In this document: positions 1 through 64,000 of the stretch, piece by piece
Position numbering within the stretch: the first letter of the stretch is position 1
How the letters are laid out: the number at the start of each line of letters is the position of its first letter
Notes under the pieces: model-generated
Seen by the model: the letters and a program-made list of their open reading frames with translations, nothing else
Told to the model about the DNA's origin: nothing
The model's database searches: none
Source of the DNA: an uncultured Planctomycetia bacterium
GTDB lineage: Bacteria; Omnitrophota; Gorgyraeia; CAYWPX01
Length of the DNA: 64,000 nucleotides
Reading direction: 5' to 3'
Assembly (NCBI GenBank): GCA_964460615.1
Contig: CAYWPX010000009.1
Coordinates: forward strand, 19,509 to 83,508
Program-made: the position numbers and the translations under genes

Positions 1-772
1 CCCGCCTGATAGAGTTATGTTTTTTTGTGATACTGCTCTCCCCGATCGTCTGGGTACCATCCTTATGTTCGGCAATTAATATGACTTTCTCCAGAGTTGA
101 TGGTATAACATTGCCTCTAATGGCCAGAACCTTACTGGATTCCTTTACAGCTTTTTCAAAATCCCCCGTTACCTTTGACATTGCAGTTATGAAAAGGTTG
201 CCAAAATTATGGCCCGCCAAACCTGATCCTTCTTCAAATCTGAACTGAAAAAGTTTGCCCATCAAAGGCTCTGCGTCGGCAAGTGCCACAAGGCAGTTTC
301 TAATATCTCCGGGAGGTAGAACATCTAATTCCTGCCTCAATCTACCCGAAGACCCTCCGTCATCTGCAACAGTAACAATAGCGGTAATATTAGTAGTAAA
401 TTGTTTGAGTCCGTGAAGAAGAACAGATAGTCCGGTACCGCCCCCAATTGTTACAATCTTAGGGCCTTGTTCCAAAAATCTTTTTGAATATAAAAGATCA
501 ATAAGCGAGCCTTCTCTTTCGGCAGGTATAAAAGCCGTTGAGAAAGACTTAATAAGCCTGGTTATACCTGTTATCGCTCCGGCTATTCCGAGTATTACTA
601 TGATACTGGCCCATAATCTGTTATTAGAACGTTGTTCCAATATTAAAACTGCAACTCCCATAGAAAACATGATCATGCTGAATGCAGTAAATAATATCCA
701 ACGCTTTACCCTCATACCAGGGTAAAACCATTTTATGGCCTTAACAAGTTTTTTTGAAAAAAATGACGGCAT
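1..772 (-). CDS. YvcK/CofD-like (UPF0052, gluconeogenesis factor family) protein, 3' end truncated by window edge; N-terminal predicted TM segments
   Basis: Reverse-strand translation starting at ATG (rc of 770-772) gives MPSFFSKKL...IVTIGGGTGLSVLLHGL...VADDGGSSGRLR...PPGDIRNCLVALAD...HNFGNLFITAM, the family-typical GGGTGL and DDGGSSGRL motifs. ORF runs off the window start. Adjacent to ptsN as in conserved ptsN/rapZ/yvcK loci. Confidence 0.7.
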   Translation of the reverse strand, partial: MPSFFSKKLVKAIKWFYPGMRVKRWILFTAFSMIMFSMGVAVLILEQRSNNRLWASIIVILGIAGAITGITRLIKSFSTAFIPAEREGSLIDLLYSKRFLEQGPKIVTIGGGTGLSVLLHGLKQFTTNITAIVTVADDGGSSGRLRQELDVLPPGDIRNCLVALADAEPLMGKLFQFRFEEGSGLAGHNFGNLFITAMSKVTGDFEKAVKESSKVLAIRGNVIPSTLEKVILIAEHKDGTQTIGESSITKKHNSIRR

Positions 773-794
773 TATAAATCTCTATATATTTATC

Positions 795-1259
795 TTAACT
801 TTTCTTTTCGTCTTCTTCGGAAACAATCTTAAGAATAGCTTTCTCATCTTTCGCGTCTTTCAGCATTTCGCGAAAATATTTGTCTTTTAGGAGTCTAGCT
901 ATTCGAGCAAGTGCCTTTAAATGCGGTCCTGCCGATTCTTCAGGAGCAACTAAAAGAAAAAAGATATAAACGGGTTCACCGTCGAGAGATTCAAAATCAA
1001 TGCCTTTTTTGGAGAGTCCGAATGCAGCAACTAATTCGGATACGTTCTTTGATTTGCCGTGGGGGATCCCGATCCCCTGACCTATTCCAGTAGAACCAAG
1101 CTTTTCTCTGGAAAGAAGAATATCTACAAGCTCCTCCTTGTCTTTTATCGCACCGGCCTTGTGGAGAAGCCCCACAAGCTCTTTGATCACTCCTTCTTTG
1201 TCAGTAGCCTTGAGACTGGCACTGACAGCTTTAGAGTTTAAAAAATCCATAATTTTCAT
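795..1259 (-). CDS. ptsN: PTS IIA-like nitrogen regulatory protein PtsN (EIIA-Ntr)
   Basis: 154 aa. GIGIPHGKS phospho-His motif, overall EIIA(Fru/Ntr) fold similarity. Confidence 0.8.
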   Translation of the reverse strand: MKIMDFLNSKAVSASLKATDKEGVIKELVGLLHKAGAIKDKEELVDILLSREKLGSTGIGQGIGIPHGKSKNVSELVAAFGLSKKGIDFESLDGEPVYIFFLLVAPEESAGPHLKALARIARLLKDKYFREMLKDAKDEKAILKIVSEEDEKKS

Positions 1260-1445
1260 CTGGTGTACTCCTTATTTTAGACTATCCATTAGTAAGCAAA
1301 AAATCATTTTAATTAGTTTAATTTGCTTTCTTGAATAATTTACTGAATACATTCTTATAAGAAAATTGTTTTCTGAAATTCTTGTTTTAGAATTTCCCTC
1401 CCGAACCCAAAAACTTGATGAGGGAGTACAAATTAATTTCAAATA

Positions 1446-1521
1446 TGGAGCGGGAGGCGGGATTCGAACCCGTGACATCAACCTTGGCAAGGTTGCGCTC
1501 TACCAGCTGAGCTACTCCCGC
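1446..1521 (-). tRNA. tRNA-Gly (anticodon GCC), encoded CCA
   Basis: rc reads GCGGGAGTAGCTCAGCTGGTAGAGCGCAACCTTGCCAAGGTTGATGTCACGGGTTCGAATCCCGCCTCCCGCTCCA. Cloverleaf with anticodon loop TTGCCAA. Confidence 0.85.
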
Positions 1522-1617
1522 GAAACAATCAAATGAACAAAAAAATTAACTTATTTAAGGTCCTTCAGTTGCTCCAGTTTGTCGCAACTTCAGGATCAAA
1601 TCTTGCTTCGCAAGATT

Positions 1618-1702
1618 TGGTGGGCAAGGAGAGAGTTGAACTCTCAAGGGTTACCCCATACGGTCCTAAGCCGTACGCGTATGCCAGTTCCGCCACTTGC
1701 CC
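1618..1702 (-). tRNA. tRNA-Leu (anticodon TAG), long variable arm, encoded CCA
   Basis: rc reads GGGCAAGTGGCGGAACTGGCATACGCGTACGGCTTAGGACCGTATGGGGTAACCCTTGAGAGTTCAACTCTCTCCTTGCCCACCA. Anticodon stem TACGG/CCGTA, loop CTTAGGA. Confidence 0.8.
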
Positions 1703-1763
1703 GATACAGAATTAGATAAAACTACCTTGATTTAATCGGGTAATTACCCTTATTCTCCTACCC

Positions 1764-2012
1764 TATCAAAAAATTTGGTACCCCCAACAGGGGTCGTCTA
1801 CTACGTTTCGCTGATTGCTCAACTGCGTAGACTCACCTCATTTGCTTACGCTCCGTGACTCGGAGCTTATCCTCGCCTGCCGTAAGGCGGCTCGGCGCAA
1901 ATTCGCTTCTGAAATTCTTTTTTTGAATTTCATCCCGAGATTGTTTGATATAAAACAATCGAGGGGGTATTCCTATCAGAATTATCAAATTTGGTACCCC
2001 CAACAGGGGTCG
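1764..2012. repeat. ~30-bp direct repeats (1764-1796 and 1983-2012) = duplicated 3' terminus of tRNA-Lys(CTT), flanking a ~190-bp non-coding insert
   Basis: tatcaaa(aa)atttggtacccccaacaggggtcg occurs twice. The second copy is the genuine tRNA 3' end (T-loop to CCA); the first is followed by unrelated hairpin-rich sequence. Confidence 0.8.
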
Positions 2013-2067
2013 AACCTGTGACACCCTGATTAAGAGTCAGGTGCTCTACCAACTGAGCTATGGGGGC
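1992..2067 (-). tRNA. tRNA-Lys (anticodon CTT), encoded CCA
   Basis: rc reads GCCCCCATAGCTCAGTTGGTAGAGCACCTGACTCTTAATCAGGGTGTCACAGGTTCGACCCCTGTTGGGGGTACCA. Anticodon loop CTCTTAA. Confidence 0.8.
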
Positions 2068-2354
2068 AACTACAAATCAAAAATTCAATTTAAAACATCA
2101 AAAACAGTATAAACTCATTAACCATAGCCCACTTACAATGAATCTTATGGCACAATAAGTATTATGAGCAAATTCCCTTAATAAATTGAAGCTAAATTAT
2201 AACAAAATATTAGATAAGAGTCAACTATGGTTTTAGAAATAATTTTTTGAGCAATTTCTAAATATAATTATAAAGAACAGGCGCTTCTAAGCATTTTTTA
2301 GCCTAATTTATGCCATTATAACTCAGATTCCCGGGTCTAAAGATTAAAAAAGAA

Positions 2355-2536
2355 CATCTTTATTAAATTCTGGCGCGCCCGGCAGCTTGTCCGCCAATGA
2401 ATTGTGGCGGAGAGTCGACATTCTTTACTAATTTCCTTTGAAACATCTAATTCTGGCGCGCCCGGCAGCTTGTCCGCCAATGAATTGTGGCGGAGAGTCG
2501 ACATTCTTTACTAATTTCCTTTGAAACATCTAATTC
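2355..2536. repeat. Tandem 83-bp repeat (2.2 copies); each unit begins with the 3'-terminal 18 nt of tRNA-Arg plus a hairpin (ccgccaatgaattgtggcgg). The last unit runs into the real tRNA.
   Basis: ttctggcgcgcccggcagcttgtccgccaatgaattgtggcggagagtcgacattctttactaatttcctttgaaacatctaa is present at 2368-2450 and 2451-2533, then ttctggcgcgcccggcag continues as tRNA-Arg. Confidence 0.85.
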
Positions 2537-2613
2537 TGGCGCGCCCGGCAGGAGTCGAACCTGCGACCAAGTGGTTCGAAGCCACCTACTCTATCCAGCT
2601 GAGCTACGGGCGC
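2537..2613 (-). tRNA. tRNA-Arg (anticodon TCG), encoded CCA
   Basis: rc reads GCGCCCGTAGCTCAGCTGGATAGAGTAGGTGGCTTCGAACCACTTGGTCGCAGGTTCGACTCCTGCCGGGCGCGCCA. Anticodon loop CTTCGAA. Confidence 0.75.
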
Positions 2614-2663
2614 AAAAATTACACACAAATTAATTTTACTACTCAATTGGATAGTTATACTTT

Positions 2664-2795
2664 AGTAGGTGGCTTAGAGCCACCTACTCCCTGCCTGCCG
2701 GCCCTCTGAAATCTAAAAGATTTCGAGGCCTTTAGTCCCGGAAATGCGTAGCATTTCACGGGGCAGGCAGGTATCCAGCTGAGCTACGGGCGCAA
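2664..2795 (-). pseudogene. tRNA-Arg-derived fragment (5' acceptor/D-arm and anticodon stem-loop, no T-arm) interrupted by an 82-bp palindrome-ended element
   Basis: rc reads GCGCCCGTAGCTCAGCTGGATA + [CCTGCCTGCC...GGCAGGCAGG] + GAGTAGGTGGCTCTAAGCCACCTACT. The first 22 nt are identical to the tRNA-Arg 5' end and no 3' half follows. Confidence 0.6.
2690..2771. mobile_element. MITE-like element: 12-bp terminal inverted repeats CCTGCCTGCCGG / (G)GGGCAGGCAGG enclosing ~58 bp with two internal hairpins; inserted in the pseudo-tRNA
   Basis: Termini match the dispersed 20-bp palindrome found at 47217, 47237, 52923 and 60007. Interior hairpins tgaaatct/agatttca and gaaatgc/gcatttc. Confidence 0.5.
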
Positions 2796-2844
2796 AAACA
2801 TTAAAATTCTATGGTGTTACTTAAAAAGATCCCTGATCCCAAGG

Positions 2845-3954
2845 TTATTGCTGCATTTTTTGCAACTGATTAATTATCTCATCCATAACGGCAAACCCGA
2901 TTGCATATTTGACCTTTGGCCCTATATTGATCGAGGGTTTTTCAACAGGTCCTTTTATTACAAAATCAAAAATTACCTCTCCTCTTCCTGACATAAGGTA
3001 TGGCTTTAGTTTATCCACTGCCACCTGTAAAAAGGTTGTTCCTTCCATCCCTTCTTTGATATCCAGTTCAAGTTTATTAAAGGTCATTGTTGTCAGAGAA
3101 TCTATATTGCCGCTATGCATGGCTATCTTTGTATCGGACCCAAACCTGGCCTCATGCACTAAAAAAGGGATCTTATTCTCAAAATAGGGTAAAAATTTCA
3201 TCAGATCAATATTGCCGGTAGTGATCGTACACTCGGTATCCACTCTATCGTTATGAATAGCCGCATTACCATTTACCAGAACATCACCATCTTCCGGTTC
3301 TTCAATAATATTAAAATTCAAAGAATATACCGTTTGGATAATATCATCGCTACCCAGGGTATTGGAAATTTCTGATGCAACATTTTTGCATATCAATAAA
3401 TCGGTCCCTTTGGCCAGATAATTATCTCTAAAATTTACAATTGAGTCTTTTATAGTGATTTTCTTTATACTTTTTAATGAATTATAAATTGAAGACGCTG
3501 AAGAGAAACCGGACTCCCCGGCATAAGCCAACCTAGACGGGTCTAAATTCAGAAGTTTCATCTTAGATTTATTTTGAACAAAATTAGCAATATTAAACCG
3601 GCCTTTATAATTCCGCTCGACATTCAATACGGCCTTTTGTATCAGAATTTCTTTAATAAAAAGCTTCTTTTCTTTTTCAAATTTTTCTTTATCAAAAGCA
3701 ATTGAACACAATTCTGCATTCAAAAGAGTCTTGTTTTCAAAATCCATCGTATCTGGTATGGTAAAACCCTTAAAATCCACCGTCCCTTTATCGAGGCTAA
3801 ATGAAATACTTTCAAATTTGAGAGGCCTACCCAAAATTTCACTTAATTTATCCTCAATAAGAACCTTTCCATAAAATTTCATATACAAAGCTATAGCCAA
3901 AACAATAGCTATGGCCAAAGCCAAAACTATGATGAAAATTTTTGAGTATTTCAT
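2845..3954 (-). CDS. AsmA-like outer-membrane assembly/biogenesis protein (N-terminal TM anchor)
   Basis: 369 aa. N-terminal hydrophobic anchor, and a C-terminal region (..GPVEKPSINIGPKV..) resembling AsmA-family C-termini. Length is shorter than canonical AsmA. Confidence 0.4.
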   Translation of the reverse strand: MKYSKIFIIVLALAIAIVLAIALYMKFYGKVLIEDKLSEILGRPLKFESISFSLDKGTVDFKGFTIPDTMDFENKTLLNAELCSIAFDKEKFEKEKKLFIKEILIQKAVLNVERNYKGRFNIANFVQNKSKMKLLNLDPSRLAYAGESGFSSASSIYNSLKSIKKITIKDSIVNFRDNYLAKGTDLLICKNVASEISNTLGSDDIIQTVYSLNFNIIEEPEDGDVLVNGNAAIHNDRVDTECTITTGNIDLMKFLPYFENKIPFLVHEARFGSDTKIAMHSGNIDSLTTMTFNKLELDIKEGMEGTTFLQVAVDKLKPYLMSGRGEVIFDFVIKGPVEKPSINIGPKVKYAIGFAVMDEIINQLQKMQQ

Positions 3955-3955
3955 G

Positions 3956-4123
3956 TTAGTTTTTATCGGTGTGGCTAGAAGTGCCGAACGAATAGTGCAT
4001 TAAGGTGTGTTCGATCATCCCCACTTTGTAATAAAGGTCTGACATTATAACACAGCTTCCAACAATATAGACCGCTAAGGCCGCTATAAGGAACTTAATA
4101 AAAATTGGGTTCGTTTTTTTCAT
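3956..4123 (-). CDS. small hydrophobic protein (55 aa), possible membrane peptide upstream of the asmA-like gene
   Basis: MKKTNPIFIKFLIAALAVYIVGSCVIMSDLYYKVGMIEHTLMHYSFGTSSHTDKN. GGAGA RBS 8 nt upstream. Stop is 2 nt before the asmA-like start. Not in the ORF track (<60 aa). Confidence 0.3.
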   Translation of the reverse strand: MKKTNPIFIKFLIAALAVYIVGSCVIMSDLYYKVGMIEHTLMHYSFGTSSHTDKN

Positions 4124-4159
4124 AAATATTCTCCATTAATATCATTTTCCCGTCGTCTA

Positions 4160-4188
4160 ATGTTATAATAAAGGCTATCCTTTGTCAA
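4160..4188 (-). promoter_or_regulatory. putative sigma70 promoter (TTGACA-17-TAACAT) for the small ORF/asmA-like operon
   Basis: rc of 4183-4188 = TTGACA, rc of 4160-4165 = TAACAT, 17-bp spacer, ~35 nt upstream of the ATG at 4123. Confidence 0.35.
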
Positions 4189-4227
4189 GGCAATAGTTAG
4201 TTAAAACCTAGCTTTCAGCAAAAAATA

Positions 4228-4617
4228 CTATTCCGCTTTTTCCTCATGAACCCCCATCTCATCTTCATCCTCGCCTACAGATCTTCCGGCCTCTGTTTCA
4301 GAGTGAACATCCATCTCACTATCGCTTTCCATAACAGATCTGCCCTTTTCCCATTCTGAGTGGCTGGTTATTGGATTTTTCGGCTCGGGGAAGTTCTCCT
4401 CATCCAAAAAGCCTTCTCCGGAGGCATTCTCATCAAGTGCTGCATCGGGGTCTTCTTCGCCTTCGGCTTTAATACCAAAATCATCATTTAAAACATCCGG
4501 AATTTCCGGGCTATCATACTCTGAGTTATCGTTTGAATCATCACAAAAAGAATAACCTGGATAAAACAATAACAAAAAGAGCCCCGCGATCATAAAATAA
4601 AAAAATTTATTTTTCAT
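4228..4617 (-). CDS. secreted acidic protein, hypothetical (signal peptide, Asp/Glu-rich, internal repeat)
   Basis: 129 aa. N-terminal hydrophobic signal peptide, internal repeat S/TE..GRSV.E.DSEMDVHSE. Confidence 0.45.
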   Translation of the reverse strand: MKNKFFYFMIAGLFLLLFYPGYSFCDDSNDNSEYDSPEIPDVLNDDFGIKAEGEEDPDAALDENASGEGFLDEENFPEPKNPITSHSEWEKGRSVMESDSEMDVHSETEAGRSVGEDEDEMGVHEEKAE

Positions 4618-4642
4618 GGCATATCTCCTGAATTTTCCCCTT

Positions 4643-4675
4643 AAAAAAAATACCCAAGCATATTTTGCTTGGGTA
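4643..4675 (-). terminator. rho-independent terminator after ORF 4743-4925
   Basis: Stem tacccaagca/tgcttgggta followed on the minus strand by T8. Confidence 0.7.
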
Positions 4676-4742
4676 ATAACAAATCAACCTGACCAGCTCA
4701 TAGTTTAACCAATAATGTATGCGCATGTAATTAAGGCATTAA

Positions 4743-4925
4743 CTAATTCTGACCTTCAGCACCCGTTTCGAAAACTTTTTGTGCTATCCTTCTTATTCTT
4801 TCAATATCTACATTCTTAAAAACTTCATGAACAGATTCTATAGCGTCTTCGCAATTTGCCTGAAACCAATGTCTTTCAAGCTTAAGCTTTTTTTCTATAT
4901 CCTCATCCGTTATATCATCTTTCAT
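4743..4925 (-). CDS. hypothetical small protein (60 aa)
   Basis: ORF with downstream terminator; no recognisable family. Confidence 0.4.
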   Translation of the reverse strand: MKDDITDEDIEKKLKLERHWFQANCEDAIESVHEVFKNVDIERIRRIAQKVFETGAEGQN

Positions 4926-5010
4926 TTTTCCACCTTTCGGTTTTATAGTTTAAGTATACACTAATTTCTTAGAAAATACACCTAAATTTATACTAATTTC
5001 AAAATTTAGC

Positions 5011-5391
5011 TTAGTATACATCCAAGTCATTCAGGCGTTTATCAGAGATCCCAAAATGATGGGCTATCTCATGCTGGAGAGTATGTTTGATCTCTTCATA
5101 AATGTCCAAAGAATTCTCTTTGCACTCCTTTTCAATATTTTGTTTGAACAGAGTTATCTTATCGGGCAAAACCATACCATAATAATGAGTCCTCTCTTTT
5201 AAAGGAACTCCGTGATATAAACCAAGAATGCGCCCTTTTCGGCTAAGCCCAAGGTCCCTGGCAAGCTTAGCATTAAACCTTTCTTCAATGACAACATCCA
5301 CATTGTCGAGTTTATCTTTATATGCCTTAGGCAGCTCTTCAAGAGCTTTTAAGACCAATTTTTCAAACTCAACACGAGTCATATGATCCAT
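5011..5391 (-). CDS. zincin-like minimal metallopeptidase (DUF1025/COG3824-like)
   Basis: 126 aa with C-terminal HEIAHHFG zinc-binding HExxH motif typical of this small family. Confidence 0.6.
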   Translation of the reverse strand: MDHMTRVEFEKLVLKALEELPKAYKDKLDNVDVVIEERFNAKLARDLGLSRKGRILGLYHGVPLKERTHYYGMVLPDKITLFKQNIEKECKENSLDIYEEIKHTLQHEIAHHFGISDKRLNDLDVY

Positions 5392-5644
5392 CTCATTCCC
5401 ATAAGATCATTAATAAATTTCTTACCTATTTACACTTTTAGGCTTCTCTAGCGTCCCTTATAGCTATTACAGAAAATTTATTTTGCATATACCACAAACC
5501 CCACCACTGATATACGGGGCTTTACAACCCCCCCCACAACCTCTTACGATCCAAGACAAAAACAACTTATCAATGACCGGCAATATTATCTTACGATAAT
5601 ATCATTTGAATGTCAAATCAACTAATGGCAGACTCATACTTAAC

Positions 5645-5690
5645 CAAAAAAAATGGCGCTAGTAAGCAATATCATTGCATACAAGCGCCA
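5645..5690 (-). terminator. rho-independent terminator after ORF 5709-6380
   Basis: GC stem tggcgc...gcgcca with nested hairpin, followed on the minus strand by T9. Confidence 0.7.
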
Positions 5691-5708
5691 CTTTGTATTA
5701 ACTTTAAA

Positions 5709-6380
5709 TTATTTTACCTGTTCGGATAAATCAGTCCAAGGCCAAGTGCTATCAAATGCGTATCCAGGGTTATCTTCCGGATTAGGCAATAAGAACATTG
5801 CCAGATTTCCTACTCCGTACGCTTCTCGGCTCAACCAGAACCACACACCTTTTCCAAACCCAACAAAAGGCTTGTCCTCTTTTGCGCCTTTTATTGCCTG
5901 GCCAGGAAGTTCGGCTATGCCCAAGAATGTATCAGCTGCACCACTAACAAGTTTTTTGCCTACAGGCATTACTAAACCTTCTTTAAGGTCCGGCTTAAAA
6001 ATATCATACTTTGTCCCTTTTTCCCAAGCATACTCTGCATCTAAAGGAACGCCTACGCCTTTATTATCTGCAGGGTTTGCCGTCCAAAATCCAAACAATT
6101 CCAATGCTCCCCAGCCTGTACGTCCGGCAGCATGGCTAATACCGCTAAATATACCGACGATCGCGCCGGTAGTCTTTGACAAAGCTTCATTTTCAATCGG
6201 TTCAATCCCGTTCTCCCAGCCCTTGTAGATCTGGACAGGGAGTTCTACTATGCCTGTCACTAAATTAATAAAACCTCTGACGGCTTTCTTGCCCATTCCC
6301 TGAGCAATAGTATCGTCAGCCGCACTTGCTGTTGATGCTATCATCATAATAGCAATGATGATTACCATTAACTTACGCAT
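5709..6380 (-). CDS. secreted protein with duplicated G-x-x-E-L-P-x-Q-x-x-K-G motif domain (resembles exosortase-associated small secreted protein families)
   Basis: 223 aa. Signal peptide ending SASA, internal duplication RGFINLVTGIVELPVQIYKG / SGAADTFLGIAELPGQAIKG. The overlapping + ORF 5653-6228 was judged spurious. Confidence 0.5.
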   Translation of the reverse strand: MRKLMVIIIAIMMIASTASAADDTIAQGMGKKAVRGFINLVTGIVELPVQIYKGWENGIEPIENEALSKTTGAIVGIFSGISHAAGRTGWGALELFGFWTANPADNKGVGVPLDAEYAWEKGTKYDIFKPDLKEGLVMPVGKKLVSGAADTFLGIAELPGQAIKGAKEDKPFVGFGKGVWFWLSREAYGVGNLAMFLLPNPEDNPGYAFDSTWPWTDLSEQVK

Positions 6381-6515
6381 TTACGCCTCCTTTGTTTTTA
6401 TTAATATATAAAGACTCATAGTATTCCCGTAGTTCCTAACAGAGTAGTTTACATTAGCATTATTTTAATGTCAAGAATTTATAATTTCAGATATAAAATT
6501 GTCATCTCAAAATCC

Positions 6516-6893
6516 TTATTCCCTGATCTCTTCAATTCTAACTTTTATAATGCCGGATTCTAGATCGGCAATTTGTGAAAATGCTGCTTTGCTAAGATCG
6601 ATTATTATACCTTTTTTATAAATGTGGCTCGCTGGGCCGAAATTATTATGCCTTACCACGACGCATTTGTTATTTTCGATATTACAGACTTTATATGATT
6701 TACCGAAATCGGTCTTACGCATTGCGCATGTAAGATCAAGTTCGTTAAATTTCTCCCCTGAAGCCGTTGATGTAGCTGTATACCAGGAAGCCATCCCTGC
6801 TTTGGGATAAGCTCCGGGAAAAGATGTGCTATTTAAACATCCGGAAATGCCTAAAAGATAAACCATAAATAAATTAAATACAATCTTATTCAT
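6516..6893 (-). CDS. rlpA: RlpA-like lipoprotein (double-psi beta-barrel domain)
   Basis: 125 aa. Lipobox LGISGC, and GMASWYTATSTASGEKF...VVVRHNNFGP...IDLSKAAFSQI, matching the RlpA DPBB signature. Confidence 0.7.
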   Translation of the reverse strand: MNKIVFNLFMVYLLGISGCLNSTSFPGAYPKAGMASWYTATSTASGEKFNELDLTCAMRKTDFGKSYKVCNIENNKCVVVRHNNFGPASHIYKKGIIIDLSKAAFSQIADLESGIIKVRIEEIRE

Positions 6894-6909
6894 TAAATTT
6901 TTACAAAAA

Positions 6910-7278
6910 TTATCCGATAAATTTTTTTATTTTAGCTATCAGGTCTTCTGCTTTAAACGGTTTTATCACACAATCGTCCGCGCACATATTCTTAGATTTT
7001 TCGGAAAGCATAAGACTGGAAATATTTGCAGTAAAAAAAATTATCGGTATGGGTTTAAACTTAACGTTACTCTTTAGTATTTTACAAAGCTCTTCACCTT
7101 GCATCCCCGGAAGCCGCAAATCCAATAATATCAGATCAGGCGGGGTTTTTTCTATCAAAGCCAATCCGTCTTCAGCAGTACCTGCCGATATGACTTTGTA
7201 ACCTAATCTTTCCAATCTTACGGTCACAATGATGCACATGTCCGGTTCATCGTCTATAATAAGAATATTTTTCGCCAT
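6910..7278 (-). CDS. single-domain response regulator (REC only)
   Basis: Start taken at MAKNILIIDDEPD (ATG rc 7276-7278) directly after the HK stop. DD...D(LILLD)...T...KPF receiver motifs. The longer ORF-track version overlaps the kinase. Confidence 0.8.
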   Translation of the reverse strand: MAKNILIIDDEPDMCIIVTVRLERLGYKVISAGTAEDGLALIEKTPPDLILLDLRLPGMQGEELCKILKSNVKFKPIPIIFFTANISSLMLSEKSKNMCADDCVIKPFKAEDLIAKIKKFIG

Positions 7279-7279
7279 T

Positions 7280-8725
7280 TTAAGTCCCACTTTTTTTAAT
7301 AGGTAAAGTAAAACTAAAACATGCGCCCTTTTCAAACTCGGATTCAGCCCAGATTTTGCCCTTATGCTTTTCAATGATATCCTTGCAAATAGCAAGCCCC
7401 AGACCAGTACCTCCGGACCTCTTATTGAGCTGAATAAATCTATCAAAAAGCTTAGGCATATCCTCTTTCTTTATCCCGAGACCGGTATCTTTGACGCTAA
7501 CCTTGATAAAACCATTATATAGCGATGTGCTGACTTCTATACTTCCGGATTCGGTAAATTTAAGCGAATTGTCTATCAGATTAACAAGAACCTGGGCGAC
7601 TTTGTCATGGTCAAATACTATCTTAGGCAAATTTTTATCGAGTTTAATCACAAAATCCAAATTTTTTTTCTTCACAAGCGATCCCATCATTTCATATATT
7701 TCACTGATAACATCATTTATATCGTTAATTTTCATCCTGAATTCCATTCTTCCTGACTCAAGCTTCTGAAAATCCAGAACTGCATTTACAAGCCTGGCAA
7801 GCCTGTCCATATTTCTATTGGCCAGACTAAGTAAATTCTTCTGCTCCTCATTTATCTCCCCGGTAACTTCATCAAAAACAATATCAATACCTGCCCTAAT
7901 AGCGGTCAGAGGTGTACGAAGTTCGTGAGAAACCATATCAATAAAATCGGCTTTTATCTTAATTGCCTTCTGCAATTCTTCATTTACCTTAGCCAGGTGT
8001 TCCTGATAACTTTTTAATTTCGCTTCTGTCTTTTTACGTTCTTCGATCTCTATCTGCAATTTCCTTAACGCTACTGCCATATCAGCCCGGGTGGCTTCGT
8101 CGCTTGAAAGAAGATTGTTGATCTCGTTTTCTATCGAACGCTTTGAAGGTTTTATGACAAATTCATCATAAGCATTCCCTTTTGAAACAAATTTCGTCTG
8201 AACTGCCCAGCAATTTGTTTTGAATAATAATGAGAAGTACCCTGCCATTTTCCCGGCCAGCATTCCGCTTCCCCATGAGACCCCTAATGCTTTTTGAAAT
8301 TCTCCCTCCCAGGAGTTCCTTATAGAGACAACTGCTGTTTTCTTTATTTTATCAAGTTTTTTAAGTTTCCAAGCGCCCCATCCGGCAACAGCGGCAATAT
8401 TAGCAATGGCTTTAAAGCCTTCCCTAAAATCCTTGTATTGTGAAATTACCTCCCAGTCATCCTTGCAGCTTGCTCGCCCCTGGCTCTGTTGGGCCAGGAA
8501 AAATCTCTTAGTCCCTACCATGGACTGAACTCCTGACATCAGGCCGGCAAGCGAAGAACCTATCCACATCATAATAACCGGTAGATCTTCAAAAGTCGTT
8601 GTGCCCTCTTTAACATTCCACCTAATATTAACATCTGAAACAATAGCCTTATTAATGCCGGTATTTTTGACTTTATATTTATCCAGACTTGGTTTTATAA
8701 TTTTAGAATATTTATTTGCTGCCAT
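7280..8725 (-). CDS. sensor histidine kinase (HisKA + HATPase_c) with ~220-aa N-terminal domain of unknown family, no obvious TM helices
   Basis: H-box SHELRTPLTAI; N, G1 (DTGLGI) and G2 (GGTGLGL) boxes; coiled-coil linker. Confidence 0.85.
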   Translation of the reverse strand: MAANKYSKIIKPSLDKYKVKNTGINKAIVSDVNIRWNVKEGTTTFEDLPVIMMWIGSSLAGLMSGVQSMVGTKRFFLAQQSQGRASCKDDWEVISQYKDFREGFKAIANIAAVAGWGAWKLKKLDKIKKTAVVSIRNSWEGEFQKALGVSWGSGMLAGKMAGYFSLLFKTNCWAVQTKFVSKGNAYDEFVIKPSKRSIENEINNLLSSDEATRADMAVALRKLQIEIEERKKTEAKLKSYQEHLAKVNEELQKAIKIKADFIDMVSHELRTPLTAIRAGIDIVFDEVTGEINEEQKNLLSLANRNMDRLARLVNAVLDFQKLESGRMEFRMKINDINDVISEIYEMMGSLVKKKNLDFVIKLDKNLPKIVFDHDKVAQVLVNLIDNSLKFTESGSIEVSTSLYNGFIKVSVKDTGLGIKKEDMPKLFDRFIQLNKRSGGTGLGLAICKDIIEKHKGKIWAESEFEKGACFSFTLPIKKSGT

Positions 8726-8755
8726 AACACACCTCTTTCATACGCAAATGATAGT

Positions 8756-8787
8756 TCTAAAAAGAAAACCCCATGCATTACCATGGG
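8756..8787 (-). terminator. hairpin ccccatg/catgggg followed by a T-tract on the minus strand
   Basis: Seen in sequence between the GIY-YIG gene and the HK gene. Confidence 0.45.
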
Positions 8788-8964
8788 GCAACGAAAATAT
8801 TCATCCTCATTCTTAAATAGAAGCCAGATAATTTTATCCTTAAGGAGTTCATAGGCTTATATCATTCTTTTTCAAGCTAATTGCTGCGTAGGAAAATAGG
8901 AGGAAAATAGGGACAGCGACCGTTAATTTTAAATTAAATTAGGCGAGACCCCTTTTTCCTTCAA

Positions 8965-9219
8965 TTAGGCTAATTGTGGACTAAAAAACTTTTCTTTAAT
9001 TCTCCGTCGCCCTGTAGTTGATTTGTAAAATTTTTCCTTCTGTCTAGCTTCCTTAAGCGTTTCGAACTCTTCTGTATGTATTATGTTATACGGTCGATAT
9101 GGGCGTGACGCTTTGACTCTCCCGGCATTATGCAACGCTAATCGCTTATTCACATCATCGGCAACGCCGGTATACGTTCTCGTTTTCCTTTCATTGAGCA
9201 AGATATAGACATAATGCAT
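8965..9219 (-). CDS. GIY-YIG nuclease superfamily protein (UPF0213/YhbQ-like)
   Basis: 84 aa from MHYVYILLNERKTRTYTGVADDVNKRLALHNAG...EEFETLKEA, matching the YhbQ/YazA family. The longer ORF-track version (to 9345) overlaps tRNA-Ser and is rejected. Confidence 0.75.
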   Translation of the reverse strand: MHYVYILLNERKTRTYTGVADDVNKRLALHNAGRVKASRPYRPYNIIHTEEFETLKEARQKEKFYKSTTGRRRIKEKFFSPQLA

Positions 9220-9300
9220 ATCTGTTTCTGTATGGCGGATCCGCCTCGCCAGCTTCGCTGGCAGGCGAGATTTCGCCATCTCGCCAACTTTGTTGGCGGA

Positions 9301-9390
9301 TGGCGGAGAGGGAGAGATTCGAACTCTCGGTACCTTGCGGTACACGCGCTCTCCAAGCGCGCGCCATAAACCGGACTAGGCGACCTCTCC
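9301..9390 (-). tRNA. tRNA-Ser (anticodon GGA), long variable arm, encoded CCA
   Basis: rc reads GGAGAGGTCGCCTAGTCCGGTTTATGGCGCGCGCTTGGAGAGCGCGTGTACCGCAAGGTACCGAGAGTTCGAATCTCTCCCTCTCCGCCA. Anticodon stem CGCGC/GCGCG, loop TTGGAGA. Confidence 0.75.
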
Positions 9391-9858
9391 TAGAAAATTG
9401 TGAAGCAATTTTCACTCTGAATTTTGACGAGAAAAATATCGAAGAAATTTTTCCGTCGTTATAAATTCAGAGTAATTCATAAAATTTCGTTGCATCTCGC
9501 CAAATTTTTGCTCTGGCGCAAAAATAATTAAATTTCATTCGTTATGGCGGCGCCGCTTGCTCCCTGCTCGGCTTGTTAAACTCAAAAGTCTTTTATCAAA
9601 TGAAATCCCGCGTTAGCGGGGTCTCCTCGCCACGGTCGCCAGCGGCATCTCGCCAAATTTTTGCTCTGGCGCAAAAATTTGGCGGAAGGTGAAGGATTCG
9701 AACCCTCGAAGGGATTACTCCCTTAACGGTTTTCAAGACCGCCGCATTCAACCGCTCTGCCAACCTTCCTAGAAATTGTGAAACAATTTCACTCTGAATT
9801 TTGACAAGAAAAATATCGAAGAGATTTTTCTGTCGGTTTAAATTCAGAGTTACCTTAT
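9391..9858. repeat. Tandemly duplicated tRNA-Ser unit: ~90-bp upstream segment with 11-bp inverted repeats (actctgaattt...aaattcagagt) + tRNA + downstream 13-bp-stem palindrome gccaaatttttgc-tctggc-gcaaaaatttggc
   Basis: 9391-9480 ~ 9770-9858 (~85% identity). gcatctcgccaaatttttgctctggcgcaaaaat occurs at 9493-9527 and 9648-9682. A degenerate version lies at 9270-9300. Confidence 0.8.
9680..9769 (-). tRNA. tRNA-Ser (anticodon TGA), encoded CCA
   Basis: rc reads GGAAGGTTGGCAGAGCGGTTGAATGCGGCGGTCTTGAAAACCGTTAAGGGAGTAATCCCTTCGAGGGTTCGAATCCTTCACCTTCCGCCA. Closely resembles canonical bacterial tRNA-Ser(UGA). Confidence 0.85.
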
Positions 9859-10066
9859 AATAAACTATTTTGCGGCTCCGCCGCATTTCCCTGACTCGCT
9901 TCGCTCGCTCCATGGGCGCCTCGCTAACGCTTCGGTAGCAACCGCCCCCTGCATTTTTCTTTCGCAAACCATGCGAAATAAAATAACCGCAGGGGCTCCG
10001 CTTCGCTTCGTCTGCCATTTCCCTATTTGCAAAAGTGTTTTATTATAACCTTAATGCCCTATTATG

Positions 10067-10738
10067 TCAACTGAGCGAAAGAAATTGATTAACAACCAGG
10101 ACATAAATATCTTTAGTCCTAGTATAAGAGTCCACCATAAAATCCTGGAAATTAAAACCATTAAATAGGAGACTTATTAAAAATCCCGTAATTGCCACAT
10201 TTACGGTAACCACAAGAACTGTCGCCAAAACCTGCCCCATACTTACAAGATCAGGCTGCTCAACCTTTAAAGTATCTATTGTCATAACCAGATGCATAGC
10301 AAACGTAAATCCCAACAGTCCCATAAAGATCGTAAGAATGCCGTCTAAGTTAAAAGAGGATATTAAAACAAAATATATTATTGCAAGTATTATAGGGATT
10401 ACCGGAATAAAATAAGGGCTGGTAGAAATAAACAGATTGTTCTTGGTGCCTGTAACGCTACCTCCCTTTTTAGTTACTTTAAACTTCTTCACCTTCCCCA
10501 GGCACAACCATATGGAAATAGCATGCACCAGCTCATGCCCGAATACATACAAATAGGTCGGTTTAAATAAAAATAAGTGCACGATGACATACAATACGAT
10601 ACCTAGGAAAAAAACCCTCTGCCCGGTGCTGTTAAAATCGGTGATATTATTGATCTGATAGATAAAAGCAACTGAGATACCCACGGCTATGGGTATTGCA
10701 ATGATCCCTATGAATAATTTTATAAATTTTCCGAACAT
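10067..10738 (-). CDS. polytopic membrane protein with HExxH motif (putative membrane zinc metalloprotease, DUF3267-like)
   Basis: 223 aa. ~6 hydrophobic segments, and HELVHA at the start of a TM helix. Confidence 0.45.
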   Translation of the reverse strand: MFGKFIKLFIGIIAIPIAVGISVAFIYQINNITDFNSTGQRVFFLGIVLYVIVHLFLFKPTYLYVFGHELVHAISIWLCLGKVKKFKVTKKGGSVTGTKNNLFISTSPYFIPVIPIILAIIYFVLISSFNLDGILTIFMGLLGFTFAMHLVMTIDTLKVEQPDLVSMGQVLATVLVVTVNVAITGFLISLLFNGFNFQDFMVDSYTRTKDIYVLVVNQFLSLS

Positions 10739-12022
10739 TTAAGGCGTTATCTTTTCCTTGCCGTCAAAATACTTCCGAAGCGCTTCCGGGATAGCAATAG
10801 ATCCGTCGATCTGTTGGTAATTTTCCATTATCGCTATCACCAGCCTCGCTAACGCCACTCCGGAAGCATTGAGCGTATGGACATATTCGGTTTTAGGTTT
10901 ACGGTTTTCGGTTTTGGATCTGAATCTAATATTAGCGCGCCTTGCCTGAAAATCTTCAAAGTTTGAACAACTCGAAACTTCCAAATTCATCTGGCTCCCT
11001 GGAGCCCATAACTCCAAGTCATAACATTTCGCAGCTGAAAACCCTATCCCTTGGGTGGAAAGGAGCACCACCCTATACGGAAGATTTAATAACTGTAAAA
11101 CTTTCTCAGCATTTTGTAATAGTTTCTCATGTTCATCATAAGACGTTTCGGGCTTTACAAATTTCACAAGCTCAATCTTATCAAACTGATGAACTCTCGT
11201 CATTCCTCTTGTCTCTTTACCGTAAGAACCGGCTTCTCTTCTGAAGCAGGCCGAATAGGCAGTATAGTAAATGGGTAGCTTTTCTTCATCGAGTATCTCA
11301 TCCCTAAAAATATTTGTTATGGGTACTTCGGCGGTAGGGATCAAAAATAAGTCGTCATATTTAAGGGTATACATATCTTCTTCAAATTTTGGCAGTTGGC
11401 CTGTACCTATCATACTGTTTCTATTTACCAAAAATGGAGGGAAAATTTCCGTATAACCATGCTCAGTTGTATGCAGATCAAGCATGAAGTTAATTAGCGC
11501 CCTTTCCAGCCTTGCTCCCATCCCTTTAAAAAGAATAAAGCTTGATGCAGTTATTTTGGTCGCTCTGGGAAAGTCAATAATATCCAATAACTCAGCTAGC
11601 TCCGTATGCGTCCTAGGCTTAAAGTCAAACTCCCTATGTTTTCCCCATTCCTTAACTACTTTGTTTGCTTCATGTTCTGAACCAATTGGCACAGATGAAT
11701 GCGGAATATTTGGGATAGTATATACAATATTAGCAATATTTTGGTCTAATTCCCCCACTCTTTTATCTAAAATCTCAATATTTTGGGATATCATTTTTAG
11801 ACCTTCTATCTTATCCTTAGCGTTGACCTTTTGAGCCATTAAACGGCCTATCTCTTCACTGGCCTTATTCTTTTGGCTCTTAAGGCTCTCGACCTCGGTT
11901 ACAATTTTACGCCTCTCTGAATCTAAGGATAAAAGCTCATCCAGATCCATTGTATAGTTTCTATTCTTAAGCGCCTCTTTTACTTTATCCGGATTTTCCC
12001 TAATAAATTTTATGTCTAACAT
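10739..12022 (-). CDS. serS: seryl-tRNA synthetase
   Basis: 427 aa. N-terminal coiled-coil arm, class II motifs 2 and 3 (FRRE..., GSGLA-like), full-length SerRS similarity. Confidence 0.95.
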   Translation of the reverse strand: MLDIKFIRENPDKVKEALKNRNYTMDLDELLSLDSERRKIVTEVESLKSQKNKASEEIGRLMAQKVNAKDKIEGLKMISQNIEILDKRVGELDQNIANIVYTIPNIPHSSVPIGSEHEANKVVKEWGKHREFDFKPRTHTELAELLDIIDFPRATKITASSFILFKGMGARLERALINFMLDLHTTEHGYTEIFPPFLVNRNSMIGTGQLPKFEEDMYTLKYDDLFLIPTAEVPITNIFRDEILDEEKLPIYYTAYSACFRREAGSYGKETRGMTRVHQFDKIELVKFVKPETSYDEHEKLLQNAEKVLQLLNLPYRVVLLSTQGIGFSAAKCYDLELWAPGSQMNLEVSSCSNFEDFQARRANIRFRSKTENRKPKTEYVHTLNASGVALARLVIAIMENYQQIDGSIAIPEALRKYFDGKEKITP

Positions 12023-12162
12023 TTACGATCCCCTTTTCAATCTGTACTGCGTCTTGAGTAGAGAGTACTGCGGTATATGCGCAATACACCGTACGCCGTA
12101 CGAAATACTATCCTTTAATCACACCTATTGCCTACCGCCTTTGGCGATACGGCCTGAAGCTA

Positions 12163-13626
12163 TCAACCCTTTATAACTCCTATTGGTCGCATCTTGCAGA
12201 CTCTTTTTGCGAGACCCGCCTCATGGACTACATTAACAACATCATTTACATCTTTATATGCTTCAGGCGCTTCTTCTAGTAATGTTTCTCTGCCTGTAGA
12301 TTTGACTATTATACCTTTATTTTCCAATTCGCGCGAGAGATTTCTTCCTTTTAGACTTCTGATCGCAGCACCCCTCGAAAGCATCCGTCCGGCACCATGA
12401 CAAGTAGAACCAAAGGTTTCATCTTCAGCCTTTTTTGTTCCGACTAATAAATACGAATTTCTACCCATATCTCCCGGTATTATAACCGGTTGGCCTATGG
12501 TTTTGTATTTAAGGGGAATATCAGGATGATTTGGCCCAAAGGACCTCGTCGCACCTTTTCTATGAACACATAATAATTTTTCTTTACCATTTATATTATA
12601 TTTTTCTAATTTAGCAATATTATGAGCAACATCATAAATAAGGTCCATACCAAGATCTCTGGAAGATTTTTTGAAAACTTTTTCAAATACATTTCGCGCT
12701 ATATGCATAAGGCACTGCCTATTGGCCCAGGCATAATTAGCTGCGCATCTCATAGCTCCCAGATATTTCTTTCCTTCCGGTGAATTCACCGGAACTGAGG
12801 CAAGCTGCCTATCGGGAACTTGAATATTGTACTTAGATAGTAAATGGATCATATCTTTAGCATATTCATCGCATATCTGATACCCCAACCCCCTTGAGCC
12901 TGAGTGGATCATTAGAACAACACTTCCGACTTCAATACCAAACACCTTGGCTGCAATTTTATCGAAAATTTCATCAACTACCTGCACTTCCATAAAATGG
13001 TTTCCCGAACCAAGAGTCCCTGACTGGTTCTTTCCTCTTTCGTAGGCTCTATCTGAAACTGCGGACGGATCCGCCCCTTCAATAAATCCGCCCGATTCGG
13101 TATATTCTATATCTTCTTTCCTTCCATAGCCTTTTTTCTCTATAACCCACCTTGAACCCTTTAAAAGAAGCTCCCTTTCTTCGAGCGCAGAGATCCTTAC
13201 ATCTCCTTTAGATCCAACGCCTGCAGGTACGTCGTTAAAAAGCGCATACACCAGATCCTTTAGAACCGGCCTGATATCATCTTCAAACAAATTTGTCCTA
13301 ACTAACCTTACCCCACAATTTATATCATAGCCCACTCCGCCGGGCGAAACTACTCCGCCGTTTTCTATATCTGTTGCAGCGACGCCTCCTATAGGAAAAC
13401 CATACCCCCAATGAATATCAGGCATAGCCAAAGAAGCGTTTACTATTCCGGGCAAAGTGGCTACATTTGCAACCTGCTCCATAGCCTTATCTTTAAAGAT
13501 ATCCTTGAGCATTCCTTCACTTGAATAGATAATACCCGGTACCCGCATGCCTTCTTTATAAGATTTTGGTATACGCCATCTGTAGTCGTCAATCTTTTCT
13601 ATGGGTATGTTTATTGTATCTGGCAT
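12163..13626 (-). CDS. rtcB: RNA-splicing ligase RtcB (3'-phosphate/5'-OH RNA ligase)
   Basis: 487 aa. GGVGYDINCGVR, HSGSRGLG, HNIA and CVHRKGATR motifs. Confidence 0.95.
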   Translation of the reverse strand: MPDTINIPIEKIDDYRWRIPKSYKEGMRVPGIIYSSEGMLKDIFKDKAMEQVANVATLPGIVNASLAMPDIHWGYGFPIGGVAATDIENGGVVSPGGVGYDINCGVRLVRTNLFEDDIRPVLKDLVYALFNDVPAGVGSKGDVRISALEERELLLKGSRWVIEKKGYGRKEDIEYTESGGFIEGADPSAVSDRAYERGKNQSGTLGSGNHFMEVQVVDEIFDKIAAKVFGIEVGSVVLMIHSGSRGLGYQICDEYAKDMIHLLSKYNIQVPDRQLASVPVNSPEGKKYLGAMRCAANYAWANRQCLMHIARNVFEKVFKKSSRDLGMDLIYDVAHNIAKLEKYNINGKEKLLCVHRKGATRSFGPNHPDIPLKYKTIGQPVIIPGDMGRNSYLLVGTKKAEDETFGSTCHGAGRMLSRGAAIRSLKGRNLSRELENKGIIVKSTGRETLLEEAPEAYKDVNDVVNVVHEAGLAKRVCKMRPIGVIKG

Positions 13627-13727
13627 TTTTAAATTCCTTTAGCTATAAGGCAATTAGATAATTGAGTGATTGGTTTAATTTTTTACCTAATCGCATTATA
13701 ACCTAATCACTATTTTTTATATACGAG

Positions 13728-14144
13728 CTACACATCAAAAATAATCTCTGCGCTATACATATCACCGGCCTTTGTTATCTTAAAATCGTGATATGTCACG
13801 CCCTTGACTTCGGCTTTAAGCACATGCCTTCTCTTATCAAAATCGTCACCAACAATTTCGGCAACGATCTCGCAATCAGCCAGTTTTTTTATTTTAATTT
13901 TTTTAATAAGAAATTCTCTGGAGGTATAAAAATAAAGGAGCTCGCTTAAAAAATTTATAAGCAGCTCCTCCAAGTTCGGGGCCTTGATAGAAACTTCTTT
14001 TTTCAAGGCCCCTTTAATTTTTTTTGTATCACTAAGAACATCAAATAAAGCTAAAGCCGAATTAGTAAAAAGCGTTTTAAGGGTTTTCCCATGCGCTCTT
14101 ACGCCTATGTCTGCAGTATGATCAAAATACTCAAAGCGCTTCAT
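13728..14144 (-). CDS. archease (RtcB activator)
   Basis: 138 aa. Signature FEYFDHTADIGVRAHG at the N-terminus; located immediately upstream of rtcB. Confidence 0.85.
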   Translation of the reverse strand: MKRFEYFDHTADIGVRAHGKTLKTLFTNSALALFDVLSDTKKIKGALKKEVSIKAPNLEELLINFLSELLYFYTSREFLIKKIKIKKLADCEIVAEIVGDDFDKRRHVLKAEVKGVTYHDFKITKAGDMYSAEIIFDV

Positions 14145-14155
14145 GAAAATTATTA

Positions 14156-15220
14156 CTAATCCTTTTTGACAATTGACTTAACCGCTTCCATTATCTCTAT
14201 GGGAACTGCAATTACGACTGTGTTTGAAGCTGTGGGCCCAAGGCCGTCAATCGTCTGCAACGTCCTAAGCTGCATAGCTCCCGGGGATTTTAGCATTGTC
14301 TCTGCCGCTGCAGCCAGATTTAAAGCTGCCAATTTATCACCTTCCGCTTTTGTAATTGTGGCGCGCTTTTCTCTTTCGGCGGAGGCCTGCCTTGACATCA
14401 TTTTCTTCAATTCTTCGGGCATATCTATATCCTGGATCTTTATTGTAGTTACCTCCAGGCCCCAGTTTTTGCTCTCTTTTTCCACAATACTCTCTATCTC
14501 TTTACCTATCTGCTCACGTTCGGTAAGAAGCTGATCCAACGACATCCCTCCGACAACGTCCCTTAAAGCAGCGAGAGCGTACTGGCTCATAGCATAAGAA
14601 TAATTTTGCACCTCTATAATAGCATCTTCTACTTTTATTACCTTGAAATATACAACTCCGTTAATAGAAACAGGTACATTATCTTTTGTAATAACCTGCT
14701 GTTTTGGTATATCAAGCGTGAGAACCCTTGTATCAACCATTGCCACATTGTCAACGACCGGAATAATGAAAAATAAACCAGGGCCTTTAATTCCTAAGAA
14801 TTTCCCCAATCTCAATACTATCCCTCTTTCCCACTGCGCAGCTATTCTTACAGCCGAAGAGGCCAAAATAGCCAGTAAAAAAGTTATAACAAAAAATAAA
14901 CCTCCTGTAAAATTATTCACCTGAAAAACCCCGAAGCTGAATATCCCTCCAAGTATCATTACAACAAAAAATATTAGTGTCGGTATACCGCTGAACATGA
15001 ACTCCTCCTTTTTTAATTGAACCTTATTTTTGATTTCATCCAATGAAACGGTTTTCAATAGATCCTGAAAACTACTGTTATCATTTAGGGAATTTTTTAA
15101 ATAATTTCTTATTGATTCATCACTTTCAGAAGCTTGTCGATTCTGGGATTTTGTTTTGGCGCTACTAACCGCTGAAATTATAAATATTACGACTATCAAT
15201 ACAAATATTAGGTCAAACAT
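14156..15220 (-). CDS. SPFH/band-7 (stomatin/HflC-like) membrane protein
   Basis: 354 aa. N-terminal TM segments, then an SPFH core (...YFKVIKVEDAIIEVQNYSYAMSQYALAALRDVVG...) and a coiled-coil tail. Confidence 0.8.
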   Translation of the reverse strand: MFDLIFVLIVVIFIISAVSSAKTKSQNRQASESDESIRNYLKNSLNDNSSFQDLLKTVSLDEIKNKVQLKKEEFMFSGIPTLIFFVVMILGGIFSFGVFQVNNFTGGLFFVITFLLAILASSAVRIAAQWERGIVLRLGKFLGIKGPGLFFIIPVVDNVAMVDTRVLTLDIPKQQVITKDNVPVSINGVVYFKVIKVEDAIIEVQNYSYAMSQYALAALRDVVGGMSLDQLLTEREQIGKEIESIVEKESKNWGLEVTTIKIQDIDMPEELKKMMSRQASAEREKRATITKAEGDKLAALNLAAAAETMLKSPGAMQLRTLQTIDGLGPTASNTVVIAVPIEIMEAVKSIVKKD

Positions 15221-15244
15221 ATTATAGCCAGATCCTTTTTAGGC

Positions 15245-16567
15245 TTATTTAGCCAATTTCGCTTCATCAAGCTCAGACATAAGGTACTTAACCTTTGCCA
15301 CTAAAATATAATAATCCTTGGTAAATTTAAGCAGATTGAACTGAGATCTCATATAGTTAAAATTTGAATCAATAATATCGCTCTGATCAACATCGCCTCT
15401 TTGATAAAGTGTAAATGACATATTAAGCGCCTCGTCTGCATCGCTAAACACAGAGCGCTGGCTTGATAATAATTTCTTTGTCTTCTCCAGATTTGCCGTG
15501 GCTTCTTCAAGGTCAAGTCGGATCTCATCCTTTATAAATCTTTCTACGGTCTCTAAGCGCGAATATTCGGACCTTAGCTGTGAAATTTGGGATGAATTAT
15601 CAAACCCGTCAAACAACGGAAGCTTAAAGTTGAGCACCAAAGACCAGTTATACTCATATGACCCGCCTAGATTAAATTTATTTGAGCTTTCGTAAAATGT
15701 GCTTTTCAAGCTTGCTTGGGGAGCATAACGCGAATACGCGGCATTAAGGGCCTGCTTACCGATCTTACTGGAGAGCTCCGCGACTTTTACGGTTAAATTG
15801 GTATTATAAACTTTATTGGACAGATCTTTTATATCATAATTGGTCATATTCTTCTCTTCGGGACAAACCAACTCCCCGATCACTGAAATTGTTTCGGGGC
15901 CGGGGATCATAAGTAATTTTTTTAATCTAGTTTCAAGGGTCTTTTTCTCCTTTTCAAAATTCAGAGAATCGGATTCAAGATTTTCGACCTCGATCTTTGA
16001 TCTCAGGATCTCGTATTTATGTACCTCCCCGGTCTTACTCATCCCCATAAGGTTGGAAGAGTAGCCTTCCATCCTGTTAATTGCCCTGGCGTTTAATTCC
16101 TCGAGTTTTTCATTCAAAAGAAGCTCATAATAAGTATTGATTATATCGTATATGATCTTGTTGCGCTTCTCATAATAAGCCTGCAGCTCTTTTTCAAGTG
16201 AGAGTCGGGCTTTTAAATAGTTGTAATAACTTTCTCCGCCTTTAAAAAGGTCCTGATTGATCTGGATATTCCCAACACTAGGCGCCTGCAAGAATGTCTC
16301 ATCCGCGACTCTCCCGGCCCCCGGAGAATCAGCCGAAATATAATTATAATTAGCATATATTTTCGGTAAAAATGCCGAAAAATTCTGTAATAGGTAGGCC
16401 CTGGCTTTTTTTACGTTTTCTTTGGCGATCTTAAGATCGGTATTTCTCGATAGCCCGGTTTCAATACATGCTTTCAGATTTAAGGGCTCTTTAAACTCCT
16501 CACCGGATACGGAATTAATTTTTAGAACGAATATAAAAACAACAAAAAATAAAAGGATTTTTTTCAT
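15245..16567 (-). CDS. TolC-like outer membrane efflux/channel protein (OEP family)
   Basis: 440 aa. Signal peptide, two tandem OEP-type repeats with coiled-coil and beta signatures. Confidence 0.6.
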   Translation of the reverse strand: MKKILLFFVVFIFVLKINSVSGEEFKEPLNLKACIETGLSRNTDLKIAKENVKKARAYLLQNFSAFLPKIYANYNYISADSPGAGRVADETFLQAPSVGNIQINQDLFKGGESYYNYLKARLSLEKELQAYYEKRNKIIYDIINTYYELLLNEKLEELNARAINRMEGYSSNLMGMSKTGEVHKYEILRSKIEVENLESDSLNFEKEKKTLETRLKKLLMIPGPETISVIGELVCPEEKNMTNYDIKDLSNKVYNTNLTVKVAELSSKIGKQALNAAYSRYAPQASLKSTFYESSNKFNLGGSYEYNWSLVLNFKLPLFDGFDNSSQISQLRSEYSRLETVERFIKDEIRLDLEEATANLEKTKKLLSSQRSVFSDADEALNMSFTLYQRGDVDQSDIIDSNFNYMRSQFNLLKFTKDYYILVAKVKYLMSELDEAKLAK

Positions 16568-16571
16568 ATTT

Positions 16572-17876
16572 TTATCTATACTCCGGCCTGTTGTCCCAAA
16601 CTTTTTTGGGCAAATAATTACTTCTCAAAAATGACATTCTAAAAAATTCAAGAAGATACGCAAACATACTGACCGCCCTCAAAAATAAGCTGTAGAAAAA
16701 AAAGATCGGGGAATATAATACAAACACCCAGTCCCTGCCCGGATCATCCGAAAGAAGAGCCACAATAGTAAATTGGATAAAATTCATAATAGTATAATAC
16801 AACAGCGTTACTATAACTATAAAAGGAAAAATCTGGGGAAAAAATATTGCTATCAAAATAAAATACAAAGGAAAAATGAATAAAAGCACAAGATTAAAAA
16901 AAAGATCCAAAACGCCTGCGATAAAATCACCTATTTTAAACGAATGAAAATCAAGAAGATTTCTGTGTTTTCTTAAATTTATACTCACATAACATCTGTC
17001 CCAACGTATCCTCTGCTTGGCCAGTCTAATCCACGTATCAGGGACTTCTGTCAACGCTATGGCCTTGGGCGCAAACGCAACTTTAAACCCGAGCTTTCTT
17101 GTCTTTATTGTTAAATCAAGGTCCTCGCCTGTCTCCGGGTCAGCCCCTTTCAGGTCAGTCATTACTTCGCGCCTATAGCTCGAAAAAGCACCTGAGGCGA
17201 TCTGAAGCAAATCCGTAAAAGCAAGCCATCTTCTCGAAATACTAATACACATGCCGTACTCAGCGGCCTGAAGGCGCGTAACAAGATTCTCTTTGTCATT
17301 ATACACCTTCAAATTGCCGCTTACTACACCAACCCTCTTATCTCTAAACGGCTTCACGGCTTCGGATATCGCATTACGATGTACCAGAGTATCGCCGTCA
17401 AAACCCATGATAATTTCTCCTTTAGAGAAATTTAAACCATAATTTATAGCTGAGGGCTTTCCCCCTCTTTCGGTTTTACGGAAAAATTTTATCAATCCCT
17501 TAGACTCAAAATTTCTGCAAATTTCGGGAGTATTATCTTCGGATTTATCATCAACAACAATTATTTCAAAGTTCGGGTAGTCATTCTCTAAAAAAGAATT
17601 TATGGTATTCTTTAGCCTTATACCTTCATTGTAAACGGGCAAAATAACACTCACAAAAGGCTTGTATTCTAACGAGCTCTCTTCATCCTTCTTTTCGCTT
17701 CCGAAAATCTCCAAAAAAAGAATTATTGAATTTCCGATATAATAACGCGTGGTATCAAATAATAGCGCCGGTCCAAAAAGAAAGACTATCTCGAATGGAG
17801 AGCGCGACATAACATTATCTATAGAAAATGCTATGTATTCACCGACCAAATTTATAAAATCAAAAATTATATGCAT
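16572..17876 (-). CDS. processive family-2 glycosyltransferase (PgaC/cellulose/hyaluronan-synthase-like), membrane-embedded
   Basis: 434 aa. VILPVYNEG, VVDDKSED, DGDT and the processive-synthase QRIRW motif. One N-terminal and ~4 C-terminal TM helices. Confidence 0.85.
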   Translation of the reverse strand: MHIIFDFINLVGEYIAFSIDNVMSRSPFEIVFLFGPALLFDTTRYYIGNSIILFLEIFGSEKKDEESSLEYKPFVSVILPVYNEGIRLKNTINSFLENDYPNFEIIVVDDKSEDNTPEICRNFESKGLIKFFRKTERGGKPSAINYGLNFSKGEIIMGFDGDTLVHRNAISEAVKPFRDKRVGVVSGNLKVYNDKENLVTRLQAAEYGMCISISRRWLAFTDLLQIASGAFSSYRREVMTDLKGADPETGEDLDLTIKTRKLGFKVAFAPKAIALTEVPDTWIRLAKQRIRWDRCYVSINLRKHRNLLDFHSFKIGDFIAGVLDLFFNLVLLFIFPLYFILIAIFFPQIFPFIVIVTLLYYTIMNFIQFTIVALLSDDPGRDWVFVLYSPIFFFYSLFLRAVSMFAYLLEFFRMSFLRSNYLPKKVWDNRPEYR

Positions 17877-18595
17877 TATTTAAATATTTTACAGTGGACC
17901 GACATGCCAAACTTAAAATATTTATTAAAATCATCTGATGCATCAAGCGGGAATATCCTGACTTTAAAAACTTTCTCCGGTAAATAATAGTACCTTGAAA
18001 ACATTTTGGGCATTTGATCTATCTCGGCATAAACAAACTCTATCTTACCCTTAATTTTTTTGTCTTTAATGCTCGACCAGACCTCGGCCTCCTGCCCCAC
18101 TCTCACGTTATTGATAAAGCGAGCAGGAACAAATGCATCTATCCAATACCGTTTGGGTTTTGTAACACTATAAATCACATCTCCTTTGTTAACTATATCC
18201 CCAACGGATTTATTTTTTTTGACTATCACCATTTCATAGCTTGCCCTTATGTCTTTGGATAATCCTCCGGCTTCGTCAGAAGCTTTGATGAGAGCAATCG
18301 TACTCCCCTCTTCAACCCTTGCGCCTGTTTCAGCATAAAGCTGGCTTATCTTTCCGTCTATAGGGGAAGTAATGCTAGATAGATCCATATTCTCCATTTC
18401 TAGCTGCATTGGACCCATTACTACACCATTAACAAATAAAGTATCCAATGTCAAAAACCTCCAAACAACAAATGGTGTAGCTAAAAATATTATAAAGAAT
18501 ACAAACTTGACTATTTTCGGCAGACCCTTCTTAGGGCTTTGACGTTCGGCTTGAGCCTTATTTACAGTAAACGCCTCTATCTTTCTTAGTCTCAT
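17876..18595 (-). CDS. HlyD-like periplasmic adaptor / membrane-fusion protein (short form)
   Basis: 239 aa. N-terminal TM anchor, biotin-lipoyl-like SPIDGKISQLYAETGARVEEG and a beta-barrel domain. 1-nt overlap with the GT2 gene. Confidence 0.55.
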   Translation of the reverse strand: MRLRKIEAFTVNKAQAERQSPKKGLPKIVKFVFFIIFLATPFVVWRFLTLDTLFVNGVVMGPMQLEMENMDLSSITSPIDGKISQLYAETGARVEEGSTIALIKASDEAGGLSKDIRASYEMVIVKKNKSVGDIVNKGDVIYSVTKPKRYWIDAFVPARFINNVRVGQEAEVWSSIKDKKIKGKIEFVYAEIDQMPKMFSRYYYLPEKVFKVRIFPLDASDDFNKYFKFGMSVHCKIFK

Positions 18596-20049
18596 ATAGT
18601 TTTCCCTGACATATTAATTAGTTTATTTAATAGCTCTTCATCAGTTCTGCCATCCTCAGGGTAAGAAACTGACGATACTTTAACGTTAATATGCTCCCTA
18701 CTGGTATACTCATTAAGCTTTTTATTTATAAAACGTTCCAGCTCCAGGGCCTTAGATTTATCGGCCTCCGGAAGAAGAGTAATTAAAGCGCTCTTGTCGT
18801 AACGGGCGTGTATGTTTATTTTCCAGAGATTCTCCTTTAGAAGGGTCGCTATGTCATTAAGCATCCTCCTGGCTCCACTAAAACCGGCCTTTTTGGTCAA
18901 TTCATCAAAATTGAGGACATTCACCATAACAATGGAAAAATGCTCTTTGAATTTTTCAGCACGGTCTAACTCCTCATCAAGTCTTTTCTTAAAATACCGG
19001 TTACTATATACCTCAACATCAGTATCAAGCAGTATCTGGTCCATGTTCAAATCTATAAATCTCCCCGACTCTACAACACCAGCCGCATCTTCGGTAATAG
19101 GATATTTAAATATATCCTGCCTCATAGCATTATCGATCTCAAATATTTTTTTGCAATTCCTGCATTGAGCGCTTACATCCGGTTCGGTGAACTTTTCTCC
19201 GTTATCATTACATACGAAACTTTGCCCCGGCTTATCATAATCCACCCCTATCTGCTTTAATTCATGCTCGCATTTTGGGCAGATGTACTGCGTCCCCTTT
19301 TTAAATTCTTCTTCAATGCCGGTATAGCCGCACCTGAAATGGTGGATCATTTCAACTATTGATATATTTGCGCTATGGGTAGTCGGACACGTCTCTCTGA
19401 TATTTATATCGTGATGCATGCAATATGGGCATAGAAGGACCCTGTCAAAAAATCTTTTTTCAAAACACCCTTTATTAACCAAAAATTCGATATGATCTAT
19501 TTCGCTTCCGTCATTGACTTTAAAAAAATTTGCGGCAATTGGATAGCCATAACCGCTCAGGGAATTCATATTATATTCCGGGATCAATTCCTTAATGTTA
19601 TTATCCAGCATACTTTTCAGGAAATCCACTCTCAACTTGTCTTCTTTGGATATGACCGGAGGTTGAGTGGTTTTTTTAGCCCTCCTCAAAACAACTTCTA
19701 TCCTGGCTATAAGCTCCTGGGCATCATAGGGTTTGGTTATGTAATCATCTATACCGAATTTAAAAAATTTTACCTTATCTTCCATACCGGATCTCGCGGT
19801 AAGGGCAATGGCAGGAATAGCTGATTTTTTGGCATCGGCATGCAACTTCTGAAGGACTTCAAATCCATCCATCCCGGGCATCATAATATCAAGGAGTATC
19901 AAATCCGGAGTATTGGTATCCGTATAGAGCAGAGCTTCTTTGCCGCTTAAAACACTATGAACATTGAACCCCGCGTTTTCCAATCTCATAGTTAAAAGCC
20001 GGCTAACATCCGGTTCATCATCTACAATAAGAATATTCCCTTTTGCCAT
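18592..20049 (-). CDS. response regulator: REC + Cys-rich (zinc-ribbon-like) middle domain + degenerate GGDEF domain
   Basis: 485 aa. REC motifs (VDDE, LILLDIMMPGMDG, ALTA, KPY). CPYC..C..C..CPKC..C..CRNC cluster. C-terminal GGDEF fold with RYDKSAL replacing RYGGDEF and no RxxD I-site. Confidence 0.75.
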   Translation of the reverse strand: MAKGNILIVDDEPDVSRLLTMRLENAGFNVHSVLSGKEALLYTDTNTPDLILLDIMMPGMDGFEVLQKLHADAKKSAIPAIALTARSGMEDKVKFFKFGIDDYITKPYDAQELIARIEVVLRRAKKTTQPPVISKEDKLRVDFLKSMLDNNIKELIPEYNMNSLSGYGYPIAANFFKVNDGSEIDHIEFLVNKGCFEKRFFDRVLLCPYCMHHDINIRETCPTTHSANISIVEMIHHFRCGYTGIEEEFKKGTQYICPKCEHELKQIGVDYDKPGQSFVCNDNGEKFTEPDVSAQCRNCKKIFEIDNAMRQDIFKYPITEDAAGVVESGRFIDLNMDQILLDTDVEVYSNRYFKKRLDEELDRAEKFKEHFSIVMVNVLNFDELTKKAGFSGARRMLNDIATLLKENLWKINIHARYDKSALITLLPEADKSKALELERFINKKLNEYTSREHINVKVSSVSYPEDGRTDEELLNKLINMSGKTI

Positions 20050-20070
20050 ATTTTTATCCTCTGGTAAATG

Positions 20071-21456
20071 CTATTGTTTTATATTTAATTCTTCCGGATG
20101 GTTTGTATAATATTTTTTCATTTTAATCAAAATATCATCCATTGAAGTGGAAGGTATAAAATTTAAAATTCTTTCAAGCTTCCTCAGATCAGGAATGCGC
20201 TTTCTTATATCCTCAAAATTGGTCCCATAATATTTTTCGTAATCTTCAAATTTTATTTGCGAAGAACTTCCGGTAATATTTATTATACGCTGGGCAAGGT
20301 CACTTATGGTTATATTATTATTACTTCCGAGATTTATCAGCTGACCGTTTGCATCTTTGGAATTAGCAAGTCTTATGATTATCTCTACGGCGTCTTCAAC
20401 ATATGTAAAACACCTGGACTGTTTCCCGTCCCCGTAAATAACAAGCGGTTTATTATTAAAGGCGTTATAAAAGAATCTCGGTATAACCATTCCAAAATTC
20501 CCGACCTGACCCGGGCCTACTATATTAAAAAGCCTTACCACAACAACCGGGAGATTCCTTTCCTTATGATACGCTATCGTGAGAAATTCATCAAGTAATT
20601 TTGAACAAGCATAGCTCCACCTGTTAACATCAGGGGGCCCGATAACGACATCATTATCCTCTCTAAAAGGAAGCTGGTCGGATTTGCCGTAGACTTCGGA
20701 GGTTGAGGTGAGAAAAACCTTGATATGTTTTTGTGAAGCATATTTCAGGACTAACTCAGTCCCGTAAGTATCATTTATTATGGTATCAAGAGGCCTGTCG
20801 ACAACATTTTTAACTCCTACCGTAGCCGCTAAGTGATATATCATATCGACTTTATCTATCAGTTTACTTATAAGCGCTTCATCAGTAACAGATCCTCTCG
20901 TTAAATTAAAATTTTTTAAACCTGCCATATCCTCAATATTTTTTTCTCTGCCCGTAGAAAAATCATCTAATACATAGACGTTATATTTCATTTTTACAAG
21001 CACCCTTGCCAAATGCGAGCCTATAAAACCGGCCCCACCGGTAACAAGAATATTATTAATGGTATTTTTGGCGGCATCCTTTGACCTTCGTAAGACTGCA
21101 TTAACTCTGCTTATGAATTCCTCTGCCTCAAATGGCTTTGTTATATAATCATCCGCTCCCAGATCAAGGCATTTAACCATGTTTGACGACGATTGATCCG
21201 CCGTAAGCATTATAACCGGGATAAAAGCGGTTTTTCTATCAGAGCGGATCTTTGCCAATAGAGTATACCCGTCCATATCAGGCATCTCGATATCCATAAT
21301 GATAATATCGGGGATCTCTTTTTTTAAATATTCCAGGGCATCAATCCCGCTTGCGACTGCGGAAGCAATAAAGCCGGATTTATTTAAGCGCGGCAGAAGC
21401 ACCTTGCCGACTTCCCTTTCATCATCGATTATTAATACTTTTGGTACTGGCGACAT
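20071..21456 (-). CDS. REC domain fused to NAD-dependent sugar-nucleotide epimerase/dehydratase (extended SDR, UDP-glucuronate decarboxylase/UXS-like)
   Basis: 461 aa. N-terminal REC (IDDE, IIIMDIEMPDMDG, MLTA, KPF), then VTGGAGFIGSH Rossmann, catalytic SxS...YACSK (YxxxK). Confidence 0.85.
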   Translation of the reverse strand: MSPVPKVLIIDDEREVGKVLLPRLNKSGFIASAVASGIDALEYLKKEIPDIIIMDIEMPDMDGYTLLAKIRSDRKTAFIPVIMLTADQSSSNMVKCLDLGADDYITKPFEAEEFISRVNAVLRRSKDAAKNTINNILVTGGAGFIGSHLARVLVKMKYNVYVLDDFSTGREKNIEDMAGLKNFNLTRGSVTDEALISKLIDKVDMIYHLAATVGVKNVVDRPLDTIINDTYGTELVLKYASQKHIKVFLTSTSEVYGKSDQLPFREDNDVVIGPPDVNRWSYACSKLLDEFLTIAYHKERNLPVVVVRLFNIVGPGQVGNFGMVIPRFFYNAFNNKPLVIYGDGKQSRCFTYVEDAVEIIIRLANSKDANGQLINLGSNNNITISDLAQRIINITGSSSQIKFEDYEKYYGTNFEDIRKRIPDLRKLERILNFIPSTSMDDILIKMKKYYTNHPEELNIKQ

Positions 21457-21461
21457 ACGTC

Positions 21462-22802
21462 CTATCTCCTATTCTTTCTATCCAGGATGATCCTTCTGAT
21501 TTCAGCCCTGATCTTATCCGGATCGTGACGGACTACTTCTGTTTCATTTGCTATATCGGCTATAACAATACGAGCTTTAGTAATTTTTTTGATTTCGTTG
21601 ATATCATTAATAAAGACGGGGAATTGATTTTTTTTGGAATATTTTTTTACTGAACTCTTGGATAATTTATTTGTATCGTTTATTAATATATAATCCAAGC
21701 TATCCGATTTAAGATATTTTATAATTTCGCTGATATGATTAGCCGCATCAAACCCGTAAGTTTCACCCGGTTTTGTCATAAGATTGCATATATACACCTT
21801 AACTGCGGGCGAATCTATTATAGCATCTCTTATGGCTTTAACTAATAAATTTGTTATAATACTGGTAAACAGATCTCCCGGGCCGATTGTAACCATATCA
21901 GAATTAATGATCGACGAACAAGCGCCTGTATCGGCTTTCGAAGGAGGCTCGTGCCAGCAATCGATGATCTTCAGGGATTTGTCCCGCCCAACCCCAAGAT
22001 CAATATTGCTTTCGCCTTTAATAACTTTACCATTTTCAAATTTTGCACATAAGGTAGGATTTGTTATTGTGGCAGGATTTACTATCCCTTTAATATTAAG
22101 TATGTCGCCCATGGCCCTGACCGCTTCAGGCATCGAGCCGGTAATATCGGATAAGGCAGTGATAAGCAAATTACCTAAGCTATGACCGCTAAGGCCCGGG
22201 GCCTTTTTAAATCTGTACTGCATTACTTTATCCATTAGATCCGGAGTGGTGGATAGAGCGACCAGATTCCTTCTTATGTCTCCCGCCGGGATCCCGCCAA
22301 AAGCCGCCTTAAGCCTTCCCGACGAACCGCCATCATCACTGGTGCTTACTATGGAGGTCAAAAATACATCATCGAGTTCCTTTAACCCCATTAAGAGATT
22401 AAATAATCCCGTCCCTCCCCCAATAGATGAGACCCTGTACTTTTTTTCAAATACTGCTTTGACTTTTAATAGGATCTCCCTGTGGTTAAAAGGCTTGGAC
22501 AAAAAGTCCTTGGAGCCGTATTTTTGAAAATCAAAGACATCCTCCAGGCTTTCGGAGAGAGAAGAAATAAAAAAAGGGATTTTAGAAACTTCAACAATAT
22601 TAAGGTTTTTTTGGAATAATACAGGATTGCTTTTGTAGGAATCTTTATCAAATACTATAATGTCCGGCGAGAAATCGATCAATGCAGATTTCAAAGTTTC
22701 GAAATCAAATACTCTTTTAACCTCTAAAACAAGTTTTGATAGAAAAGGCTTGATATCTTCTACAAACTTATCGTTTCCAATCAATAAAAATCTTTTATTC
22801 AT
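21462..22802 (-). CDS. REC-like receiver domain fused to YvcK/CofD-like (UPF0052) domain
   Basis: 446 aa. N-terminal ~125 aa with receiver pattern (LIGND, IIVFDKD, FFISS, SKPF), then IGGGTGLFNLL, DDGGSSGRL and PAGDIRRNLVALS motifs of the YvcK family. Confidence 0.75.
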   Translation of the reverse strand: MNKRFLLIGNDKFVEDIKPFLSKLVLEVKRVFDFETLKSALIDFSPDIIVFDKDSYKSNPVLFQKNLNIVEVSKIPFFISSLSESLEDVFDFQKYGSKDFLSKPFNHREILLKVKAVFEKKYRVSSIGGGTGLFNLLMGLKELDDVFLTSIVSTSDDGGSSGRLKAAFGGIPAGDIRRNLVALSTTPDLMDKVMQYRFKKAPGLSGHSLGNLLITALSDITGSMPEAVRAMGDILNIKGIVNPATITNPTLCAKFENGKVIKGESNIDLGVGRDKSLKIIDCWHEPPSKADTGACSSIINSDMVTIGPGDLFTSIITNLLVKAIRDAIIDSPAVKVYICNLMTKPGETYGFDAANHISEIIKYLKSDSLDYILINDTNKLSKSSVKKYSKKNQFPVFINDINEIKKITKARIVIADIANETEVVRHDPDKIRAEIRRIILDRKNRR

Positions 22803-22871
22803 TAAGATTTTTCCTATGAAAATTGTTGTGTAGATGATTGGAGCAAATTTTGCAACTTTTAATCAGATTGA

Positions 22872-22900
22872 AATATTTGCTTTAAGTATTTATCTGTCAA
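22872..22900 (-). promoter_or_regulatory. candidate promoter (TTGACA-17-AATATT) upstream of the REC-fusion operon
   Basis: rc of 22895-22900 = TTGACA; -10-like AATATT at 22872-22877; ~70 nt upstream of the ATG at 22802. Weak -10. Confidence 0.3.
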
Positions 22901-23079
22901 ACAATTATATCATAGGGCATTGATATTTCAATATAAATATAAATGGCCAATAATGACACAAGCTGTAGCTATTTCAATGCATTCAAATGACCCATTTCGG
23001 TCTAAAAACAAAAAAATATGGCAAAGATGCATAGAAGCAAACAAATACTTTTCTTCCAAAATCTTTGCCATTAAAGCTC

Positions 23080-23190
23080 TTATTTTTTACAGACACATTC
23101 ACTCGCTTTCTTTTTGCATCCGCTGCAAACCCCTTTTTCGATTGGCTTGCCACAATTCTTACACGGTGTACACCCGCAAACTTCGCACAT
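23080..23190 (-). CDS. small Cys-rich peptide (36 aa, 11 Cys), metallothionein-like or precursor-peptide-like
   Basis: MCEVCGCTPCKNCGKPIEKGVCSGCKKKASECVCKK. GGGGGTGA Shine-Dalgarno 6 nt upstream. TATAAT-like -10 ~70 nt upstream. Not in the ORF track (<60 aa). Confidence 0.4.
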   Translation of the reverse strand: MCEVCGCTPCKNCGKPIEKGVCSGCKKKASECVCKK

Positions 23191-23411
23191 GTTAATCACC
23201 CCCGCTCTAAGATCTTTCTATATGGAATTGCCAAAAAAATGTTAAAAATTAATATTAATTATACAGCATATTAAAAAAAAGAAAATTGGCAGATTCTATT
23301 ACTATTTGACTTTTTTCTACCTATAGATAATTTAGAATGTTTTGCATATGCTCTTAATAGGGGTAAGCACATATTCTTAAGATATTGTAAAATTCCATAA
23401 TTTTAGAATCC

Positions 23412-23965
23412 AAAATTAAGAAATTTTAGCAACAATCGCATGGACAAAAAATAAACCTCTTATTTTTTTAAGAGGTTTTAATTGAATTTTGCCCCTCGTT
23501 TTGCCTAAATTGCTTCTTCTCGACGCAATTTACGGCAACTCGGGATTGGTGAGCCGCCCGTGACTCTCCCGACGCAATCCTTTGGATAGGTCGGGATTCC
23601 GACTTACCTGTTTTATGGGTAACGTCGGAAGAACACGGCGTATCTACCAATGAATAAAATTGAAAGACTGAGAGGGTATATGTCCATGCGCTTAAAATAG
23701 TACTAAAATTCCTTAATTTTCAAGAACACAAAATTAAGAAATTTTAGTATTAATCGCATGGACAAAAAATAAACCTCTTATTTTTTTAAGAGGTTTTAAT
23801 TGAATTTTGCCCCTCGTTTTGCCTAAATTGCTTCTTCTCGACGCAATTTACGGCAACTCGGGATTGGTGAGCCGCCCGTGACTCTCCCGACGCAATCCTT
23901 TGGATAGGTCGGGATTCCGACTTACCTGTTTTATGGGTAACGTCGGAAGAACACGGTGTATTTGG
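23412..23965. repeat. Two ~232-bp direct repeats (23412-23643 and 23731-23960, period ~319 bp). Each contains a bidirectional terminator hairpin and the 3'-terminal 20 nt of tRNA-Lys(TTT).
   Basis: Near-identical blocks. tggtgagccgcccgtgactc at 23548-23566 and 23865-23884 equals the tRNA 3' end at 24143-24162. ORFs 23468-23650 and 23786-24001 lie inside the repeats and are likely spurious. Confidence 0.85.
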
Positions 23966-24103
23966 TATTAACGGTATCGGGATTGGGGGGCTATTACGCA
24001 CATGCTCTTAAAGAGAAATGCCGATATTCTTAAGATATTGTAAAAATTCCTTAATTTTAATTACAAAATTAAGGAATTTTTACAATAAGAATATGGACCA
24101 AAA

Positions 24104-24142
24104 TAAAAAATCATTCTTAATTTTAAGAATGATTTTTTATTT
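24104..24142. terminator. bidirectional rho-independent terminator abutting the tRNA-Lys(TTT) 3' end
   Basis: aaaaaatcattcttaa-tttt-aagaatgatttttt: perfect 11-bp stem flanked by A- and T-tracts. Confidence 0.7.
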
Positions 24143-24218
24143 TGGTGAGCCGCCCGTGACTCGAACACGGCACAACCACATTAAAAGTGTGGTGCTCTAC
24201 CTGATGAGCTAGCGGCCC
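24143..24218 (-). tRNA. tRNA-Lys (anticodon TTT), encoded CCA
   Basis: rc reads GGGCCGCTAGCTCATCAGGTAGAGCACCACACTTTTAATGTGGTTGTGCCGTGTTCGAGTCACGGGCGGCTCACCA. Anticodon loop CTTTTAA. Confidence 0.85.
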
Positions 24219-24566
24219 ACGTTAAACTTAAATCTAAATTTCAATACTAGGCAATCTGACTGATGTCGCTTTGTTGATGTCCCAAAAAACTTAAGTTTTT
24301 TGGGATGAATTAGCTCTTGATCCTTAAAAACTCGTTTTTCTGCCTGCTGCCTTAGGGCAGTCAGGCAGTAATCATGATCTAATTCTACGGCCCACGTTAA
24401 ACTTAAATCTAAATTTCAATACTAGGCAATCTGACTGATGTCGCTTTGTTGATGTCCCAAAAAACTTAAGTTTTTTGGGATGAATTAGCTCTTGATCCTT
24501 AAAAACTCGTTTTTCTGCCTGCTGCCTTAGGGCAGTCAGGCAGTAATCATGATCTAATTCTACGGC
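24216..24566. repeat. Tandem 175-bp repeat x2 (+ partial third) between frr and tRNA-Lys(TTT). Each unit carries a perfect 24-bp palindrome cccaaaaaacttaagttttttggg and an imperfect GC hairpin ctgcctgctgcc-ttag-ggcagtcaggcag.
   Basis: Units 24216-24390 and 24391-24565 are near-identical; the unit boundary includes the first nt of the tRNA 5' end (cggccc). Confidence 0.85.
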
Positions 24567-24588
24567 CCCCTTTAATTCAAAATCTAAA

Positions 24589-25149
24589 CTATATCGCTGT
24601 TAGTTCTTTTTCTTTTGCAGCTAAAACCTGATCAACTTCTTTTATAGTCTTATCTGTAAGCTTCTGGATATCGTCCTGACCCTTGAAGCTGTCATCTTCT
24701 GTGATGAGGTGGTCTTTTTCACCTTTTTTAATATGTTCATTTGCATCGCGTCTGATCGCCCTAAGAGAAACCCTGGCGTCTTCTGCCAGTTTCTTAACAA
24801 CCTTTGTAAGTTCTTCGCGCCTTTCCTGTGTAAGCTGTGGTATTGAGATCCTTACAACTTTGCCATCATTGATTGGATTAGCTCCGAGATCTGATTTCTG
24901 GATAGCTTTTTCAATCTCTCCTAAAGCATTCAAGTCCCAAGGCTGAATGACAATAAGTTTCGGATCGGGAGCAGAAATATTGCCAAGCTGCTTTATCGGA
25001 GTCATAGTCCCGTAATAATCGACCTTTATGCTTTCAACTAAAGATGCCGACGCCCGGCCGGTACGAACAGTAGATAGATCCCTGTGTAATACTTCCATGG
25101 TCTTTTTCATCTTCATTTCTGTATCGTGGATAATATCTTTTACCGACAT
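24589..25149 (-). CDS. frr: ribosome recycling factor
   Basis: 186 aa, full-length RRF similarity. Confidence 0.95.
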   Translation of the reverse strand: MSVKDIIHDTEMKMKKTMEVLHRDLSTVRTGRASASLVESIKVDYYGTMTPIKQLGNISAPDPKLIVIQPWDLNALGEIEKAIQKSDLGANPINDGKVVRISIPQLTQERREELTKVVKKLAEDARVSLRAIRRDANEHIKKGEKDHLITEDDSFKGQDDIQKLTDKTIKEVDQVLAAKEKELTAI

Positions 25150-25151
25150 AT

Positions 25152-25868
25152 TTACCCCCTCACAAGAGTTCCAATTTTTTCACCGGTTAAAACTTTTTTG
25201 ATATTTCCGTGCTTTGTCAAATTAAACACTATTAACGGCAACCCGTTATCCATACAGAGGCTTATAGCAGTTGAATCCATAACCTTTAAGCCTTTTTTGA
25301 GTACGTCTATATATTTAACCTCTTTAAAAAATTTCGCATTTTTATATTTCATAGGATCCTGTGAGTAAACACCGTCAACCTTTGTCGCTTTAAGTATTAC
25401 ATCGGCATTAATCTCAACAGCCCTTAAAACTGCCGTAGTGTCAGTAGTAAAATAAGGATTGCCTGTTCCGGCTACAAAGATCACTATCCTTCTTTTTTCT
25501 AAATGTCTGATAGCTCTCCGCCTAATATACGGCTCGGCGACCTGCTGAATATTTATTGCAGTCATTACTCTGGTATACGTCCCAAGCTTTTCCAATGAAT
25601 CCTGCAGAGCCAATCCGTTTACAACCGTAGCAAGCATACCCATATAATCCGCAGTAGAACGGTCTATACCGAGCTTTTCAAGTGTTGCGCCTCTGACTAT
25701 ATTGCCGCCGCCAATAACAACCGCAACCTGAATACCAAGGTCATGGACCTCTTTGATCTGCTTACAAATAGAATTAACTGTTTTGGGATCAATTCCGTAA
25801 CCAAGATTTCCCTGGAGGGCTTCACCACTGAGTTTTATTACGATTCTTTTATATGCAGCTTTTGCCAT
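25152..25868 (-). CDS. pyrH: UMP kinase
   Basis: 238 aa. KLSGEAL and GGGNIVRG motifs. Confidence 0.95.
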
Positions 25869-25935
25869 TGATTGTAGCTCATAGTTCAGAGCTCATGGCT
25901 CATAGAAAAATCTACAAGCCATTAGCTTAAGTTTT

Positions 25936-26538
25936 TTATTCGCCTAATTGGAATCTTACAAATCTCTTTATCAGGATATTCTCGCCGATCTTACCTACTA
26001 AGACGCTCAAAAGATCCTTTATTTTAATTGCCTGATCTTTAATAAAAGGCTGCTCTAATAAACAAACCTCTTCATAATATTTTGATAATCTTCCCTGAAC
26101 GATCTTCTCTACAACTGCATCGGGCTTGCCTTTTGCTGCGCCTTCTTTGGCCTGAACCGTCAAGATCTCGATTTCCCGATCAATAGAAGCCTGAGGGACC
26201 TCATCCTTTTTGACATAAAGAGGATTTGCTGCGGCAACCTGCATAGCTACATCTTTGACAAATCTCTTAAAGTCCTCATTTTTTGCAACAAAATCCGTTT
26301 CGCAGTTAACTTCAACCAATACGCCTATTTTCCCGCCAAGGTGTATATAGCTTTCGATTACACCCTGCTTTGCTTCTCGGGTGGCTTTCTTTTCGGCTTT
26401 AGCTGCGCCTTTTTTTCTTAGTATCTCAATAGCCTTCTCTTCATTGCCGCCTGCTTCTTTAAGGGCTTCCTTGCAATCCATCATTCCGGCGCCCGTTCTT
26501 TCTCTTAATTGTTTAACTAAATTTGCATCTATATTCAT
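25936..26538 (-). CDS. tsf: elongation factor Ts
   Basis: 200 aa. LRERTGAGMMDCKEAL signature. Confidence 0.95.
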   Translation of the reverse strand: MNIDANLVKQLRERTGAGMMDCKEALKEAGGNEEKAIEILRKKGAAKAEKKATREAKQGVIESYIHLGGKIGVLVEVNCETDFVAKNEDFKRFVKDVAMQVAAANPLYVKKDEVPQASIDREIEILTVQAKEGAAKGKPDAVVEKIVQGRLSKYYEEVCLLEQPFIKDQAIKIKDLLSVLVGKIGENILIKRFVRFQLGE

Positions 26539-26542
26539 TTTA

Positions 26543-27436
26543 TTACCTCTTTTTAGTTTTTCTGTCCTTTAAAGAAGAATCTGCGGCAGTCTTGACCTTT
26601 TTCTTGCCTTTACCTATCTTCTCCACACCTTCACCTTCGGTCAAATCTGCCCCGATAAGCTTTTCAACAATGGTCTCATCAACATTAATATGAGATTCCT
26701 CTTCCATATCTTTATCTGATTCGATCTGCTCTGAAGACTTAGCAAAGTTGGTTCTGCCTTCCAGTACAGAATCGCTGATCAAAGAAGTGATAAGCTTTAT
26801 TGATTTGATAGCATCATCATTACCCGGTATAGGATAATCAATTATGTCCGGGTCGCTATTGGTATCAACCAGCGCAACTACAGGTATGCCAAGTTTTTTG
26901 GCTTCTTTTACAGCAATCTCTTCATTTTTAGCATCAATTATGAATATAGCGGATGGGAGAGTGGCTATATTCTTAACGCCTTCAAGATTTTTCTTAAGTT
27001 TATTGAGTTCCTTATTTAGCTGGGATTCTTCTTTTTTGGAATAAAGCTTGATTGAACCGTCTTCCTTCATCCCCTCAATTTCCTTCATTCTTTTGATGCT
27101 CTTTCTCACCGTCTGGAAATTAGTTAAAAGGCCTCCGAGCCATCTCTGGTTTACATAGAACATGTTGCATTTCATGGCTTCGGTCTTGATTATTTCCTGA
27201 GACTGTCTTTTGGTGCCTACAAAAAGGATATTGCCGCCTTTACTAGCGACATCCTTTAGAAAATTGCAAGCTTTCATAAGAAGCCCTGTTGTCTTCTGAA
27301 GATCTACTATATATATCCCATTTCGTTCCCCGAAAATGTATGGCTTCATCTTGGGATTCCATTTCTTTGTCTGATGACCAAAATGCACCCCTGCCTCCAG
27401 AAGTTGTTTCATTAGTTCTGTTTCCTGAATATTCAA
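26543..27436 (-). CDS. rpsB: 30S ribosomal protein S2 (with Lys/Glu-rich C-terminal extension)
   Basis: 297 aa. S2 core; the rpsB-tsf-pyrH-frr order is conserved. Confidence 0.95.
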
Positions 27437-27551
27437 CTCTAATCCTCCTTAGTTACTTATCATTATTTGTGATATATCTTTATTCGGCTATTGCCAAATT
27501 TTCATGAATTTCTTATTATACCAAATATTTCTCATATTTCAACTAGTTTTT

Positions 27552-29381
27552 TTAAATTTTATTGTCCATGGCATCGGCAAACTGAATATGATAAAGCTTC
27601 TTGTAAAGCCCCCCTTTTTGGACCAAGTCATCATGAATACCCTCTTCAACAATGGTGCCTCTTTCAAGGACTATTATACGGCTGGCATTTTTGACGGTTG
27701 AAAGCCTATGCGCTATGACAAAGACGGTCCTATTCCTTATCAGTTTATCTATTGCGTCCTGAACCAGCTTCTCTGATTCGCTGTCAAGCTGGCTGGTGGC
27801 CTCGTCGAGGATCAATATAGGAGGATTTTTTAAAAGAGCCCTTGCAATCGCAAGCCTCTGTTTTTCACCCCCGGAAAGCCTGAAACCCCTTTCGCCAATC
27901 ATAGTATCGTAACCTTTTGGAAGTTTAGCTATAAAATCATGCGCATTTGCGGTTTTGGCTGCATTTATTATAGCCTCTATGGGATACTCTCTATTGCCAT
28001 ACGAAATATTCGCTGCGATCGTATCGTTGAACAAGAAGGTATCCTGGGTAACTATGCCTATCTGCCTTCTTAACGACTTTAGGTTCACCTCTTTTACATT
28101 AAACCCATCAACCTCCAGAATACCCTCAGTAACATCATAAAACCTCGGTATCAGATTAACCAGCGTAGTCTTGCCGACTCCGCTTGGCCCTACTATGGCA
28201 ATCACCTCACCGGCTTTTACGTTAAGATTTATATTCTTAAGAACCTCTGTTTTATCATATTTGAAACCTACATTTTTAAATCCCACTTCGCCTTTTATTT
28301 TATCAAGAACCCTGGCGTTATCTTTCTCAACTATAGTAGAAACCTCATCTAAAACTTCATATATCCTAGTACTCGCTGCTGTGGCCATCTCTATAGCCCC
28401 GTATATTTTACTTAAGGCCTTAAAAGGCTTCAATAGGAGCAGTATGGACGTAATTATCGTAACCAAGGCGCCTGCGGTAATAGTATTGTTTATAATTGCC
28501 CTCCCGCCGAACCACACAAGGATCGCTATACAGAATATGGACATTGCTTCAGTAAGGGGGTTTATTGCGGTCATCCTTTTTACGGATTTCATGGTAAGTT
28601 TATAAAAAGCCCTATTCTGATCAGCAAATCTCCTTTCCTCTTCCGTCTCATTCGCAAAGGCCTTAACTATCAGGTTTCCTGCTATGGTCTCATATAGGGT
28701 TGTGTTTATATCTGCCATCTTCTCCTGAGTCTGCTGGCTGATCTTTCTAAGGTGTTTGCCAATTCTTATGACCGGGTACATTATTGCGGGAACAAGCGCG
28801 ATGCTGAATAAAATAAGCCACCATGGGATCGAGTAAAAGTACTTAACGCCTATGACAACAACAATATAGGTGATAATATCTATGGGTTGCTTAAAAAGGT
28901 TCGCTACAGAATCAGAAATAGTGTCTCTGACAAGAGTCGCATCATATGTCACGCGGGAAACCAGTTTTCCAGTAGGATTTTTGGAATAATAGTCAAGAGG
29001 AAGGCTTAAGAGTTTCTTATATATCTTATTTTTTAGGTCCCTTATGACCCTTTCGGAAACGTCTCTCATAAGGTATGTCTGCCAAAAAGTAAAAAATTCC
29101 CTTAAAAATAAGGAAATTATCACAAATAGAAGCATAAAATTCAATAGGTCGAGTTTCGGGATATCATTGATCTTATCAATGAAAGCCACGGCGAACTGGG
29201 GGATCTTGATCGAAGAGCTTATCTCTATCTTGCTGTTAGATACAACCCTGTCCACAAGCGGTATTATGGTCCAGAGTGAAATACCGCTAAAAAGCGAACT
29301 CAAGATCATACACAGAACAGCGCTTAAAAATATACCTATATGGGCCCTAAGAAGGCCTATTAACCTAAAATAATCTTTCAT
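27552..29381 (-). CDS. msbA: ABC transporter permease/ATPase fusion, MsbA-like lipid exporter
   Basis: 609 aa. 6-TM domain + Walker A GPSGVGKT, signature LSGGEKQR, Walker B ILILDEATS. Confidence 0.8.
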   Translation of the reverse strand: MKDYFRLIGLLRAHIGIFLSAVLCMILSSLFSGISLWTIIPLVDRVVSNSKIEISSSIKIPQFAVAFIDKINDIPKLDLLNFMLLFVIISLFLREFFTFWQTYLMRDVSERVIRDLKNKIYKKLLSLPLDYYSKNPTGKLVSRVTYDATLVRDTISDSVANLFKQPIDIITYIVVVIGVKYFYSIPWWLILFSIALVPAIMYPVIRIGKHLRKISQQTQEKMADINTTLYETIAGNLIVKAFANETEEERRFADQNRAFYKLTMKSVKRMTAINPLTEAMSIFCIAILVWFGGRAIINNTITAGALVTIITSILLLLKPFKALSKIYGAIEMATAASTRIYEVLDEVSTIVEKDNARVLDKIKGEVGFKNVGFKYDKTEVLKNINLNVKAGEVIAIVGPSGVGKTTLVNLIPRFYDVTEGILEVDGFNVKEVNLKSLRRQIGIVTQDTFLFNDTIAANISYGNREYPIEAIINAAKTANAHDFIAKLPKGYDTMIGERGFRLSGGEKQRLAIARALLKNPPILILDEATSQLDSESEKLVQDAIDKLIRNRTVFVIAHRLSTVKNASRIIVLERGTIVEEGIHDDLVQKGGLYKKLYHIQFADAMDNKI

Positions 29382-29528
29382 TGTTTTCCTTTTTGTATCT
29401 TAAAGAATACTTATATTAACACAAAATATTACTTCCTACAAGGAAAATTTATCTTGCGAAATCCCCCTTAGAATGCTATAATTTTAAGAATTATATAACT
29501 ATTAATTAAGTACTAAATAAGGAACAAT

Positions 29529-30464
29529 TTGGTGGAAAACAAATTAAGAGTCGGTGTGGTAGGCCTCGGCCACTTGGGCGCCCATCATGCAAGGGTATAT
29601 TCCTTACTTCCTAATGCGAGCCTCGTAGGCTGCTCGGATATAAATCAGGAATTAGCCGAAAATATAGCTAAAAAATTCCATTCAAAGGCATTTACTAACT
29701 ACAAAGATCTATTTGGGAAGGTTGATGCGGTAAGCATCGTTACTCCCACTGCTTTACACTATCAGATAGCTAAAGACTTCCTTGAGGCAGGCATCAATGT
29801 CTTGATCGAAAAACCTATTACCAAATCTCTTGAAGAAGCTGACAAGCTCCTGGAGATCCAAAAAAATAAGAACCTTATTCTCCAGGTCGGGCATATCGAA
29901 AGGTTCAACCCCGCCATTAGCGCAATAGCTGACGTGATAAATGAGCCCATATTTATCGAATGCCACAGGCTTAGCACATATCTAAAAAGAGCTATTGAAG
30001 TGGGCGTAGTACTGGACCTTATGATACATGATATCGATATAATACTCGAACTGATCAACTCCGACGTGGAATCGATAGAAGCAATCGGCGGGAATATACT
30101 CTCTAAGACAGAGGATGTTGCCAATGTAAGGATCAAATTCAAAAATGGCGCCGTGGCCAATATTACTGCCAGCCGCATGGCCTATCAGGCAAAAAGAAAA
30201 ATACGGATCTTTCAAAAAGATGCCTATATCGTACTGGATTATATCAACCAAGGCGCTTATCTGTTCAAAAAAGAAGGCGATAAGATCACAAGGCACAAAC
30301 TAGACGCTGAAAAAATCGAACCTCTCAAAAAAGAACTAGAATCTTTCGTTGACTGTGTAATAAACAAAAAAAGGCCTATTGTTTCCGGCGAAGAAGCCAG
30401 AAAGGCCCTTGCCGTAGCGATCGACATCACAAAAAAGATCCAATCCCTAAAATATGGCAACTAA
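29529..30464 (+). CDS. Gfo/Idh/MocA-family NAD(P)-dependent oxidoreductase
   Basis: 311 aa. N-terminal Rossmann VGVVGLGHLGAHHA, EKP motif; overlaps the lpxB start by 11 nt. Confidence 0.8.
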   Translation: MVENKLRVGVVGLGHLGAHHARVYSLLPNASLVGCSDINQELAENIAKKFHSKAFTNYKDLFGKVDAVSIVTPTALHYQIAKDFLEAGINVLIEKPITKSLEEADKLLEIQKNKNLILQVGHIERFNPAISAIADVINEPIFIECHRLSTYLKRAIEVGVVLDLMIHDIDIILELINSDVESIEAIGGNILSKTEDVANVRIKFKNGAVANITASRMAYQAKRKIRIFQKDAYIVLDYINQGAYLFKKEGDKITRHKLDAEKIEPLKKELESFVDCVINKKRPIVSGEEARKALAVAIDITKKIQSLKYGN

Positions 30465-31593
30465 AAAAATCCTCATAATCGCCCCCGAGCCTTCAGGCGA
30501 TCTTCATGGATCAAATCTTATAATAAATCTTAAAAAAATAATGCCTGAATGTCTTTTTTATGGCATCGGCGGCAAATTGATGAAAAATGCCGGCGTAAAT
30601 ATTCTATTTGAATCCGATATAGCCGTTGTAGGCATATCCGAAATAGCAAAACACATCTTTGAAATAAAACGAGTATTTAAGGGCCTGGTCAAAAGCCTTG
30701 AAGAGTATAAATTCGATCTGGTTATACTTGTTGATTTCCCCGGGTTCAACCTAAAATTTTCTTCGGAAGTCAATAAAAGAAATATACCGCTAATTTATTA
30801 TATCAGCCCTCAGGTCTGGGCCTGGGGGAAAAATAGGATTAAAGTTATCAAAAGGAATGTTGATAAAATTATCGTATTTTTCAAGTTCGAGGAAGAGCTT
30901 TATAAAAAATACGGCATAAACGCAGAATTTGTCGGCCATCCGCTGATCGATGTTGTTAAGCCCAACACAACTAGAATTGAATGGCGGAAAACCAACAACC
31001 TTCCGCTAGATAAGACCCTTATATCGCTATTACCCGGGTCCAGGACCAGGGTAATTGAACATCTTCTCCCTTTAATGCTCAAAAGTGCCGAGCTAATAAA
31101 AAAGGAACTGCCTAACACCGAATTTCTTGTCCTGAAATTCCCTGATATCAACCGGGAACTTTACGATAAATTCATAAATAATTCTTCTCTTAACATTAAG
31201 ATTGTCGAAGGCGATCTTTTTAATGCGCTCAATGCCTCGGATTTTAGCATCGGAGCATCCGGGACCTCAAGCCTCGAAACTGCCATCATAGGTACTCCTA
31301 TGGTTATAACATATAAGTTCTCGAATCTTTCATTTTTACTAATTAGAATAGCGGCGAGAATTAATTTTATCGGGCTTCCGAATATCATAGCTAATAAACT
31401 GATAGTTAAGGAGTTTCTGCAGCTAAACGCAACCCCTCGGAAAATCTCTAAAGAGGTAATAAGCACTCTGAAAGACCCCCAGAAAATCTCGACAATAAAG
31501 AATGACCTCGAGAAAGTACGCCTTAGCCTTGGCGAGCCCGGGGCAAGTGTCAAAGCAGCTAAAGCAATCCAAGCATTCTTAAATAAAAAATAA
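30454..31593 (+). CDS. lpxB: lipid-A-disaccharide synthase
   Basis: 379 aa. Full-length LpxB similarity (APEPSGDLHG, ISPQVWAW). Confidence 0.9.
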   Translation: MATKKILIIAPEPSGDLHGSNLIINLKKIMPECLFYGIGGKLMKNAGVNILFESDIAVVGISEIAKHIFEIKRVFKGLVKSLEEYKFDLVILVDFPGFNLKFSSEVNKRNIPLIYYISPQVWAWGKNRIKVIKRNVDKIIVFFKFEEELYKKYGINAEFVGHPLIDVVKPNTTRIEWRKTNNLPLDKTLISLLPGSRTRVIEHLLPLMLKSAELIKKELPNTEFLVLKFPDINRELYDKFINNSSLNIKIVEGDLFNALNASDFSIGASGTSSLETAIIGTPMVITYKFSNLSFLLIRIAARINFIGLPNIIANKLIVKEFLQLNATPRKISKEVISTLKDPQKISTIKNDLEKVRLSLGEPGASVKAAKAIQAFLNKK

Positions 31594-31755
31594 TGCGATC
31601 ATAATTTCAAATTAATCGCATAATGACAAATAATATAATTATTTAATTGCCTTAAGACAGGCTTTTTTATTCCTAGATTCCCGCCTAATGCTTGCGGGAA
31701 TGACAGCTTTTTTTAAAATTTGGAGTTAACCGAGAGATAAAAGCTTTTGGGATTT

Positions 31756-32562
31756 TTAAATTATTATAACGGAGATATTGTTCTGATCGGCAAGTTTTAT
31801 GAGGGCTTCTTTATCAATAAGGTAGGTCTTCTTTCTCTCAAGCGCAAGCACTGACGCCTTGGCCTGTATAAGGCTTTCTATGGTCTTAATACCGACTAAC
31901 GGAACATCAAAACGCATATCCTGTTTCGGGCGGGCAACTTTAATTATTACGGCTCCAGGGCCGCAAAGACTTCCGCCGCGCTTAATTGTTTCATCGGTGC
32001 CTTCTACTCCTTCGACTGTAACTATAGATTTATTTTTCACCACTATGGTTTGCCCGATATCAAGCCCGGCGACTTTTTTGGCGATCTTATAGCCAAACTT
32101 GATATCACTAAGCTCTTCTTTTGAAGGAATTCTTTTTGTAAGAACTCCTTTTTCTGGAATTAATTCCTTAAGGTAATCGGTAGGTTTTTTTAAATAAAGA
32201 CCGAGCCACCACAACTTATTAGCAGCGCTCTTAAGGAGCGTTTCATCGCGTTTATCGCGGCTAGTTTTTAAAACTTCCTCCGCCAATTTGTCTTTAATTA
32301 TATCTTTGTATAAATGAGTTTTTTTGACCCATCCGAGCATAACAAGATCCCTTACGCCTTCCGATTTAAAGATGTTTATGACCTTCTCGGGCTCTCCGAT
32401 AGAAACCCAGTAAGTCTTATCGGAGACTTTTTCGATCTCAGGAGATGCCATGCCATTAAGTGCAACGGTGATCACATTAATCCCTTTATTTTTTACAATA
32501 TTTGTAAAAATGATCGGAAGATCTCCGCCGCCGGATATTAAACCAATTTTTTTCTTTGACAT
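31756..32562 (-). CDS. lpxI: UDP-2,3-diacylglucosamine hydrolase LpxI (DUF1009)
   Basis: 268 aa. N-terminal IGLISGGGDLP and overall LpxI-family similarity; located in the lipid A cluster. Confidence 0.7.
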   Translation of the reverse strand: MSKKKIGLISGGGDLPIIFTNIVKNKGINVITVALNGMASPEIEKVSDKTYWVSIGEPEKVINIFKSEGVRDLVMLGWVKKTHLYKDIIKDKLAEEVLKTSRDKRDETLLKSAANKLWWLGLYLKKPTDYLKELIPEKGVLTKRIPSKEELSDIKFGYKIAKKVAGLDIGQTIVVKNKSIVTVEGVEGTDETIKRGGSLCGPGAVIIKVARPKQDMRFDVPLVGIKTIESLIQAKASVLALERKKTYLIDKEALIKLADQNNISVIII

Positions 32563-32576
32563 TTTTTATGATTTTA

Positions 32577-33899
32577 TTAGGCTGATACGCCAAACATAAG
32601 CTCAGCTTCAACGACAACCTGTCCGTCAACTTTGCCTTTGGCGCTCACTTGGGCAATTCGTGAACGGGCTTTTAAAATTTCCACTTCCATGATCAGCTGA
32701 TCGCCCGGGAGAACCGGTTTTCTGAATTTTGCTTTATCTATGGCCATGAAAAAAGCGAGTTTTCCGATATTCTCAGTTCTTGATAATAAAAGCAGACCTC
32801 CTACCTGAGCCATAGCTTCTATCATAAGTACGCCGGGCATAATAGGATTGCCGGGAAAATGCCCCTGAAAAAAAGGCTCATTCATGGTAACATTCTTAAC
32901 TCCGACAACTCGTTTTTCTTTTTCTATCTCAATGATCTTATCGACAAGTAAAAAAGGATACCTATGAGGAAGAACTCTTCTGATCTCATTAATGTCAATA
33001 GTCCCTTTGGAAAGATCAAGAGGCCTTGGCCCCTCCTTAAGAAGTCCGGATTGAGCTATAATTTTTTCCACCAATTTCATATTAGTATGATGCCCGCTCT
33101 TAACTGCAATAAAATTACCTTTAAGAGGTGCACCTAAAATATAGAGGTCCCCTAACAGGTCCAAGACCTTGTGCCTTACATATTCGTCGTTAAATCTAAG
33201 AGAATTTTTTATAGGCAGGCCATCTTTACCGATAACAAGGTTATTGTCATAATTACCGCCCTTTCCCATCCCTTTAAGCTGTATCTTCTCTACATCATCA
33301 TCAAAACAAAAGGTCCTGGCCGAAGATATCTCTTTTTCAAAGATCGCTTCCCTATTCTTCAGGTCGCCAAAATCAATACTTAAATACTGAGAGCCGACAT
33401 TATTCCTGTTAAAACTCATCAGATATGAGAGTTTAAAAGTATCAGATGGAAAGGCCTGGATAGTGGCCGTCGGGGTGTCTATAATAAAAGGCTCTTTTAT
33501 CTCTAAGATTTTTTTTGGTTCATCAAATTCTTTTTTTCCGGCCTTCTTTAGGGCTTCAAGGATCTCCTTAGAGCTGCCGTCCATTATGGGGAACTCTTCA
33601 GAATCTATCTCAATAATAATATCATCTATGCCAAATGCCCATAAGGATGCCAATAGATGCTCGATAGTGCTCACTCTAGCGCTATCTTTTACCAGATTTG
33701 TCTGCATGGATTCAAGCTTAAGCTTTTCAACATTTAAAAAACTTAAGTCGACCTCAGTCTTACCCGGCAGGTCTACTCTGATGAATTTTATTCCTGAATT
33801 AACCGTAGCAGGGATCAATTTAACGGATACCTTTTTGCCGCTATGTATTCCTATTCCTTTAAGAAATGCTTCATTTAAAATAGTGGCTCTTTTCTCCAT
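32577..33899 (-). CDS. lpxC: bifunctional UDP-3-O-acyl-GlcNAc deacetylase / 3-hydroxyacyl-ACP dehydratase (LpxC-FabZ fusion)
   Basis: 440 aa. N-terminal LpxC fold (HTNMKL region); C-terminal FabZ hot-dog (RYPFLLVDKI..., GHFPG). Confidence 0.9.
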   Translation of the reverse strand: MEKRATILNEAFLKGIGIHSGKKVSVKLIPATVNSGIKFIRVDLPGKTEVDLSFLNVEKLKLESMQTNLVKDSARVSTIEHLLASLWAFGIDDIIIEIDSEEFPIMDGSSKEILEALKKAGKKEFDEPKKILEIKEPFIIDTPTATIQAFPSDTFKLSYLMSFNRNNVGSQYLSIDFGDLKNREAIFEKEISSARTFCFDDDVEKIQLKGMGKGGNYDNNLVIGKDGLPIKNSLRFNDEYVRHKVLDLLGDLYILGAPLKGNFIAVKSGHHTNMKLVEKIIAQSGLLKEGPRPLDLSKGTIDINEIRRVLPHRYPFLLVDKIIEIEKEKRVVGVKNVTMNEPFFQGHFPGNPIMPGVLMIEAMAQVGGLLLLSRTENIGKLAFFMAIDKAKFRKPVLPGDQLIMEVEILKARSRIAQVSAKGKVDGQVVVEAELMFGVSA

Positions 33900-34936
33900 T
33901 AAACTTTTTCCTCTTCTATCTTTTTGATCCTATCCCTAAGCTCTTTAACCTCTTTATTAAGATCCCCTAATCTCGAGATATAAGCCAATGTCCTTCTGAC
34001 TTCCCCTGCCGGCTTTGCCGGACTCCATAAAACTATCTGATTTGGCTCAAGGGATTTAGTAACACCGGCCTGCGAGCCCACGACTACATTTTCGCCTATT
34101 GTGATATGCCCATTAATGCCTGCCTGGGCAGCTATGATACAATTATCCAGAATCTTTGCGCTTCCGGCAATGCCGGCCTGCCCGATCACAAGACAATTTT
34201 TGCCGATCTTGACATTATGCGCGATCTGGACAAGATTATCTATCTTTGTCCCTCTTCCGATCACAGTCGAATCAAACCGGGCTCTATCGATGCTGACATT
34301 TGAACCGATCTCCACATCGTCCTCGATAATCACTGTGCCGATCTGAGGTATCTTTTTATGCATCCCATCGATCTGCGCATAACCAAACCCGTCACTCCCC
34401 ACCACCGTACCGGAGTGAATAATACAATTATTGCCGATCAAAACATTTTCCCTTATTGTGACATTCGGATAAATTAAAACATTGGCTCCGATTTTTGTAT
34501 TTTTCCCTATGTAGACCAAAGGATAGATAATAGACCCATCACCTACCGCTGCCCCATCTTCAATGATAGAATTTGCCCCCACCGAAACGCTTTTACCAAG
34601 CTTTGCGCCCGGGGAGATAACTGCACTTTTATTTATCCCGTTTACAGGATGATTAAACTGCGCTTTAGCAAACCTCTCCATCACCAGGCTAAAACCCAAT
34701 GAAGGATTCTCGACCTTTAAGAGCGCTGCCTTGGCAGTACCGGTAAAATTCTTGGACACAATAACACAGGCGGCTCCGGTAGTACTAAGGAACGATTCAT
34801 ATCTCGGGTTACCTAAAAAAGTAATTTCATTGGCCCCTGCATCCTCAATACTGGAAGCGCCCTCTATGACAATATTCTCATCGCCAACAATTTCACCGTT
34901 GATCAGATTTGCTATTTCTTTAAGTTTAAAAGACAT
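33899..34936 (-). CDS. lpxD: UDP-3-O-acylglucosamine N-acyltransferase
   Basis: 345 aa. Left-handed beta-helix hexapeptide repeats; LpxD N-terminal domain. Confidence 0.9.
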   Translation of the reverse strand: MSFKLKEIANLINGEIVGDENIVIEGASSIEDAGANEITFLGNPRYESFLSTTGAACVIVSKNFTGTAKAALLKVENPSLGFSLVMERFAKAQFNHPVNGINKSAVISPGAKLGKSVSVGANSIIEDGAAVGDGSIIYPLVYIGKNTKIGANVLIYPNVTIRENVLIGNNCIIHSGTVVGSDGFGYAQIDGMHKKIPQIGTVIIEDDVEIGSNVSIDRARFDSTVIGRGTKIDNLVQIAHNVKIGKNCLVIGQAGIAGSAKILDNCIIAAQAGINGHITIGENVVVGSQAGVTKSLEPNQIVLWSPAKPAGEVRRTLAYISRLGDLNKEVKELRDRIKKIEEEKV

Positions 34937-35484
34937 TATTTTTTAACGTCCTTTTTTGCTTTAGGAAGGCTATTATTTTTATACCCGTCGTTCAATAATT
35001 TAATAACAGGATCCGTAAGATTACCGGCATCGTCCCCATAAAGAAGGGCTTCGGAATCTATGATCATGCTGTAGCCTTGTTTCTTGGCATAATCATTTAT
35101 AACTCCCTCAATATCATCCAGCACTTCGCCGCTCGATGAGCTGCCTTCTTTTGCTATCTCTTCTTTGGTCTTAGTGTCAAATTCCTGCAAAGTTCTTATC
35201 TTATCGTCGATAACGGGGTCCTTCTCGCTTTTTGCCTTATCGCTTAAAAGTTCTGCTTCGTCCTTCAAACGCTTAATGTCATCGACCATTCTTTTTCTTT
35301 CAGAATCTTTAAGCTTGGCCTTATCCTCAAGGCTCTTTTTAAGTTCTTTTGATTTTTCATATTCAAAAAATACTCTTGTCAGATTAACATATCCGACCTT
35401 CTGCTGGCCTTCTGCAAACGTAACCGATATCGGCGCTATCAGGCCTATAACTAATGTTGTTACCAAAATTTTTGCATATTTCAT
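34936..35484 (-). CDS. skp: periplasmic chaperone Skp/OmpH
   Basis: 182 aa. Signal peptide, coiled-coil-rich OmpH family; between bamA and lpxD as usual. Confidence 0.75.
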   Translation of the reverse strand: MKYAKILVTTLVIGLIAPISVTFAEGQQKVGYVNLTRVFFEYEKSKELKKSLEDKAKLKDSERKRMVDDIKRLKDEAELLSDKAKSEKDPVIDDKIRTLQEFDTKTKEEIAKEGSSSSGEVLDDIEGVINDYAKKQGYSMIIDSEALLYGDDAGNLTDPVIKLLNDGYKNNSLPKAKKDVKK

Positions 35485-35570
35485 TGTACTCTCCTTGTAA
35501 TTTTTTATCTTTATTCTATGTACTGTGTACTAAGAACTGTGTACCTGCCTCGCCGGCAGGCGGGCTGCTT

Positions 35571-37997
35571 TTAGAATCCCCTGCTTACGCTAAAATAAAA
35601 TCTCGGCTTCTTCTTTTCTCCTTCAAGATTACTTAAAGGATACCCTAGATCTAGGCTGACCGGGCCGATCGGCGTCTTTACCCTTACGCCAACACCGGTC
35701 CCATATTTTAGGCTCGAGGAAGCAAAGTTGCTGGCCTTTTCCCAGACATTACCGCCGTCAAAAAATACAGCGCCTTTTAAAAGCTTCTCATATATAGGAA
35801 AAGTTACCTCAGCATTTGCTACAAACATAGAATTACCACCAACAAAATCTCCGGTAAGAGGGTCTTTCGGGCCGACGCTTCTTTCCTTATAACCTCTGAT
35901 AGTATACTGGCCTCCGGCAAAAAATCTTTCATAAATAGGAACGTCGTTTGAACCGCTGAATTTATTGGCAAATCCACCTTGCCCTTTAAGCTGGAAAACA
36001 ATCTTTTCAAAAAGGCTGTAGTAGTATTCTCCCGAAGCAAAATATTTATAAAAATTCTTGTCGCCTCCAAGAAAACCTCCGGTCTCCTGAAATGAAGTGG
36101 CCAAATAATAACCTCTTGTGGGATTATATATATTGTCCCTTTTATCATACGACAATGAAGGGATAAGGCTGCTGATAGTATTCTTTCCTTCTTCATTCAA
36201 AAGTGCCTGCGATGCGCCGGAATCTATATCGTTGATATTCACCTCTTCGAGCTTGTACGTCAAATTGCCTCTAAAAGCATCCGTAAACTCCTTACCGAGC
36301 CTTACGTCTCCGCCGGTTGTGGTCTCATTATAGGCATAACCAACTGCCTTATCATGCATTCTTCTATAGGCATCAAAACCAAATTCGTAAGGGAACCCCA
36401 ACACCCAGGGGTCCGTCCAGCTAAGTTCATAATTCTGCCTGACAGTACTTACCTCGGCTCTAATATTCAAGCGCTGTCCGGCTCCGGTAAAGGTAGGGAA
36501 ATTCAATAGATCAAAATTTTTCTGGGCCACTTCAGCAAAACCAAGGAACGCATCCACTGAACTATAGCCACCACCAAAGCTAAATTCACCCGTCTTAGTC
36601 TCTTTTACATTTACTATAAGATTTTTTTTGTTAGGCTCACTGCCTGATTCGGTGTCAAAAGATACCTCGTCAAAATAACCCAGATTATAAAGTCTTTCTT
36701 TAGATCTTCTTATTTTCGAACCGTCAAATTTTTCCCCGGGGAAAAACCTTAATTCACGCCTGACTACGACATCTTTTGTCCTGATGTTACCCTTTATCTT
36801 TATCTTATCGATGTACGTAAGGTCATTCTCAACAACTGAATAAAAGATCTCGATCTTGGCATTGTCTTTATCTACCGCTATGTCAGAGTTCAGCTCACAA
36901 GACATGTAACCCCTGTCATAATAATATTGCTGGAGATAATCAATATCCATTCTCATACCTTCGTTTGAGAAAGGCTTACCCTCTTTCATCTTAATGTGTT
37001 TCCTGATATCTGACTCAGGAAAAATTTTATTTCCGGTAATATTTACTTTTTTGACAGTATATTTTTTGCCTTCCGTCACATTAATAGTTACGAAAAGCAG
37101 GTCCTTTTTTTCATTATATTTTAAGTCAGGGTCTATCATGACATCCAGATACCCGGCGCTTTCATAGAAGGCCTTCAGCTTATCAATATCCGCCTCAAAA
37201 ACCTCTTCTTTGAAGAATCCTGATATCCAAAGCCAATGCGGCCTTGTTGTCATGACCTTTAGAAGTTCTTTGGATCTGATCGCCTTATTCCCTTTGAAAG
37301 TTATTGATTTTACGATAACCTTGGACTTTTCATCAATAATAATATGAATAGCCGCTCTGTTAGTCTCTTCATTTAGTTTAACTTCATAATTTATGTCCGT
37401 AAGCGGAAAACCCTTCTTTTCATATAATTTCTTAAGCTCTATTATGTCTGACTTCAACTTCCCAAGGTCCAACATCTCTTCAGGCGCGGACTTCATCTCT
37501 TTTTTTAAGACCTTCTCCTTTATCGCCCTATTGCCTTCGAACACTATGGAATCAATAACCGGTTTTTCCGTTACCTTAAAAATTACCTTGATACCGTCAT
37601 CAAAATCAGAGACATCTATTGCAATATCCGTAAAATACCCCAAATTATACAACCTTTTAAGGTCATCATTAAGAATGTCCTGTGAAAAAACATCCCCGGG
37701 CCTGATCTTTATTTTTGCTATTATAGTGCTGGAAGAGATAGACTTGTTGCCGTCAACATCGACAACCTTGATGATTTTAACTTGAGGTTTTTTTGTTTCA
37801 ATTAAGTTAGAACTCTCGTTACCATTGGAAGTTGCCTCTGATGAGTTCACAGGCTTAGGGTTATCGGCCTTAGCGCCCAGGTTAATGTCATTAGCACTAT
37901 TATTATTTAATTGCGCTGAATCTTCAGAGAAGGAGTTTGTGCTTAAGCTAAAAAATATGAATATACCTGTTACAATTGCAAAAAACTTTTTTCCCAT
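35571..37997 (-). CDS. bamA: outer membrane protein assembly factor BamA
   Basis: 808 aa. Signal peptide, five POTRA repeats, C-terminal Omp85 beta-barrel ending in aromatic F. Confidence 0.9.
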   Translation of the reverse strand: MGKKFFAIVTGIFIFFSLSTNSFSEDSAQLNNNSANDINLGAKADNPKPVNSSEATSNGNESSNLIETKKPQVKIIKVVDVDGNKSISSSTIIAKIKIRPGDVFSQDILNDDLKRLYNLGYFTDIAIDVSDFDDGIKVIFKVTEKPVIDSIVFEGNRAIKEKVLKKEMKSAPEEMLDLGKLKSDIIELKKLYEKKGFPLTDINYEVKLNEETNRAAIHIIIDEKSKVIVKSITFKGNKAIRSKELLKVMTTRPHWLWISGFFKEEVFEADIDKLKAFYESAGYLDVMIDPDLKYNEKKDLLFVTINVTEGKKYTVKKVNITGNKIFPESDIRKHIKMKEGKPFSNEGMRMDIDYLQQYYYDRGYMSCELNSDIAVDKDNAKIEIFYSVVENDLTYIDKIKIKGNIRTKDVVVRRELRFFPGEKFDGSKIRRSKERLYNLGYFDEVSFDTESGSEPNKKNLIVNVKETKTGEFSFGGGYSSVDAFLGFAEVAQKNFDLLNFPTFTGAGQRLNIRAEVSTVRQNYELSWTDPWVLGFPYEFGFDAYRRMHDKAVGYAYNETTTGGDVRLGKEFTDAFRGNLTYKLEEVNINDIDSGASQALLNEEGKNTISSLIPSLSYDKRDNIYNPTRGYYLATSFQETGGFLGGDKNFYKYFASGEYYYSLFEKIVFQLKGQGGFANKFSGSNDVPIYERFFAGGQYTIRGYKERSVGPKDPLTGDFVGGNSMFVANAEVTFPIYEKLLKGAVFFDGGNVWEKASNFASSSLKYGTGVGVRVKTPIGPVSLDLGYPLSNLEGEKKKPRFYFSVSRGF

Positions 37998-38026
37998 ATT
38001 TTCCTTTGGTAATATTATTAAAAGTC

Positions 38027-39373
38027 TTACATCTCTCTTTTTGAAAGATTCTCAAATCTTGTAAATTCATTTATAAATGCTAATTTTACGGTTCCTACCG
38101 GGCCATTACGCTGTTTTGCTATTATCGCTTCAGCAAGTCCTTTATTCTCTTCGGTAGGATTGTAATACTCTTCTCTTAATAAAAACACTACGAGGTCCGC
38201 ATCCTGTTCAATTGCCCCTGATTCCCTCAGGTCGGAAAGCTGCGGCCTATGACCCTCTCTGGATTCTACGCCTCGTGAAAGCTGGCTTACCGCGATTACC
38301 GGAACTTTGATCTCTCTTGCTAAAGCCTTAAGGGAGCGGGTGATATCGGATATCTCCTGCTGCCTATTTTCGGATCTTTGTTTTCCCTGTAACAACTGCA
38401 AATAGTCAAGGATCAATAACTGAATATCATATTGAGCTTTAAGCCGCCTTGCTTTGGCCCGAAGCTGTAACACTGTTACATTGGAGCTATCGTCAATATA
38501 AATAGGAGCTTCGGAAAGCTTGCCTGCGGCATTGACCAGGCGAGGCCAGTCGGATTGGCTAAGAAAACCGGTCCTGACCTTATGAGCGTTTACTTTCGCA
38601 TGTGAACAGAGCATCCTCTGAACCAGCTGTTCTTTTGACATTTCAAGGCTGAAAAAAGCGATCGGTTTTTTTTCAACAACCCCGGCAAATTCCGCCATGC
38701 ATGTAACAAAAGCTGACTTACCCATGGATGGCCTTCCCGCTACTATCACTAGATCAGATGGTTGTAAGCCGGCTGTCATGATATCAAACTCATGAAAACC
38801 GGTCGCAATACCTGTAATATTTTCTTTTCTCTGGTAAAGATTGTCTATGGACTCAATGCTGTCTTTTATAATATCTTTTATCGAAGCAGCATTATTCTCG
38901 ATGGTGCGACTCGTGATATCAAAGATCATCTGTTCAGCCTTGTCCAAAAGGCCGTCAACCTCTTTCTCCGTCTCAAAAGCATCGGTAACAATCTGCGTGG
39001 CGGTCGAAATTAGGTGTCTAAGGATATATTTTTCTTTGATTATCTGGGCGTAATGCTCAATATTGGCGGCTGTAGGTACGCTGGAGACAAGACTTGTAAG
39101 GTATGAGGCCCCTCCGATATCTTCGAGTGAGCCTGATTTTTTGAGCTCTTCGATAAGAGTAACAAGATCTACTGCTTTGCTTTTTAGATAAAGACTGGTT
39201 ATAGCAAGAAAAATTCTGCGGTGGGCTTCTTTATAGAAAACCTTTTCGTCAATAACCTCTATGGCTTTCCCGATGGCCTCCTCCTCTATGAGCATAGACC
39301 CTAAAACCGCGATCTCTGCCTCAATACTCTGAGGAGGAACTTTATCTAACTTATTTTCTAAAATTGACTCCAT
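38027..39373 (-). CDS. dnaB: replicative DNA helicase
   Basis: 448 aa. Walker A GRPSMGKS, DnaB N-terminal and C-terminal domains. Confidence 0.95.
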   Translation of the reverse strand: MESILENKLDKVPPQSIEAEIAVLGSMLIEEEAIGKAIEVIDEKVFYKEAHRRIFLAITSLYLKSKAVDLVTLIEELKKSGSLEDIGGASYLTSLVSSVPTAANIEHYAQIIKEKYILRHLISTATQIVTDAFETEKEVDGLLDKAEQMIFDITSRTIENNAASIKDIIKDSIESIDNLYQRKENITGIATGFHEFDIMTAGLQPSDLVIVAGRPSMGKSAFVTCMAEFAGVVEKKPIAFFSLEMSKEQLVQRMLCSHAKVNAHKVRTGFLSQSDWPRLVNAAGKLSEAPIYIDDSSNVTVLQLRAKARRLKAQYDIQLLILDYLQLLQGKQRSENRQQEISDITRSLKALAREIKVPVIAVSQLSRGVESREGHRPQLSDLRESGAIEQDADLVVFLLREEYYNPTEENKGLAEAIIAKQRNGPVGTVKLAFINEFTRFENLSKREM

Positions 39374-39432
39374 AGTATTAAAAAAAATTCCTCGAGGGAC
39401 TGGCCTGTTTAACCAAAAAGTTTAAATATCGA

Positions 39433-39876
39433 TCAACCCTTGACTACCCAGAACTTCAAGTCTGCAGTAACTTCAGGATGTAGTTTAATTTTTGCTTCGT
39501 ATTCACCAAGCTTATTTACTGAATCAGGAACGGAGATCTGCTTCTTATCAACTTTGATCCCCTCGCTTAAAAGCGCTTTCGCGATATCATCTGAGGTAAC
39601 AGAACCGTATATCTTATCTTCTTCACCGACACTGGCCTGAATAGTGCAAGAGATGCCGGCCAATTTTGTAACTACTAAAAGCGCGTTCTCTTTTTCCTTG
39701 GCCTTCTGGATGTCTCTTCTTTTCTTTTCAGCTTCAATTACCTTAAGATTTTCAGCGGTCGCAAGCATGGCTAATTTATTAGGAATAAGATAATTTCTGG
39801 CGAAACCATCCTTAACGTCTACTACCTCCCACGCCTTGCCAATGCTTTTTATATCATCTTTTAGAATAACTTTCAT
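39433..39876 (-). CDS. rplI: 50S ribosomal protein L9
   Basis: 147 aa, L9 N-terminal and C-terminal domains. Confidence 0.9.
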   Translation of the reverse strand: MKVILKDDIKSIGKAWEVVDVKDGFARNYLIPNKLAMLATAENLKVIEAEKKRRDIQKAKEKENALLVVTKLAGISCTIQASVGEEDKIYGSVTSDDIAKALLSEGIKVDKKQISVPDSVNKLGEYEAKIKLHPEVTADLKFWVVKG

Positions 39877-39886
39877 GTCTTGCCCC

Positions 39887-40156
39887 CTATTCCGCTACAA
39901 AAGGCAAAAAAGCGACCATTCTTGAGATCTTAATAGCTCGAGCTATCATTCTCTGGTGTTTCGCGCAATTGCCGGAGATTCTCGATGGAAGGATTTTCCC
40001 TCTTTCGGTTACAAACTTCTGGATTCTTGCAGTATCTTTATAGTCAACACTATGTACCTTATCCTGGCAGAATCTGCAGAATTTTTTCTTAAAGACCTTT
40101 TTTTCTCTGGCCTTCTTAAATTTTGTTTTATCTTTAAAATCTTTTTTTACGAACAT
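39887..40156 (-). CDS. rpsR: 30S ribosomal protein S18
   Basis: 89 aa, S18 signature region. Confidence 0.9.
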
Positions 40157-40279
40157 TATTCCTCCATTTTACTTTTACTATTGCCTCTAATTCATTCTAC
40201 TCAACTAGAATACCCTTGATCAAAATCAGGTATCATTTATTTTATCGGCCCCCGCCTCATTTGAAAATTCGCAGGGCCC

Positions 40280-40738
40280 TTAAAAAGGAATTTCATCCTT
40301 AGAGCTATCTTTAGAAGACCCTTCTTCGAGCGGAATATCTTCAGACATGTCAATAGAATCGCTTGAAGCGTCACTTGCTGGCGCTTTTGCTCCCTGCTGA
40401 GCTCCTTGAGCCCTGCCTAAAAATTGGATCCTATCGGCCCTGACCTCAAGAGTGCTCCTTTTTTCACCGTTGGCGCCGTCCCATGCTCTATACATAAGCC
40501 TGCCTTCAATGAATATGGGGCTTCCCTTTGAGAGATACTCTCCGCAAAGCTCAGCAGTCCTGCCCCAAGCAACTACTCTGATAAAACAGGTCTCCTGTTT
40601 CTTCTCACCCTGTTGGGTATTGTAAATGCTGTTGACAGCCAGTCCAAGCGTTGCTACCGCTGTACCGCTGGGCACATAACGAAGCTCAGGGTCTCTGGTT
40701 AAATTTCCGATCAAAAGAACCTTGTTCAAATTAGCCAT
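40280..40738 (-). CDS. ssb: single-stranded DNA-binding protein
   Basis: 152 aa. OB fold, acidic C-terminal tail ending DEIPF. Confidence 0.95.
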   Translation of the reverse strand: MANLNKVLLIGNLTRDPELRYVPSGTAVATLGLAVNSIYNTQQGEKKQETCFIRVVAWGRTAELCGEYLSKGSPIFIEGRLMYRAWDGANGEKRSTLEVRADRIQFLGRAQGAQQGAKAPASDASSDSIDMSEDIPLEEGSSKDSSKDEIPF

Positions 40739-40820
40739 AATACACCTCTTTTTACGAACACAACTATTACTTATCTCAATCTCTATTTATTGTAACAACA
40801 TAAAGAATAGCGATGTAATA

Positions 40821-41117
40821 TTATGCCGTAACTTCTTCTTTAGCTATTATAATAAACCTTATGATATTTATATTAAGGTAGAGCGCTTTCTTCAGCTCCG
40901 CTACTAATGAAGTCTTTGAATCAAACTCTATCCTATAATAATTTCCTTCACGGCATTTTTTGATCTTATAGGCAAGTTTTCTTTTGCCCATCTTCTCGGA
41001 ATTGACTATATTGCCGGAACCTTTTTTAATAAGCTCCATAATCCCGGAGAATATATCATCCGCATCTTTATCATTTAAAGCCGGATTTACGATAAATATT
41101 CCTTCATAAGCTTTCAA
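40821..41117 (-). CDS. rpsF: 30S ribosomal protein S6
   Basis: 98 aa, S6 family. Confidence 0.9.
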   Translation of the reverse strand: MKAYEGIFIVNPALNDKDADDIFSGIMELIKKGSGNIVNSEKMGKRKLAYKIKKCREGNYYRIEFDSKTSLVAELKKALYLNINIIRFIIIAKEEVTA

Positions 41118-41176
41118 CTCTAATCACCTCACTTTTTTATCCTATCACAGAATCCTGTTTCCTGCAATATTAACTA

Positions 41177-41752
41177 TTAGATTTCTATTTTATGGCCGTT
41201 ATACTTGGCCATACTCTCTTTGATCCCCTCTTTGATCCATAAGCTGATCGCATCGGTCGAAACGTCAAGTACGCTATCCAGGATCTTCAGCTCGCTTTTC
41301 TTAAAATTCTCAAGCACAAAATCGCTTAAGTCCATTTTTTCCGGTTTTGGGCCGACTCCGATCCTTAGCCTTGAAAAATCATCACTGCCAATGGTTGCTA
41401 TAACGGACTTTAGCCCGTTATGACCGCCTGCCGAGCCGCTTTCCCTGAGCCTCAAAGTACCGAGCTCAATGTGAATATCATCAGAGATTATAAGAAGGTC
41501 CTCTAAATTTATTCCTTCTTTAACAATAAGCTGCTTAACGGCATTTCCCGATAAGTTCATAAAAGTTAACGGGAAAAGAAGTATAATATCTTCTCCGTCA
41601 AATTTCGTTTTTGCAAAGATCGAATTGTATCTCGTTTTATTTAAAGGTACTTCATAACGTTCGGCAAACCTTGCCACTGCCAAAAAACCAGCGTTGTGCC
41701 TCGTATGCAGATAATCTTTGCCCGGATTTCCTAGGCCTATAAGAGCTTTCAC
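41177..41752 (-). CDS. pth: peptidyl-tRNA hydrolase
   Basis: 191 aa. GLGNPG...HNAGF motifs. Confidence 0.95.
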   Translation of the reverse strand: MKALIGLGNPGKDYLHTRHNAGFLAVARFAERYEVPLNKTRYNSIFAKTKFDGEDIILLFPLTFMNLSGNAVKQLIVKEGINLEDLLIISDDIHIELGTLRLRESGSAGGHNGLKSVIATIGSDDFSRLRIGVGPKPEKMDLSDFVLENFKKSELKILDSVLDVSTDAISLWIKEGIKESMAKYNGHKIEI

Positions 41753-42465
41753 TATTTCTTCTCTTCTTTTGCCTCTGGCTTTTTCTTTTCTTCTTCGCCT
41801 TCTTCGCCTTCTTTAGCAACTTTTTCTTTCCTGATAAGTTCCGGCTCGACTGCGCCCTCGACAACTTCTTCTTTCGGTTTTTCAACGATCGGATGCTCGA
41901 CCATCAATACCCTGATCTCAGGATCATTCAAGATCTTAATTGAATCTTTTACTTTGAGGTCCTTTACAAATATCGAATCACCGATCTTCAATTGAGCTAT
42001 ATCAACTTCTATCTTTTCCGGTATCTCCGTAGGTAAGCATTCAACATGTACTTTCCAAAGCAGTTTCTCGAGTATACCTTTATCCTGAGTGACACCTATC
42101 GCTTCGCCTCTTGTAACAATCGGGACTTCAACCTTGATACGCTCGCTAAGAGATATCTCTATAAAATCCACATGAAGCACCAGGTCCTTAAAAGGATGGC
42201 GCTGTATATCTTTTATAAGAACAGTCTTATCGGCAATTTTACTTTTTGTTTCTTTGGAAGGTTCCAGTTTAAGGTCTATGATCGCATTGGACCCGGCTTT
42301 GGTGTGCGTCACTTTAGCAAAGTCCTTTGGATCAAGTTGAATACTAAGCGCCTCTTCGCCGCCCTTGTAAACAACGGCAGGAATAATATTCTGCGCCCTT
42401 AAGGTCTTGACACCTTTTTTCCCTTTTAGATCACGTACTTCGGCTTTTAATTGCAATCGTTCCAT
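41752..42465 (-). CDS. rplY: 50S ribosomal protein L25 / general stress protein Ctc (with Lys/Glu-rich C-terminal tail)
   Basis: 237 aa. L25 N-terminal beta-barrel + Ctc C-terminal domain. Confidence 0.9.
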   Translation of the reverse strand: MERLQLKAEVRDLKGKKGVKTLRAQNIIPAVVYKGGEEALSIQLDPKDFAKVTHTKAGSNAIIDLKLEPSKETKSKIADKTVLIKDIQRHPFKDLVLHVDFIEISLSERIKVEVPIVTRGEAIGVTQDKGILEKLLWKVHVECLPTEIPEKIEVDIAQLKIGDSIFVKDLKVKDSIKILNDPEIRVLMVEHPIVEKPKEEVVEGAVEPELIRKEKVAKEGEEGEEEKKKPEAKEEKK

Positions 42466-42493
42466 TTAATTTGTTCCTCCAATCAACGTTTCT

Positions 42494-43444
42494 TTAAATA
42501 GATGAATCAAATAAACTGCTTATCGATTCCTCATTATGAATTCTCTTTATCGCCTCACCTAGAAGCGGAGCTATTGAGAGAACTTTTATTTTTGGGTCCT
42601 TTTTTGTATCATCAAGTGGTATGGTATTGCAAACCACGAGTTCTTTTAGGTCTGATTTCCTCACTCTTTCCATCGCAGGCCCGGATAATATCGGGTGAGT
42701 AATAGCGGCATAAATATCTTTGGCGCCGTGTTTTTTCAAGGCAGCAGCAGCCTCTACCAGGGATCCTGCCGTAGCGACGATATCGTCAACTATCACTACG
42801 TTCCTATTTTTCACTTCACCCATAATATTCATTACTTCAATTTCGGCATCATTCATCCTTCTTTTGTCTACGACAGCCAGATCTGATTTAAATTTTTTTG
42901 CAAACGCCCTTGCGGTCTTCACCCCGCCGACATCCGGAGAAACAACTACGAGGTCCTTTAACTGCAGTTTTGAAAAATAATCAAAAAATACATTCGACGC
43001 AAATAGGTGGTCTAATGGTATGTCAAAAAAACCCTGCAACTGCGGGGCATGGAGATCTATCGTTAAAACCCTATGCGCGCCAGCAGCCGTAATAATATTG
43101 GCTACCAATTTCGCCGTTATAGGGACCCTTGGCTGGTCCTTTCTGTCTTGCCTTGCATAACCAAAATACGGGAGCACTGCCGTGATCCTTTTTGCCGACG
43201 CCCTTCTTAAAGCATCGATCATAATAAGGAGCTCCATAATATTTTCATTAACCGGCGGGCATGTCGGCTGTACTAAAAAAACATCCTTGCCTCTTACGTC
43301 CTGATTCAGCTTAACCCTGATCTCTCCCTCGCTAAACCTATCTACCATTGCATCTCCGAGAGGGATACTAAGATAATCGCATAGCTCTTTAGCTAAAGCC
43401 CTGTTTCCATTCCCGCTAAAAACCAATAGTCCGTTAAATTTCAT
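42494..43444 (-). CDS. prs: ribose-phosphate pyrophosphokinase
   Basis: 316 aa. PRPP-binding DLHAPQ and VVSPDVGG motifs. Confidence 0.95.
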   Translation of the reverse strand: MKFNGLLVFSGNGNRALAKELCDYLSIPLGDAMVDRFSEGEIRVKLNQDVRGKDVFLVQPTCPPVNENIMELLIMIDALRRASAKRITAVLPYFGYARQDRKDQPRVPITAKLVANIITAAGAHRVLTIDLHAPQLQGFFDIPLDHLFASNVFFDYFSKLQLKDLVVVSPDVGGVKTARAFAKKFKSDLAVVDKRRMNDAEIEVMNIMGEVKNRNVVIVDDIVATAGSLVEAAAALKKHGAKDIYAAITHPILSGPAMERVRKSDLKELVVCNTIPLDDTKKDPKIKVLSIAPLLGEAIKRIHNEESISSLFDSSI

Positions 43445-43474
43445 AAATTTGTCCTTTTTATTATGGAAAAATTA

Positions 43475-44737
43475 TTATCTCTTTTTTTTAATGGGTTTAG
43501 CGGGTATACCGACTACTATTCCGCCGTTTGGAACATTTTTATTCTTTGTCACAACTGACCCGGCGCCGGTTACGGCACTTTTTCCTATTTTGACCGGCGC
43601 GATCAAAACTGTACCGCTTCCGATGAAAGAATTATCGCCTATTTCTGTTTTGGATTTATTCTTTCCGTCATAATTGGCAACTATAGTCCCGCATCCGATG
43701 TTAACGGAATTCCCGACTTCAGCATCGCCAAGATAGGTATGATGCTTAACTTTTGAATTCTCGCCGACCTTAGTCCTTACAACTTCAACAAAATTTCCTA
43801 TTTCGGAATTATCCGCAATGGATGAGCCCGGCCTGATCCTTGCAAAAGGCCCTATCTTGCAATTTTTCCCTATTATTACTCCCGATTCTATGATGGTATG
43901 AGAATAAATAATGGAATCTATGCCGATCTTAACATTACTGGCGATATAGGTATTAGCCGGATCTTTTATTGTAACACCGCTAAGCATGAAGGAATCGAGG
44001 ACCCTGCGCCTTGTAACGCTCTCTGCCTTTGCTAACTCAATACGCGAATTTATACCTATGATCTCATCAGTATCTTTTGTTGTATATGTCTCGATCTTTT
44101 TACCGGATCTAGCAATTATACCGATAGTATCGGTAAGAAAATATTCGTTCTTTTTATTATTATTTTTAACCATTGAAAGGGCCTTAAATAGGTCCTTTGA
44201 CTTATAAAAATAAGCCCCTACATTTATCTCTTCAATGGCCTTTTCAAAAATAGTTGCGTCTAACTCTTCGGTGATCTTTATAACTCTGCCCTCATCGTCC
44301 CTGACGATCCTCCCGTAGCTGGTAGGATCTTTTAAAAAAGTAGTGAGAATTGTGCAAGAACTTTTGGTTGACCTGTGGGCATTGAGTAATTCTCTGATAG
44401 TCTCTTCTTTTACGAGAGGCGCATCACCGCAAAGAACCAGAACATCCCCATCAAAATCCGACAGCTCCGACTTTGCCTGATTCACGGCATCGCCTGAACC
44501 AAGAAGCGATCTCTGGATTACAAATTTAACATTATCCTTAATGGCCTTTTTTACAACTTCGTGCTTATACCCCAGCACTACAATGGTCTTTGCCGCGCCT
44601 ACAGCCTTAGGAAGATCAAGAACATAATCAATCATCGGACGCTCCAATATCTCATGAAGTATTTTAGGCACTTCCGATCTCATTCTTGTCCCACGTCCGG
44701 CAGCAAGTATTACACAGGCTAAAGTCTTATCGTTCAT
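43475..44737 (-). CDS. glmU: bifunctional GlcNAc-1-P uridyltransferase / GlcN-1-P acetyltransferase GlmU-like
   Basis: 420 aa. N-terminal LAAGRGTRM nucleotidyltransferase + C-terminal hexapeptide LbH; glmU-prs order is conserved. Confidence 0.8.
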   Translation of the reverse strand: MNDKTLACVILAAGRGTRMRSEVPKILHEILERPMIDYVLDLPKAVGAAKTIVVLGYKHEVVKKAIKDNVKFVIQRSLLGSGDAVNQAKSELSDFDGDVLVLCGDAPLVKEETIRELLNAHRSTKSSCTILTTFLKDPTSYGRIVRDDEGRVIKITEELDATIFEKAIEEINVGAYFYKSKDLFKALSMVKNNNKKNEYFLTDTIGIIARSGKKIETYTTKDTDEIIGINSRIELAKAESVTRRRVLDSFMLSGVTIKDPANTYIASNVKIGIDSIIYSHTIIESGVIIGKNCKIGPFARIRPGSSIADNSEIGNFVEVVRTKVGENSKVKHHTYLGDAEVGNSVNIGCGTIVANYDGKNKSKTEIGDNSFIGSGTVLIAPVKIGKSAVTGAGSVVTKNKNVPNGGIVVGIPAKPIKKKR

Positions 44738-44739
44738 AA

Positions 44740-46017
44740 TTAGGCGATCTTTTTCTTTTTATCTTTTTTTACAATCAATTCGATCTTTTTTGTATTATTA
44801 ATGATCTTTTCGTCCACAATGCACTCCGTGATACCGCTCTCAGAAGGAAGTTCATACATGGCCTCCAGCATGATTTCCTCCACGATCGACCTAAGGCCTC
44901 TGGCACCGGTTTCTTTATTAATAGCTTCGGTGGCAATCGCCTCTAGCGCATCATCAGTAAATGAAAGTTTTATATTTTCCATTTCAAAGAATTTCTTATA
45001 CTGAGAAACCAGTGAATTTTTTGGTTCAGTAAGAATCTTTATAAGATCATTTTTAGAAAGCGCGCTGAGGGTAGCTATGACAGGGAATCTTCCGATAAAT
45101 TCCGGGATCATGCCGAACTTTACAACATCCCTCGGGTCAACCTTCAAAAGCGCCTCGGCCTGATCAATTTTTTTATTAAGCGCCTTGGCGCCAAACCCTA
45201 TCTCGCCTTTTCCAAGCCTTTTCTCTACGATCTTGTCCAATCCGTTAAAGGTACCGCCGCATATAAAAAGAATATTAGATGTATCAACCTGAATGTACTC
45301 CGCCTGCGGATGCTTTCTCCCTCCGGTAGGAGGAACATTGGCAGTTGTGCCTTCTATGATCTTTAAAAGAGCCTGCTGAACTCCCTCTCCGGATACGTCT
45401 CTTGTGATTGAGACATTCTCCTGGGTCTTGCCTATCTTATCGATCTCATCTATATAAACAATGCCGATCTCGGCTTTCTTGACATCGTTATCCGCAGCCT
45501 GTAAAAGCCTGAGTATTACATTTTCCACATCCTCCCCGACATATCCAGCCTGGGTAAGACTAGTGGCGTCGCTAATGGCAAACGGCACATTCAATATCTT
45601 GGCTAAAGTTCTGGCTAAAAGTGTTTTCCCTGAGCCTGTAGGGCCGATCAAAAGTATATTGGATTTCTCAAGCTCAACATCATCACCCGATTTAGAAGAC
45701 TTTGAAACGATCCTTTTATAATGATTGTAAACTCCTACGGAAAGCTGTCTTTTCGCCCTGTCCTGCCCGACAATATATTTATCGAGTATATTTTTAATTT
45801 CAGAAGGTTTTGGAACATTAGTAAAAAGCGGCTCGGAATCCTTTTTAAGAGGTTTTTCATCTTTAATGAGGATCTTATTGCATAGCTTTACGCAAGCTTC
45901 GCATATAAGTCCTGATTGGCCCTTAAAAAATTTACCGGCTTCATTTTTTGTTCTTCCGCAGAACGAGCATTTTTCCTGTATCATTTGAATATTTACCTCA
46001 TTTCCCTTAATGTCCAA
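44740..46017 (-). CDS. clpX: ATP-dependent Clp protease ATP-binding subunit ClpX
   Basis: 425 aa. N-terminal C4 zinc finger (CSFCGR...CEAC), Walker [12 protein letters not shown]-like loop region. True start may be the internal Met ([11 protein letters not shown]). Confidence 0.95.
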
Positions 46018-46150
46018 AAATCTTTTCTAGCTTTCTTAGTAGTAAATTTAAAGGTAAATTCGTTCATTGATTGAAGCCATTCAAGTTTTTTCTTTGGAGA
46101 TATTTTCATAAATTTCAATAAGCGTTCTTTTTCACTTGCATCTTTCAAAA

Positions 46151-46648
46151 TCATCTCATTTCCCTTATCTTTTTTATCTTCTTCAAATTTTCAACGTCGA
46201 CTTTGTCAATGAGACGCCCTGTATTTTTCTTCATCAATATAAGATCATCTAACGATATAACCGGTAAAGCAATGTCACCGCTTTTAATAACCAAACTATT
46301 CTTTTTAGCCTTTTCGTAAGAAAGAGGGGATTTTATTATAATATCAACTTCTTTTAATTCATCTTCTTTATAAAAATTAAAAGCTTTTAAATGTTTATTT
46401 TTAATCCAATCTTCCCGTGTTTTTTTATCCGCCAAACCCATAGGTTCAACGGGTTGTTTAACAATATAACCGTTCTTCTTCAGGATAGTTACAACTTTTG
46501 CAAGATTATCATCACTCATTTCTACAAGTATATCCATATCAAGCGTGCTTCTTAAATATCCCAAAAGATTCAGAGCTATGCCCCCCACTAAAACATACTT
46601 TACTTTCTTTTTCTGAAATGCACGTAATATATTTTCGTAGATTATCAC
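46151..46648 (-). CDS. minimal nucleotidyltransferase-fold protein (MNT-like; G-x12-D-x-D)
   Basis: 165 aa. YVLVGGIALNLLGYLRSTLDMDILV matches the Pol-beta-superfamily NTase core of antitoxin-type MNT proteins. Confidence 0.5.
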   Translation of the reverse strand: MIIYENILRAFQKKKVKYVLVGGIALNLLGYLRSTLDMDILVEMSDDNLAKVVTILKKNGYIVKQPVEPMGLADKKTREDWIKNKHLKAFNFYKEDELKEVDIIIKSPLSYEKAKKNSLVIKSGDIALPVISLDDLILMKKNTGRLIDKVDVENLKKIKKIREMR

Positions 46649-46664
46649 AGCTCTTATTCCTCTA

Positions 46665-46976
46665 CTAATTCCTATTTATTTTATCTAATTCAACTCTAAT
46701 TCTAGATAAAACTAAACTTGTTACGGCGCGTATTTTCCTCAGCTCTTCTATTCTAAAAGATATAAGCGAGTTATCGTTCCAATCCTCCTTAGACAAAAGC
46801 AATCCTTGATGTGCAATTTTATTTCTATCTGGTTTGATGTTTTTTAATTCTCTTATTAAACGATCATTATTACTTAATTTCTCAAATTTAGTGATTAATT
46901 GTCCTAAAGAATCCTCTTCTATCCATTTTTGAGTACATTTAAAAGGAACTGCTCCAGAAAGCTTGTTTCTTATCAT
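46665..46976 (-). CDS. HEPN-like small protein (Rx4H motif)
   Basis: 103 aa. PDRNKIAHQG resembles the HEPN/HepT RNxxxH catalytic motif; immediately upstream of the MNT-like gene. Confidence 0.35.
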   Translation of the reverse strand: MIRNKLSGAVPFKCTQKWIEEDSLGQLITKFEKLSNNDRLIRELKNIKPDRNKIAHQGLLLSKEDWNDNSLISFRIEELRKIRAVTSLVLSRIRVELDKINRN

Positions 46977-47216
46977 CTTTATAGCAACTGTTATGTATGT
47001 TTTTAATGCAAATTCTATGAGTTAAAAATTATATAAAGTAGGAATAATTTCATCAATATATTCTTTATAATTGTTTTTTTCATTTTTCCTTATAACAATA
47101 TAACAATTAAAATTTATAAGAACTGTACCTATTTTTGCTTATTCTATTGTTCTATTGCTCAATTTTCAATTGCTCTACCAAAATTTGCCAAAAACAAATT
47201 CTGGTTGCCCGGTAAG

Positions 47217-47256
47217 CCTGCCTGCCGGCAGGCAGGCCTGCCTGCCGGCAGGCAGG
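47217..47256. repeat. two tandem copies of the perfect 20-bp palindrome CCTGCCTGCCGGCAGGCAGG, inserted inside a duplicated copy of the tRNA-Gln 3' end
   Basis: tggttgcccggtaag|PAL|PAL|gattcgg versus the genuine tRNA 3' end tggttgcccggtaaggattcg at 47392-47412. Confidence 0.9.
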
Positions 47257-47391
47257 GATTCGGCGCCCTTCGTACGGCTTCGCTTACGCTACGCCAGTTA
47301 CTACGGGTCGGCCACCCGCCTCATCTACATATTCTCCTTTTCGTCGAATATATGAGGCTCCCTTCGAATCCTTACTTGTAGTTAATAATTT

Positions 47392-47465
47392 TGGTTGCCC
47401 GGTAAGGATTCGAACCTTAACGCTCAGACCCAAATTCTGATGTGCTACCATTACACTACCGGGCA
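47392..47465 (-). tRNA. tRNA-Gln (anticodon TTG), encoded CCA
   Basis: rc reads TGCCCGGTAGTGTAATGGTAGCACATCAGAATTTGGGTCTGAGCGTTAAGGTTCGAATCCTTACCGGGCAACCA. Anticodon stem TCAGA/TCTGA, loop ATTTGGG. Confidence 0.75.
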
Positions 47466-47585
47466 ATAAAGTTTTTTGAATGAGCTTATCTTATTAAGTC
47501 ATGCGATCATGATGATCCATAAAAGATCTGGTTCACCGCACTACCGGGCAATGTCAAGGTTCCTTCACACCAATAATACTATTTC

Positions 47586-47632
47586 AAAAAAAGACATTTT
47601 AGGCAGTACCATGTATCTGATACTGCCTAAAA
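47586..47632 (-). terminator. rho-independent terminator downstream of spoVG
   Basis: 12-bp perfect stem ttttaggcagta/tactgcctaaaa, T-tract 4 nt after the hairpin on the minus strand. Confidence 0.55.
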
Positions 47633-47670
47633 TTTAATTGCTTTTATATTAAAGCTTATAACTTAAAATG

Positions 47671-48135
47671 TTAAAGCTCTATATCGCCTTCTGTATCCAT
47701 CCCATGGTCAACGCTGATAGGCTTATTGCCGATACTAGATTCGCTTTTAGGCTCCTTTTTCTCCTGTTCATATGCATCCAAAACCTTCTTCTGGATGTAT
47801 TCCCTGCATTCAAGAGTAATAGGATGAGCAATATCTTTATGTTCGGACTGTCTGGCCGATTCATCCTGAGCGGTAATATGAGTCTTTTGCTCAATCACCG
47901 GCAGACTTGCGCCGCACTGGTTGCAGAACTTGCTGCGAACAGTATTTTTATAATTACATTTTGGGCATGGCTCTTTAACTTTCCTTGATGGCATAGCTAC
48001 AAAAAGCCCTTTATTGCCTTCGATAACTTTAATATTCCTTACGACGAAAGCATTATCGATAGTTATCGTCGCATAAGCTTTCAATTTTTTATCTGCACCG
48101 CTTTTTAAAAAAACCCTAACTTCCGTAATTTCCAT
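47671..48135 (-). CDS. spoVG: SpoVG-family protein with inserted C4 zinc-ribbon
   Basis: 154 aa. MEITEVRVF...ATITIDNAFVVRNIKVIEGNKGLFVAMPSRK ... DIAHPIT matches the SpoVG core. ~45 aa with CPKC...CNQC inserted between AMPSRK and DIAHPI. Confidence 0.75.
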   Translation of the reverse strand: MEITEVRVFLKSGADKKLKAYATITIDNAFVVRNIKVIEGNKGLFVAMPSRKVKEPCPKCNYKNTVRSKFCNQCGASLPVIEQKTHITAQDESARQSEHKDIAHPITLECREYIQKKVLDAYEQEKKEPKSESSIGNKPISVDHGMDTEGDIEL

Positions 48136-48156
48136 TTGAAAAATACTCCTTTCATT

Positions 48157-49044
48157 CTAAGATGTAACTTTAGTCTTTGCTAATATAAATCTCCAATCGT
48201 CCTGCCTCTTATAGCAAGCCTCGTATCTCTTAATAAGGCTCCTCGCCACCTCCTTGTTTTCAACAATACCAAAAATTGTGGGGCCACTTCCTGTTATCCT
48301 GGCCCCTAAGGTATTTAAAGAAAGCTCTCTAAGAGCCTCCTTAATTTTTGCATCTTCTTTAATAACAACCGATTCCAGATCGTTAAAAAGAGATTTTGCC
48401 AATAGCTTTAGGTCAAATTGTTCTAAATTACGACGTGTTATTTTAACATTGCTACTCTGGTTTGTCAAGCCTAAATTAAGCTTATTATATATATCTTTTG
48501 TAGCCTTTTTTGATGGCCTAAAAAGAAGAATTAGCCAGAATTCCTTGGTACAATTTATCTCTTCTAGCACTTCTCCTATGCCTTTAGCCAATGCATAGGG
48601 TTTGTCATATACAAAAAAAGGAACATCTGCGCCCAATTTGACTGAAATGGAGATTAATTCATCTTTATTGATACCCATTTCAAACAACTTATTGATCCCA
48701 ATTAGCGTTGCAGCCGCATCTGAGCTTCCCCCTCCTAATCCGCTAGCTAAAGGAATGTTCTTTTTTACGAATATATCAACGCCTTTATCTCTGATCCCCT
48801 TTAAATCAAAAAGCATTTTTGCGGCTTTATAGCACAAATTATCTGATATCTCTAAATTATTAAGAGCTTGATCGTTTGAATTAACGGTTATTAATCTATC
48901 ATTTCTAATTTTTAAGGAAATTTCATCGGAAAGGTCAAGTTTGGCAAAAATTGTCTCAATTTCATGATATGAATCGGGCCTTTTGCCTATTACTTTCAGG
49001 CAAAGATTGATTTTGGCGGGAGCGAGTAAGGTAATGCTTTCCAT
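48157..49044 (-). CDS. ispE: 4-diphosphocytidyl-2-C-methyl-D-erythritol kinase
   Basis: 295 aa. PAKINL and PLASGLGGGSSDAAA GHMP-kinase motifs. Confidence 0.9.
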   Translation of the reverse strand: MESITLLAPAKINLCLKVIGKRPDSYHEIETIFAKLDLSDEISLKIRNDRLITVNSNDQALNNLEISDNLCYKAAKMLFDLKGIRDKGVDIFVKKNIPLASGLGGGSSDAAATLIGINKLFEMGINKDELISISVKLGADVPFFVYDKPYALAKGIGEVLEEINCTKEFWLILLFRPSKKATKDIYNKLNLGLTNQSSNVKITRRNLEQFDLKLLAKSLFNDLESVVIKEDAKIKEALRELSLNTLGARITGSGPTIFGIVENKEVARSLIKRYEACYKRQDDWRFILAKTKVTS

Positions 49045-49146
49045 AGTATGAATTAATTTCTTATAGCTTCAGGCTGCGAGCTTCAGGCCGCATACAAAAA
49101 TCATATCCTTAAGGATTTTAGGCTTGAAGCTAGTGGCTTGGAGCCT

Positions 49147-50103
49147 CTAAGTCTTTTTTTCCTTGCCCTTAGTGAGGGCAACCAGTTCTTTGGCTTTATT
49201 GACAATATTTTCTTCAGTGAGATTAAATACCTTGAAAAGTTCTTCAAGTTCTCCGGATTCCCCGCACCTATCTTTGATCCCGATAAATGTCATTGGCACC
49301 GGATAGTTCTGTGATACAACTTCGCTCACGGCACTTCCTAGCCCCCCGTAAACCGTATGCTCTTCACATGTCAAAATGCATCCGGTTTTCTTGGCAGATT
49401 CTAAAATCAATTTTTCATCGAGAGGACGTAGCGTATGAATATTAATGACCCTTGCTTCAATGCCGGACTTAAGAAGCTCTTCTCTGGCCTTAAGCGCATA
49501 GTAACACATATTCCCGCAACTCGTTATCGTAATATCCTTGCCATCAGCAAGTATCGTACCTTTGCCGATCTCAAAATCGTCTTCTTCTTTAGTGATAACA
49601 GGGACATTTGACCTTCCCAGCCTTATATAGACAGGGCCCGGAAATTCCGCCGCTTTAATAGTTGCTTTCTTTGCTTCGATAAAATCGCACGGAACGATCA
49701 TCGTCATATGCGGAAGCGCTCTCATAAGCGCTATCTCTTCTATCGCCTGATGCGTATATCCATCAGGGCCTGTAGCAATGCCGCCATGCGTCCCGATAAT
49801 CTTTACATTTAACTTCATATAAGAAATAGATACTCTTATCTGATCCCAAGCGCGGCCGCTGGCAAAAACGCCAAAAGTGGCAGCAAAGGGAATTTTCCCG
49901 CAAAGAGCCATTCCGGCTGCCGTAGAGAACATATCTTGTTCGGCGACGCCCATCCCGAAAAACCTGTCAGGAAATTCTTTCTGAAACCATGATGCTCTGG
50001 TCGAATCTGTCAAGTCGGCGCACAGCACAACTACGTCTTTATTTTTCTTTGCCGCTTCTATAACTCCTTTTCCAAATCCATCTCTAGTAGGGATCATTTC
50101 CAT
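49147..50103 (-). CDS. tkt: transketolase, C-terminal (pyrimidine-binding) subunit
   Basis: 318 aa; split transketolase. Confidence 0.9.
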   Translation of the reverse strand: MEMIPTRDGFGKGVIEAAKKNKDVVVLCADLTDSTRASWFQKEFPDRFFGMGVAEQDMFSTAAGMALCGKIPFAATFGVFASGRAWDQIRVSISYMKLNVKIIGTHGGIATGPDGYTHQAIEEIALMRALPHMTMIVPCDFIEAKKATIKAAEFPGPVYIRLGRSNVPVITKEEDDFEIGKGTILADGKDITITSCGNMCYYALKAREELLKSGIEARVINIHTLRPLDEKLILESAKKTGCILTCEEHTVYGGLGSAVSEVVSQNYPVPMTFIGIKDRCGESGELEELFKVFNLTEENIVNKAKELVALTKGKEKKT

Positions 50104-50215
50104 GTTATATCCTTTAAATTATGTCTCAAGTCACAGGTCTGCCTGCAAAGCAGGCGATGTCACAGGTTAAATAATCATATAATAACCTGAGACATGCGAC
50201 TTGCAACATGAAACA

Positions 50216-51052
50216 TTACAATTTTTTCTCAGCTTCTTCCAATTCCTTTAAAGCCTTTTCCAATTCATCTTTCTTTGGCGCAATACCGTGCCATTCGGCT
50301 TTGTTTTCAACAAATGATACGCCTTTACCTTTTACAGTATGAGCGATTATTACTGTGGGCTTTCCTTTGATCTCGTCAGCCTTATCCAAAGCAATCATAA
50401 GATCTTTGACGTTATGTCCATCGACTTCGATAGTATGCCATCCGAAAGCCTTCCATTTTTCAGTCATAGAAGTCATATCCTTCACATCGCAGCAAAACCC
50501 GTCTATCTGAAGCCTGTTAAAATCTATGATCCCGCATACATTATCAAGCTTGTAATGACTGGATGTCATAGCAGCTTCCCAGATCTGGCCTTCATTGGTT
50601 TCACCGTCGCCCATAAGGCAATAAACTTTATATTTCAATTTATCAAGCCTGGCTGCAAAAGCCATGCCATTAGCCAGCGATAGACCCTGACCAAGTGATC
50701 CGGTAGATGCTTCAATACCCGGCAGGCCGATATATGGGTGGCCCTGAAGCCTTGAGCCTATCTTTCGAAGCGTTGAAAGCTCCTCTTTTGGAAAAAACCT
50801 TAAGCTAGAAAGCACCGCATAAAGCGCCGGACAGGCATGACCTTTAGATAAAACAAATCTATCCCTGTCGGTCATTTTTGGATTTTTCGGGTCCACGTTC
50901 ATCTTGTAATAATAAAGTGCTATCAATATCTCCACTATAGAAAGCGACCCGCCGGTATGCCCGCTTTTTGCTAAAAATAACATATTAAGGATATCTTTTC
51001 TTATTGAAAAAGCTAAACGCTCAAGATCTTTTATATCAACATTTTTTTTCAT
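50216..51052 (-). CDS. tkt: transketolase, N-terminal (TPP-binding) subunit
   Basis: 278 aa. GHTGGSLS and GDGETNEG TPP-binding motifs. Confidence 0.9.
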   Translation of the reverse strand: MKKNVDIKDLERLAFSIRKDILNMLFLAKSGHTGGSLSIVEILIALYYYKMNVDPKNPKMTDRDRFVLSKGHACPALYAVLSSLRFFPKEELSTLRKIGSRLQGHPYIGLPGIEASTGSLGQGLSLANGMAFAARLDKLKYKVYCLMGDGETNEGQIWEAAMTSSHYKLDNVCGIIDFNRLQIDGFCCDVKDMTSMTEKWKAFGWHTIEVDGHNVKDLMIALDKADEIKGKPTVIIAHTVKGKGVSFVENKAEWHGIAPKKDELEKALKELEEAEKKL

Positions 51053-51068
51053 AAAATATTTTCTTTTT

Positions 51069-52739
51069 TTAAGGCTTTTGGCCTAAAGATTGAAGTTTTT
51101 CCTTAACTTTCAAATTGGTTGGGTCCAGTTTCAAAGACTTTTCCCAGCACTCTTTTGCTTTTATCGGATCACCCTTTTTTAAATATATATCCCCCAGATG
51201 CTCCATTATAACCGGATCATCCATGATTTTTGACGCCTTATCTATTTCAACAAATGCGTCGTCGATCTTATCCATTTTATAATACACCCACCCCAATGAA
51301 TCCAGGTATGCAGCGTTTTGAGGGTCTAGTTGTAATGCCTTCATAATAAATTTAAGAGCTTCGTCCAGATTTTTCCCTTCTTCAGCCCATGCATATCCCA
51401 GATAATTATATGCATCTGCAAAACTCGGGTCAAGTTCAATTACCTTTTTAAAAGTTTGCTCAGATTCTGTTTTCCTATTTAATTTGTCCAACGAAACAGC
51501 TATAAAAAAATATATCCTTGGATCCTCAGGATATTTAAGTTTGCCTTTATTGTATGTATCAAGAGCTGTTTTATCATCTTTAAGGGACGAATAACAATAA
51601 CCCAGCGATAGATATAACGAAGGGTCTTCTAGGCCGTTATTAAGAGCCTGGTTCAATTCCTTTATAGCACCTAGATAATTCTTTTCTTTAATGTATACTT
51701 GAGCAACTCCCACATACCCATTTACAGCCTTTGGATCTAATTTTAGGATAAGTTCGAATGATTTTAAGGCTTCATCTAATCTATCGGTATCATAGTAGAC
51801 CTGGCCCAGCTTTTCATGTATCTTATAATTCAAAGGGTCCATCTCAATAGCCTTTTCGTAAAACTTAATAGCACCCTCCGGATTTTTTTTAGTCTCCTCA
51901 AGAATCCCAAGCGCCAGGTATGCCTCAACATAAGAAGGATCCAGCTTTATAGCTTCATTAAAATATTTGGAAGCTAATTCTATGTTATTAATTTTAGTGT
52001 AAAGGATCCCGAGATTAAACCTTATATCAGCAGAATTGGCATCGAGATCAAGAAGCTTTTCAAAGATCAAAACAGCTTCGCTGTTCTTGTTTTGCACAAC
52101 ATATAAATCAGCAAGAGATCCGAGTGCATCCTTATCGTCAGGATGTTTCTTCAGGACCTCTTTGTATATCTTTACCGCTTCATCGTACTTTTTTTCAGTC
52201 AGATAAGTAAGGGCAATAAGAAAGTCTATTTTTGTATCTTCCGGAGAGATCTTCTTAGCCAGGCCAAACTCTTCGATAGCCTTATCAAACTCCCCTAAAA
52301 CAAGATAGGCTGTCCCTACTTTTGTATGAGGCCTGGGACTCTCGGGATCAAAAAATGAAGCCTTGTAAAATTCACCGACTGCGCTTTTATAATCTCCGGC
52401 ATTTTCATAAAAATTACCCATCAGATAATGACTAATCGCTTTTGAGAGAGTCCTGTCCTTTTGAGTAAAAATATCGGAATCTGACAGATATAATTCTTTG
52501 ATCTGAAGCAGCTCTTCGCTTTTTCTTTGGGCAGGCTTTATAATAAAATCATCTATGGCTTTAGTTACACTCTGACCCGAGGCAGATATTTTGTCAAATA
52601 TCCCCCTAAAAGTACCCGCCAAAGGCATATTTGCCTTTGGCGGAGCTTTTGAAACTATTGCCTTTGCAAGAACACCTGCTAAAATCAATAGCAGGAATAT
52701 CACTGCAATGACTATTGTTTTCTTATTCTTTAACTTCAC
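51069..52739 (-). CDS. TPR-repeat protein with N-terminal TM anchor
   Basis: 556 aa; >10 tetratricopeptide repeats. Confidence 0.8.
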   Translation of the reverse strand: MKLKNKKTIVIAVIFLLLILAGVLAKAIVSKAPPKANMPLAGTFRGIFDKISASGQSVTKAIDDFIIKPAQRKSEELLQIKELYLSDSDIFTQKDRTLSKAISHYLMGNFYENAGDYKSAVGEFYKASFFDPESPRPHTKVGTAYLVLGEFDKAIEEFGLAKKISPEDTKIDFLIALTYLTEKKYDEAVKIYKEVLKKHPDDKDALGSLADLYVVQNKNSEAVLIFEKLLDLDANSADIRFNLGILYTKINNIELASKYFNEAIKLDPSYVEAYLALGILEETKKNPEGAIKFYEKAIEMDPLNYKIHEKLGQVYYDTDRLDEALKSFELILKLDPKAVNGYVGVAQVYIKEKNYLGAIKELNQALNNGLEDPSLYLSLGYCYSSLKDDKTALDTYNKGKLKYPEDPRIYFFIAVSLDKLNRKTESEQTFKKVIELDPSFADAYNYLGYAWAEEGKNLDEALKFIMKALQLDPQNAAYLDSLGWVYYKMDKIDDAFVEIDKASKIMDDPVIMEHLGDIYLKKGDPIKAKECWEKSLKLDPTNLKVKEKLQSLGQKP

Positions 52740-52922
52740 TACTAACCACCTAAAAGCTGTAGATTTTCTTAAAAAATCACTATCTTTCTCTCTTTTTATG
52801 TCTATCTCTTCTCAATCTTTTTTTTCTTTTATGCTTAGCCATTTTTTTGCGTTTTCTTTTTCTTCCGCAAGGCATGCTGTACCCCTTTCTATTTAGCTCT
52901 TGGCTCATAGTTACCTATGAGC

Positions 52923-52942
52923 CCTGCCTGCCGGCAGGCAGG
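52923..52942. repeat. 20-bp perfect palindrome CCTGCCTGCCGGCAGGCAGG flanked by TATGAGC direct repeats; adjacent hairpin ggctcatag-ttac-ctatgagcc
   Basis: Identical to the copies at 47217, 47237 and 60007. Confidence 0.9.
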
Positions 52943-52954
52943 TATGAGCTCGTA

Positions 52955-53827
52955 TTAATCTATAACCTTATTTAACGGATATTCTATTATCCCCTGGGCC
53001 CCGGCTTTCTTGAGACGGGGGATAAGTATCTTAACCTCTTTTTCATCGATAATAGTATCTACATCACACCACTTATCATCCGAAAGATTTGAAATGGTCG
53101 GTTTTTTCATAGCCGGCAATAAGTCAAGTACATCTTTGAGTTTAGATTTTTCGATATTCATTTTAAGCCCGACTTTTGATTCGGATAGAAGCGCCCCTTC
53201 AAGCAAAAGGGCAATGCTGTCAATCTTGAACTTTTTATCCGGATCTTTATACGCTTCATTATTGGCCACCAAACATGTAGATGACTCACAAACAGTTTCA
53301 ACTATCCTGAGTTTGTTTGCCCTTAGCGACCTCCCGGTCTCAGTGAGCTCTACAATAGCATCCACTAACCCCGCGCTGACCTTAACCTCGGTAGCGCCCC
53401 AGCTAAATTCAACCTCAGCCGTAACCCCGTTTTTTTTCAAGAAATCCTTTGTTACCTTTACCAATTCCGTCGCGATCATTTTCCCTTCAAGATCCTTTAC
53501 GAATTTGATGTCGGAGCTTTCGGGAACAGCTATAACCCACTTCACAGAACCAAGGCCCTGTTTAGCATAGTGAAATGTCTTCACCACCGTTACCTTGGAT
53601 CCATTCTCTTTTATCCAGTCTGCCCCGGTTAAACCGCAGTCAAGAGCCCCATGTTCAACATACCTTGACATCTCCTGAGCCCTCAAAAGAATAGGGTCGA
53701 TCTGGTCATCATCAATAGAAGGAAAATAAGACCTATCCCCGACCGATACCTTGAAACCAGCCTTTTTGAACATATTGAACGTAGCTTCCTGAAGGCTGCC
53801 CTTTGGAAGCCCTAATTTTAATTTCAT
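52955..53827 (-). CDS. hisG: ATP phosphoribosyltransferase (long form with C-terminal regulatory domain)
   Basis: 290 aa. [10 protein letters not shown]-terminus and HisG-long architecture. Confidence 0.8.
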
Positions 53828-54025
53828 ACTTTATCCTTTTCACATTAAATTATTAAGTAATGCACTAAATTTTAACTCATTTACCCCTACATTGTCAAGG
53901 CAATTATTAAGGCAAAGTAGCTACAAATTATAAAAATCGATAACAACTTTTGTTTATACATAAAAGAAAATAAGAGCATTATAAGATGAAAAATCTTACT
54001 GCCCATTTTACGGTTTGACAATAGG

Positions 54026-54054
54026 CCTATTTAGTGATATAAAATATAAGGAGG
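54026..54054 (+). promoter_or_regulatory. sigma70-type promoter for rubrerythrin (TTGACA-17-TATAAA)
   Basis: TTGACA at 54026-54031, TATAAA at 54049-54054, ~50 nt upstream of the ATG. Nearby inverted repeat TAAGAT-N5-ATCTTA (53992-54008). Confidence 0.5.
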
Positions 54055-54105
54055 TACTCCTAAACATAAGGTCATCTATTAGCAAGCAAACTATGGGAGA
54101 AATTT

Positions 54106-54750
54106 ATGACTATAAAGAATAACTTTTTGGTAATTTGCGCTGTTTTATTCATGTCTTTATTTCTGATCACCGGAATTTCAGCGGCTCTTAACACAGATGA
54201 GACCACAGAACGATCAGTAACCACTTTGGACAACCTATTGACAGCTTATAACGGCGAAAGCAACGCCCAGCAAAAATATCTTGATTTTGCCAAAAAGGCC
54301 GATGAAGAAGGTTATGGAAAGATTGCCAGCCTCTTTAGAGCGGCAGCACAAGCCGAGCAGGTCCACTTAGAGCGCCACGCCAAAATAATAAAAAAACTGG
54401 GCGGCACGCCAGTTGCCGTAATAGCCCCAACTGAGGTCAGATCAACAAAAGAAAATCTTGAAAACGCGTTTGATGGCGAGACTTACGAAAACACAAAAAT
54501 GTATCCGGAATTTCTTTCCCAAGCAAAAATCGAAAAAGTAACTGATGCTATAGATGCTTTTGAAGATGCCGCGGCTTCTGAGAAAGTCCATGCTCAGCTT
54601 TATGCAGGCGCCCTAAAAGAAATGGGCAGCTGGAAAACAAAAACCGATTTTTATGTATGCCCGGTATGCGGAAATGTTGTTGAAAAGCTTCCAGGCCAAT
54701 TCTGCCCGATATGCATGGCAGAGACATATAAGTTTGTTACTGTAAATTGA
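54106..54750 (+). CDS. rbr: rubrerythrin (ferritin-like diiron domain + C-terminal rubredoxin-like CxxC...CxxC) with N-terminal signal-peptide-like segment
   Basis: 214 aa. E...EXXH diiron ligand pattern; CPVCGNV...CPICMAE. Confidence 0.8.
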   Translation: MTIKNNFLVICAVLFMSLFLITGISAALNTDETTERSVTTLDNLLTAYNGESNAQQKYLDFAKKADEEGYGKIASLFRAAAQAEQVHLERHAKIIKKLGGTPVAVIAPTEVRSTKENLENAFDGETYENTKMYPEFLSQAKIEKVTDAIDAFEDAAASEKVHAQLYAGALKEMGSWKTKTDFYVCPVCGNVVEKLPGQFCPICMAETYKFVTVN

Positions 54751-54773
54751 TCTAATAAAAAATATTTTACATA

Positions 54774-54810
54774 AGAAATGGGCGTTAAATTCACGCCCAT
54801 TTCTTATTTT
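54774..54810 (+). terminator. rho-independent terminator after rubrerythrin
   Basis: gaaatgggcgt-taaattc-acgcccatttc followed by ttatttt. Confidence 0.7.
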
Positions 54811-54895
54811 ATAAGCTTTCATAAACAGTTTGAAAAATAATCCTTAATATACTATAATAAACCGAACCTAAACTTATTTTATAAGGAGTTATGGC

Positions 54896-56806
54896 ATGTT
54901 AAAATTTTTAAGAAACAAAAAGGTAATGAGAAGAGTTTTTTGGGGATTGGCCATCATCATAATACCTGCATTCACTCTCTGGGGCGTCGGTTCTATGGGT
55001 GACAAATCTGAAAGAAAAAGCAAAAATCTTACATACGCCGGTAAAATCTACAACAAAAAAATATCAATTAGAGATTACCAGGATGCTTACCGCGAAACCG
55101 AGATACAGGCAAAGCTGGCTTATGGCGATAAATTTAATGAGGTCCGAAAATTCTTAAATATAGGCGATCAGGCCTGGGATAGGATTCTTCTTCTGGATGA
55201 ATGCCAAAAAAATAAAATTTCTGTTTCGGATAAAGAGTTGTCTCAAAAGATCGCTTCTTTTAAATTCCTTGAAAGAAAAGGTAAATTTGACATTGAAGTT
55301 TATGAAAGGTTTTTGAAATATTTCTTACAGGTTAACGCCCCATTTTTTGAGAATACAATCCGAAACAGCATAAAGATAACAAAACTTCTTGATATGAAAA
55401 AACCGACCGGCGATATCAAAGAAGAAGAACTTAGAAAATTATATAAAGAAGAAAATGAAAAAGCAAAGATCTCCTATATCTTGTACGACACCAATTCTTT
55501 TAAGAACGATATAAAGATTACGGATGATGAGATAAGTAAATACTATGAATTTAACAAAGACGACTACAAAGTCCCGCCACAACTAAGCATAGATTATCTT
55601 GAGTTTAAATTCTCCGATTTTAATAAGGACATAAAGATCACGGATGATGATATTAAATACTATTATGATTCGCATTTAAATGAATTCAAAAAGCCCGAAG
55701 AGGTCCATGCCAGGCATATACTCGTAAAGACCGAAGCAGAAGCCAAAGAGATACTTGATACTATAAAAGCAAAGAAAAGAACTTTTGAAGACCTGGCCAA
55801 AGAGAAATCCGAGGATCCGGGATCTAAAAGCCAGGGCGGGGATCTGGGTTTTTTTGCTAAAGGCCAAATGGTCAAGGAATTTGAAGATGAATCATTCAGG
55901 CTGAAGCCCGGCGAGATTAGCGAACCCATAAAAACCAACTTTGGCTACCATATAATAAAGGTTGAAGAAAAAAAAGATGCATACACCGAAGACCTTAACA
56001 CCGTTAAAGAAAGGATCCGCGGCGAGATTTTAAACGAAAGATCAAGGGAATCGGCAATCAGTAAAGCCAATGAGGTCTCAAATAAGATACAGGAAAACCC
56101 TGATAATTTTGAAGAGGTCATAAAAGAGAACAAGCTGGAGCTTAAAACCGCCGGTCCCTTTTCCAAAGAAGGAGTAATACCCAATTTAGGATACAATCCC
56201 CTTATACAGGAAGAGGCCTTTAAAATGAATGTAGGTACTATAAGCAAGGTGTTAGCTCAAGACGATCCGAAAGCAGGCCAGGCAGCATATATAATAAGGC
56301 TAAAGGAAAAATTCAAACCCAGGATAAAAAACCTTAGCGAAGTAAAAGAAGAAATTAAAAATACGCTTGTTAATAAAAAAGCCAGCGAACTAGCTCACAA
56401 AAAAGCCAGCGATGACTATGAAGCGATCAAGATAATGCTTGAAGATAATAAGCAATTGGATAGTGTCTCTGATGTGCTGGATGTAGAAGTAAAAAAATCC
56501 AATGAGTTTACAAAAAACTCATTTGTTAACGGCCTTGGCATGGCCAGCGAAATATCAGGGGTGGTTTTTTCGCTTAAGGTAGGAGAGCTGTCCAAACCAT
56601 TTGATATAAAAAGAGGCACACTGATTATAACGCTTGATGAGCTTAGCGGCATAGATGAGAAAAAGTTTAAAGAGGAATCCGAAGAATTCAAAAAACGCCA
56701 GCTTCAGACCAGGGAAAATACATTCGTTGAAGATTACCTTAAAGAACTGCGCGGAAAATCTAAGATAGAAATGAATATTACTTCTTTGGAAGAATTATAT
56801 GAATAA
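54896..56806 (+). CDS. ppiD: periplasmic chaperone/peptidyl-prolyl isomerase PpiD-like (N-terminal TM anchor, parvulin domain)
   Basis: 636 aa. SurA-N-like region, parvulin signature HARHILVK...GGDLGFF...FGYHIIKV. Confidence 0.8.
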   Translation: MLKFLRNKKVMRRVFWGLAIIIIPAFTLWGVGSMGDKSERKSKNLTYAGKIYNKKISIRDYQDAYRETEIQAKLAYGDKFNEVRKFLNIGDQAWDRILLLDECQKNKISVSDKELSQKIASFKFLERKGKFDIEVYERFLKYFLQVNAPFFENTIRNSIKITKLLDMKKPTGDIKEEELRKLYKEENEKAKISYILYDTNSFKNDIKITDDEISKYYEFNKDDYKVPPQLSIDYLEFKFSDFNKDIKITDDDIKYYYDSHLNEFKKPEEVHARHILVKTEAEAKEILDTIKAKKRTFEDLAKEKSEDPGSKSQGGDLGFFAKGQMVKEFEDESFRLKPGEISEPIKTNFGYHIIKVEEKKDAYTEDLNTVKERIRGEILNERSRESAISKANEVSNKIQENPDNFEEVIKENKLELKTAGPFSKEGVIPNLGYNPLIQEEAFKMNVGTISKVLAQDDPKAGQAAYIIRLKEKFKPRIKNLSEVKEEIKNTLVNKKASELAHKKASDDYEAIKIMLEDNKQLDSVSDVLDVEVKKSNEFTKNSFVNGLGMASEISGVVFSLKVGELSKPFDIKRGTLIITLDELSGIDEKKFKEESEEFKKRQLQTRENTFVEDYLKELRGKSKIEMNITSLEELYE

Positions 56807-56833
56807 ATTTTAAAATAAGGACCTGAGCTATAT

Positions 56834-56867
56834 AAAAAAAGACGCCTTTATAGAGGCGTCTTTTTTT
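56834..56867. terminator. bidirectional rho-independent terminator between convergent ppiD-like and DUF1189-like genes
   Basis: aaaaaaa-gacgccttta-tagaggcgtc-ttttttt. Confidence 0.8.
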
Positions 56868-56890
56868 ATTAAATATTCTAGGCTGTGTGA

Positions 56891-57664
56891 CTAGGAGGCG
56901 GACATTTCAGATTTGGTATTGGTTATTCCCATAATAATATAGATCATATAAACACCGCAATAAATAATCCAGAAAAATGGAATATACAATTTGAATATTG
57001 TATTTATTACTCCTAATATTATGCTCGGAGTTAAGGCATAAATACCTATATTAAAAAGATTTTTGTACTTAAGATTTGCTCCGACCGAAACATTCATTAT
57101 TAAAGAAAAAAGGCTGACAAGAAAGACTTGAAAAAATTTAGCAACCATTGCTCCGATGTATACCCCTATAAACATAATCAGACATGCTAAAACAAAAAGC
57201 ACATCCTTTAACCTAGTAAAAATAGTTTTGTCTACAACTAAGTGTTCCGTTCTTGAAAGATCATAAGTATTTACCTGCCCGGATTTATCTTTATAATAGA
57301 GCTTATCTTTTGTAAATAATAATCCCCAATCCCCTTCGACTGAACTGGTTTTCCCCGTGGTATCAATACCAAAGGTAAAGCCGTATCTTTGGGTTTGAAA
57401 AGGCTGTGGCTTGTCAAAAACAACCTTCCCTTTTTGGATTTCAATTTTTCCGATAGTCTGATCATACCACTTAATAGAATTATCTATAAATTGGCTAAAA
57501 TCAACACTGTACCTGACTATTAGTAAAAGCGCTACACATAAAATAAGCACAGAAAGATAACCGATGCTCTTTGAAACGGGCTGATTAGATATCTCTTTAT
57601 AAAAACCGAAATTTACGATTGATTTATAAATACTATTAAAAAAACCGATCTTGGCCTGCGACAT
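56891..57664 (-). CDS. polytopic membrane protein (DUF1189-like)
   Basis: 257 aa. Two TM clusters separated by a soluble ~110-aa domain. Confidence 0.4.
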   Translation of the reverse strand: MSQAKIGFFNSIYKSIVNFGFYKEISNQPVSKSIGYLSVLILCVALLLIVRYSVDFSQFIDNSIKWYDQTIGKIEIQKGKVVFDKPQPFQTQRYGFTFGIDTTGKTSSVEGDWGLLFTKDKLYYKDKSGQVNTYDLSRTEHLVVDKTIFTRLKDVLFVLACLIMFIGVYIGAMVAKFFQVFLVSLFSLIMNVSVGANLKYKNLFNIGIYALTPSIILGVINTIFKLYIPFFWIIYCGVYMIYIIMGITNTKSEMSAS

Positions 57665-57679
57665 GTTTCCCTCCTGAAA

Positions 57680-58129
57680 TTAAGTAAGAAGATCCTTTAA
57701 TTCTCTCATGAATTGATTTATATCTTTAAACTGCCTGTATACGGATGCAAACCTGACATAAGCAATCTCATCCAGGTCTGCCAAAGACTTCATAATAAGC
57801 TCCCCTATCGCCTCACTGGGAACTTCCCTGTCATAATTCTTCTGCAAGGCCCTCTCCAGCGAATCAACGAGTTTTTCGATCTTTTCTACGCTGACAGGCC
57901 TCTTTTCGCAGGCCTTCATAAGCCCTGAAACTATTTTATTTCTATCATAAGGTTCACGCCTGCCGTCTTTTTTTATGACCATCAGAGAAACTTTTTCGAC
58001 ATATTCATAAGTGGTAAAACGTTTTTTGCACTTGAGGCATTCCCGTCTGCGACGGATACTGGTATCAGAGGAATTTGACCTTGAATCTACAACCTTATCC
58101 CTACCGGATCCGCAAAAAGGACATTTCAT
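57680..58129 (-). CDS. nrdR: transcriptional repressor NrdR
   Basis: 149 aa. N-terminal CPFC...CLKC zinc ribbon + ATP-cone. Confidence 0.95.
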
Positions 58130-58149
58130 AGGCTATCGTCTCTTTTCTT

Positions 58150-58617
58150 TTATTTCAATACTCTTACTTTTATTCCTGCTTCGTCAAGAAATTCTTCAGC
58201 CATGCTGTCAGGGTAGCAATCCTGGATAATGATCTCTTTTATACCGGCATTTATCAACATCTTTGCGCATATTATACATGGCTGGTTAGTACAATAGATA
58301 ACGGAATCCTTTAAGCTAACACCGTATAAAGACGCCTGAAGCAAAGCATTCTGTTCAGCATGCAGCCCTCTGCACAGCTCATGGCGCTCGCCTGAAGGGA
58401 TTTTTAGCTTAGTCCTGATACATCCAACCTCAGAACAGTGCTTTATATTGGTAGGAGCCCCATTATACCCGGTAGATAAGAGTCTTCTGTCTTTTACTAT
58501 AACTGCTCCGACCTTGCGTCTTAAACATGTAGAACGGCTAGATACAAGTTTTGCTATCTCAAGAAAATATTGGTCCCAACTGGGCCTGGTATCCGAATGT
58601 TTTTTAGGCATTTTCAA
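58150..58617 (-). CDS. dCMP deaminase (ComEB-like cytidine/deoxycytidylate deaminase)
   Basis: 155 aa. HAEQNAL and PCIICAKML zinc-binding motifs. Confidence 0.9.
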
Positions 58618-59929
58618 TTTCCTTTATCAGTTCCTTATAAAGCGGAAATTTATCAGTAAGCTTGTTTATTTCATCTTTTACAAATTCTATTGTGCTTCCA
58701 TCGCTGGGCCTCGTGATAACGGCATCAATTAAGCCCGCTATTTTTTCCATCTCAGCTTCTTTCATACCGCGGCTGGTAACAGCAGGAACACCTATTCTTA
58801 TACCGCTAGTAACAAACGCGCCCCTTTTATCAAAAGGTATAAGGTTCTTATTAACGGTGATACTCGCTATATCAAGCGCCGTTGCAGCGTCACGGCCGGT
58901 AATCCCTTTTTCTGTAAGGTCGACCAGCATAAGATGGTTATCCGTCCCGCCCGAGACTATCCTGTATCCGTGGGATTGCAGGGCAGATGAAAGAGTCTTA
59001 GCATTTTTGATGATCTGCTTCTGGTAGTTTTTGAATTCATTTGTCATAGCCTCTTTAAAACATACCGCTTTTGCGGCGATCACGTGCATCAAAGGCCCGC
59101 CCTGAATACCAGGAAAAATCTCAGAATCTATTTTTTTTGCATATTCCTTTTTAGAAAGTATCATTCCGGCTCTCGGGCCTCTCAGGGTCTTATGAGTAGT
59201 AGTTGTAACAAAATGCGCATACTCGACCGGGTTTGGATGAAGGCCCGCGGCTACCAACCCTGCAAAATGCGCCATATCGACAAATAGATACGCGCCGGAC
59301 TTATCACAGATCTTTCTCAATTTCTCAAAGTCTATTACCCTTGGATAAGCGCTTGCGCCTGCAAGGATCATTTTTGGATGATGCTCTTTGGCTAGGTCGG
59401 CGATCTCATCATAATCCAGGCATTCGTCCTTCCTTGAAACACCGTAAGAAATAACATTAAAATATCTTCCTGAAAAATTATGGCTGTGCCCGTGCGTCAG
59501 ATGCCCCCCGCACGCAAGATCCATAGCCAAAACCGTATCTCCGATACTAAGCATGGCAAAATATACGGCCATATTGGCTGTCGAACCGGAATGAGGCTGG
59601 ACATTGGCATGTTCTGCGCCAAAAAGTTTTTTGGCGCGTTCTATAGCAAGCGTCTCTATCTCATCTACATATTCGCATCCATTATACCAACGCGCTTTGG
59701 GATACCCTTCGGCATATTTATTAGTTAATGATGAACCTTGGGCTTCAAGAATAGCTTCGGAAACAAAATTTTCACTGGCAATAAGCTCAATCTTTGCATT
59801 TTGTCTTTTTGTCTCTTCTAAAATCAAACTAAAAACTTCCGGATCTGTTGCTTTAAGTCGACGCATCCTAGTTCGCTCCTTTAAAATTATCCCAGATTTT
59901 GAAATTAAATCTTTTGTCTGTAGTTCCAT
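58604..59929 (-). CDS. glyA: serine hydroxymethyltransferase
   Basis: 441 aa. PLP site [12 protein letters not shown]. Confidence 0.95.
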
Positions 59930-60006
59930 TTATTTGATTGATATATTAAATTAGAGCTCTAAATTATTTTACTTTTGGTAGTAATGTTTTTTCTTTAGCT
60001 ATGAGC

Positions 60007-60026
60007 CCTGCCTGCCGGCAGGCAGG
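60007..60026. repeat. 20-bp perfect palindrome CCTGCCTGCCGGCAGGCAGG flanked by TATGAGC direct repeats (glyA-rpiB intergenic)
   Basis: gctatgagc|PAL|tatgagctat. Confidence 0.9.
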
Positions 60027-60037
60027 TATGAGCTATT

Positions 60038-60487
60038 TTATTTAAACTCTTTTCTTTCAATATCTTCTATCTGGCTAACTCTTTTTTTATGCCTATCCTC
60101 GGATATATTTGCTTCTAGCCATACATCAACACATTTTTGTGCTTCCTCTAAAGTTATAAAATTCGCTCCAAAAACAATTACATTGCAGTCATTATGTTCT
60201 CGCATTGATCTGGCAACCTCTTCAAATTGGCAAACTGAGGCCCTTATACCCTTAACCTTATTGGCAACTATCGAAAACCCGACTCCGGTTTTGCAGATAA
60301 GAATACCTCTTTCGCATTTACCGTTAGAAACGGCCTTCCCGACCTCGTATCCTATAGGCGGGTAATCACAGCTAAGAGTATTTTTTGTGCCGAAATCCAT
60401 CACATCAATTTTTTTTGATTTAAGATATTCTACCAGTTTTTCCTTAAGCTCAAATCCGCCATGATCGGCTCCGATTGCAATGCGCAT
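60038..60487 (-). CDS. rpiB: ribose-5-phosphate isomerase B
   Basis: Start taken at MRIAIGADHGGF (AAGGAG RBS 7 nt upstream) rather than the longer ORF-track start. RpiB/LacAB family. Confidence 0.9.
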   Translation of the reverse strand: MRIAIGADHGGFELKEKLVEYLKSKKIDVMDFGTKNTLSCDYPPIGYEVGKAVSNGKCERGILICKTGVGFSIVANKVKGIRASVCQFEEVARSMREHNDCNVIVFGANFITLEEAQKCVDVWLEANISEDRHKKRVSQIEDIERKEFK

Positions 60488-60544
60488 CAAAAACTCCTTA
60501 ATATTTTTATGAGGACAACTTTTTTTAAATTTTCTTAGGGTCAA

Positions 60545-61027
60545 TTAGATCTTTATTATTGCAACCAGCTTATCTATATAAGATTTTATCTGGTCAAAAA
60601 TTTTTTTATAAAATTCTACCGAGTGCCCTATCGGATCAGGGATCTCATGAATATTATCTGAAGCAGTTGAAACATATTCGCCGAAAAGATAGACCTTATC
60701 TTTTGTCTCAGGGTAATTCTCCAAGATCTGCATCTTATGCAGATTTGACATAGTAAGGATCAGATCGGCCTTAGATACCAGCTCTTTTGTCAATTCGCTC
60801 GATTTTTCTTTCGAAACATCTATGCCATGCTCTTTCATTACTTCAATAGTCTCTTCAGTGGGAGATAGCCCGTCTACAGCAAGAGTTCCGGCAGAAAGAA
60901 CCTTTATATCCTTTAAACCTGCCTGTGTTAATTCTTTTGATAAGATCCCCTTAGCCATTACGCTTCTGCAGGTATTACCCGTACAGACAAATAAAATTGA
61001 TTTAGGACGTATTTTTTTATGGCTCAT
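60545..61027 (-). CDS. low-molecular-weight protein-tyrosine phosphatase
   Basis: 160 aa. CTGNTCRS P-loop; DP motif near the C-terminus. Confidence 0.9.
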   Translation of the reverse strand: MSHKKIRPKSILFVCTGNTCRSVMAKGILSKELTQAGLKDIKVLSAGTLAVDGLSPTEETIEVMKEHGIDVSKEKSSELTKELVSKADLILTMSNLHKMQILENYPETKDKVYLFGEYVSTASDNIHEIPDPIGHSVEFYKKIFDQIKSYIDKLVAIIKI

Positions 61028-61034
61028 AATGTTA

Positions 61035-61652
61035 TTATGCTCTGGAGCAAATTTCAGCGACCTCGTGCTTTGAAATTGCTCCCTCCCTTAAAATCTTATA
61101 ATCATCAAAAGTAAAGTCCACAACCGTTGATTCTACCCCAAGCTCTGCTTGACCGGCATCTAAAACTACATCTACCTTATCGCCTAAATCCCGTATGGCC
61201 GTTATAGCATCGGTTGGCGGAACCTTGCCTGATAAGTTTGCACTCGGCGCAACGACAGGAACGCCTGATCCTTCAATAAGCTTTAATGCCACATTATGCT
61301 TTGGCATCCTGAACCCGATACTCTCATCGCCTGAGCTTTTAAGCACCACAGTAAGAGGGCCCGGCCAAAATTTTTCTATAAGTCTATCGGCACTAGGCGG
61401 GATGCTGCATCCTAAATGCTTGATCATCCCCAGATCAGAAATATGTACAGTGAGTTTTTTGCTCACAGGCCTTTTTTTAATTTCATAGATTCTTTTTATA
61501 GCAAAATCATCTAGATAATTTGCTCCTAAACCATACACAGTTTCCGTAGGAAAAATAACTAAGCCGCCGTTTCTTATTACCAAGGCTGCAGTTCTAATAA
61601 TCTTATCGTCAGGAAATTCAGGGTCCAGCTTAAAAACCTTTGCACTAGGCAT
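61035..61652 (-). CDS. tsaC: L-threonylcarbamoyladenylate synthase (TsaC/YrdC/Sua5 family)
   Basis: 205 aa. YrdC fold (FPTETVYGLGA, PSAN). Confidence 0.9.
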   Translation of the reverse strand: MPSAKVFKLDPEFPDDKIIRTAALVIRNGGLVIFPTETVYGLGANYLDDFAIKRIYEIKKRPVSKKLTVHISDLGMIKHLGCSIPPSADRLIEKFWPGPLTVVLKSSGDESIGFRMPKHNVALKLIEGSGVPVVAPSANLSGKVPPTDAITAIRDLGDKVDVVLDAGQAELGVESTVVDFTFDDYKILREGAISKHEVAEICSRA

Positions 61653-61656
61653 AATA

Positions 61657-62163
61657 TTATTTGTTTCTTTCTTTCAAAGACCTATTTTTTTCTTTTACAG
61701 AATCCGCCAGAGACTTTTTATAGGATTCAAGCTTGTTTTCCAAGATCTGATTTGATAAAGCAAGAATCTGAGCGGCCAAGATCCCCGCATTTTTAGCTCC
61801 GGCTTTCCCAATAGCCATTGTCGCCACAGGTATCCCTCCGGGCATCTGGACTATTGAAAATAAAGAGTCAAGGCCTTTCAGGGATCCTGATTCCATTGGC
61901 ACGCCAATAACAGGAAGAGTCGTAAGAGATGCCACTACTCCCGCCAGATGGGCGGCCCCTCCGGCACCGGCAATAATGACCTGTACACCTTTTAACTTTG
62001 CCGTTTTAGCGAATTCAGCTGTTTCATTCGGAGATCTGTGGGCGGAAAGAATGCTTATTTCATAGGGCACAGAAAATTCTTCTAATATTTTCGAAGCCTC
62101 TTCCATTACCTCCAGGTCCGAATCACTTCCCATTATGATACTTACTAAAGGTCTTTTTTTCAT
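61657..62163 (-). CDS. purE: N5-carboxyaminoimidazole ribonucleotide mutase
   Basis: 168 aa. IMGSDSD and AGGAAHL motifs. Confidence 0.95.
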
Positions 62164-62180
62164 ATTCTCTTCTCTTATTT

Positions 62181-63464
62181 TTAGCTATGAGCTAGTTTCA
62201 ATCCTTTTTTCCCGATATCAGTCCTGTAATGCATATTTTCAAAACGAATGAGCCCGCAAGCTTTGTAACAATTTTTTATAGCTTGGGCTAGCGTATCGCC
62301 AAAAGCTGTGACATTTAAAACTCTTCCGCCGTTAGTTACAGCTGATCCTGTTTTATCCAATTTTGTCCCGGCGTGGAACACCATAACATCCTTAAGCTTA
62401 AGTGCTTCCTCAAGGCCTTCGATGGCTTTGCCTGTCTCATATTGCCCGGGGTAGCCTCCTGAAGCAAGCACTACTGTAACCGAGGGCCTTTTATCCCAAA
62501 TAAGCGCTTTATTCTCAAGTTTTCCGTCAATACTGTTCAAGATCGCTTCCACAAAATCGCTTTTTAAGCGCGGTAACACAGCCTGGGTTTCAGGGTCGCC
62601 CAGCCTGACATTAAACTCAAGAACCTTAGGCCCGGAAGTCGTCACCATAATTCCGGCATAAAGGATGCCTTTATAAAATTTATTCTCTTTAGACAATCCT
62701 TCCATCATAGGCTTTACGACCGAATTTTCTATCTCTTTAAAAAGGTTCCTATCAATAATGGGTGCCGGTGAATACGCGCCCATGCCTCCCGTATTAGGCC
62801 CTAGATCGTTATCAAAAATCCTCTTATGGTCCTGGCTGGAGTCTAACATTATATAATTTTTACCGTCACAAAGAACCAGTATCGAAGCCTCTTCGCCGAC
62901 AAGCATCTCTTCGATGATCACTTTATCGCTATTTGAGCCAAAGATCTTTTTTACCATCATATCGTTAATAGCTGCTTCAGCCTCTGCATAATTTTTAGCT
63001 ATAACAACTCCCTTGCCGGCACAAAGGCCGTCAGCCTTTACAACAAGAGGAAATTTTGATGTCTTAAGATAATTTTTCGCAGCTTCAGCTTTGTCAAAAA
63101 CTTCAAAAGAAGCCGTAGGGATGTTGAATTTCCTCATCATCTCCTTGGCAAAAAGTTTACTCCCCTCAAGATTAGCCAGTTCTTTAGTAGGGCCGAAAAT
63201 CTTAAGATTATTTTTATTGAATAGGTCCACTATCCCGAGGACCAGGGGGGTCTCGGGGCCCACTATAGTAAGGTCTATTGAATTATTTTTGGCAAATGTT
63301 AAAAGCCCATCTATGTTATCGGCTTTTATATCAATGCATTTGGCTACTTTGCACATCCCGCCATTGCCCGGAGCTGCGAAGATCATATCCACCGATTTGC
63401 TCTTACTGACCTGATCGCATATTGCATGTTCTCTGCCGCCGGAACCGATAACTAATACTTTCAT
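62181..63464 (-). CDS. purD: phosphoribosylamine--glycine ligase
   Basis: 427 aa. ATP-grasp, full-length PurD similarity. Confidence 0.95.
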
Positions 63465-64000
63465 ATGATTAAACTTTTTTTACCTTTTACGACTTTACCG
63501 ATAACATAATTTTCTATCGATAGTCCGTTTAAAGTTTTAGAAACCTCGCCGACAAATTTCGGATCAATTATTAAGGCCATACCGATCCCCATATTAAATG
63601 TCCTGTACATGTCAGTTTCGGGGACGCAACCGGTTTTTTGGATAACACGAAAAATCTGAGGAACCTCCCATGAAGTTTTATCTACCGCTACGCTCAATCC
63701 CTTACCCTTCGGAAGCACTCTCGGAAGTTTATCGTAAAAAGCTCCTCCGGTTATATGAGAAATACCTTTAATGGCTTTGGTCTTTGAATTCAATTTTTCC
63801 AATAAACATAGAACCGGCTTAACATAAATCTTTGTAGGTTTAATAAGTGCCGTCCCAAACTTTTTAAGGCCCCTTTCGCCCAAAACTTTTCTGGCTAAAG
63901 AATATCCGTTTGAATGTAGCCCGGATGAAGCCAGGCCTATAATTATGTCATTGGGCCTAATATCCTTACCATCTACCAGTTTATTTTTGTCAACAACCCC
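63461..64000 (-). CDS. purM: phosphoribosylformylglycinamidine cyclo-ligase (5' end outside window)
   Basis: C-terminal PurM domain (HITGGAF...FNMGIGMALI). ORF is open to the window end. Confidence 0.9.
   Translation of the reverse strand, partial: GVVDKNKLVDGKDIRPNDIIIGLASSGLHSNGYSLARKVLGERGLKKFGTALIKPTKIYVKPVLCLLEKLNSKTKAIKGISHITGGAFYDKLPRVLPKGKGLSVAVDKTSWEVPQIFRVIQKTGCVPETDMYRTFNMGIGMALIIDPKFVGEVSKTLNGLSIENYVIGKVVKGKKSLII

Follow-up and report, generated by a model that had tools for sequence, protein, structure and literature searches.

Gene organization of the cassette

The locus lies on the minus strand of a 64,000-nucleotide stretch of DNA, referred to here as the window. The genes and sites that concern us, from the downstream end of the operon to its upstream end, are as follows.

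14156..15220, minus strand: SPFH/Band-7 membrane protein (Pfam Band_7, 2e-40)
15245..16567, minus strand: TolC-family outer-membrane factor, 440 aa (Pfam OEP, TIGR01844, profile match to E. coli TolC)
16572..17876, minus strand: GT2 synthase-translocase, 434 aa (Pfam, NCBIfam, motifs, AF2, Foldseek)
17876..18595, minus strand: minimal membrane-fusion-protein-like (MFP-like) adaptor, 239 aa (Pfam HlyD_3, AF2, Foldseek)
18592..20049, minus strand: response regulator with REC, TackOD1 and degenerate GGDEF domains, 485 aa (Pfam)
20071..21456, minus strand: fusion of REC with an SDR nucleotide-sugar enzyme, UDP-glucuronate-decarboxylase-like, 461 aa (Pfam, PDB match)
21462..22802, minus strand: fusion of a weak REC-like N-terminus with a YvcK/CofD-family (UDP-GlcNAc-binding) protein, 446 aa (Pfam, TIGR01826)
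22904..22931, minus strand: best sigma-70-like promoter match of the region (TTGAAA, 16 nt, TG-TATAAT)

The initial annotation had described a GT2 synthase gene paired with a short HlyD-like gene at positions 16572-18595, and both reading frames were present as described (239 aa, 18595..17876; 434 aa, 17876..16572). That interval encloses the adaptor and the GT2; the OEP and regulator genes fall outside it, and the REC-TackOD1-GGDEF protein had gone unmentioned. Direct reading of the junctions revealed that the adaptor stop and the GT2 start share one base (AAA TAA TG, giving TAATG), that 4 nt separate the GT2 stop from the ATG of the OEP-family gene (16567..15245), and that the end of the regulator gene upstream runs 4 nt into the adaptor gene (ATGA). 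The translational coupling noted earlier, with its 1-nt overlap, was confirmed in the sequence, in a cassette that is conserved.

The YvcK/CofD gene is apparently the first of the operon, and the promoter match (11 of 12 positions plus an extended -10) lies about 100 nt upstream of it; scans for promoter-like sites and terminators gave totals not above shuffled expectation, and this site is only suggestive. Rfam returned no match for the repeats upstream of the operon. The SPFH/Band-7 gene begins 24 nt downstream of the OEP gene and is possibly co-transcribed with it; it is not a conserved member of the cassette, being absent downstream of the OEP gene in the other loci. Because LpxB, LpxC, LpxD, LpxI, and BamA are encoded in the window, the host is a diderm with LPS.

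Synthase, adaptor, channel, and regulator proteins

Domain analysis of the GT2 gave Pfam matches to Glycos_transf_2 (2e-34) and Glyco_tranf_2_3 (2e-29), and the protein carries the full set of processive-synthase motifs: D109/D110, D160-G-D162 (DGD), G250-E-D252 (GED), and Q288-R-I-R-W292. Comparison with 87 relatives showed these motifs to be invariant or nearly so, with D160, D252, Q288, and W292 invariant throughout, in agreement with the earlier reading of a processive GT2 with a QRIRW motif (residues 288-292). The best NCBIfam match was PgaC_IcaA (TIGR03937; 166 bits, under the equivalog cut-off of 422), and NodC ranked third (99 bits). A PgaC/IcaA-type PNAG synthase was rejected, since the score falls under the cut-off and the operon holds no deacetylase, PgaA, or PgaD gene. 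A GT2 of the cellulose-synthase/XcsA type was likewise rejected (CelA TIGR03030, 45.8 bits against a cut-off of 699; PRK11498, 36.7 against 992), and these family scores also led us to reject cellulose as the polymer. Pfam found no PilZ domain in the GT2, as the initial annotation had judged by eye for the C-terminus, and the protein ends about 20 residues past its last TM helix.

The AF2 model of the GT2 (pLDDT 95, pTM 0.92) matched the hyaluronan synthases CvHAS and XlHAS1 best in Foldseek (TMq 0.65-0.71 over 440-468 columns), with BcsA and Chs1 ranking next; the HAS matches were full-length, with the C-terminal TM helices aligned too. The archaeal mannosyltransferase PcManGT was the best PDB sequence match and third in the fold search. 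The model predicts a GT-A domain packed on a channel-forming TM bundle, as in processive GT2 synthases, and the protein is thus modelled as a membrane-integrated, processive-type synthase with a hyaluronan-synthase/PgaC-like fold.

The adaptor matched HlyD_3 (3.5e-18), HlyD_D23 (3e-15), and Biotin_lipoyl_2 (8e-7) in Pfam and consists of a basic cytoplasmic tail of roughly 25 residues (beginning MRLRKIE) and a single TM helix, together with lipoyl and beta-barrel domains. In the AF2 model (pLDDT 76), a helix at residues 27-50 is followed by an all-beta structure; DSSP assigned no helix, and hence no alpha-hairpin, in residues 61-157, where only about 12 residues separate the lipoyl halves, and neither the model nor Foldseek gave a membrane-proximal domain. 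BesA was the closest match by sequence (PDB 4KKS, 6e-6, with an alignment continuous across the lipoyl domain) and by structure (Foldseek, 3e-12), the fold matches to BesA, ZneB, EmrA, MacA, and MexA spanning E-values of 3e-12 to 1e-6. With neither an alpha-hairpin nor a membrane-proximal domain, canonical docking to TolC would be impossible for the modelled adaptor (PMC3807786). Borrelia BesA is also hairpin-less and still works with a TolC-like duct (PMC3807786). A word-based search with the single adaptor sequence found two proteins, and a profile was needed to recover the family, which is small, with 13 clusters of proteins 237-245 aa long. Wherever the surroundings of a member were read, its gene lies directly upstream of this GT2.

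The OEP protein contains two PF02321 repeats (2e-41), has a signal peptide, and is without a lipobox cysteine. It matched TIGR01844 (TolC family) at 1e-20 over residues 28-439, below the subfamily cut-off. The single sequence found no match in the PDB, and a profile of seven orthologues matched E. coli TolC (1e-10).

The regulator upstream of the adaptor matched TackOD1 (4e-47), Response_reg (3e-30), and GGDEF (6e-15). TackOD1 (PF18551), a Cys-rich zinc-ribbon output domain of response regulators (PMC5847659) with about 2,000 family representatives, scored 160.6 bits against a gathering cut-off of 32 over residues 136-317, and the alignment shows conserved CxxC and HxxC motifs. Alignment of the GGDEF domain with PleD revealed that GGEEF is replaced by YDKSA and the metal-site DxD by NVL, and the domain is degenerate in all nine aligned family members that carry it. 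The I-site RxxD reads WKIN in the window and is kept in only two of nine relatives. An active diguanylate cyclase was rejected because the protein has lost both the GGDEF active site and the Asp residues that bind metal. Control by c-di-GMP through this domain, as in a PelD-like receptor, was rejected for the window because the active site and I-site are both degenerate. A TackOD1 protein adjoins this GT2 family in every context examined, in bacteria and archaea, and is its most constant partner. Judging from domain content and gene neighbourhood, the REC-TackOD1-GGDEF protein is predicted to be a phosphorylation-controlled regulatory subunit of the synthase.

The REC-SDR protein (Epimerase, 2e-51; Response_reg, 2e-29) matched human UXS1 best in the PDB (2e-50). 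Its homologues are linked to five related cassette or GT2 loci (L003, L004, L012, L016, and L019), with a UDP-glucose dehydrogenase beside them in L004 and L016, and the enzyme is a probable supplier of precursor. The YvcK-like protein matched CofD (2e-80) and YvcK (TIGR01826; 305 bits, above the cut-off of 196), its REC region reaching only 19 bits, below cut-off; a YvcK/CofD-type gene also lies upstream of the cassette in L019.

Conservation of the cassette and related loci

Comparison across loci revealed the order REC-TackOD1-GGDEF, short adaptor, GT2, OEP in 10 distinct and divergent loci with protein identities of 38-62% (only 56-62% for the GT2) and differing flanking genes. The names of the nearest homologues indicate that these loci probably belong to Omnitrophota. 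The adaptor gene lay 5' of the GT2 in all seven loci having upstream sequence, and the OEP-family gene, which the initial annotation had also placed after the GT2, lay 3' of it in 10 of 10 having downstream sequence. Since the same order recurs in 10 loci whose GT2s are only 56-62% identical and whose flanks differ, the arrangement is not due to chance. The absence of an ABC transporter, as claimed earlier, holds throughout: no ABC, RND, or MFS transporter gene was found in any of the 10 cassettes. Order conserved in divergent loci and a transporter lacking from every cassette therefore identify a dedicated synthase/adaptor/channel module and not a stray efflux pump. In this Omnitrophota-type cassette, adaptor and OEP were always present together or missing together. 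When the genome contigs were searched with the GT2 protein by itself, the matches were all distant, unrelated GT2s (L005-L010, 27-34% identity).

Orthologous long GT2s (480 aa, 52-57% identical) have no adaptor and OEP genes. Two of the three such loci with enough flank (L003 and L016) have a gene for a YaiO-family outer-membrane beta-barrel beside the GT2; in L004, an outer-membrane partner was not detectable nearby. The N-terminus of the long GT2s carries an adaptor-type M[RK]L[RS][KN] tail and TM helix, and of 604 ORFs the 14 that contain the motif are all adaptors or long GT2s. An HMM of the first 52 residues of the adaptor did not match the long-GT2 N-termini, so that the argument for fusion or fission is one from a motif of 5-6 residues and a shared architecture. 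Because orthologues devoid of adaptor and OEP adjoin a YaiO-type barrel and bear the adaptor tail and helix on the GT2 itself, the gene content points to interchangeable export modules.

Other TackOD1-GT2 pairs have further partners: an MFP of 394 aa in Gemmatales, MFPs of 330-360 aa in Chryseobacterium ginsenosidimutans (L031), a Rheinheimera strain (L028), and locus L027, and an unrelated OEP lipoprotein in Nitrospinota. No recognisable OEP was found next to the MFP and TackOD1-GT2 genes in Gemmatales, Chryseobacterium, Rheinheimera, or L027. Proteins of about 670 aa upstream of the MFP in L027, L028, and L031 were considered as OEP-like and rejected (hhalign probability against the OEP profile, 0.1%); they gave one sub-threshold Pfam OEP match (20 bits) and no PDB match. 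We suggest, with slightly less than even confidence, that TackOD1 may be a dedicated regulatory subunit of a large HAS/PgaC-like family of polysaccharide synthases in bacteria and archaea. In diderm bacteria, the synthase core would combine with one of several exchangeable envelope modules: a barrel of the YaiO type, an MFP of full length, or, as in the window, a hairpin-less MFP with a dedicated TolC-like duct.

Proposed secretion model, alternatives, and known systems

The analysis establishes which domains and motifs the proteins contain, how they are predicted to fold, how the genes overlap, and that the cassette is conserved. It is reasonably probable that the cassette is a self-contained, synthase-dependent exopolysaccharide secretion system without a transporter pump. 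The GT2 would polymerise a UDP-sugar and thread the chain through its own TM channel, polymerisation supplying the energy so that no transporter would be needed; a polymer derived from HexNAc and/or GlcA is more likely than cellulose. The N-terminal tail and TM helix of the adaptor would anchor it beside the synthase, so that its lipoyl and beta-barrel domains form a short collar above the synthase exit, and a dedicated TolC-like trimer would carry the chain across the outer membrane. Activity would be set by phosphorylation and not by c-di-GMP and PilZ: the REC-TackOD1 protein with its dead GGDEF would bind from the cytoplasm, either to the synthase or to the tail of the adaptor, and the REC-fused precursor enzymes (UXS-like SDR and YvcK-like) may be co-regulated with the synthase. 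We infer that the proteins assemble into a complex, that the polymer leaves through the OEP, and that TackOD1 exerts control; the hand-over step is drawn from gene context. The proposal in the initial annotation of a synthase passing its polymer to an adaptor-channel conduit is supported in part: the cassette is coupled and transporter-free, and its GT2 has a HAS/BcsA-like membrane fold, but the GT2 is not of the cellulose-synthase type and the adaptor has no TolC-docking hairpin.

The adaptor might instead be a co-subunit of the synthase in the manner of Alg44, BcsB, or PgaD, helping as a co-polymerase or guiding the chain in the periplasm; it would be needed for polymerisation and would not dock to the OEP, which would then be an independent passive outlet or have another role. 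The missing hairpin fits this, as do the fusion of an adaptor-type tail and TM helix to the GT2 itself in relatives, the MFP-like proteins that accompany TackOD1-GT2 with no recognisable OEP in Gemmatales, Chryseobacterium, Rheinheimera, and L027, and the precedent of Alg44, which contacts Alg8 directly as co-polymerase (PMC4436075). Adaptor and OEP are nevertheless always co-present or co-absent in the Omnitrophota-type cassette, and BesA functions with a TolC-like duct despite lacking the hairpin (PMC3807786); we regard this explanation as rather unlikely. A product of another kind, a short oligosaccharide or glycolipid of the NodC or PcManGT type exported or anchored by the adaptor and OEP, would suit the small size of the GT2 (434 aa), the third-ranked NCBIfam match to NodC, and the PDB sequence and fold matches to PcManGT. 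It appears improbable given that the full-length fold matches, C-terminal TM helices included, are hyaluronan synthases (TMq about 0.7), that the processive motifs, QRxRW among them, do not vary, and that the alternative outer-membrane barrel partner fits polymer export.

Pfam places the adaptor and OEP in efflux families, and the same strand carries an ABC exporter gene (27552..29381) at a distance of about 9 kb, as would be expected if the two proteins formed an ordinary tripartite efflux or type I system with its transporter elsewhere and stood next to the GT2 by accident. This ABC gene, however, sits beside lpx genes and thus looks like MsbA, and frr, pyrH, tsf, and rpsB-like genes intervene between it and the cassette. 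The adaptor-GT2-OEP order and overlaps are moreover kept in 10 loci with differing flanks and no transporter, and the adaptor family numbers 13 clusters, each member with context read standing directly upstream of this GT2. An accidental neighbourhood is consequently very improbable. The two findings that the initial annotation named as contrary to its reading, an unrelated pump with independent promoters and a GT2 devoid of processive motifs, were not encountered.

Two GT2/HlyD/TolC systems have been proposed, Xcs for cellulose and Bgs for mixed-linkage glucan, each with a tolC that is a housekeeping gene at an unlinked site; reviews regard the model as unvalidated and question its coherence on that ground (PMC12430437, PMC13438883). 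XcsA/XcsB/TolC is a tripartite cellulose secretion model proposed for Thermosynechococcus (Maeda et al. 2018; PMC12430437). Like the window cassette, it has no ABC transporter and an HlyD-like MFP gene adjoining the synthase gene. The likeness to cellulose-synthase systems noted earlier thus holds for a GT2/HlyD/OEP cassette without transporter and fails for the GT2, which is not of the CelA/XcsA type (46 against 699 bits). In the Xcs system, tolC lies apart from the other genes and the endoglucanase XcsC takes part (PMC12430437), whereas in the window the OEP is in the operon and no glucanase is present; the window further differs in its HAS/PgaC-like GT2 without PilZ, its hairpin-less adaptor, and its REC-TackOD1 regulator. 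For the BgsA/BgsB mixed-linkage beta-glucan of Sinorhizobium meliloti, TolC is genetically required for polymer production, and in bgsBA, as here, the synthase gene comes straight after the adaptor gene (PMC13438883). BgsA is a c-di-GMP-activated cellulose-synthase homologue and its tolC a shared housekeeping gene elsewhere (PMC13438883), in contrast to the dedicated OEP, other GT2 clade, and predicted phosphorelay control of the window.

The window thus holds synthase, adaptor, channel, and regulator in one overlapping cassette. If the reading of TackOD1-regulated synthases with interchangeable envelope modules is true, the Omnitrophota cassette would be the first in which a synthase shares one translationally coupled unit with its adaptor and its outer-membrane factor, and genomic proof that a glycosyltransferase, not a transporter, can drive a TolC-type duct. 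Sister loci in which a beta-barrel porin takes the place of adaptor and TolC amount to a natural experiment that makes the hand-over model testable, and a TolC partner with neither an alpha-hairpin nor an energised transporter is relevant to the recruitment and opening of exit ducts. TackOD1, an output domain of obscure function, gains a concrete, testable role, and the comparison indicates cultured relatives (Chryseobacterium and Rheinheimera) in which genetics is feasible.

Alginate secretion (Alg8/Alg44/AlgK/AlgE) resembles the window in combining a GT2 with a single-pass inner-membrane partner, the periplasmic part of Alg44 being MFP-like and its cytoplasmic part taking the regulatory signal (PMC4436075). 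Alg44 has a PilZ domain, and the outer-membrane route is the AlgE beta-barrel with the TPR lipoprotein AlgK (PMC4436075), whereas the cytoplasmic part of our adaptor is only a tail of about 25 residues and its outer-membrane route is TolC-like. The poly-beta-1,6-GlcNAc systems PgaABCD/IcaADBC include the best-scoring curated GT2 family, of similar size and TM layout, but the score is 166 against 422 bits, PgaA, PgaB, and PgaD homologues are missing from the operon, and the partner set is another one. In Borrelia BesABC, BesA resembles the adaptor in that a short loop, not a coiled-coil hairpin, connects its lipoyl halves, and it works with a TolC-like duct; it is, however, lipid-anchored as a lipoprotein, has a membrane-proximal domain, and acts with an RND transporter (PMC3807786), while the window adaptor is TM-anchored, has no such domain, and is paired with a glycosyltransferase.

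The stoichiometry of a small synthase and a trimeric OEP counts against the secretion-cassette model, as do the missing hairpin and membrane-proximal domain of the adaptor, the failure of its N-terminal profile to match the long GT2s, the long-GT2 locus L004 with no outer-membrane partner detectable nearby, and the chance-level promoter and terminator scans. The closest folds to the GT2 remain the class I HAS structures from Chlorella virus and Xenopus (GT domain plus channel TM helices, TMq 0.65-0.71), and the UDP-glucose dehydrogenase linked in some related loci is a further likeness; sequence identity is only 16-18%, and HAS, unlike the window GT2, has no adaptor, OEP, or TackOD1 partners.

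Operon organization and conservation of the cassette

Seven closely spaced genes lie on one strand of the window, followed at the SPFH end by archease, RtcB, and SerS genes:

22802..21462, minus, REC-like domain fused to YvcK/CofD
21456..20071, minus, REC fused to an SDR nucleotide-sugar enzyme
20049..18592, minus, REC-TackOD1-GGDEF regulator
18595..17876, minus, HlyD-like adaptor, 239 aa
17876..16572, minus, GT2 synthase, 434 aa
16567..15245, minus, OEP (TolC-family channel)
15220..14156, minus, SPFH protein

The HlyD-like and GT2 genes reported in the initial annotation were thus present as part of a longer run. Sequence inspection revealed an ATGA overlap between regulator and adaptor, a TAATG overlap between adaptor and GT2, in agreement with the translational coupling claimed earlier, and a gap of 4 nt between GT2 and the OEP-family channel expected after it. 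The top promoter-like site (22931-22904) was a short distance upstream of the first gene, in a scan that as a whole was not above chance. Adjoining this site upstream is a 39-aa ORF with 11 cysteines (MINMCEVCGCTPCKNCGKPIEKGVCSGCKKKASECVCKK; 23080-23199, minus), which could encode a metallothionein-like or zinc-binding peptide or be a chance ORF.

The first two genes (20071-22802, minus) encode unusual receiver fusions to metabolic proteins: a UXS-like SDR, closest to UDP-glucuronate decarboxylase (UXS1, 2e-50), and, behind a degenerate REC, a member of the UDP-GlcNAc-binding YvcK/CofD family. With the TackOD1 regulator, three REC proteins are consecutive; no histidine kinase was found within the operon, and a HisKA/HATPase gene lies elsewhere in the window (7280-8725).

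Related loci, all from metagenomic or draft assemblies, were gathered by looking up exact proteins and by a single scan of metagenomes; we called their ORFs, searched them with the window proteins, and counted duplicate contigs once (L001=L002=L013, L016=L017). All relatives with a short GT2 (431–437 aa, 56–62% identity) kept the order REC-TackOD1-GGDEF, adaptor, GT2, OEP, with 42–48% identity for the adaptor and 38–44% for the OEP. This cassette occurred in 10 distinct loci including the window, with the adaptor in 7/7 loci having upstream sequence and the OEP in 10/10 having downstream sequence. Its flanks varied: L001, L012, and L019 have single REC genes and dCache histidine kinases there, and other loci an SNF transporter, SDR, or SPFH gene (SPFH in the window). 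No ABC, RND, or MFS gene was present within the cassette in any of the 10 loci. The fixed order, varied flanks, and lack of a transporter gene rule out that the adaptor and OEP belong to an unrelated efflux pump, the case that the initial annotation had named as fatal to its architecture without an ABC transporter.

Synthase, adaptor, and channel

The top curated family of the GT2 was PgaC/IcaA, although its 166 bits fall well short of the equivalog cut-off of 422; NodC came next, and CelA reached only 46 bits. Domain searches found no PilZ, as had appeared by eye. The D, DxD, GED, and QRxRW motifs were invariant or nearly so in 87 relatives, bearing out the earlier reading of QRIRW as the mark of a processive enzyme. 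The confident AF2 model (pLDDT 95) was nearest to hyaluronan synthases (TMq 0.65–0.71), then to an archaeal minimal cellulose-synthase-like enzyme, followed by BcsA and chitin synthase. Taken together, the family scores, absence of PilZ, motifs, and hyaluronan synthase-like model identify the GT2 as a synthase-translocase of the processive, membrane-integrated type. It is no cellulose synthase and falls outside the cellulose-synthase/Xcs family, and the proposed likeness to tripartite cellulose-synthase systems fails with respect to enzyme identity.

The adaptor carries HlyD_3, HlyD_D23, and lipoyl signatures in Pfam, and its lipoyl and barrel domains place it in the MFP superfamily. It is not a canonical hairpin-bearing adaptor: the lipoyl halves are linked by ~12 residues, the AF2 model (pLDDT 76) has a TM helix at 27–50 and only beta structure thereafter, and the membrane-proximal domain is missing as well as the alpha-hairpin. 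Its top match by both sequence and fold was Borrelia BesA, the sole structurally characterised adaptor without an alpha-hairpin (PMC3807786). The adaptor family is tiny (13 clusters, 237–245 aa; next match E 2e-9). The OEP protein has a signal peptide that lacks a lipobox. The OEP repeat occurs twice in it, and a profile of its orthologues matched E. coli TolC at 1e-10, placing it in the TolC/OEP family.

TackOD1 partnership and module swapping

The regulator contains a canonical REC and a TackOD1 domain (160 bits). Its GGDEF active site is destroyed (GGEEF to YDKSA, with the metal-binding aspartates gone), placing it outside the active cyclases, and the I-site is not conserved (WKIN in the window; RxxD kept in only 2/9 relatives). 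From this sequence, the domain would be expected to lack cyclase activity and not to bind c-di-GMP in the canonical way. Since a TackOD1 protein adjoined the GT2 in every distant relative examined (33–40% identity), TackOD1 is the constant partner of this GT2 family:

L025/26, Thaumarchaeota: TackOD1 adjoining GT2
L029, Bathyarchaeia: HK, REC, REC-TackOD1, GT2
L030, Nitrospinota: TackOD1-GGDEF, GT2, unrelated OEP lipoprotein
L032, Gemmatales: 394-aa MFP, TackOD1, GT2
L031 (Chryseobacterium), L028 (Rheinheimera), L027 (third bacterium): ~670-aa protein, 330–360-aa MFP with coiled-coil insert, TackOD1, GT2

MFP and/or outer-membrane components were present in the diderm bacteria examined but absent from the archaea. 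The TackOD1 family has ~2,000 representatives at 50% identity clustering; in the searchable literature its function is termed obscure, and the only association made is with pilus loci of Thaumarchaeota rather than with glycosyltransferases (PMC5847659, PMC4858521). The 525-aa lipoprotein of the Nitrospinota locus (L030:6340-7917) had no BLAST-level relation to the window OEP, and no MFP is present there; it looks like a separate recruitment of an outer-membrane factor. The conserved ~670–700-aa protein that opens the MFP-TackOD1-GT2 cassettes (L027:1363-3462, L028:588-2588, L031:965-2980) matched no Pfam or NCBIfam family; it was rejected as an OEP, with one sub-threshold match in one member and a negative hhalign comparison to the OEP profile.

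Modules were swapped in a sister group of longer GT2s (480–484 aa, 52–57% identity; L003, L004, L016/L017, L018), which are also preceded by REC-TackOD1-GGDEF and have neither adaptor nor OEP. A secreted 280–287-aa protein with a C-terminal Phe is encoded just upstream in two of these loci, matching the outer-membrane beta-barrel family YaiO at 39 bits (L003) and 29 bits (L016) against a cut-off of 32:

L003:7622-8485, YaiO-family gene, directly upstream of REC-TackOD1-GGDEF
L016:3004-3846, YaiO-family gene, directly upstream of REC-TackOD1-GGDEF

This suggests that a YaiO-type barrel takes the place of adaptor and TolC in a porin-type route. In the ~50 extra N-terminal residues of the long GT2s, M[RK]L[RS][KN] precedes a basic linker and then a TM helix, which is also the architecture of the adaptor N-terminus (MRLRKIE...). 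The motif occurred in 14 of 604 ORFs across all loci, confined to adaptors and long GT2s; because a profile built on residues 1–52 was not significant, we regard the resemblance as suggestive. The positive-inside rule would place the tail in the cytoplasm and the post-helix segment in the periplasm, where the lipoyl and barrel domains of the adaptor would lie. Most simply, tail and helix would make up a module bound to the synthase, one that is fused to the GT2 itself where export is porin-type and to periplasmic MFP domains where it is TolC-type. L003 also carries tandem paralogous long GT2 genes (10001-12910; 482 and 484 aa) after a single REC-TackOD1-GGDEF gene. Although its contig is labelled Thermoproteota archaeon, LpxB and a sigma-70 factor are encoded on it, and it therefore appears to be misbinned.

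Putative export route and host envelope

Because of the families to which its proteins do and do not belong, the cassette is filed, from sequence, under synthase-dependent exopolysaccharide secretion; it would be akin in working to proposed tripartite systems, with each part drawn from a lineage other than theirs. The nearest systems in concept, XcsAB-TolC and BgsAB-TolC (PMC12430437, PMC13438883), use BcsA-like, c-di-GMP-activated synthases with an unlinked TolC, whereas the window has a HAS/PgaC-like GT2 and an OEP in the operon. The notion of a co-subunit resembling an MFP recurs in Alg8/Alg44 (PMC4436075).

The domain identities, motifs, predicted folds, gene overlaps, conservation, and module swapping are shown by the sequences; from these we infer the assembly, polymer route, and regulatory contact as follows. 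The GT2 would polymerise the chain and move it across the inner membrane, and the adaptor, anchored beside it as a short periplasmic collar, would join a dedicated TolC-like duct for outer-membrane passage. As no transporter is present, extrusion would need polymerisation as its driving force. Control would come through phosphotransfer to the REC of the TackOD1 protein, predicted to contact the synthase or the adaptor tail, and the REC-fused SDR and YvcK-like proteins may adjust precursor supply. A UDP-glucose dehydrogenase adjoins the SDR in L004 and L016; this linkage and the HAS-like fold suggest, speculatively, that the polymer derives from GlcA, contains HexNAc, or both.

The presence of LpxB, LpxI, LpxC-FabZ, LpxD, and BamA genes in the window marks the host as an LPS-bearing diderm; the closest homologues are labelled Candidatus Omnitrophota, indirectly pointing to that taxon. 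LpxC is fused to a FabA-like FabZ (32577-33899, minus) inside an lpxD / lpxC-fabZ / lpxI / lpxB cluster, with BamA and an MsbA-like ABC exporter nearby.

A direct-repeat cluster (23371-24562) adjoins a tRNA-Lys(ttt) gene (24143-24218). A 239-nt unit is present in two copies (23405-23643 and 23723-23961) that share 97% identity; both contain terminator-like hairpins and an exact 21-nt match to the 3' end of the tRNA. A 175-nt stretch is perfectly duplicated in tandem (24213-24387 / 24388-24562), and an 85-nt unit occurs three times. No Rfam family matched these repeats, which may encode small RNAs or be left over from integration targeted to the tRNA.

Follow-up and report, generated by a model that had tools for sequence, protein, structure and literature searches.

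A REC–TackOD1–degenerate GGDEF response regulator encoded beside an exopolysaccharide synthase in Omnitrophota and proposed as its phosphorylation-controlled partner

Results

Organisation of the locus

The window, a 64,000-nucleotide stretch of an Omnitrophota contig (CAYWPX010000009.1), carries on its minus strand a single open reading frame at 18592–20049 whose product of 485 aa joins a receiver (REC), a TackOD1 domain and a degenerate GGDEF domain. The operon around it is listed below in the direction of transcription, together with the domains of the regulator and a candidate kinase from further along the window.

22904–22931, minus: best sigma-70-like promoter match upstream of the operon (11/12, extended -10; consensus scan only)
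21462–22802, minus: first operon gene, degenerate REC fused to a CofD/YvcK-like protein of a UDP-GlcNAc-binding family (CofD 2.2e-80)
20071–21456, minus: REC fused to an NAD-dependent sugar-nucleotide epimerase/dehydratase (Pfam, NCBIfam), 22 nt upstream of the regulator
18592–20049, minus: REC–TackOD1–degenerate GGDEF response regulator gene (open reading frame and Pfam domains)
19696–20034, minus: REC domain of the regulator, aa 6–118, phospho-acceptor pocket intact (Pfam)
19435–19647, minus: predicted TackOD1 winged-helix subdomain, aa 135–205
19090–19434, minus: TackOD1 zinc-knuckle module, aa 206–320, including the invariant G-V-D-Y-D-K-P at aa 268–274
18628–19017, minus: degenerate GGDEF domain, aa 345–474 (A-site DKSAL, I-site WKIN)
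17876–18595, minus: short HlyD-like membrane-fusion adaptor, 239 aa, one N-terminal TM segment (HlyD_3 3.5e-18, HlyD_D23)
16572–17876, minus: processive membrane GT2 synthase, 434 aa (Pfam Glycos_transf_2 2.4e-34, Chitin_synth_2)
15245–16567, minus: TolC-like outer-membrane channel (Pfam OEP 2.3e-41; TIGR01844 TolC family below cut-off)
14156–15220, minus: SPFH/Band-7 protein, last gene of the tight cluster (Band_7 2e-40)
6910–8725, minus: candidate cognate histidine kinase (7280–8725; HisKA and HATPase_c) with an adjacent stand-alone REC (6910–7446; Response_reg)

The start of the adaptor gene overlaps the stop of the regulator gene by 4 nt and the GT2 and TolC-like genes follow, in agreement with the initial annotation, which had placed the regulator directly upstream of adaptor, synthase and channel genes. 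A HlyD-like gene also separates regulator and synthase in Omnitrophota-clade loci (L003, L010–L015). The synthase has its best NCBIfam matches, below cut-off, to PgaC/NodC, and the solved structures nearest to it are 6yv7, hyaluronan synthase and BcsA. Its D, DxD, ED and Q-R-I-R-W motifs, read as VVDD, DGD, GEDLD and QRIRW, are conserved in 80 orthologues. Judged by its GT2 synthase, membrane-fusion protein and outer-membrane channel, and by their tight spacing, the locus is a predicted synthase-dependent exopolysaccharide system. The SPFH/Band-7 gene lies 24 nt from the channel gene; no homologue of it was detected near 89 related loci, and its membership in the exporter system is uncertain.

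Upstream of the regulator, the CofD/YvcK-like protein scores 304.6 bits against TIGR01826 (cut-off 196) and its fused REC is merely 25% identical to that of the regulator, while the epimerase-fused REC is 47% identical. The REC–epimerase fusion is also found upstream in L004 and L005, and an epimerase/dehydratase homologue lies within L010 and L012. By Pfam and NCBIfam none of the three receiver proteins of the operon has a recognised DNA-binding output, and two of them are fused to enzymes. A search of the operon leader with Rfam gave no riboswitch, of the c-di-GMP type in particular. The stand-alone REC at 6910–7446 is 42% identical to the REC of the regulator and the kinase next to it is a candidate for the cognate kinase; kinases adjoin the genes of relatives in L001, L003, L005 and L006.

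Domain architecture and receiver

Residues 6–118 match Response_reg (PF00072, E 2.6e-30), residues 136–317 TackOD1 (PF18551, E 4e-47; 160.6 bits against a cut-off of 32, spanning profile positions 6–187 of 188) and residues 345–474 GGDEF (E 6.2e-15; 55.8 bits against a cut-off of 23.8). The Cys-rich middle segment, taken initially for an uncharacterised domain, is therefore TackOD1 by Pfam. The three-domain layout is common to 31 full-length homologues with 41–56% identity to the regulator. No transmembrane segment was found in the regulator (maximum KD19 of 0.99), and its match to the PleD family (NCBIfam NF007135, PRK09581), at 141.8 bits, lies below the equivalog cut-off of 474. The receiver pocket is complete, with D10, D11, D54, T84 and K106. 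By its predicted receiver fold and its acidic pocket, Asp, Thr/Ser and Lys the regulator is of the REC type (PF00072), and its evident signal input would be phosphorylation of this intact receiver.

TackOD1 and its zinc ligands

The 2018 description of TackOD1 presents it as an output domain that binds zinc in archaeal response regulators and whose function "remains obscure", with a full ligand set of 11 Cys in five CXXC and one HXXC for three zinc sites; a REC-wHTH-TackOD1 architecture also exists (PMC5847659). The literature searched mentions the domain only in that description and gives no functional role for it. The domain is present in 2,365 clusters at 50% identity. In the AlphaFold model a beta-rich zinc-knuckle module comes after a winged helix. 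The predicted N-terminal winged helix is of a fold typical of DNA binders, which is a point against a role as a protein partner. Neither sequence-profile search nor Foldseek gave a homologue of the zinc module in the PDB, and the weak, non-significant Foldseek matches include TFIIE and MCM.

Eleven Cys and many His fall within ~110 residues of the regulator. The pattern C207-x2-C210 ... C221 ... C240 followed by C257-x2-C260 ... C280 ... C296-x2-C299 is exactly the CxxC...C...C and CxxC...C...CxxC that the initial annotation had reported. The two clusters stand but their grouping changes, in that H237-x2-C240 is itself a knuckle and C221 and C280 are each what is left of a CxxC knuckle, with Thr and Asn at positions 224 and 283. 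The knuckles that are intact are C207xxC210, H237xxC240, C257xxC260 and C296xxC299, and two zinc sites are predicted from them, short of the five CXXC, one HXXC and three sites of the full set. These eight ligands are kept in 84–87 of 87 relatives (C207, H237, C240, C257 and C260 in all 87, C210 in 86, C296 in 85 and C299 in 84), so that the clusters are conserved in homologues, as had been expected, and in the alignment this conservation is far above chance. The knuckles at C221 and C280 are C-x2-C in 71/87 relatives and are always lost as a pair, which suggests that together they formed a third zinc site, absent in the regulator. C221 and C280 are then probably vestiges of a site dropped by the clade of the regulator, in which the lost ligands are replaced by Thr, Asn, Asp or Ser. 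The strongest conservation outside the Cys is at K259 and G-V-D-Y-D-K-P, both in the zinc module.

The degenerate GGDEF domain

The C-terminal domain aligns to solved cyclases and, as the initial annotation had held, has a GGDEF fold that has lost both its active site and its I-site. In place of GG(D/E)EF the regulator has D418-K-S-A-L and in place of the RxxD I-site (defined as in PMC4125290) W409-K-I-N412, the Mg-binding Asp is N377, and the guanine-binding Asn and Asp are T385 and K386. With the A-site, the Mg/GTP residues and RxxD all lost, the earlier view that this is not a cyclase holds, and the domain is predicted neither to make c-di-GMP nor to bind it at a canonical I-site.

No aligned relative has an intact A-site. 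At the I-site, positioned with the canonical 5-residue spacing to the A-site, the Arg of RxxD is present in 58/87 relatives and the Asp in 77/87. Sorted by receiver and I-site, 53 proteins have a pseudo-receiver with RxxD, five a true REC with RxxD and 13, the regulator included, a REC without RxxD; over 79 members Pfam finds TackOD1 in 79, GGDEF in 46 and Response_reg in 16. Since most relatives combine a pseudo-receiver with an intact RxxD they are predicted to be c-di-GMP receptors, and on this distribution the clade of the regulator, which has a true REC, lost its I-site secondarily. A Trp at the position of the I-site Arg is conserved in 14 sequences of this clade, most of which retain the Asp at position 412, so the altered site may still do something.

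Pairing of TackOD1 and GT2 genes across genomes

A GT2 homologue, that is, a match to the protein of 16572–17876 with phmmer E between 1e-52 and 1e-179, lies directly downstream of the TackOD1 gene on the same strand in 77/80 genome loci from ~ten phyla. Of the three exceptions one falls at the end of a contig, giving 77/79 evaluable loci; L046 is a genuine exception, as L059 probably is, with genes for a GH57 enzyme and CysRS in the downstream place of GT2. The pairing is also present in 9/9 loci from protein look-ups. The two genes are mostly separated by -120 to +26 nt, with a 4-nt overlap in many cases, and by ~720 nt where a HlyD-like gene lies between. Even the Chryseobacterium TackOD1 proteins that have no GGDEF keep the GT2 partner, with weak OEP-like and HlyD-like genes alongside. 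The GT2 link thus turns out to be a defining property of the bacterial TackOD1 family, extending across that family the functional tie to the exporter genes that had been proposed for this locus. From this near-constant place in front of a polysaccharide synthase gene it would seem most likely that the regulator switches the synthase on or off.

When 150 top family representatives were ranked by length, the longest of them contained no fusion of regulator and synthase; their extra length is an acidic low-complexity tail or unassigned sequence and not GT2. Conserved adjacency of this kind would also fit a dedicated transcription factor, which is a further point against a partner role. Identity of the Zetaproteobacteria loci with the published stalk (sfz) cluster was considered and rejected, as Sfz1 is BcsB-like.

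A universal link between TackOD1 and GT2 was also rejected, the archaeal-type subfamily being mostly without a neighbouring GT2. This subfamily, which is large and has a Mrr_cat-like fusion, has no GT2 within 6 kb in ~70 loci. Among 80 archaeal-type metagenome loci a GT2 lies downstream only in close relatives of P0121 (L090, L091 and L095), and the remainder adjoin pilin-like, TadC/FlaJ-like (type-IV-pilus-like) and large surface-protein genes. Binding to a synthase is therefore not an intrinsic property of TackOD1.

Discussion

The reading favoured here, at a probability of about one half, is that the regulator is a phosphorylation-controlled, non-catalytic regulatory partner of the exopolysaccharide exporter (GT2, HlyD-like and TolC-like) encoded next to it. 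By analogy its role would resemble that of PssE, YdaK and PelD, rewired from c-di-GMP to His-Asp signalling. The regulator would be a soluble, dedicated cytoplasmic control subunit of the downstream machine. A histidine kinase would phosphorylate D54 and so alter the oligomeric or conformational state of the protein, as in regulators of the PleD/WspR type, and the module of TackOD1 and degenerate GGDEF would then engage the synthase on its cytosolic side, or the complex of synthase and adaptor, such that polymerisation and export are permitted or blocked. Most relatives may be switched by c-di-GMP at the I-site in place of phosphorylation. The upstream REC–epimerase and REC-like–YvcK proteins may adjust the supply of sugar nucleotides in parallel, with the operon controlled at the level of its proteins.

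The main alternative is a DNA-binding response regulator. The winged helix and/or the zinc ribbons of TackOD1 would bind an operator, and phosphorylation, or c-di-GMP in the relatives, would act as the transcriptional switch of the synthase operon, much as c-di-GMP-responsive transcription factors do near exopolysaccharide loci. Zinc ribbons are frequent in nucleic-acid binders, TFIIE and MCM are among the weak Foldseek matches, TackOD1 was defined as an archaeal output domain and occurs as REC-wHTH-TackOD1 (PMC5847659), fusions to the nuclease-like Mrr_cat domain exist and the archaeal subfamily lies near pilus-like genes without being co-transcribed with them. The surface of TackOD1 is, however, acidic. 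The equivalent of the recognition helix is acidic (-3 in the regulator; mean -2.4 and median pI 4.3 over 87 relatives, with 2% above pI 8), as is the zinc module (mean -3.8), and the archaeal subfamily is equally so. The helix is also poorly conserved, the invariant residues being located in the zinc module, and neither the regulator nor the 79 members match a Pfam DNA-binding or HTH family; the regulator thus has neither the conserved basic recognition helix of MarR/PadR-like proteins nor a match to their sequence families. The strict same-strand and often overlapping order in front of one enzyme gene in ~ten phyla is also more like that of a subunit, and control of transcription by direct DNA binding is considered rather unlikely.

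Zinc-thiolate switches occur in other proteins. Together with the density of Cys and His and the altered ligand set of the clade, in which one site is lost, this would accord with the initial suggestion that the protein possibly senses metal or redox state; its zinc sites would then be a thiol switch through which oxidative or metal stress is signalled to the synthase. Against this, the eight retained ligands hardly vary in 87 bacterial and 76 archaeal-type relatives and have the classical CPxC/HxxC knuckle spacing, a pattern that marks structural zinc, the third site is simply gone (Thr/Asn/Asp/Ser) and not remodelled, an obvious input is already present in the REC here or the I-site in relatives, and no conserved redox or metal genes were found near the loci examined. 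Sensing of this kind is considered very improbable; of the initial annotation the observations are confirmed and the interpretation is supported in part. The altered I-site (W-x-x-D/N) might still bind c-di-GMP in a non-canonical way, or another nucleotide, in addition to responding to phosphorylation. The Trp is conserved in the 14 clade sequences and not drifting, the Asp at 412 is mostly retained, and the five relatives with both a true REC and an intact RxxD indicate that dual input exists in the family. In the regulator itself, though, both I-site residues are lost (W409, N412), and no GGDEF I-site is known to work without its Arg. Such a dual-input receptor seems improbable, if less so than a metal or redox sensor.

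The favoured role, that of a non-catalytic partner of the exporter, has precedents. PssE of Listeria monocytogenes (A-site DKDDA; PMC4125290) and YdaK of Bacillus subtilis (PMC5422440) are degenerate-GGDEF I-site c-di-GMP receptors from GT2 exopolysaccharide operons and are required for synthesis. Like the regulator they have an enzymatically dead GGDEF, with an A-site in PssE that resembles DKSAL, and a GT2 synthase in the same operon. They are membrane-anchored, keep RxxD, bind c-di-GMP and have neither receiver nor TackOD1, whereas the regulator is soluble, has lost RxxD and has an intact REC and TackOD1. PelD (Pel polysaccharide) and BcsE (cellulose) also use a degenerate GGDEF fold as the regulatory module of polysaccharide secretion, and BcsE even has a degenerate REC-like domain along with its GGDEF-like one. 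Each of the two binds c-di-GMP by way of RxxD and lacks both TackOD1 and a functional receiver. PleD and WspR are by contrast active cyclases with GG(D/E)EF and RxxD. The regulator lacks both motifs and the Mg/GTP residues and has a 200-aa TackOD1 inserted between REC and GGDEF, in keeping with its low PleD-family score.

The archaeal TackOD1 regulators (Galperin et al. 2018, PF18551) share the domain and its placement after the receiver. They differ in having three zinc sites, with the full ligand set in 76/76 sequences where the regulator keeps two sites, in having D-x-D-Y-R-K-A in place of G-V-D-Y-D-K-P, and in being without GGDEF, often with a Mrr_cat-like tail, and beside type-IV-pilus-like genes and not GT2. 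On the side of the exporter, Alg44-Alg8-AlgE (alginate) and BgsB-BgsA (mixed-linkage glucan) are synthase-dependent systems (PMC5567048). They share with the present locus a processive GT2, a HlyD-like membrane-fusion protein and an exit through the outer membrane, and are controlled post-translationally by a second messenger. The c-di-GMP receptor in these systems is PilZ on the adaptor, as in Alg44, or the C-terminal domain of the synthase. Here, in contrast, the adaptor is a bare 239 aa, the synthase has no extra domain and control would fall to a separate soluble protein of REC, TackOD1 and degenerate GGDEF.

More tentatively, and at somewhat less than even odds, the TackOD1–degenerate GGDEF proteins may form a widespread and previously unrecognised class of dedicated regulatory subunits of one GT2/membrane-fusion/TolC-like exopolysaccharide exporter. 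Most of these would be soluble c-di-GMP I-site receptors, and the Omnitrophota/Cloacimonadota lineage would have swapped to a His-Asp receiver and lost one zinc site. If so, the same synthase checkpoint would be run by two signalling currencies, and TackOD1 would have its first function. The near-obligate pairing with GT2 suggests a concrete and testable function for the bacterial branch of TackOD1 and would define a new type of soluble regulator for synthase-dependent exopolysaccharide secretion. The REC domains fused to sugar-nucleotide enzymes suggest that in little-studied phyla such as Omnitrophota the whole polysaccharide pathway may be controlled at the protein level. The split between pseudo-receivers with RxxD and receivers without an I-site would then be a natural experiment in which a biofilm or matrix checkpoint was rewired from c-di-GMP to two-component signalling.

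The regulator and its operon

The regulator is encoded by a single 485-codon ORF on the minus strand, inside a tightly packed operon. The best match to a promoter precedes the first gene, and the leader contains no Rfam element. The genes, in operon order, are as follows.

21462-22802 (-), degenerate receiver (REC) domain fused to a CofD/YvcK-like protein (UDP-GlcNAc-binding family)
20071-21456 (-), REC fused to an NAD-dependent sugar-nucleotide epimerase/dehydratase
18592-20049 (-), regulator
17876-18595 (-), HlyD-like adaptor, 239 aa, its start overlapping the regulator stop
16572-17876 (-), GT2 synthase, 434 aa, motifs VVDD, DGD, GEDLD and QRIRW
15245-16567 (-), TolC-like channel
14156-15220 (-), SPFH protein

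The two further receiver proteins (20071-21456 and 21462-22802) both carry enzyme-type outputs. The source organism is Gram-negative, with lpx and bamA genes found.

Pfam assigns the regulator a REC domain (aa 6-118, 2.6e-30), a TackOD1 domain (PF18551, aa 136-317, 4e-47, 160.6 bits against a cut-off of 32) and a GGDEF domain (aa 345-474, 6.2e-15). It reaches no NCBIfam equivalog (PleD 141.8, cut-off 474), has no hydrophobic segment and has its nearest relatives in Omnitrophota MAGs. The receiver, which shares 47% identity with that of the neighbouring epimerase fusion and 42% with a stand-alone REC adjoining a histidine kinase (6910-8725), is intact in sequence, and residues D10, D11, D54, T84 and K106 are invariant across 31 full-length homologues. 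On alignment to the solved cyclases 6d9m, DgcR and PleD, the active site (A-site) GG(D/E)EF is replaced by DKSAL and the c-di-GMP-binding I-site RxxD, five residues upstream, by WKIN; the Mg-binding Asp position is N377, and the guanine-binding Asn and Asp positions are T385 and K386. With these residues substituted the GGDEF domain is predicted to be catalytically dead, in line with the initial annotation, which had described a GGDEF fold lacking both sites and unlikely to act as a cyclase.

Beyond the operon promoter, a 36-aa ORF with 11 cysteines (MCEVCGCTPCKNCGKPIEKGVCSGCKKKASECVCKK; 23080-23190, minus strand), preceded by a purine-rich RBS-like stretch and without a significant Pfam match, is followed by a repeat region (23371-24562) containing tRNA-Lys(UUU) (24143-24218, minus strand). 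To one side of the tRNA, 175 nt are duplicated perfectly in tandem (24213-24387 and 24388-24562). To the other, a repeat of 239 nt occurs twice (23405-23643 and 23723-23961), its copies being 318 nt apart and 97% identical; both copies include the 3' end of the tRNA, interrupted in the T-loop region by an insertion of about 60 nt. Integrated elements may have left the region as a scar, or it may represent a family of repeats derived from the tRNA. The genes for archease and RtcB RNA ligase (12163-14144, minus strand), odd operon neighbours for a polysaccharide cluster, trail it on the same strand with gaps of 11-100 nt; archease also lies near an archaeal TackOD1 locus (L090), probably by coincidence. 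Elsewhere, a SpoVG homologue (47671-48135, minus strand) has a zinc-ribbon insertion (aa 57-78) within its SpoVG domain.

Zinc ligands of the TackOD1 domain

Galperin and colleagues defined TackOD1 in archaeal response regulators, where it is the output domain and has 11 conserved cysteines, in five CXXC motifs and one HXXC; its function "remains obscure" (PMC5847659), and no further TackOD1 literature was found in the searchable library. The cysteines of the regulator (C207xxC210, C221, C240, C257xxC260, C280, C296xxC299) lie exactly where the initial annotation had placed them, and its expectation that they are conserved held, with the main ligands present in 84-87 of 87 distinct aligned relatives; the segment itself proved to be a known domain. 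C207, H237, C240, C257 and C260 occur in all 87, C210 in 86, C296 in 85 and C299 in 84, and K259, G268, D270, Y271 and P274 are likewise invariant. Positions 221/224 and 280/283 read C-x2-C in 71/87, the second cysteine of both knuckles being missing jointly from the same 16 sequences, the regulator included. We infer that the two knuckles belonged to a single zinc site, so that the regulator retains two of three predicted sites.

Pairing with the GT2 synthase

Searched in full with HMMER, 1.84 billion cluster representatives yielded 2,365 TackOD1 proteins, of which 937 reached E<=1e-30. With each species represented by a single genome, relatives were found in 520 genomes. The best 80 loci from these span Omnitrophota, Cloacimonadota, KSB1, Calditrichota, Desulfurobacteriaceae, Nitrospirae, Caldisericota, Bacteroidota, Victivallaceae and Alpha-, Gamma- and Zetaproteobacteria; ORFs were called de novo and compared by phmmer with the window proteins. 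A homologue of the GT2 synthase (E 1e-52 to 1e-179, 430-490 aa) lies directly downstream on the same strand in 77/80, bearing out the suggested tie to the synthase. The two genes overlap or are <=26 nt apart in most loci, and about 720 nt apart where, as in the window, an HlyD-like gene lies between them. Among the exceptions L051 is a contig end, L046 is genuine and L059 probably so. Nine loci from protein look-ups have the same pairing, and Chryseobacterium TackOD1 proteins without GGDEF are still paired with GT2, the flanking ORFs being weakly OEP-/HlyD-like.

Large ORFs of 650-690 aa flank the pair in Chryseobacterium (L007/L008, 3932-11352) and Cloacimonadales (L001, 12883-16876). They match OEP or HlyD/TPR in Pfam only weakly, and one further flanking ORF, of 675 aa, has no match; probably all are divergent parts of the same export system. 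Homologous regulators in L004 and L005 also have the REC-epimerase fusion upstream, and L010 and L012 contain an epimerase/dehydratase homologue.

The link is not universal. An archaeal-type subfamily (TackOD1 with an Mrr_cat-like tail), in which all twelve ligands are conserved, was examined at 80 metagenome loci; GT2 is downstream in only three, all close relatives of the family protein P0121. The remainder adjoin pilin-like, TadC/FlaJ-like and large surface-protein genes, which agrees with the literature report on archaeal TackOD1; TackOD1 is therefore a general module employed beside different envelope machines. In L101-L170 the archaeal-type proteins (~327 aa) have a strongly conserved opposite-strand neighbourhood. 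It encodes a protein of ~520 aa, or more in some loci, whose N-terminus carries a TM segment, alongside a pilin-like protein of 139 aa and a pair of membrane proteins resembling TadC/FlaJ. The archaeal-type motif is D-x-D-Y-R-K-A, as against G-V-D-Y-D-K-P.

Signal input across the family

All 79 family members scanned with Pfam have TackOD1; 46 have GGDEF and 16 have Response_reg. The A-site is degenerate in all 87 aligned relatives. At the I-site, in canonical spacing, 58/87 keep the Arg and 77/87 the Asp.

Table. N-terminal domain, I-site and third zinc site in the alignment
Pseudo-receiver or none; RxxD; third Zn site present; 53 proteins
True receiver; RxxD; third Zn site present; 5 proteins
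True receiver; I-site lost; third Zn site lost; 13 proteins, including the regulator
Pseudo-receiver or none; I-site lost; third Zn site present; 13 proteins
Pseudo-receiver or none; I-site lost; third Zn site lost; 3 proteins

Since the majority keep RxxD, most members resemble classical c-di-GMP receptors of the degenerate-GGDEF type. The lineage of the regulator looks rewired to His-Asp phosphorylation; in its class the I-site Arg position is a conserved Trp, and it is improbable that this former I-site retains ligand binding. Some REC-TackOD1-degenerate GGDEF proteins with RxxD intact (P0237 and P0200) have extremely acidic, low-complexity C-terminal tails of 150-390 aa containing repeated W-W-S/T-T-P motifs.

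Proposed role of the regulator

The closest functional precedents are PssE (PMC4125290) and YdaK (PMC5422440), degenerate-GGDEF I-site receptors in GT2 exopolysaccharide operons that are required for synthesis. Because of this analogy and of the conserved, often translationally coupled gene pair, we propose, at a probability of about 0.5, that the regulator would control the synthase-adaptor-channel machine from the cytoplasm as a subunit in which D54 phosphorylation substitutes for c-di-GMP binding.

That it is instead a transcription factor is a serious rival, if an unlikely one: the recognition-helix equivalent of the winged helix is acidic and poorly conserved (mean -2.4, median pI 4.3), the zinc module is also acidic (mean -3.8), and the operon's other receiver proteins have enzyme outputs. 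The metal or redox sensing put forward in the initial annotation, for which the one argument is the presence of cysteines, is highly improbable; no sign of it was seen, the sensor input being the receiver. The observations of that annotation are confirmed and its interpretation is partly supported.

In the proposed role of control subunit, the regulator is a new variant within the degenerate-GGDEF regulators of exopolysaccharide synthases. The family-wide pairing of TackOD1 with a GT2 synthase was previously unreported and, together with the apparent exchange of c-di-GMP for phosphorylation as input, makes the system moderately interesting.

Follow-up and report, generated by a model that had tools for sequence, protein, structure and literature searches.

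A receiver domain joined to a UXNAcS-like nucleotide-sugar SDR in a putative polysaccharide-export operon of an Omnitrophota bacterium

A gene that couples a response-regulator receiver (REC) to an enzyme of nucleotide-sugar metabolism raises the question of whether a phosphorylation signal could act directly on the supply of an activated sugar. Such a gene lies in the window, by which we mean the whole 64,000-nucleotide stretch of DNA that was analysed. It occupies positions 20071..21456 on the minus strand, which also carries all other window features described below, and is an uninterrupted ATG-to-stop open reading frame of 461 aa. These coordinates are exactly those of an earlier sequence-only reading, which had left the strand unstated. 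That reading had described a full REC domain followed by a complete NAD-dependent epimerase/dehydratase, and Pfam matches, motifs and an AF2 model agree with it: the motifs it quoted (IIDDE, IIIMDIEMPDMDG, MLTA, KPF, GGAGFIGSH and YxxxK) are all found, and the model of the 461-aa protein (mean pLDDT 84.6, pTM 0.72) begins with a receiver of (beta-alpha)5 fold (residues 6-125), which a linker of 9 residues connects to a Rossmann-type SDR. The linker (residues 126-134; 21055..21081) runs from REC helix alpha5 to SDR strand beta1, and pLDDT falls to about 67 there.

An assembly, frameshift or gene-calling artefact could in principle have joined two adjacent genes, and REC and SDR genes are indeed separate yet adjacent in three related loci (L016, L018 and L027), where a separate REC gene directly precedes an unfused SDR. 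However, the reading frame is continuous, and the identical 461-aa protein occurs, besides the NCBI record, on a Logan contig that was assembled independently (run SRR12487046). Searching other genomes for the same fusion, as had been proposed, returned at least 82 full-length homologues (55-62% identity), mostly from Omnitrophota MAGs and originating from many samples and assemblers; the length of the junction is kept, the stretch from residue 124 to 136 measuring 10-12 aa in 71 of 82. The artefact reading is thus refuted, and we give it virtually no credence. The REC-SDR family corresponds to one 50%-identity cluster among 1.84 billion representatives. Mean identity across the homologues is lower in the REC (46.5%) than in the SDR (63.6%), the functional residues of the REC being nonetheless fixed. 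Judged by sequence, the fusion is real, complete and conserved, and both of its domains look functional. We also considered the gene pairs of L016 and L018 as a clean gene-fission counterpart, which was only partly upheld, orthology being doubtful for separate REC proteins that share only 36% identity with the fused REC and carry an insertion.

The receiver is probably of the OmpR/PhoB type (residues 6-125; 21082..21441). It matches Pfam Response_reg (PF00072) over residues 7-118 (E 2.4e-29, 102 bits against a cutoff of 30.2), its best NCBIfam REC models are RpaB and PhoB, and in the AF2 prediction strands and helices alternate five times between residues 6 and 125 (pLDDT 84-95). The acidic pair D11/D12 (21421-21426) lies in the IIDDE motif, the phospho-acceptor D55 (21292-21294) in IIIMDIEMPDMDG, T85 (21202-21204) in MLTA and K107 (21136-21138), followed by P108 and F109, in KPF; the switch residue is Y104 (21145-21147). 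D55, K107, P108, D103, E113 and R117 are invariant in 82/82 homologues; position 85 is always T or S, position 104 always aromatic or His, and the acidic pair is retained as D/E11 in 82/82 and D12 in 78/82. After mapping of the PhoB interface residues R91, D101, E111 and R115 to family positions, D103, E113 and R117 are candidate residues of a PhoB-type interface; the equivalent of PhoB R91 is K or R in 79 of the 82 homologues and Met in the window protein.

The gene immediately upstream (21462..22802) provides an internal comparison. It encodes a pseudo-receiver joined to a protein of the YvcK/CofD family (TIGR01826, 304.6 bits against a cutoff of 196; PF01933), which by its NCBIfam match is a family of UDP-GlcNAc-binding proteins, and it stops 5 nt before the start of the REC-SDR gene. 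Its N-terminal domain was rejected as a true third receiver: the beta3-alpha3 loop is shortened and the acidic pair is lost in 11/11 homologues. Because the residues needed for phosphorylation and for the T/Y switch are kept in 82/82 REC-SDR homologues while the YvcK pseudo-receiver has lost its acidic pair, the alignment shows phosphorylation chemistry that appears to have been kept by selection specifically in the REC-SDR protein. The same observation bears on another reading, in which the REC would not switch catalysis but serve constitutively for dimerisation or scaffolding, or else as a phosphate sink, and so hold the enzyme at a kinase-REC-synthase assembly. Two observations favour it: unfused orthologues with 60-66% identity occur in the same clusters (L021 and L022), so that the enzyme works without a REC, and the clusters are rich in single-domain RECs, pseudo-REC-YvcK proteins and degenerate GGDEF proteins, which suggests protein-protein signalling hubs. 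Since a scaffold of this kind sits poorly with phosphorylation and T/Y-switch residues kept across 82 members, unlike those of the YvcK pseudo-receiver, we regard it as improbable.

The second domain is an extended SDR, by prediction a nucleotide-sugar oxidoreductase/decarboxylase (residues 135-457; 20086..21054). Pfam Epimerase/GDP_Man_Dehyd profiles match residues 135-446 (E 1e-54, 187 bits against a cutoff of 27), with PF01370 at 175 bits and PF16363 at 186.6 bits, both over their full length. T252-S253-E254 (20695-20703) and R348 (20413-20415), both placed by alignment, and the YxxxK residues Y282 (20611-20613) and K286 (20599-20601) are invariant in 82/82 homologues, as are G140, G143 and G146 of the GxxGxxG Rossmann motif, the acidic residue D164 after beta2, and N311. 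A phospho-acceptor Asp or a catalytic Tyr/Lys missing on proper alignment had been named as grounds for abandoning the earlier reading; all are present here and in every full-length homologue. T252-S253-E254 and R348 align to the STSE and QTR motifs of UXS1, and we take T-S-E, Y282, K286 and R348 to be the UXS1/ArnA catalytic residues, on the mapping reportedly given by Eixelsberger 2012 and Gatzeva-Topalova 2005. As far as the aligned sequences go, the T-S-E/Arg set is common to the whole decarboxylase supergroup and not diagnostic for UXS. GDP-mannose 4,6-dehydratase has a T-S-E motif as well, so other SDR chemistry is possible. None of the NCBIfam equivalog cutoffs was reached (NF008872, 144 against 294; ArnA, 139 against 777). 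A fold search was headed by the oxidoreductase/decarboxylase 8vr2 (Pcryo_0617), Pal and UXS1. Existing annotations of these proteins as 'GDP-mannose 4,6-dehydratase' or 'UDP-glucose 4-epimerase' overlook the receiver and the likely chemistry.

Which sugar nucleotide would such an enzyme use? The sequence-only reading had called the domain UXS-like, and a canonical UDP-xylose synthase (UDP-GlcA to UDP-Xyl) would imply that phosphorylation regulates how much xylose is available to a polymer that contains it. Of the solved structures, human UXS1 matches best by sequence (36.5% identity, 174.6 bits, E 2.5e-50), and the domain has the T-S-E/Y/K/R catalytic set and the DxFxTG motif in common with it. 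UXNAcS, the UDP-N-acetylxylosamine synthase that reportedly converts UDP-GlcNAcA to UDP-XylNAc, likewise has UXS1 as its best PDB match, which weakens that argument. We used as reference the characterised UXNAcS of Bacillus cytotoxicus NVH 391-98 (Gu et al. 2010, JBC 285:24825; GenBank GU784843; sequence from PMC5078965 Additional file 1). Identity between this enzyme and the SDR domain is 41.8% (235 bits), against 36.5% for UXS1 (181 bits), and more broadly the domain is 41-45% identical to UXNAcS-like proteins against 34-36% for PGAP-named UXS proteins. With UXNAcS and not with UXS it shares HLAAxxGVK, RWSYAxxK, VIPRF, SEVYGK and a 6-aa insertion, and the UXS motifs LA[SC]PASP, CYDEGK and RVVSNF are replaced in the family by UXNAcS-type motifs. 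The phylogeny of the SDR domain that had been suggested as a check was built by neighbour joining (NJ): the canonical UXS clade (human and three PGAP-named bacterial UXS) has a bootstrap of 100 and excludes the family. The family groups with unfused relatives, including dehydrogenase-adjacent SDRs of Streptomyces and Haloplanus, at bootstrap 91, and adding the Bacillus UXNAcS to this group lowers the value to only 66. The label UXS-like thus holds at the superfamily level only.

The genes that accompany these relatives point the same way. Nucleotide-sugar dehydrogenase genes adjoin relatives in Bacillus, Streptomyces, Haloplanus, L002/L005, L024 and L078, those of L002/L005 and L024 being members of the family itself, and in Bacillus, Streptomyces, Haloplanus and L002/L005 the dehydrogenases score higher with NCBIfam UDP-HexNAc models than with UDP-Glc dehydrogenase models. 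The Bacillus gene pair is 85% and 72% identical to the characterised UXNAcS and UGlcNAcDH, and UDP-GlcNAc 6-dehydrogenase/WbpA is the annotation given to homologues of the L002 enzyme. Against this assignment, the 64-kb window has no gene for a nucleotide-sugar 6-dehydrogenase, which would be needed to make the presumed substrate; most Omnitrophota clusters likewise have none within 10 kb, and no homologue of the L002 dehydrogenase was matched to a fusion-carrying genome, the top ones being mostly from Nitrospirota. On the strength of the tree, the motifs and the identity of the partner genes we rejected the canonical UXS assignment, which we consider unlikely. Because the UXS clade excludes the family, and given its grouping with UXNAcS, the HexNAc-dehydrogenase neighbours and the shared derived motifs, the substrate is more likely UDP-GlcNAcA than UDP-GlcA. 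The transfer of substrate from UXNAcS is tentative, as the node that joins the two has 66% NJ bootstrap and identity is only about 42%.

A different chemistry altogether was also considered, namely a 4-epimerase or 4,6-/5,6-dehydratase acting on UDP-GlcNAc(A) in the manner of PelX, TviC, Pal or LegB and supplying UDP-GalNAc(A) or a deoxy-HexNAc. The best NCBIfam SDR model is a LegB-like 4,6-dehydratase (153 bits), Pal (6bwl), PelX (6wj9) and Mth375 are among the near structural or sequence neighbours, PelX sets the example of an SDR that serves a synthase-dependent EPS system, pairs of dehydrogenase and 4-epimerase genes exist (PMC12407052), and the window is devoid of a dehydrogenase gene. 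Yet the LegB-like model and all others of this kind score far below their cutoffs, and the TviC model scores below decarboxylase models for members of the clade. In addition, decarboxylase chemistry requires E254 and R348, which GalE-type epimerases lack and which never vary in this family, and the closest characterised sequence is a decarboxylase, UXNAcS. We therefore hold an epimerase or dehydratase to be an unlikely identity for the domain and retain the UXNAcS-like decarboxylase as the preferred assignment. Fused and unfused SDR orthologues are intermixed in the tree, so REC control seems dispensable in some lineages. Elsewhere, members of the same SDR clade are fused directly to GT2 or GT4 glycosyltransferases, which makes a role in supplying precursor to a synthase reasonable.

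A candidate synthase is encoded in the same operon, whose gene order is pseudo-REC-YvcK, REC-SDR, REC-TackOD1-degenerate GGDEF, HlyD-like, GT2 and TolC-like, with successive intergenic gaps of 5, 21, -4, -1 and 4 nt. The gene directly downstream of REC-SDR (18592..20049), assigned by Pfam, combines a REC, a Cys-rich TackOD1 domain and a degenerate GGDEF domain and is conserved in L002, L016 and L018. The possibility that it is an active diguanylate cyclase feeding c-di-GMP to the synthase was rejected, the GGDEF signature being RYDK(S/N) in 4/4 homologues; the RxxD I-site is not conserved in the GGDEF homologues, which weakens that reading further. It is followed by a gene for a HlyD-like membrane-fusion (periplasmic adaptor) protein (17876..18595; PF13437/PF16576) whose start overlaps the previous stop by 4 nt. 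The downstream GT2 synthase invoked by the sequence-only reading is indeed present, beyond these two genes, at 16572..17876: it is a membrane glycosyltransferase resembling processive synthases (PF00535, PF13641, PF13632) of the PgaC/IcaA/NodC kind, below the family cutoffs (TIGR03937, 166 bits against 422). Among the models it most resembles HexNAc polymer synthases, and it shares 56-57% identity with its GT2 counterparts in L002, L016 and L018. The last gene encodes a TolC-like outer-membrane factor (OEP; 15245..16567) with two stretches matching PF02321. The HlyD-like and TolC-like genes are both conserved in L016 and L018, where GT2, HlyD-type adaptor and TolC-type factor stand in the same order as in the window operon. 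The best promoter match, a sigma-70-like TTGAAA-16-TATAAT with extended TG (22904..22931), stands about 100 nt upstream of the first gene; it agrees with the consensus at 11/12 positions and is a consensus match only. An Rfam search of the upstream repeat region returned tRNA only, and the core of the repeat is absent from all other loci compared.

A putative phosphoryl donor lies elsewhere in the window. A histidine kinase with HisKA and HATPase_c domains (7280-8725) is accompanied by a single-domain REC (6925-7278), and the pair (6925..8725) is displaced by about 5.4 kb downstream of the operon, not adjacent to it. In its core the kinase shares 53-54% identity with kinases found at the head of the syntenic clusters in L016, L018 and L008; the solo REC shares 45-48% with the REC next in line after those kinases, and both are taken as orthologues of their cluster counterparts. 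Because of the orthology of the window kinase to kinases heading the same cluster in related genomes, we consider it the likely cognate kinase.

The module recurs in about 18 species-level genomes together with a GT2 synthase, kinases, single-domain RECs and YvcK-like genes. The GT2 synthase was present at 13 of the 14 fused loci with enough flanking sequence, and the YvcK-like gene neighbours the SDR gene at 10 loci with the fusion and at 3 without it. Most Omnitrophota relatives carry a YaiO-type barrel and a HEAT-repeat protein in place of HlyD and TolC. Among unfused relatives from other phyla (L028-L082), no conserved context was detected against the reference set, except in L078 and L041. 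On gene content, this is a small uncharacterised Omnitrophota family in predicted polysaccharide-export operons.

On the basis of the observed domain layout, conserved residues and synteny, and of where the family occurs and falls in the tree, we propose that the protein is a response regulator with a nucleotide-sugar enzyme as its output, in which a kinase-phosphorylated REC gates a UXNAcS-like SDR that feeds GT2-dependent polymer export; we judge this probable, though far from assured. The HisKA kinase would phosphorylate D55, and the REC, acting through the short, length-conserved linker, would control the activity or the oligomeric state of the SDR. How it might do so is a matter of conjecture: the most plausible route would be dimerisation of the REC on its alpha4-beta5-alpha5 face, by analogy with PhoB or PleD, and relief of occlusion, as in CheB, is an alternative. 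The SDR itself would act as an NAD+-dependent 4-oxidase/decarboxylase of a UDP-hexuronic acid, its most likely reaction being UDP-GlcNAcA to UDP-XylNAc or release of the 4-keto intermediate. The product may be a donor or precursor for the co-operonic GT2 synthase, and the resulting polymer may leave the cell by way of the HlyD-like adaptor and the TolC-like channel.

A wider circuit can be imagined, which we put forward as speculative and doubtful in its entirety, in which Omnitrophota regulate an exopolysaccharide wholly post-translationally, at the level of the precursor. One kinase would phosphorylate a set of REC proteins, the REC-gated decarboxylase would shift the available donor from a hexosaminuronate to the rare pentosamine XylNAc or back, the pseudo-REC-YvcK protein would sense UDP-GlcNAc, and the REC-TackOD1-degenerate-GGDEF adaptor would sit on the synthase. 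The outcome would be a change in the composition, and not in the amount alone, of a previously unknown, XylNAc-containing surface polymer, and the REC-SDR protein would then be the first response regulator with a nucleotide-sugar-modifying enzyme as its output.

Two-component control of polysaccharide synthesis is normally thought to operate through transcription or c-di-GMP. If the proposal is correct, a REC wired to a nucleotide-sugar decarboxylase would be a third route, allowing a fast and reversible choice of activated sugar, and the protein would bring a new output class to the response regulators. As one soluble protein of 461 aa, it would also offer a testable handle on enzyme-level regulation of glycan precursors. 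Omnitrophota are a largely uncultured phylum of very small cells, and we know of no account of their surface chemistry; the conserved, unannotated exopolysaccharide module described here combines three REC-type fusions with predicted export parts of the YaiO/HEAT or HlyD/TolC kind.

Response regulators with enzymatic output include the methylesterase CheB, the diguanylate cyclases PleD and WspR, the HD-GYP protein RpfG, and PorX. The window protein resembles them in that a REC at its N-terminus, predicted to be phosphorylatable, would act directly on a C-terminal enzyme and not on DNA binding, and differs in that its output is a nucleotide-sugar SDR. No description of a REC-epimerase/SDR response regulator was found in the searchable literature. 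The fusion had been called unusual, which is fair, with the qualification that fusion of REC to standard metabolic enzymes is already a recognised phenomenon (PMC5847659). The closest experimentally characterised enzyme to the SDR domain is UXNAcS: the motifs GGAGFIGSH, STSEVYGK, RWSYAxxK, (M/G)VIPRF and GDGKQxRCFTYV and a 6-residue insertion before the C-terminal RxPD motif are found in both, and both belong to polysaccharide gene clusters with GT2 enzymes. However, UXNAcS is devoid of a REC and is always paired with UGlcNAcDH in Bacillus, whereas there is no dehydrogenase in the window. The UXS enzymes (EC 4.1.1.35; human UXS1, PDB 2b69/4gll; the bacterial 'UDP-glucuronic acid decarboxylase family') have the same fold and the same Thr-Ser-Glu, Tyr-x3-Lys and Arg residues, but the window protein is 34-36.5% identical to them and falls outside their clade, and the partner genes of its relatives point to a 2-acetamido substrate. 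PelX (PDB 6wj9/6wjb), a structural neighbour with lower sequence similarity (123 bits), is likewise an extended SDR that tailors UDP-HexNAc for synthase-dependent EPS; it is a UDP-GlcNAc C4-epimerase serving Pel and has neither the catalytic Glu/Arg pair nor a REC. For the export machinery, the nearest parallels are a Thermosynechococcus cellulose synthase with HlyD-like and TolC-like proteins, as cited in PMC8892547 (Maeda 2018), and the Sinorhizobium BgsA/BgsB/TolC system, which makes a mixed-linkage glucan (PMC13438883). Both are experimental precedents for the layout predicted from the genes of the window operon, in which a GT2 synthase in the membrane goes with an adaptor of the HlyD type and an outer-membrane factor of the TolC type. 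The Thermosynechococcus and Sinorhizobium synthases are activated by c-di-GMP binding, whereas the window operon encodes no PilZ and its GGDEF is degenerate, and control here appears to run instead through three REC-type fusion proteins, the precursor enzyme among them.

The REC-SDR gene is a single, uninterrupted open reading frame of 461 codons (20071..21456, minus strand). Pfam Response_reg covers residues 7-118 of its product (E 2.4e-29), and the epimerase/dehydratase and GDP_Man_Dehyd models both match over their full profile length at residues 135-446 (E ~1e-54). The sequence-only reading had proposed a receiver fused to an epimerase, and this was confirmed together with every motif quoted there; the residues, checked codon by codon, are D11/D12, D55, T85, Y104 and K107-P108 in the receiver and G140xxG143xxG146, D164, T252-S253-E254, Y282xxxK286, N311 and R348 in the SDR domain. 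With 32 family members as input, AlphaFold2 gave a model (mean pLDDT 84.6, pTM 0.72) that displays a five-fold beta-alpha receiver (residues 6-125), a 9-residue linker of lower confidence and a Rossmann-type SDR including its C-terminal substrate domain.

Searching 5.8 billion proteins recovered an identical sequence in both NCBI and Logan, as well as ~85 clusters of 456-478 aa with 55-62% identity and the same REC+SDR architecture, so that the fusion does recur in other genomes; where their source is named, it is almost always a Candidatus Omnitrophota MAG. In databases, these proteins carry no label beyond GDP-mannose dehydratase or UDP-glucose epimerase. The identical protein is also encoded in an independent assembly, a Logan contig of run SRR12487046, where a CofD/YvcK gene likewise precedes it. 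In an exhaustive HMMER search over 1.84 billion 50%-identity representatives, the fused architecture was found in one representative, P0053, the remaining top matches being stand-alone SDRs or other fusions. Given this lone representative and the conservation among homologues, the fusion is one narrow family rather than an artefact, and its reality is virtually certain. Over 82 full-length family members, mean identity to the window protein was 46.5% for REC and 63.6% for SDR. A missing phospho-acceptor Asp or catalytic Tyr/Lys, envisaged in the earlier reading, was encountered in none of them: D55, K107, P108, D103, E113 and R117 are invariant (82/82), as are T252, S253, E254, Y282, K286, N311 and R348, and position 85 is always Thr or Ser. 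From these residues, the receiver of the window protein is very likely to be phosphorylatable.

Human UXS1 was the best solved structure by sequence (174.6 bits), closely followed by Pal, 8vr2 and Mth375, then by UAXS, UDP-GlcA 4-epimerase, PelX, ArnA, RmlB and GalE. Foldseek returned the same set with 8vr2, whose title is oxidoreductase/decarboxylase, on top. None of the NCBIfam equivalogs reached its cutoff for the SDR domain. Among annotated plasmid records, proteins named by PGAP as 'UDP-glucuronic acid decarboxylase family' are only 34-36% identical to the window SDR, and epimerase/dehydratase proteins lacking a specific name, from Bacillus cereus, Streptomyces and Haloplanus, come closer at 41-45%; in all three of the latter records, a 'nucleotide sugar dehydrogenase' gene abuts the SDR gene. 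The B. cereus plasmid pair shares 85% (SDR) and 72% (dehydrogenase) identity with two characterised B. cytotoxicus enzymes, the UDP-GlcNAc 6-dehydrogenase UGlcNAcDH and UXNAcS, which converts UDP-GlcNAcA to UDP-XylNAc; their sequences were taken from the supplement of PMC5078965, where each is stored 1 nt short, and were bridged by joining two frames. With UXNAcS, the window SDR shares 41.8% identity (235 bits), and with UXS1 36.5% (181 bits). Since the best PDB match of UXNAcS is UXS1 too, a top UXS1 match cannot discriminate UXS from UXNAcS.

The phylogeny of the SDR domain, proposed earlier as a check, was addressed with an NJ tree that covered 76 such domains and was bootstrapped. Fused and unfused Omnitrophota proteins are interleaved in one clade (bootstrap 100), which joins unfused relatives from other phyla and the Streptomyces and Haloplanus proteins (bootstrap 91) and then the Bacillus UXNAcS (bootstrap 66); canonical UXS enzymes form a separate clade without the family (bootstrap 100). 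Sequence motifs follow the same division: the family and UXNAcS carry HLAAxxGVK, RWSYAxxK and (M/G)VIPRF where UXS has LA(S/C)PASP, CYDEGK and RVVSNF, and they share SEVYGK and a 6-residue insertion ahead of the C-terminal RxPD motif, both absent from UXS. The UXS-like assignment thus stood as regards the fold neighbour and the decarboxylase residues, but not as regards membership of the UXS clade. The dehydrogenases adjoining clade members score 195-272 bits (Haloplanus 171-203) on UDP-ManNAc/UDP-GlcNAc dehydrogenase models and lower, 108-185 bits, on UDP-glucose dehydrogenase models. The one encoded beside the fused gene at locus L002 is 44% identical to UGlcNAcDH, and the homologues nearest to it carry the annotation UDP-N-acetyl-D-glucosamine 6-dehydrogenase/WbpA. 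Neither the 64-kb window nor, for most Omnitrophota clusters, the surrounding 10 kb was found to contain a dehydrogenase gene. By alignment, the Thr-Ser-Glu, Tyr/Lys and Arg that never vary in the family match catalytic residues of UXS1/ArnA. The domain is probably an active UDP-uronate (UDP-hexuronate) 4-oxidase/decarboxylase; UDP-GlcNAcA could be its specific substrate and is the best-supported candidate, at an identity to UXNAcS of ~42% and with a moderate joining node.

REC-SDR lies in a compact minus-strand operon that reads: a pseudo-REC fused to YvcK/CofD (22802-21462; TIGR01826, 304 bits, above cutoff), REC-SDR (21456-20071), REC-TackOD1-GGDEF (20049-18592), an HlyD-like adaptor (18595-17876), a PgaC/NodC-like GT2 synthase below cutoffs (17876-16572), which is the downstream synthase noted previously, and a TolC-like OEP (16567-15245). 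Intergenic gaps are, in order, 5, 21, -4, -1 and 4 nt, the stop codon of REC-TackOD1-GGDEF overlapping the HlyD gene start, and the best promoter-like match (11/12, extended -10) is found ~100 nt ahead of the operon's leading gene. YvcK/CofD is a UDP-GlcNAc-binding protein family; its N-terminal domain here aligns with REC and lacks the acidic pair in 11/11 homologues, and the fusion is itself kept beside the SDR gene in at least 13 loci. An unfused second YvcK paralogue (35% identity) is encoded at 29-757. The YvcK pseudo-receiver having lost the acidic pair and REC-SDR and REC-TackOD1 not, residue conservation shows that phosphorylation chemistry has been kept by selection specifically in these two proteins. 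REC-TackOD1-GGDEF was ruled out as a c-di-GMP producer, because RYDK(S/N) replaces the GGDEF signature in 4/4 homologues, which also lack a conserved RxxD I-site. TackOD1 is a Cys-rich domain whose function is not known, described only in archaeal response-regulator surveys (PMC5847659); this 'thaumarchaeal' domain occurs here in a bacterial polysaccharide operon (18592-20049).

The sole kinase of the window (HisKA+HATPase, 7280-8725, minus strand) is followed by a single-domain REC (6925-7278, minus strand). Its core is 53-54% identical to kinases heading the clusters of loci L016, L018 and L008, and the solo REC is 45-48% identical to the REC after those kinases; together they are the leading candidate for a cognate phosphodonor, which would have been relocated in this genome. 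SPFH, archease-like, RtcB, SerRS and tRNA-Ser genes separate it from the operon. The RtcB RNA ligase gene (PF01139, E 9e-175) and a preceding 138-aa ORF, a putative archease by sequence motif only, occupy 12163-14144 (minus strand), near a seryl-tRNA synthetase gene (10739-12022) and two tRNA-Ser genes (9301-9390 and 9680-9769). On the other side, between tRNA-Lys and the operon promoter, lie two 97% identical copies of a ~190-nt element (23450-23645 and 23768-23963, both minus strand), each containing 21 nt that agree exactly with the 3' end (T-arm/acceptor) of the neighbouring tRNA-Lys(UUU). The predicted RNA fold of the element is very stable (MFE -76.8 kcal/mol vs -44.8 +/- 4.1 for shuffles; z = -7.9) and finishes in a terminator-like hairpin and U-run. 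The element may be a structured small RNA that has been duplicated; it had no Rfam match, and its core was found in 0 of 90 loci compared. Directly adjoining tRNA-Lys (24143-24218), a 175-nt unit bearing a 26-nt palindrome, TCCCAAAAAACTTAAGTTTTTTGGGA, is perfectly duplicated in tandem (24213-24562), with a third, partial copy from 24563.

Scanning one genome per species recovered ~18 fused loci, which were compared ORF by ORF and display two recurrent layouts. The commoner type A consists of a large kinase, REC, pseudo-REC-YvcK, REC-SDR, REC, YaiO-type barrel, HEAT-repeat membrane protein and GT2, permutations also being seen. Type B, that of the window, contains REC-TackOD1-GGDEF, HlyD, GT2 and OEP and was found in L016, L018 and in part L002. 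A GT2 gene is within reach in 13/14 fused loci with sufficient flank. At three loci (L016, L018 and L027), an unfused SDR has a REC gene of its own directly before it, with a product only ~36% identical to the fused REC. Most fused genes (L001/L004, L006-L015, L025) lie with a YaiO-type outer-membrane barrel and not in an HlyD/TolC context, next to a HEAT-repeat protein of ~427 aa whose N terminus carries a membrane segment and a GT2 of ~470 aa. They come with as many as five genes for single-domain RECs, one for PilZ and others for very large hybrid kinases (~1368 aa); this context is apparently a synthase-dependent polysaccharide module not described before. Wider SDR clade members of 41-45% identity (representative proteins P0174, P0162, P0224 and P0131) are fused directly to glycosyltransferases as GT2-SDR, SDR-GT2 (two sizes) and GT4-SDR, which independently links the enzyme to glycosyl transfer. 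Two others, P0121 and P0122, are tandem double-SDR proteins. Bacteroides finegoldii plasmid NZ_OY725969.1 (locus L087) has, at 2992-5077, a 'hybrid sensor histidine kinase/response regulator' gene directly after a canonical UXS-family gene; this arrangement may be fortuitous, or it may be a further case in which two-component signalling is connected to a UDP-sugar decarboxylase.

The best models for the fused REC are RpaB and PhoB, and its beta5-alpha5 region, GADDYITKPFEAEEFISRVNAVLRR, is near that of PhoB, placing it by sequence in the OmpR/PhoB lineage. D103, E113 and R117 presumably map to the PhoB-type alpha4-beta5-alpha5 interface; the R91 equivalent is Lys/Arg in 79/82 members and Met in the window protein. 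UXS-type SDRs work as dimers, and the linker is short and conserved in length (10-12 residues between residues 124 and 136 in 71/82 members), so the most economical model would be that phosphorylation drives REC dimerisation and thereby alters the quaternary state of the SDR. We propose this regulation through dimerisation tentatively; alternatively, phosphorylation might relieve occlusion of the active site, by analogy with CheB. The SDR product would then supply the GT2 synthase, whose polymer would exit via the HlyD/TolC-like conduit.

The earlier interpretation is thus partly supported. Census literature acknowledges REC domains attached to metabolic enzymes (PMC5847659), and activation of EPS enzymes through the binding of single-domain response regulators has recently been reported (PMC12802240). 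No description of a REC-nucleotide-sugar SDR was found in the literature searched, and REC-SDR would be a new response-regulator output class within an undescribed Omnitrophota polysaccharide module. The layout of a GT2 synthase with HlyD/TolC-like export has experimental precedents in cyanobacterial cellulose (PMC8892547) and rhizobial mixed-linkage glucan (PMC13438883) systems, and REC-TackOD1-GGDEF can be likened in principle to BcsE of cellulose systems, whose REC-GGDEF tandem is degenerate (PMC8892547).
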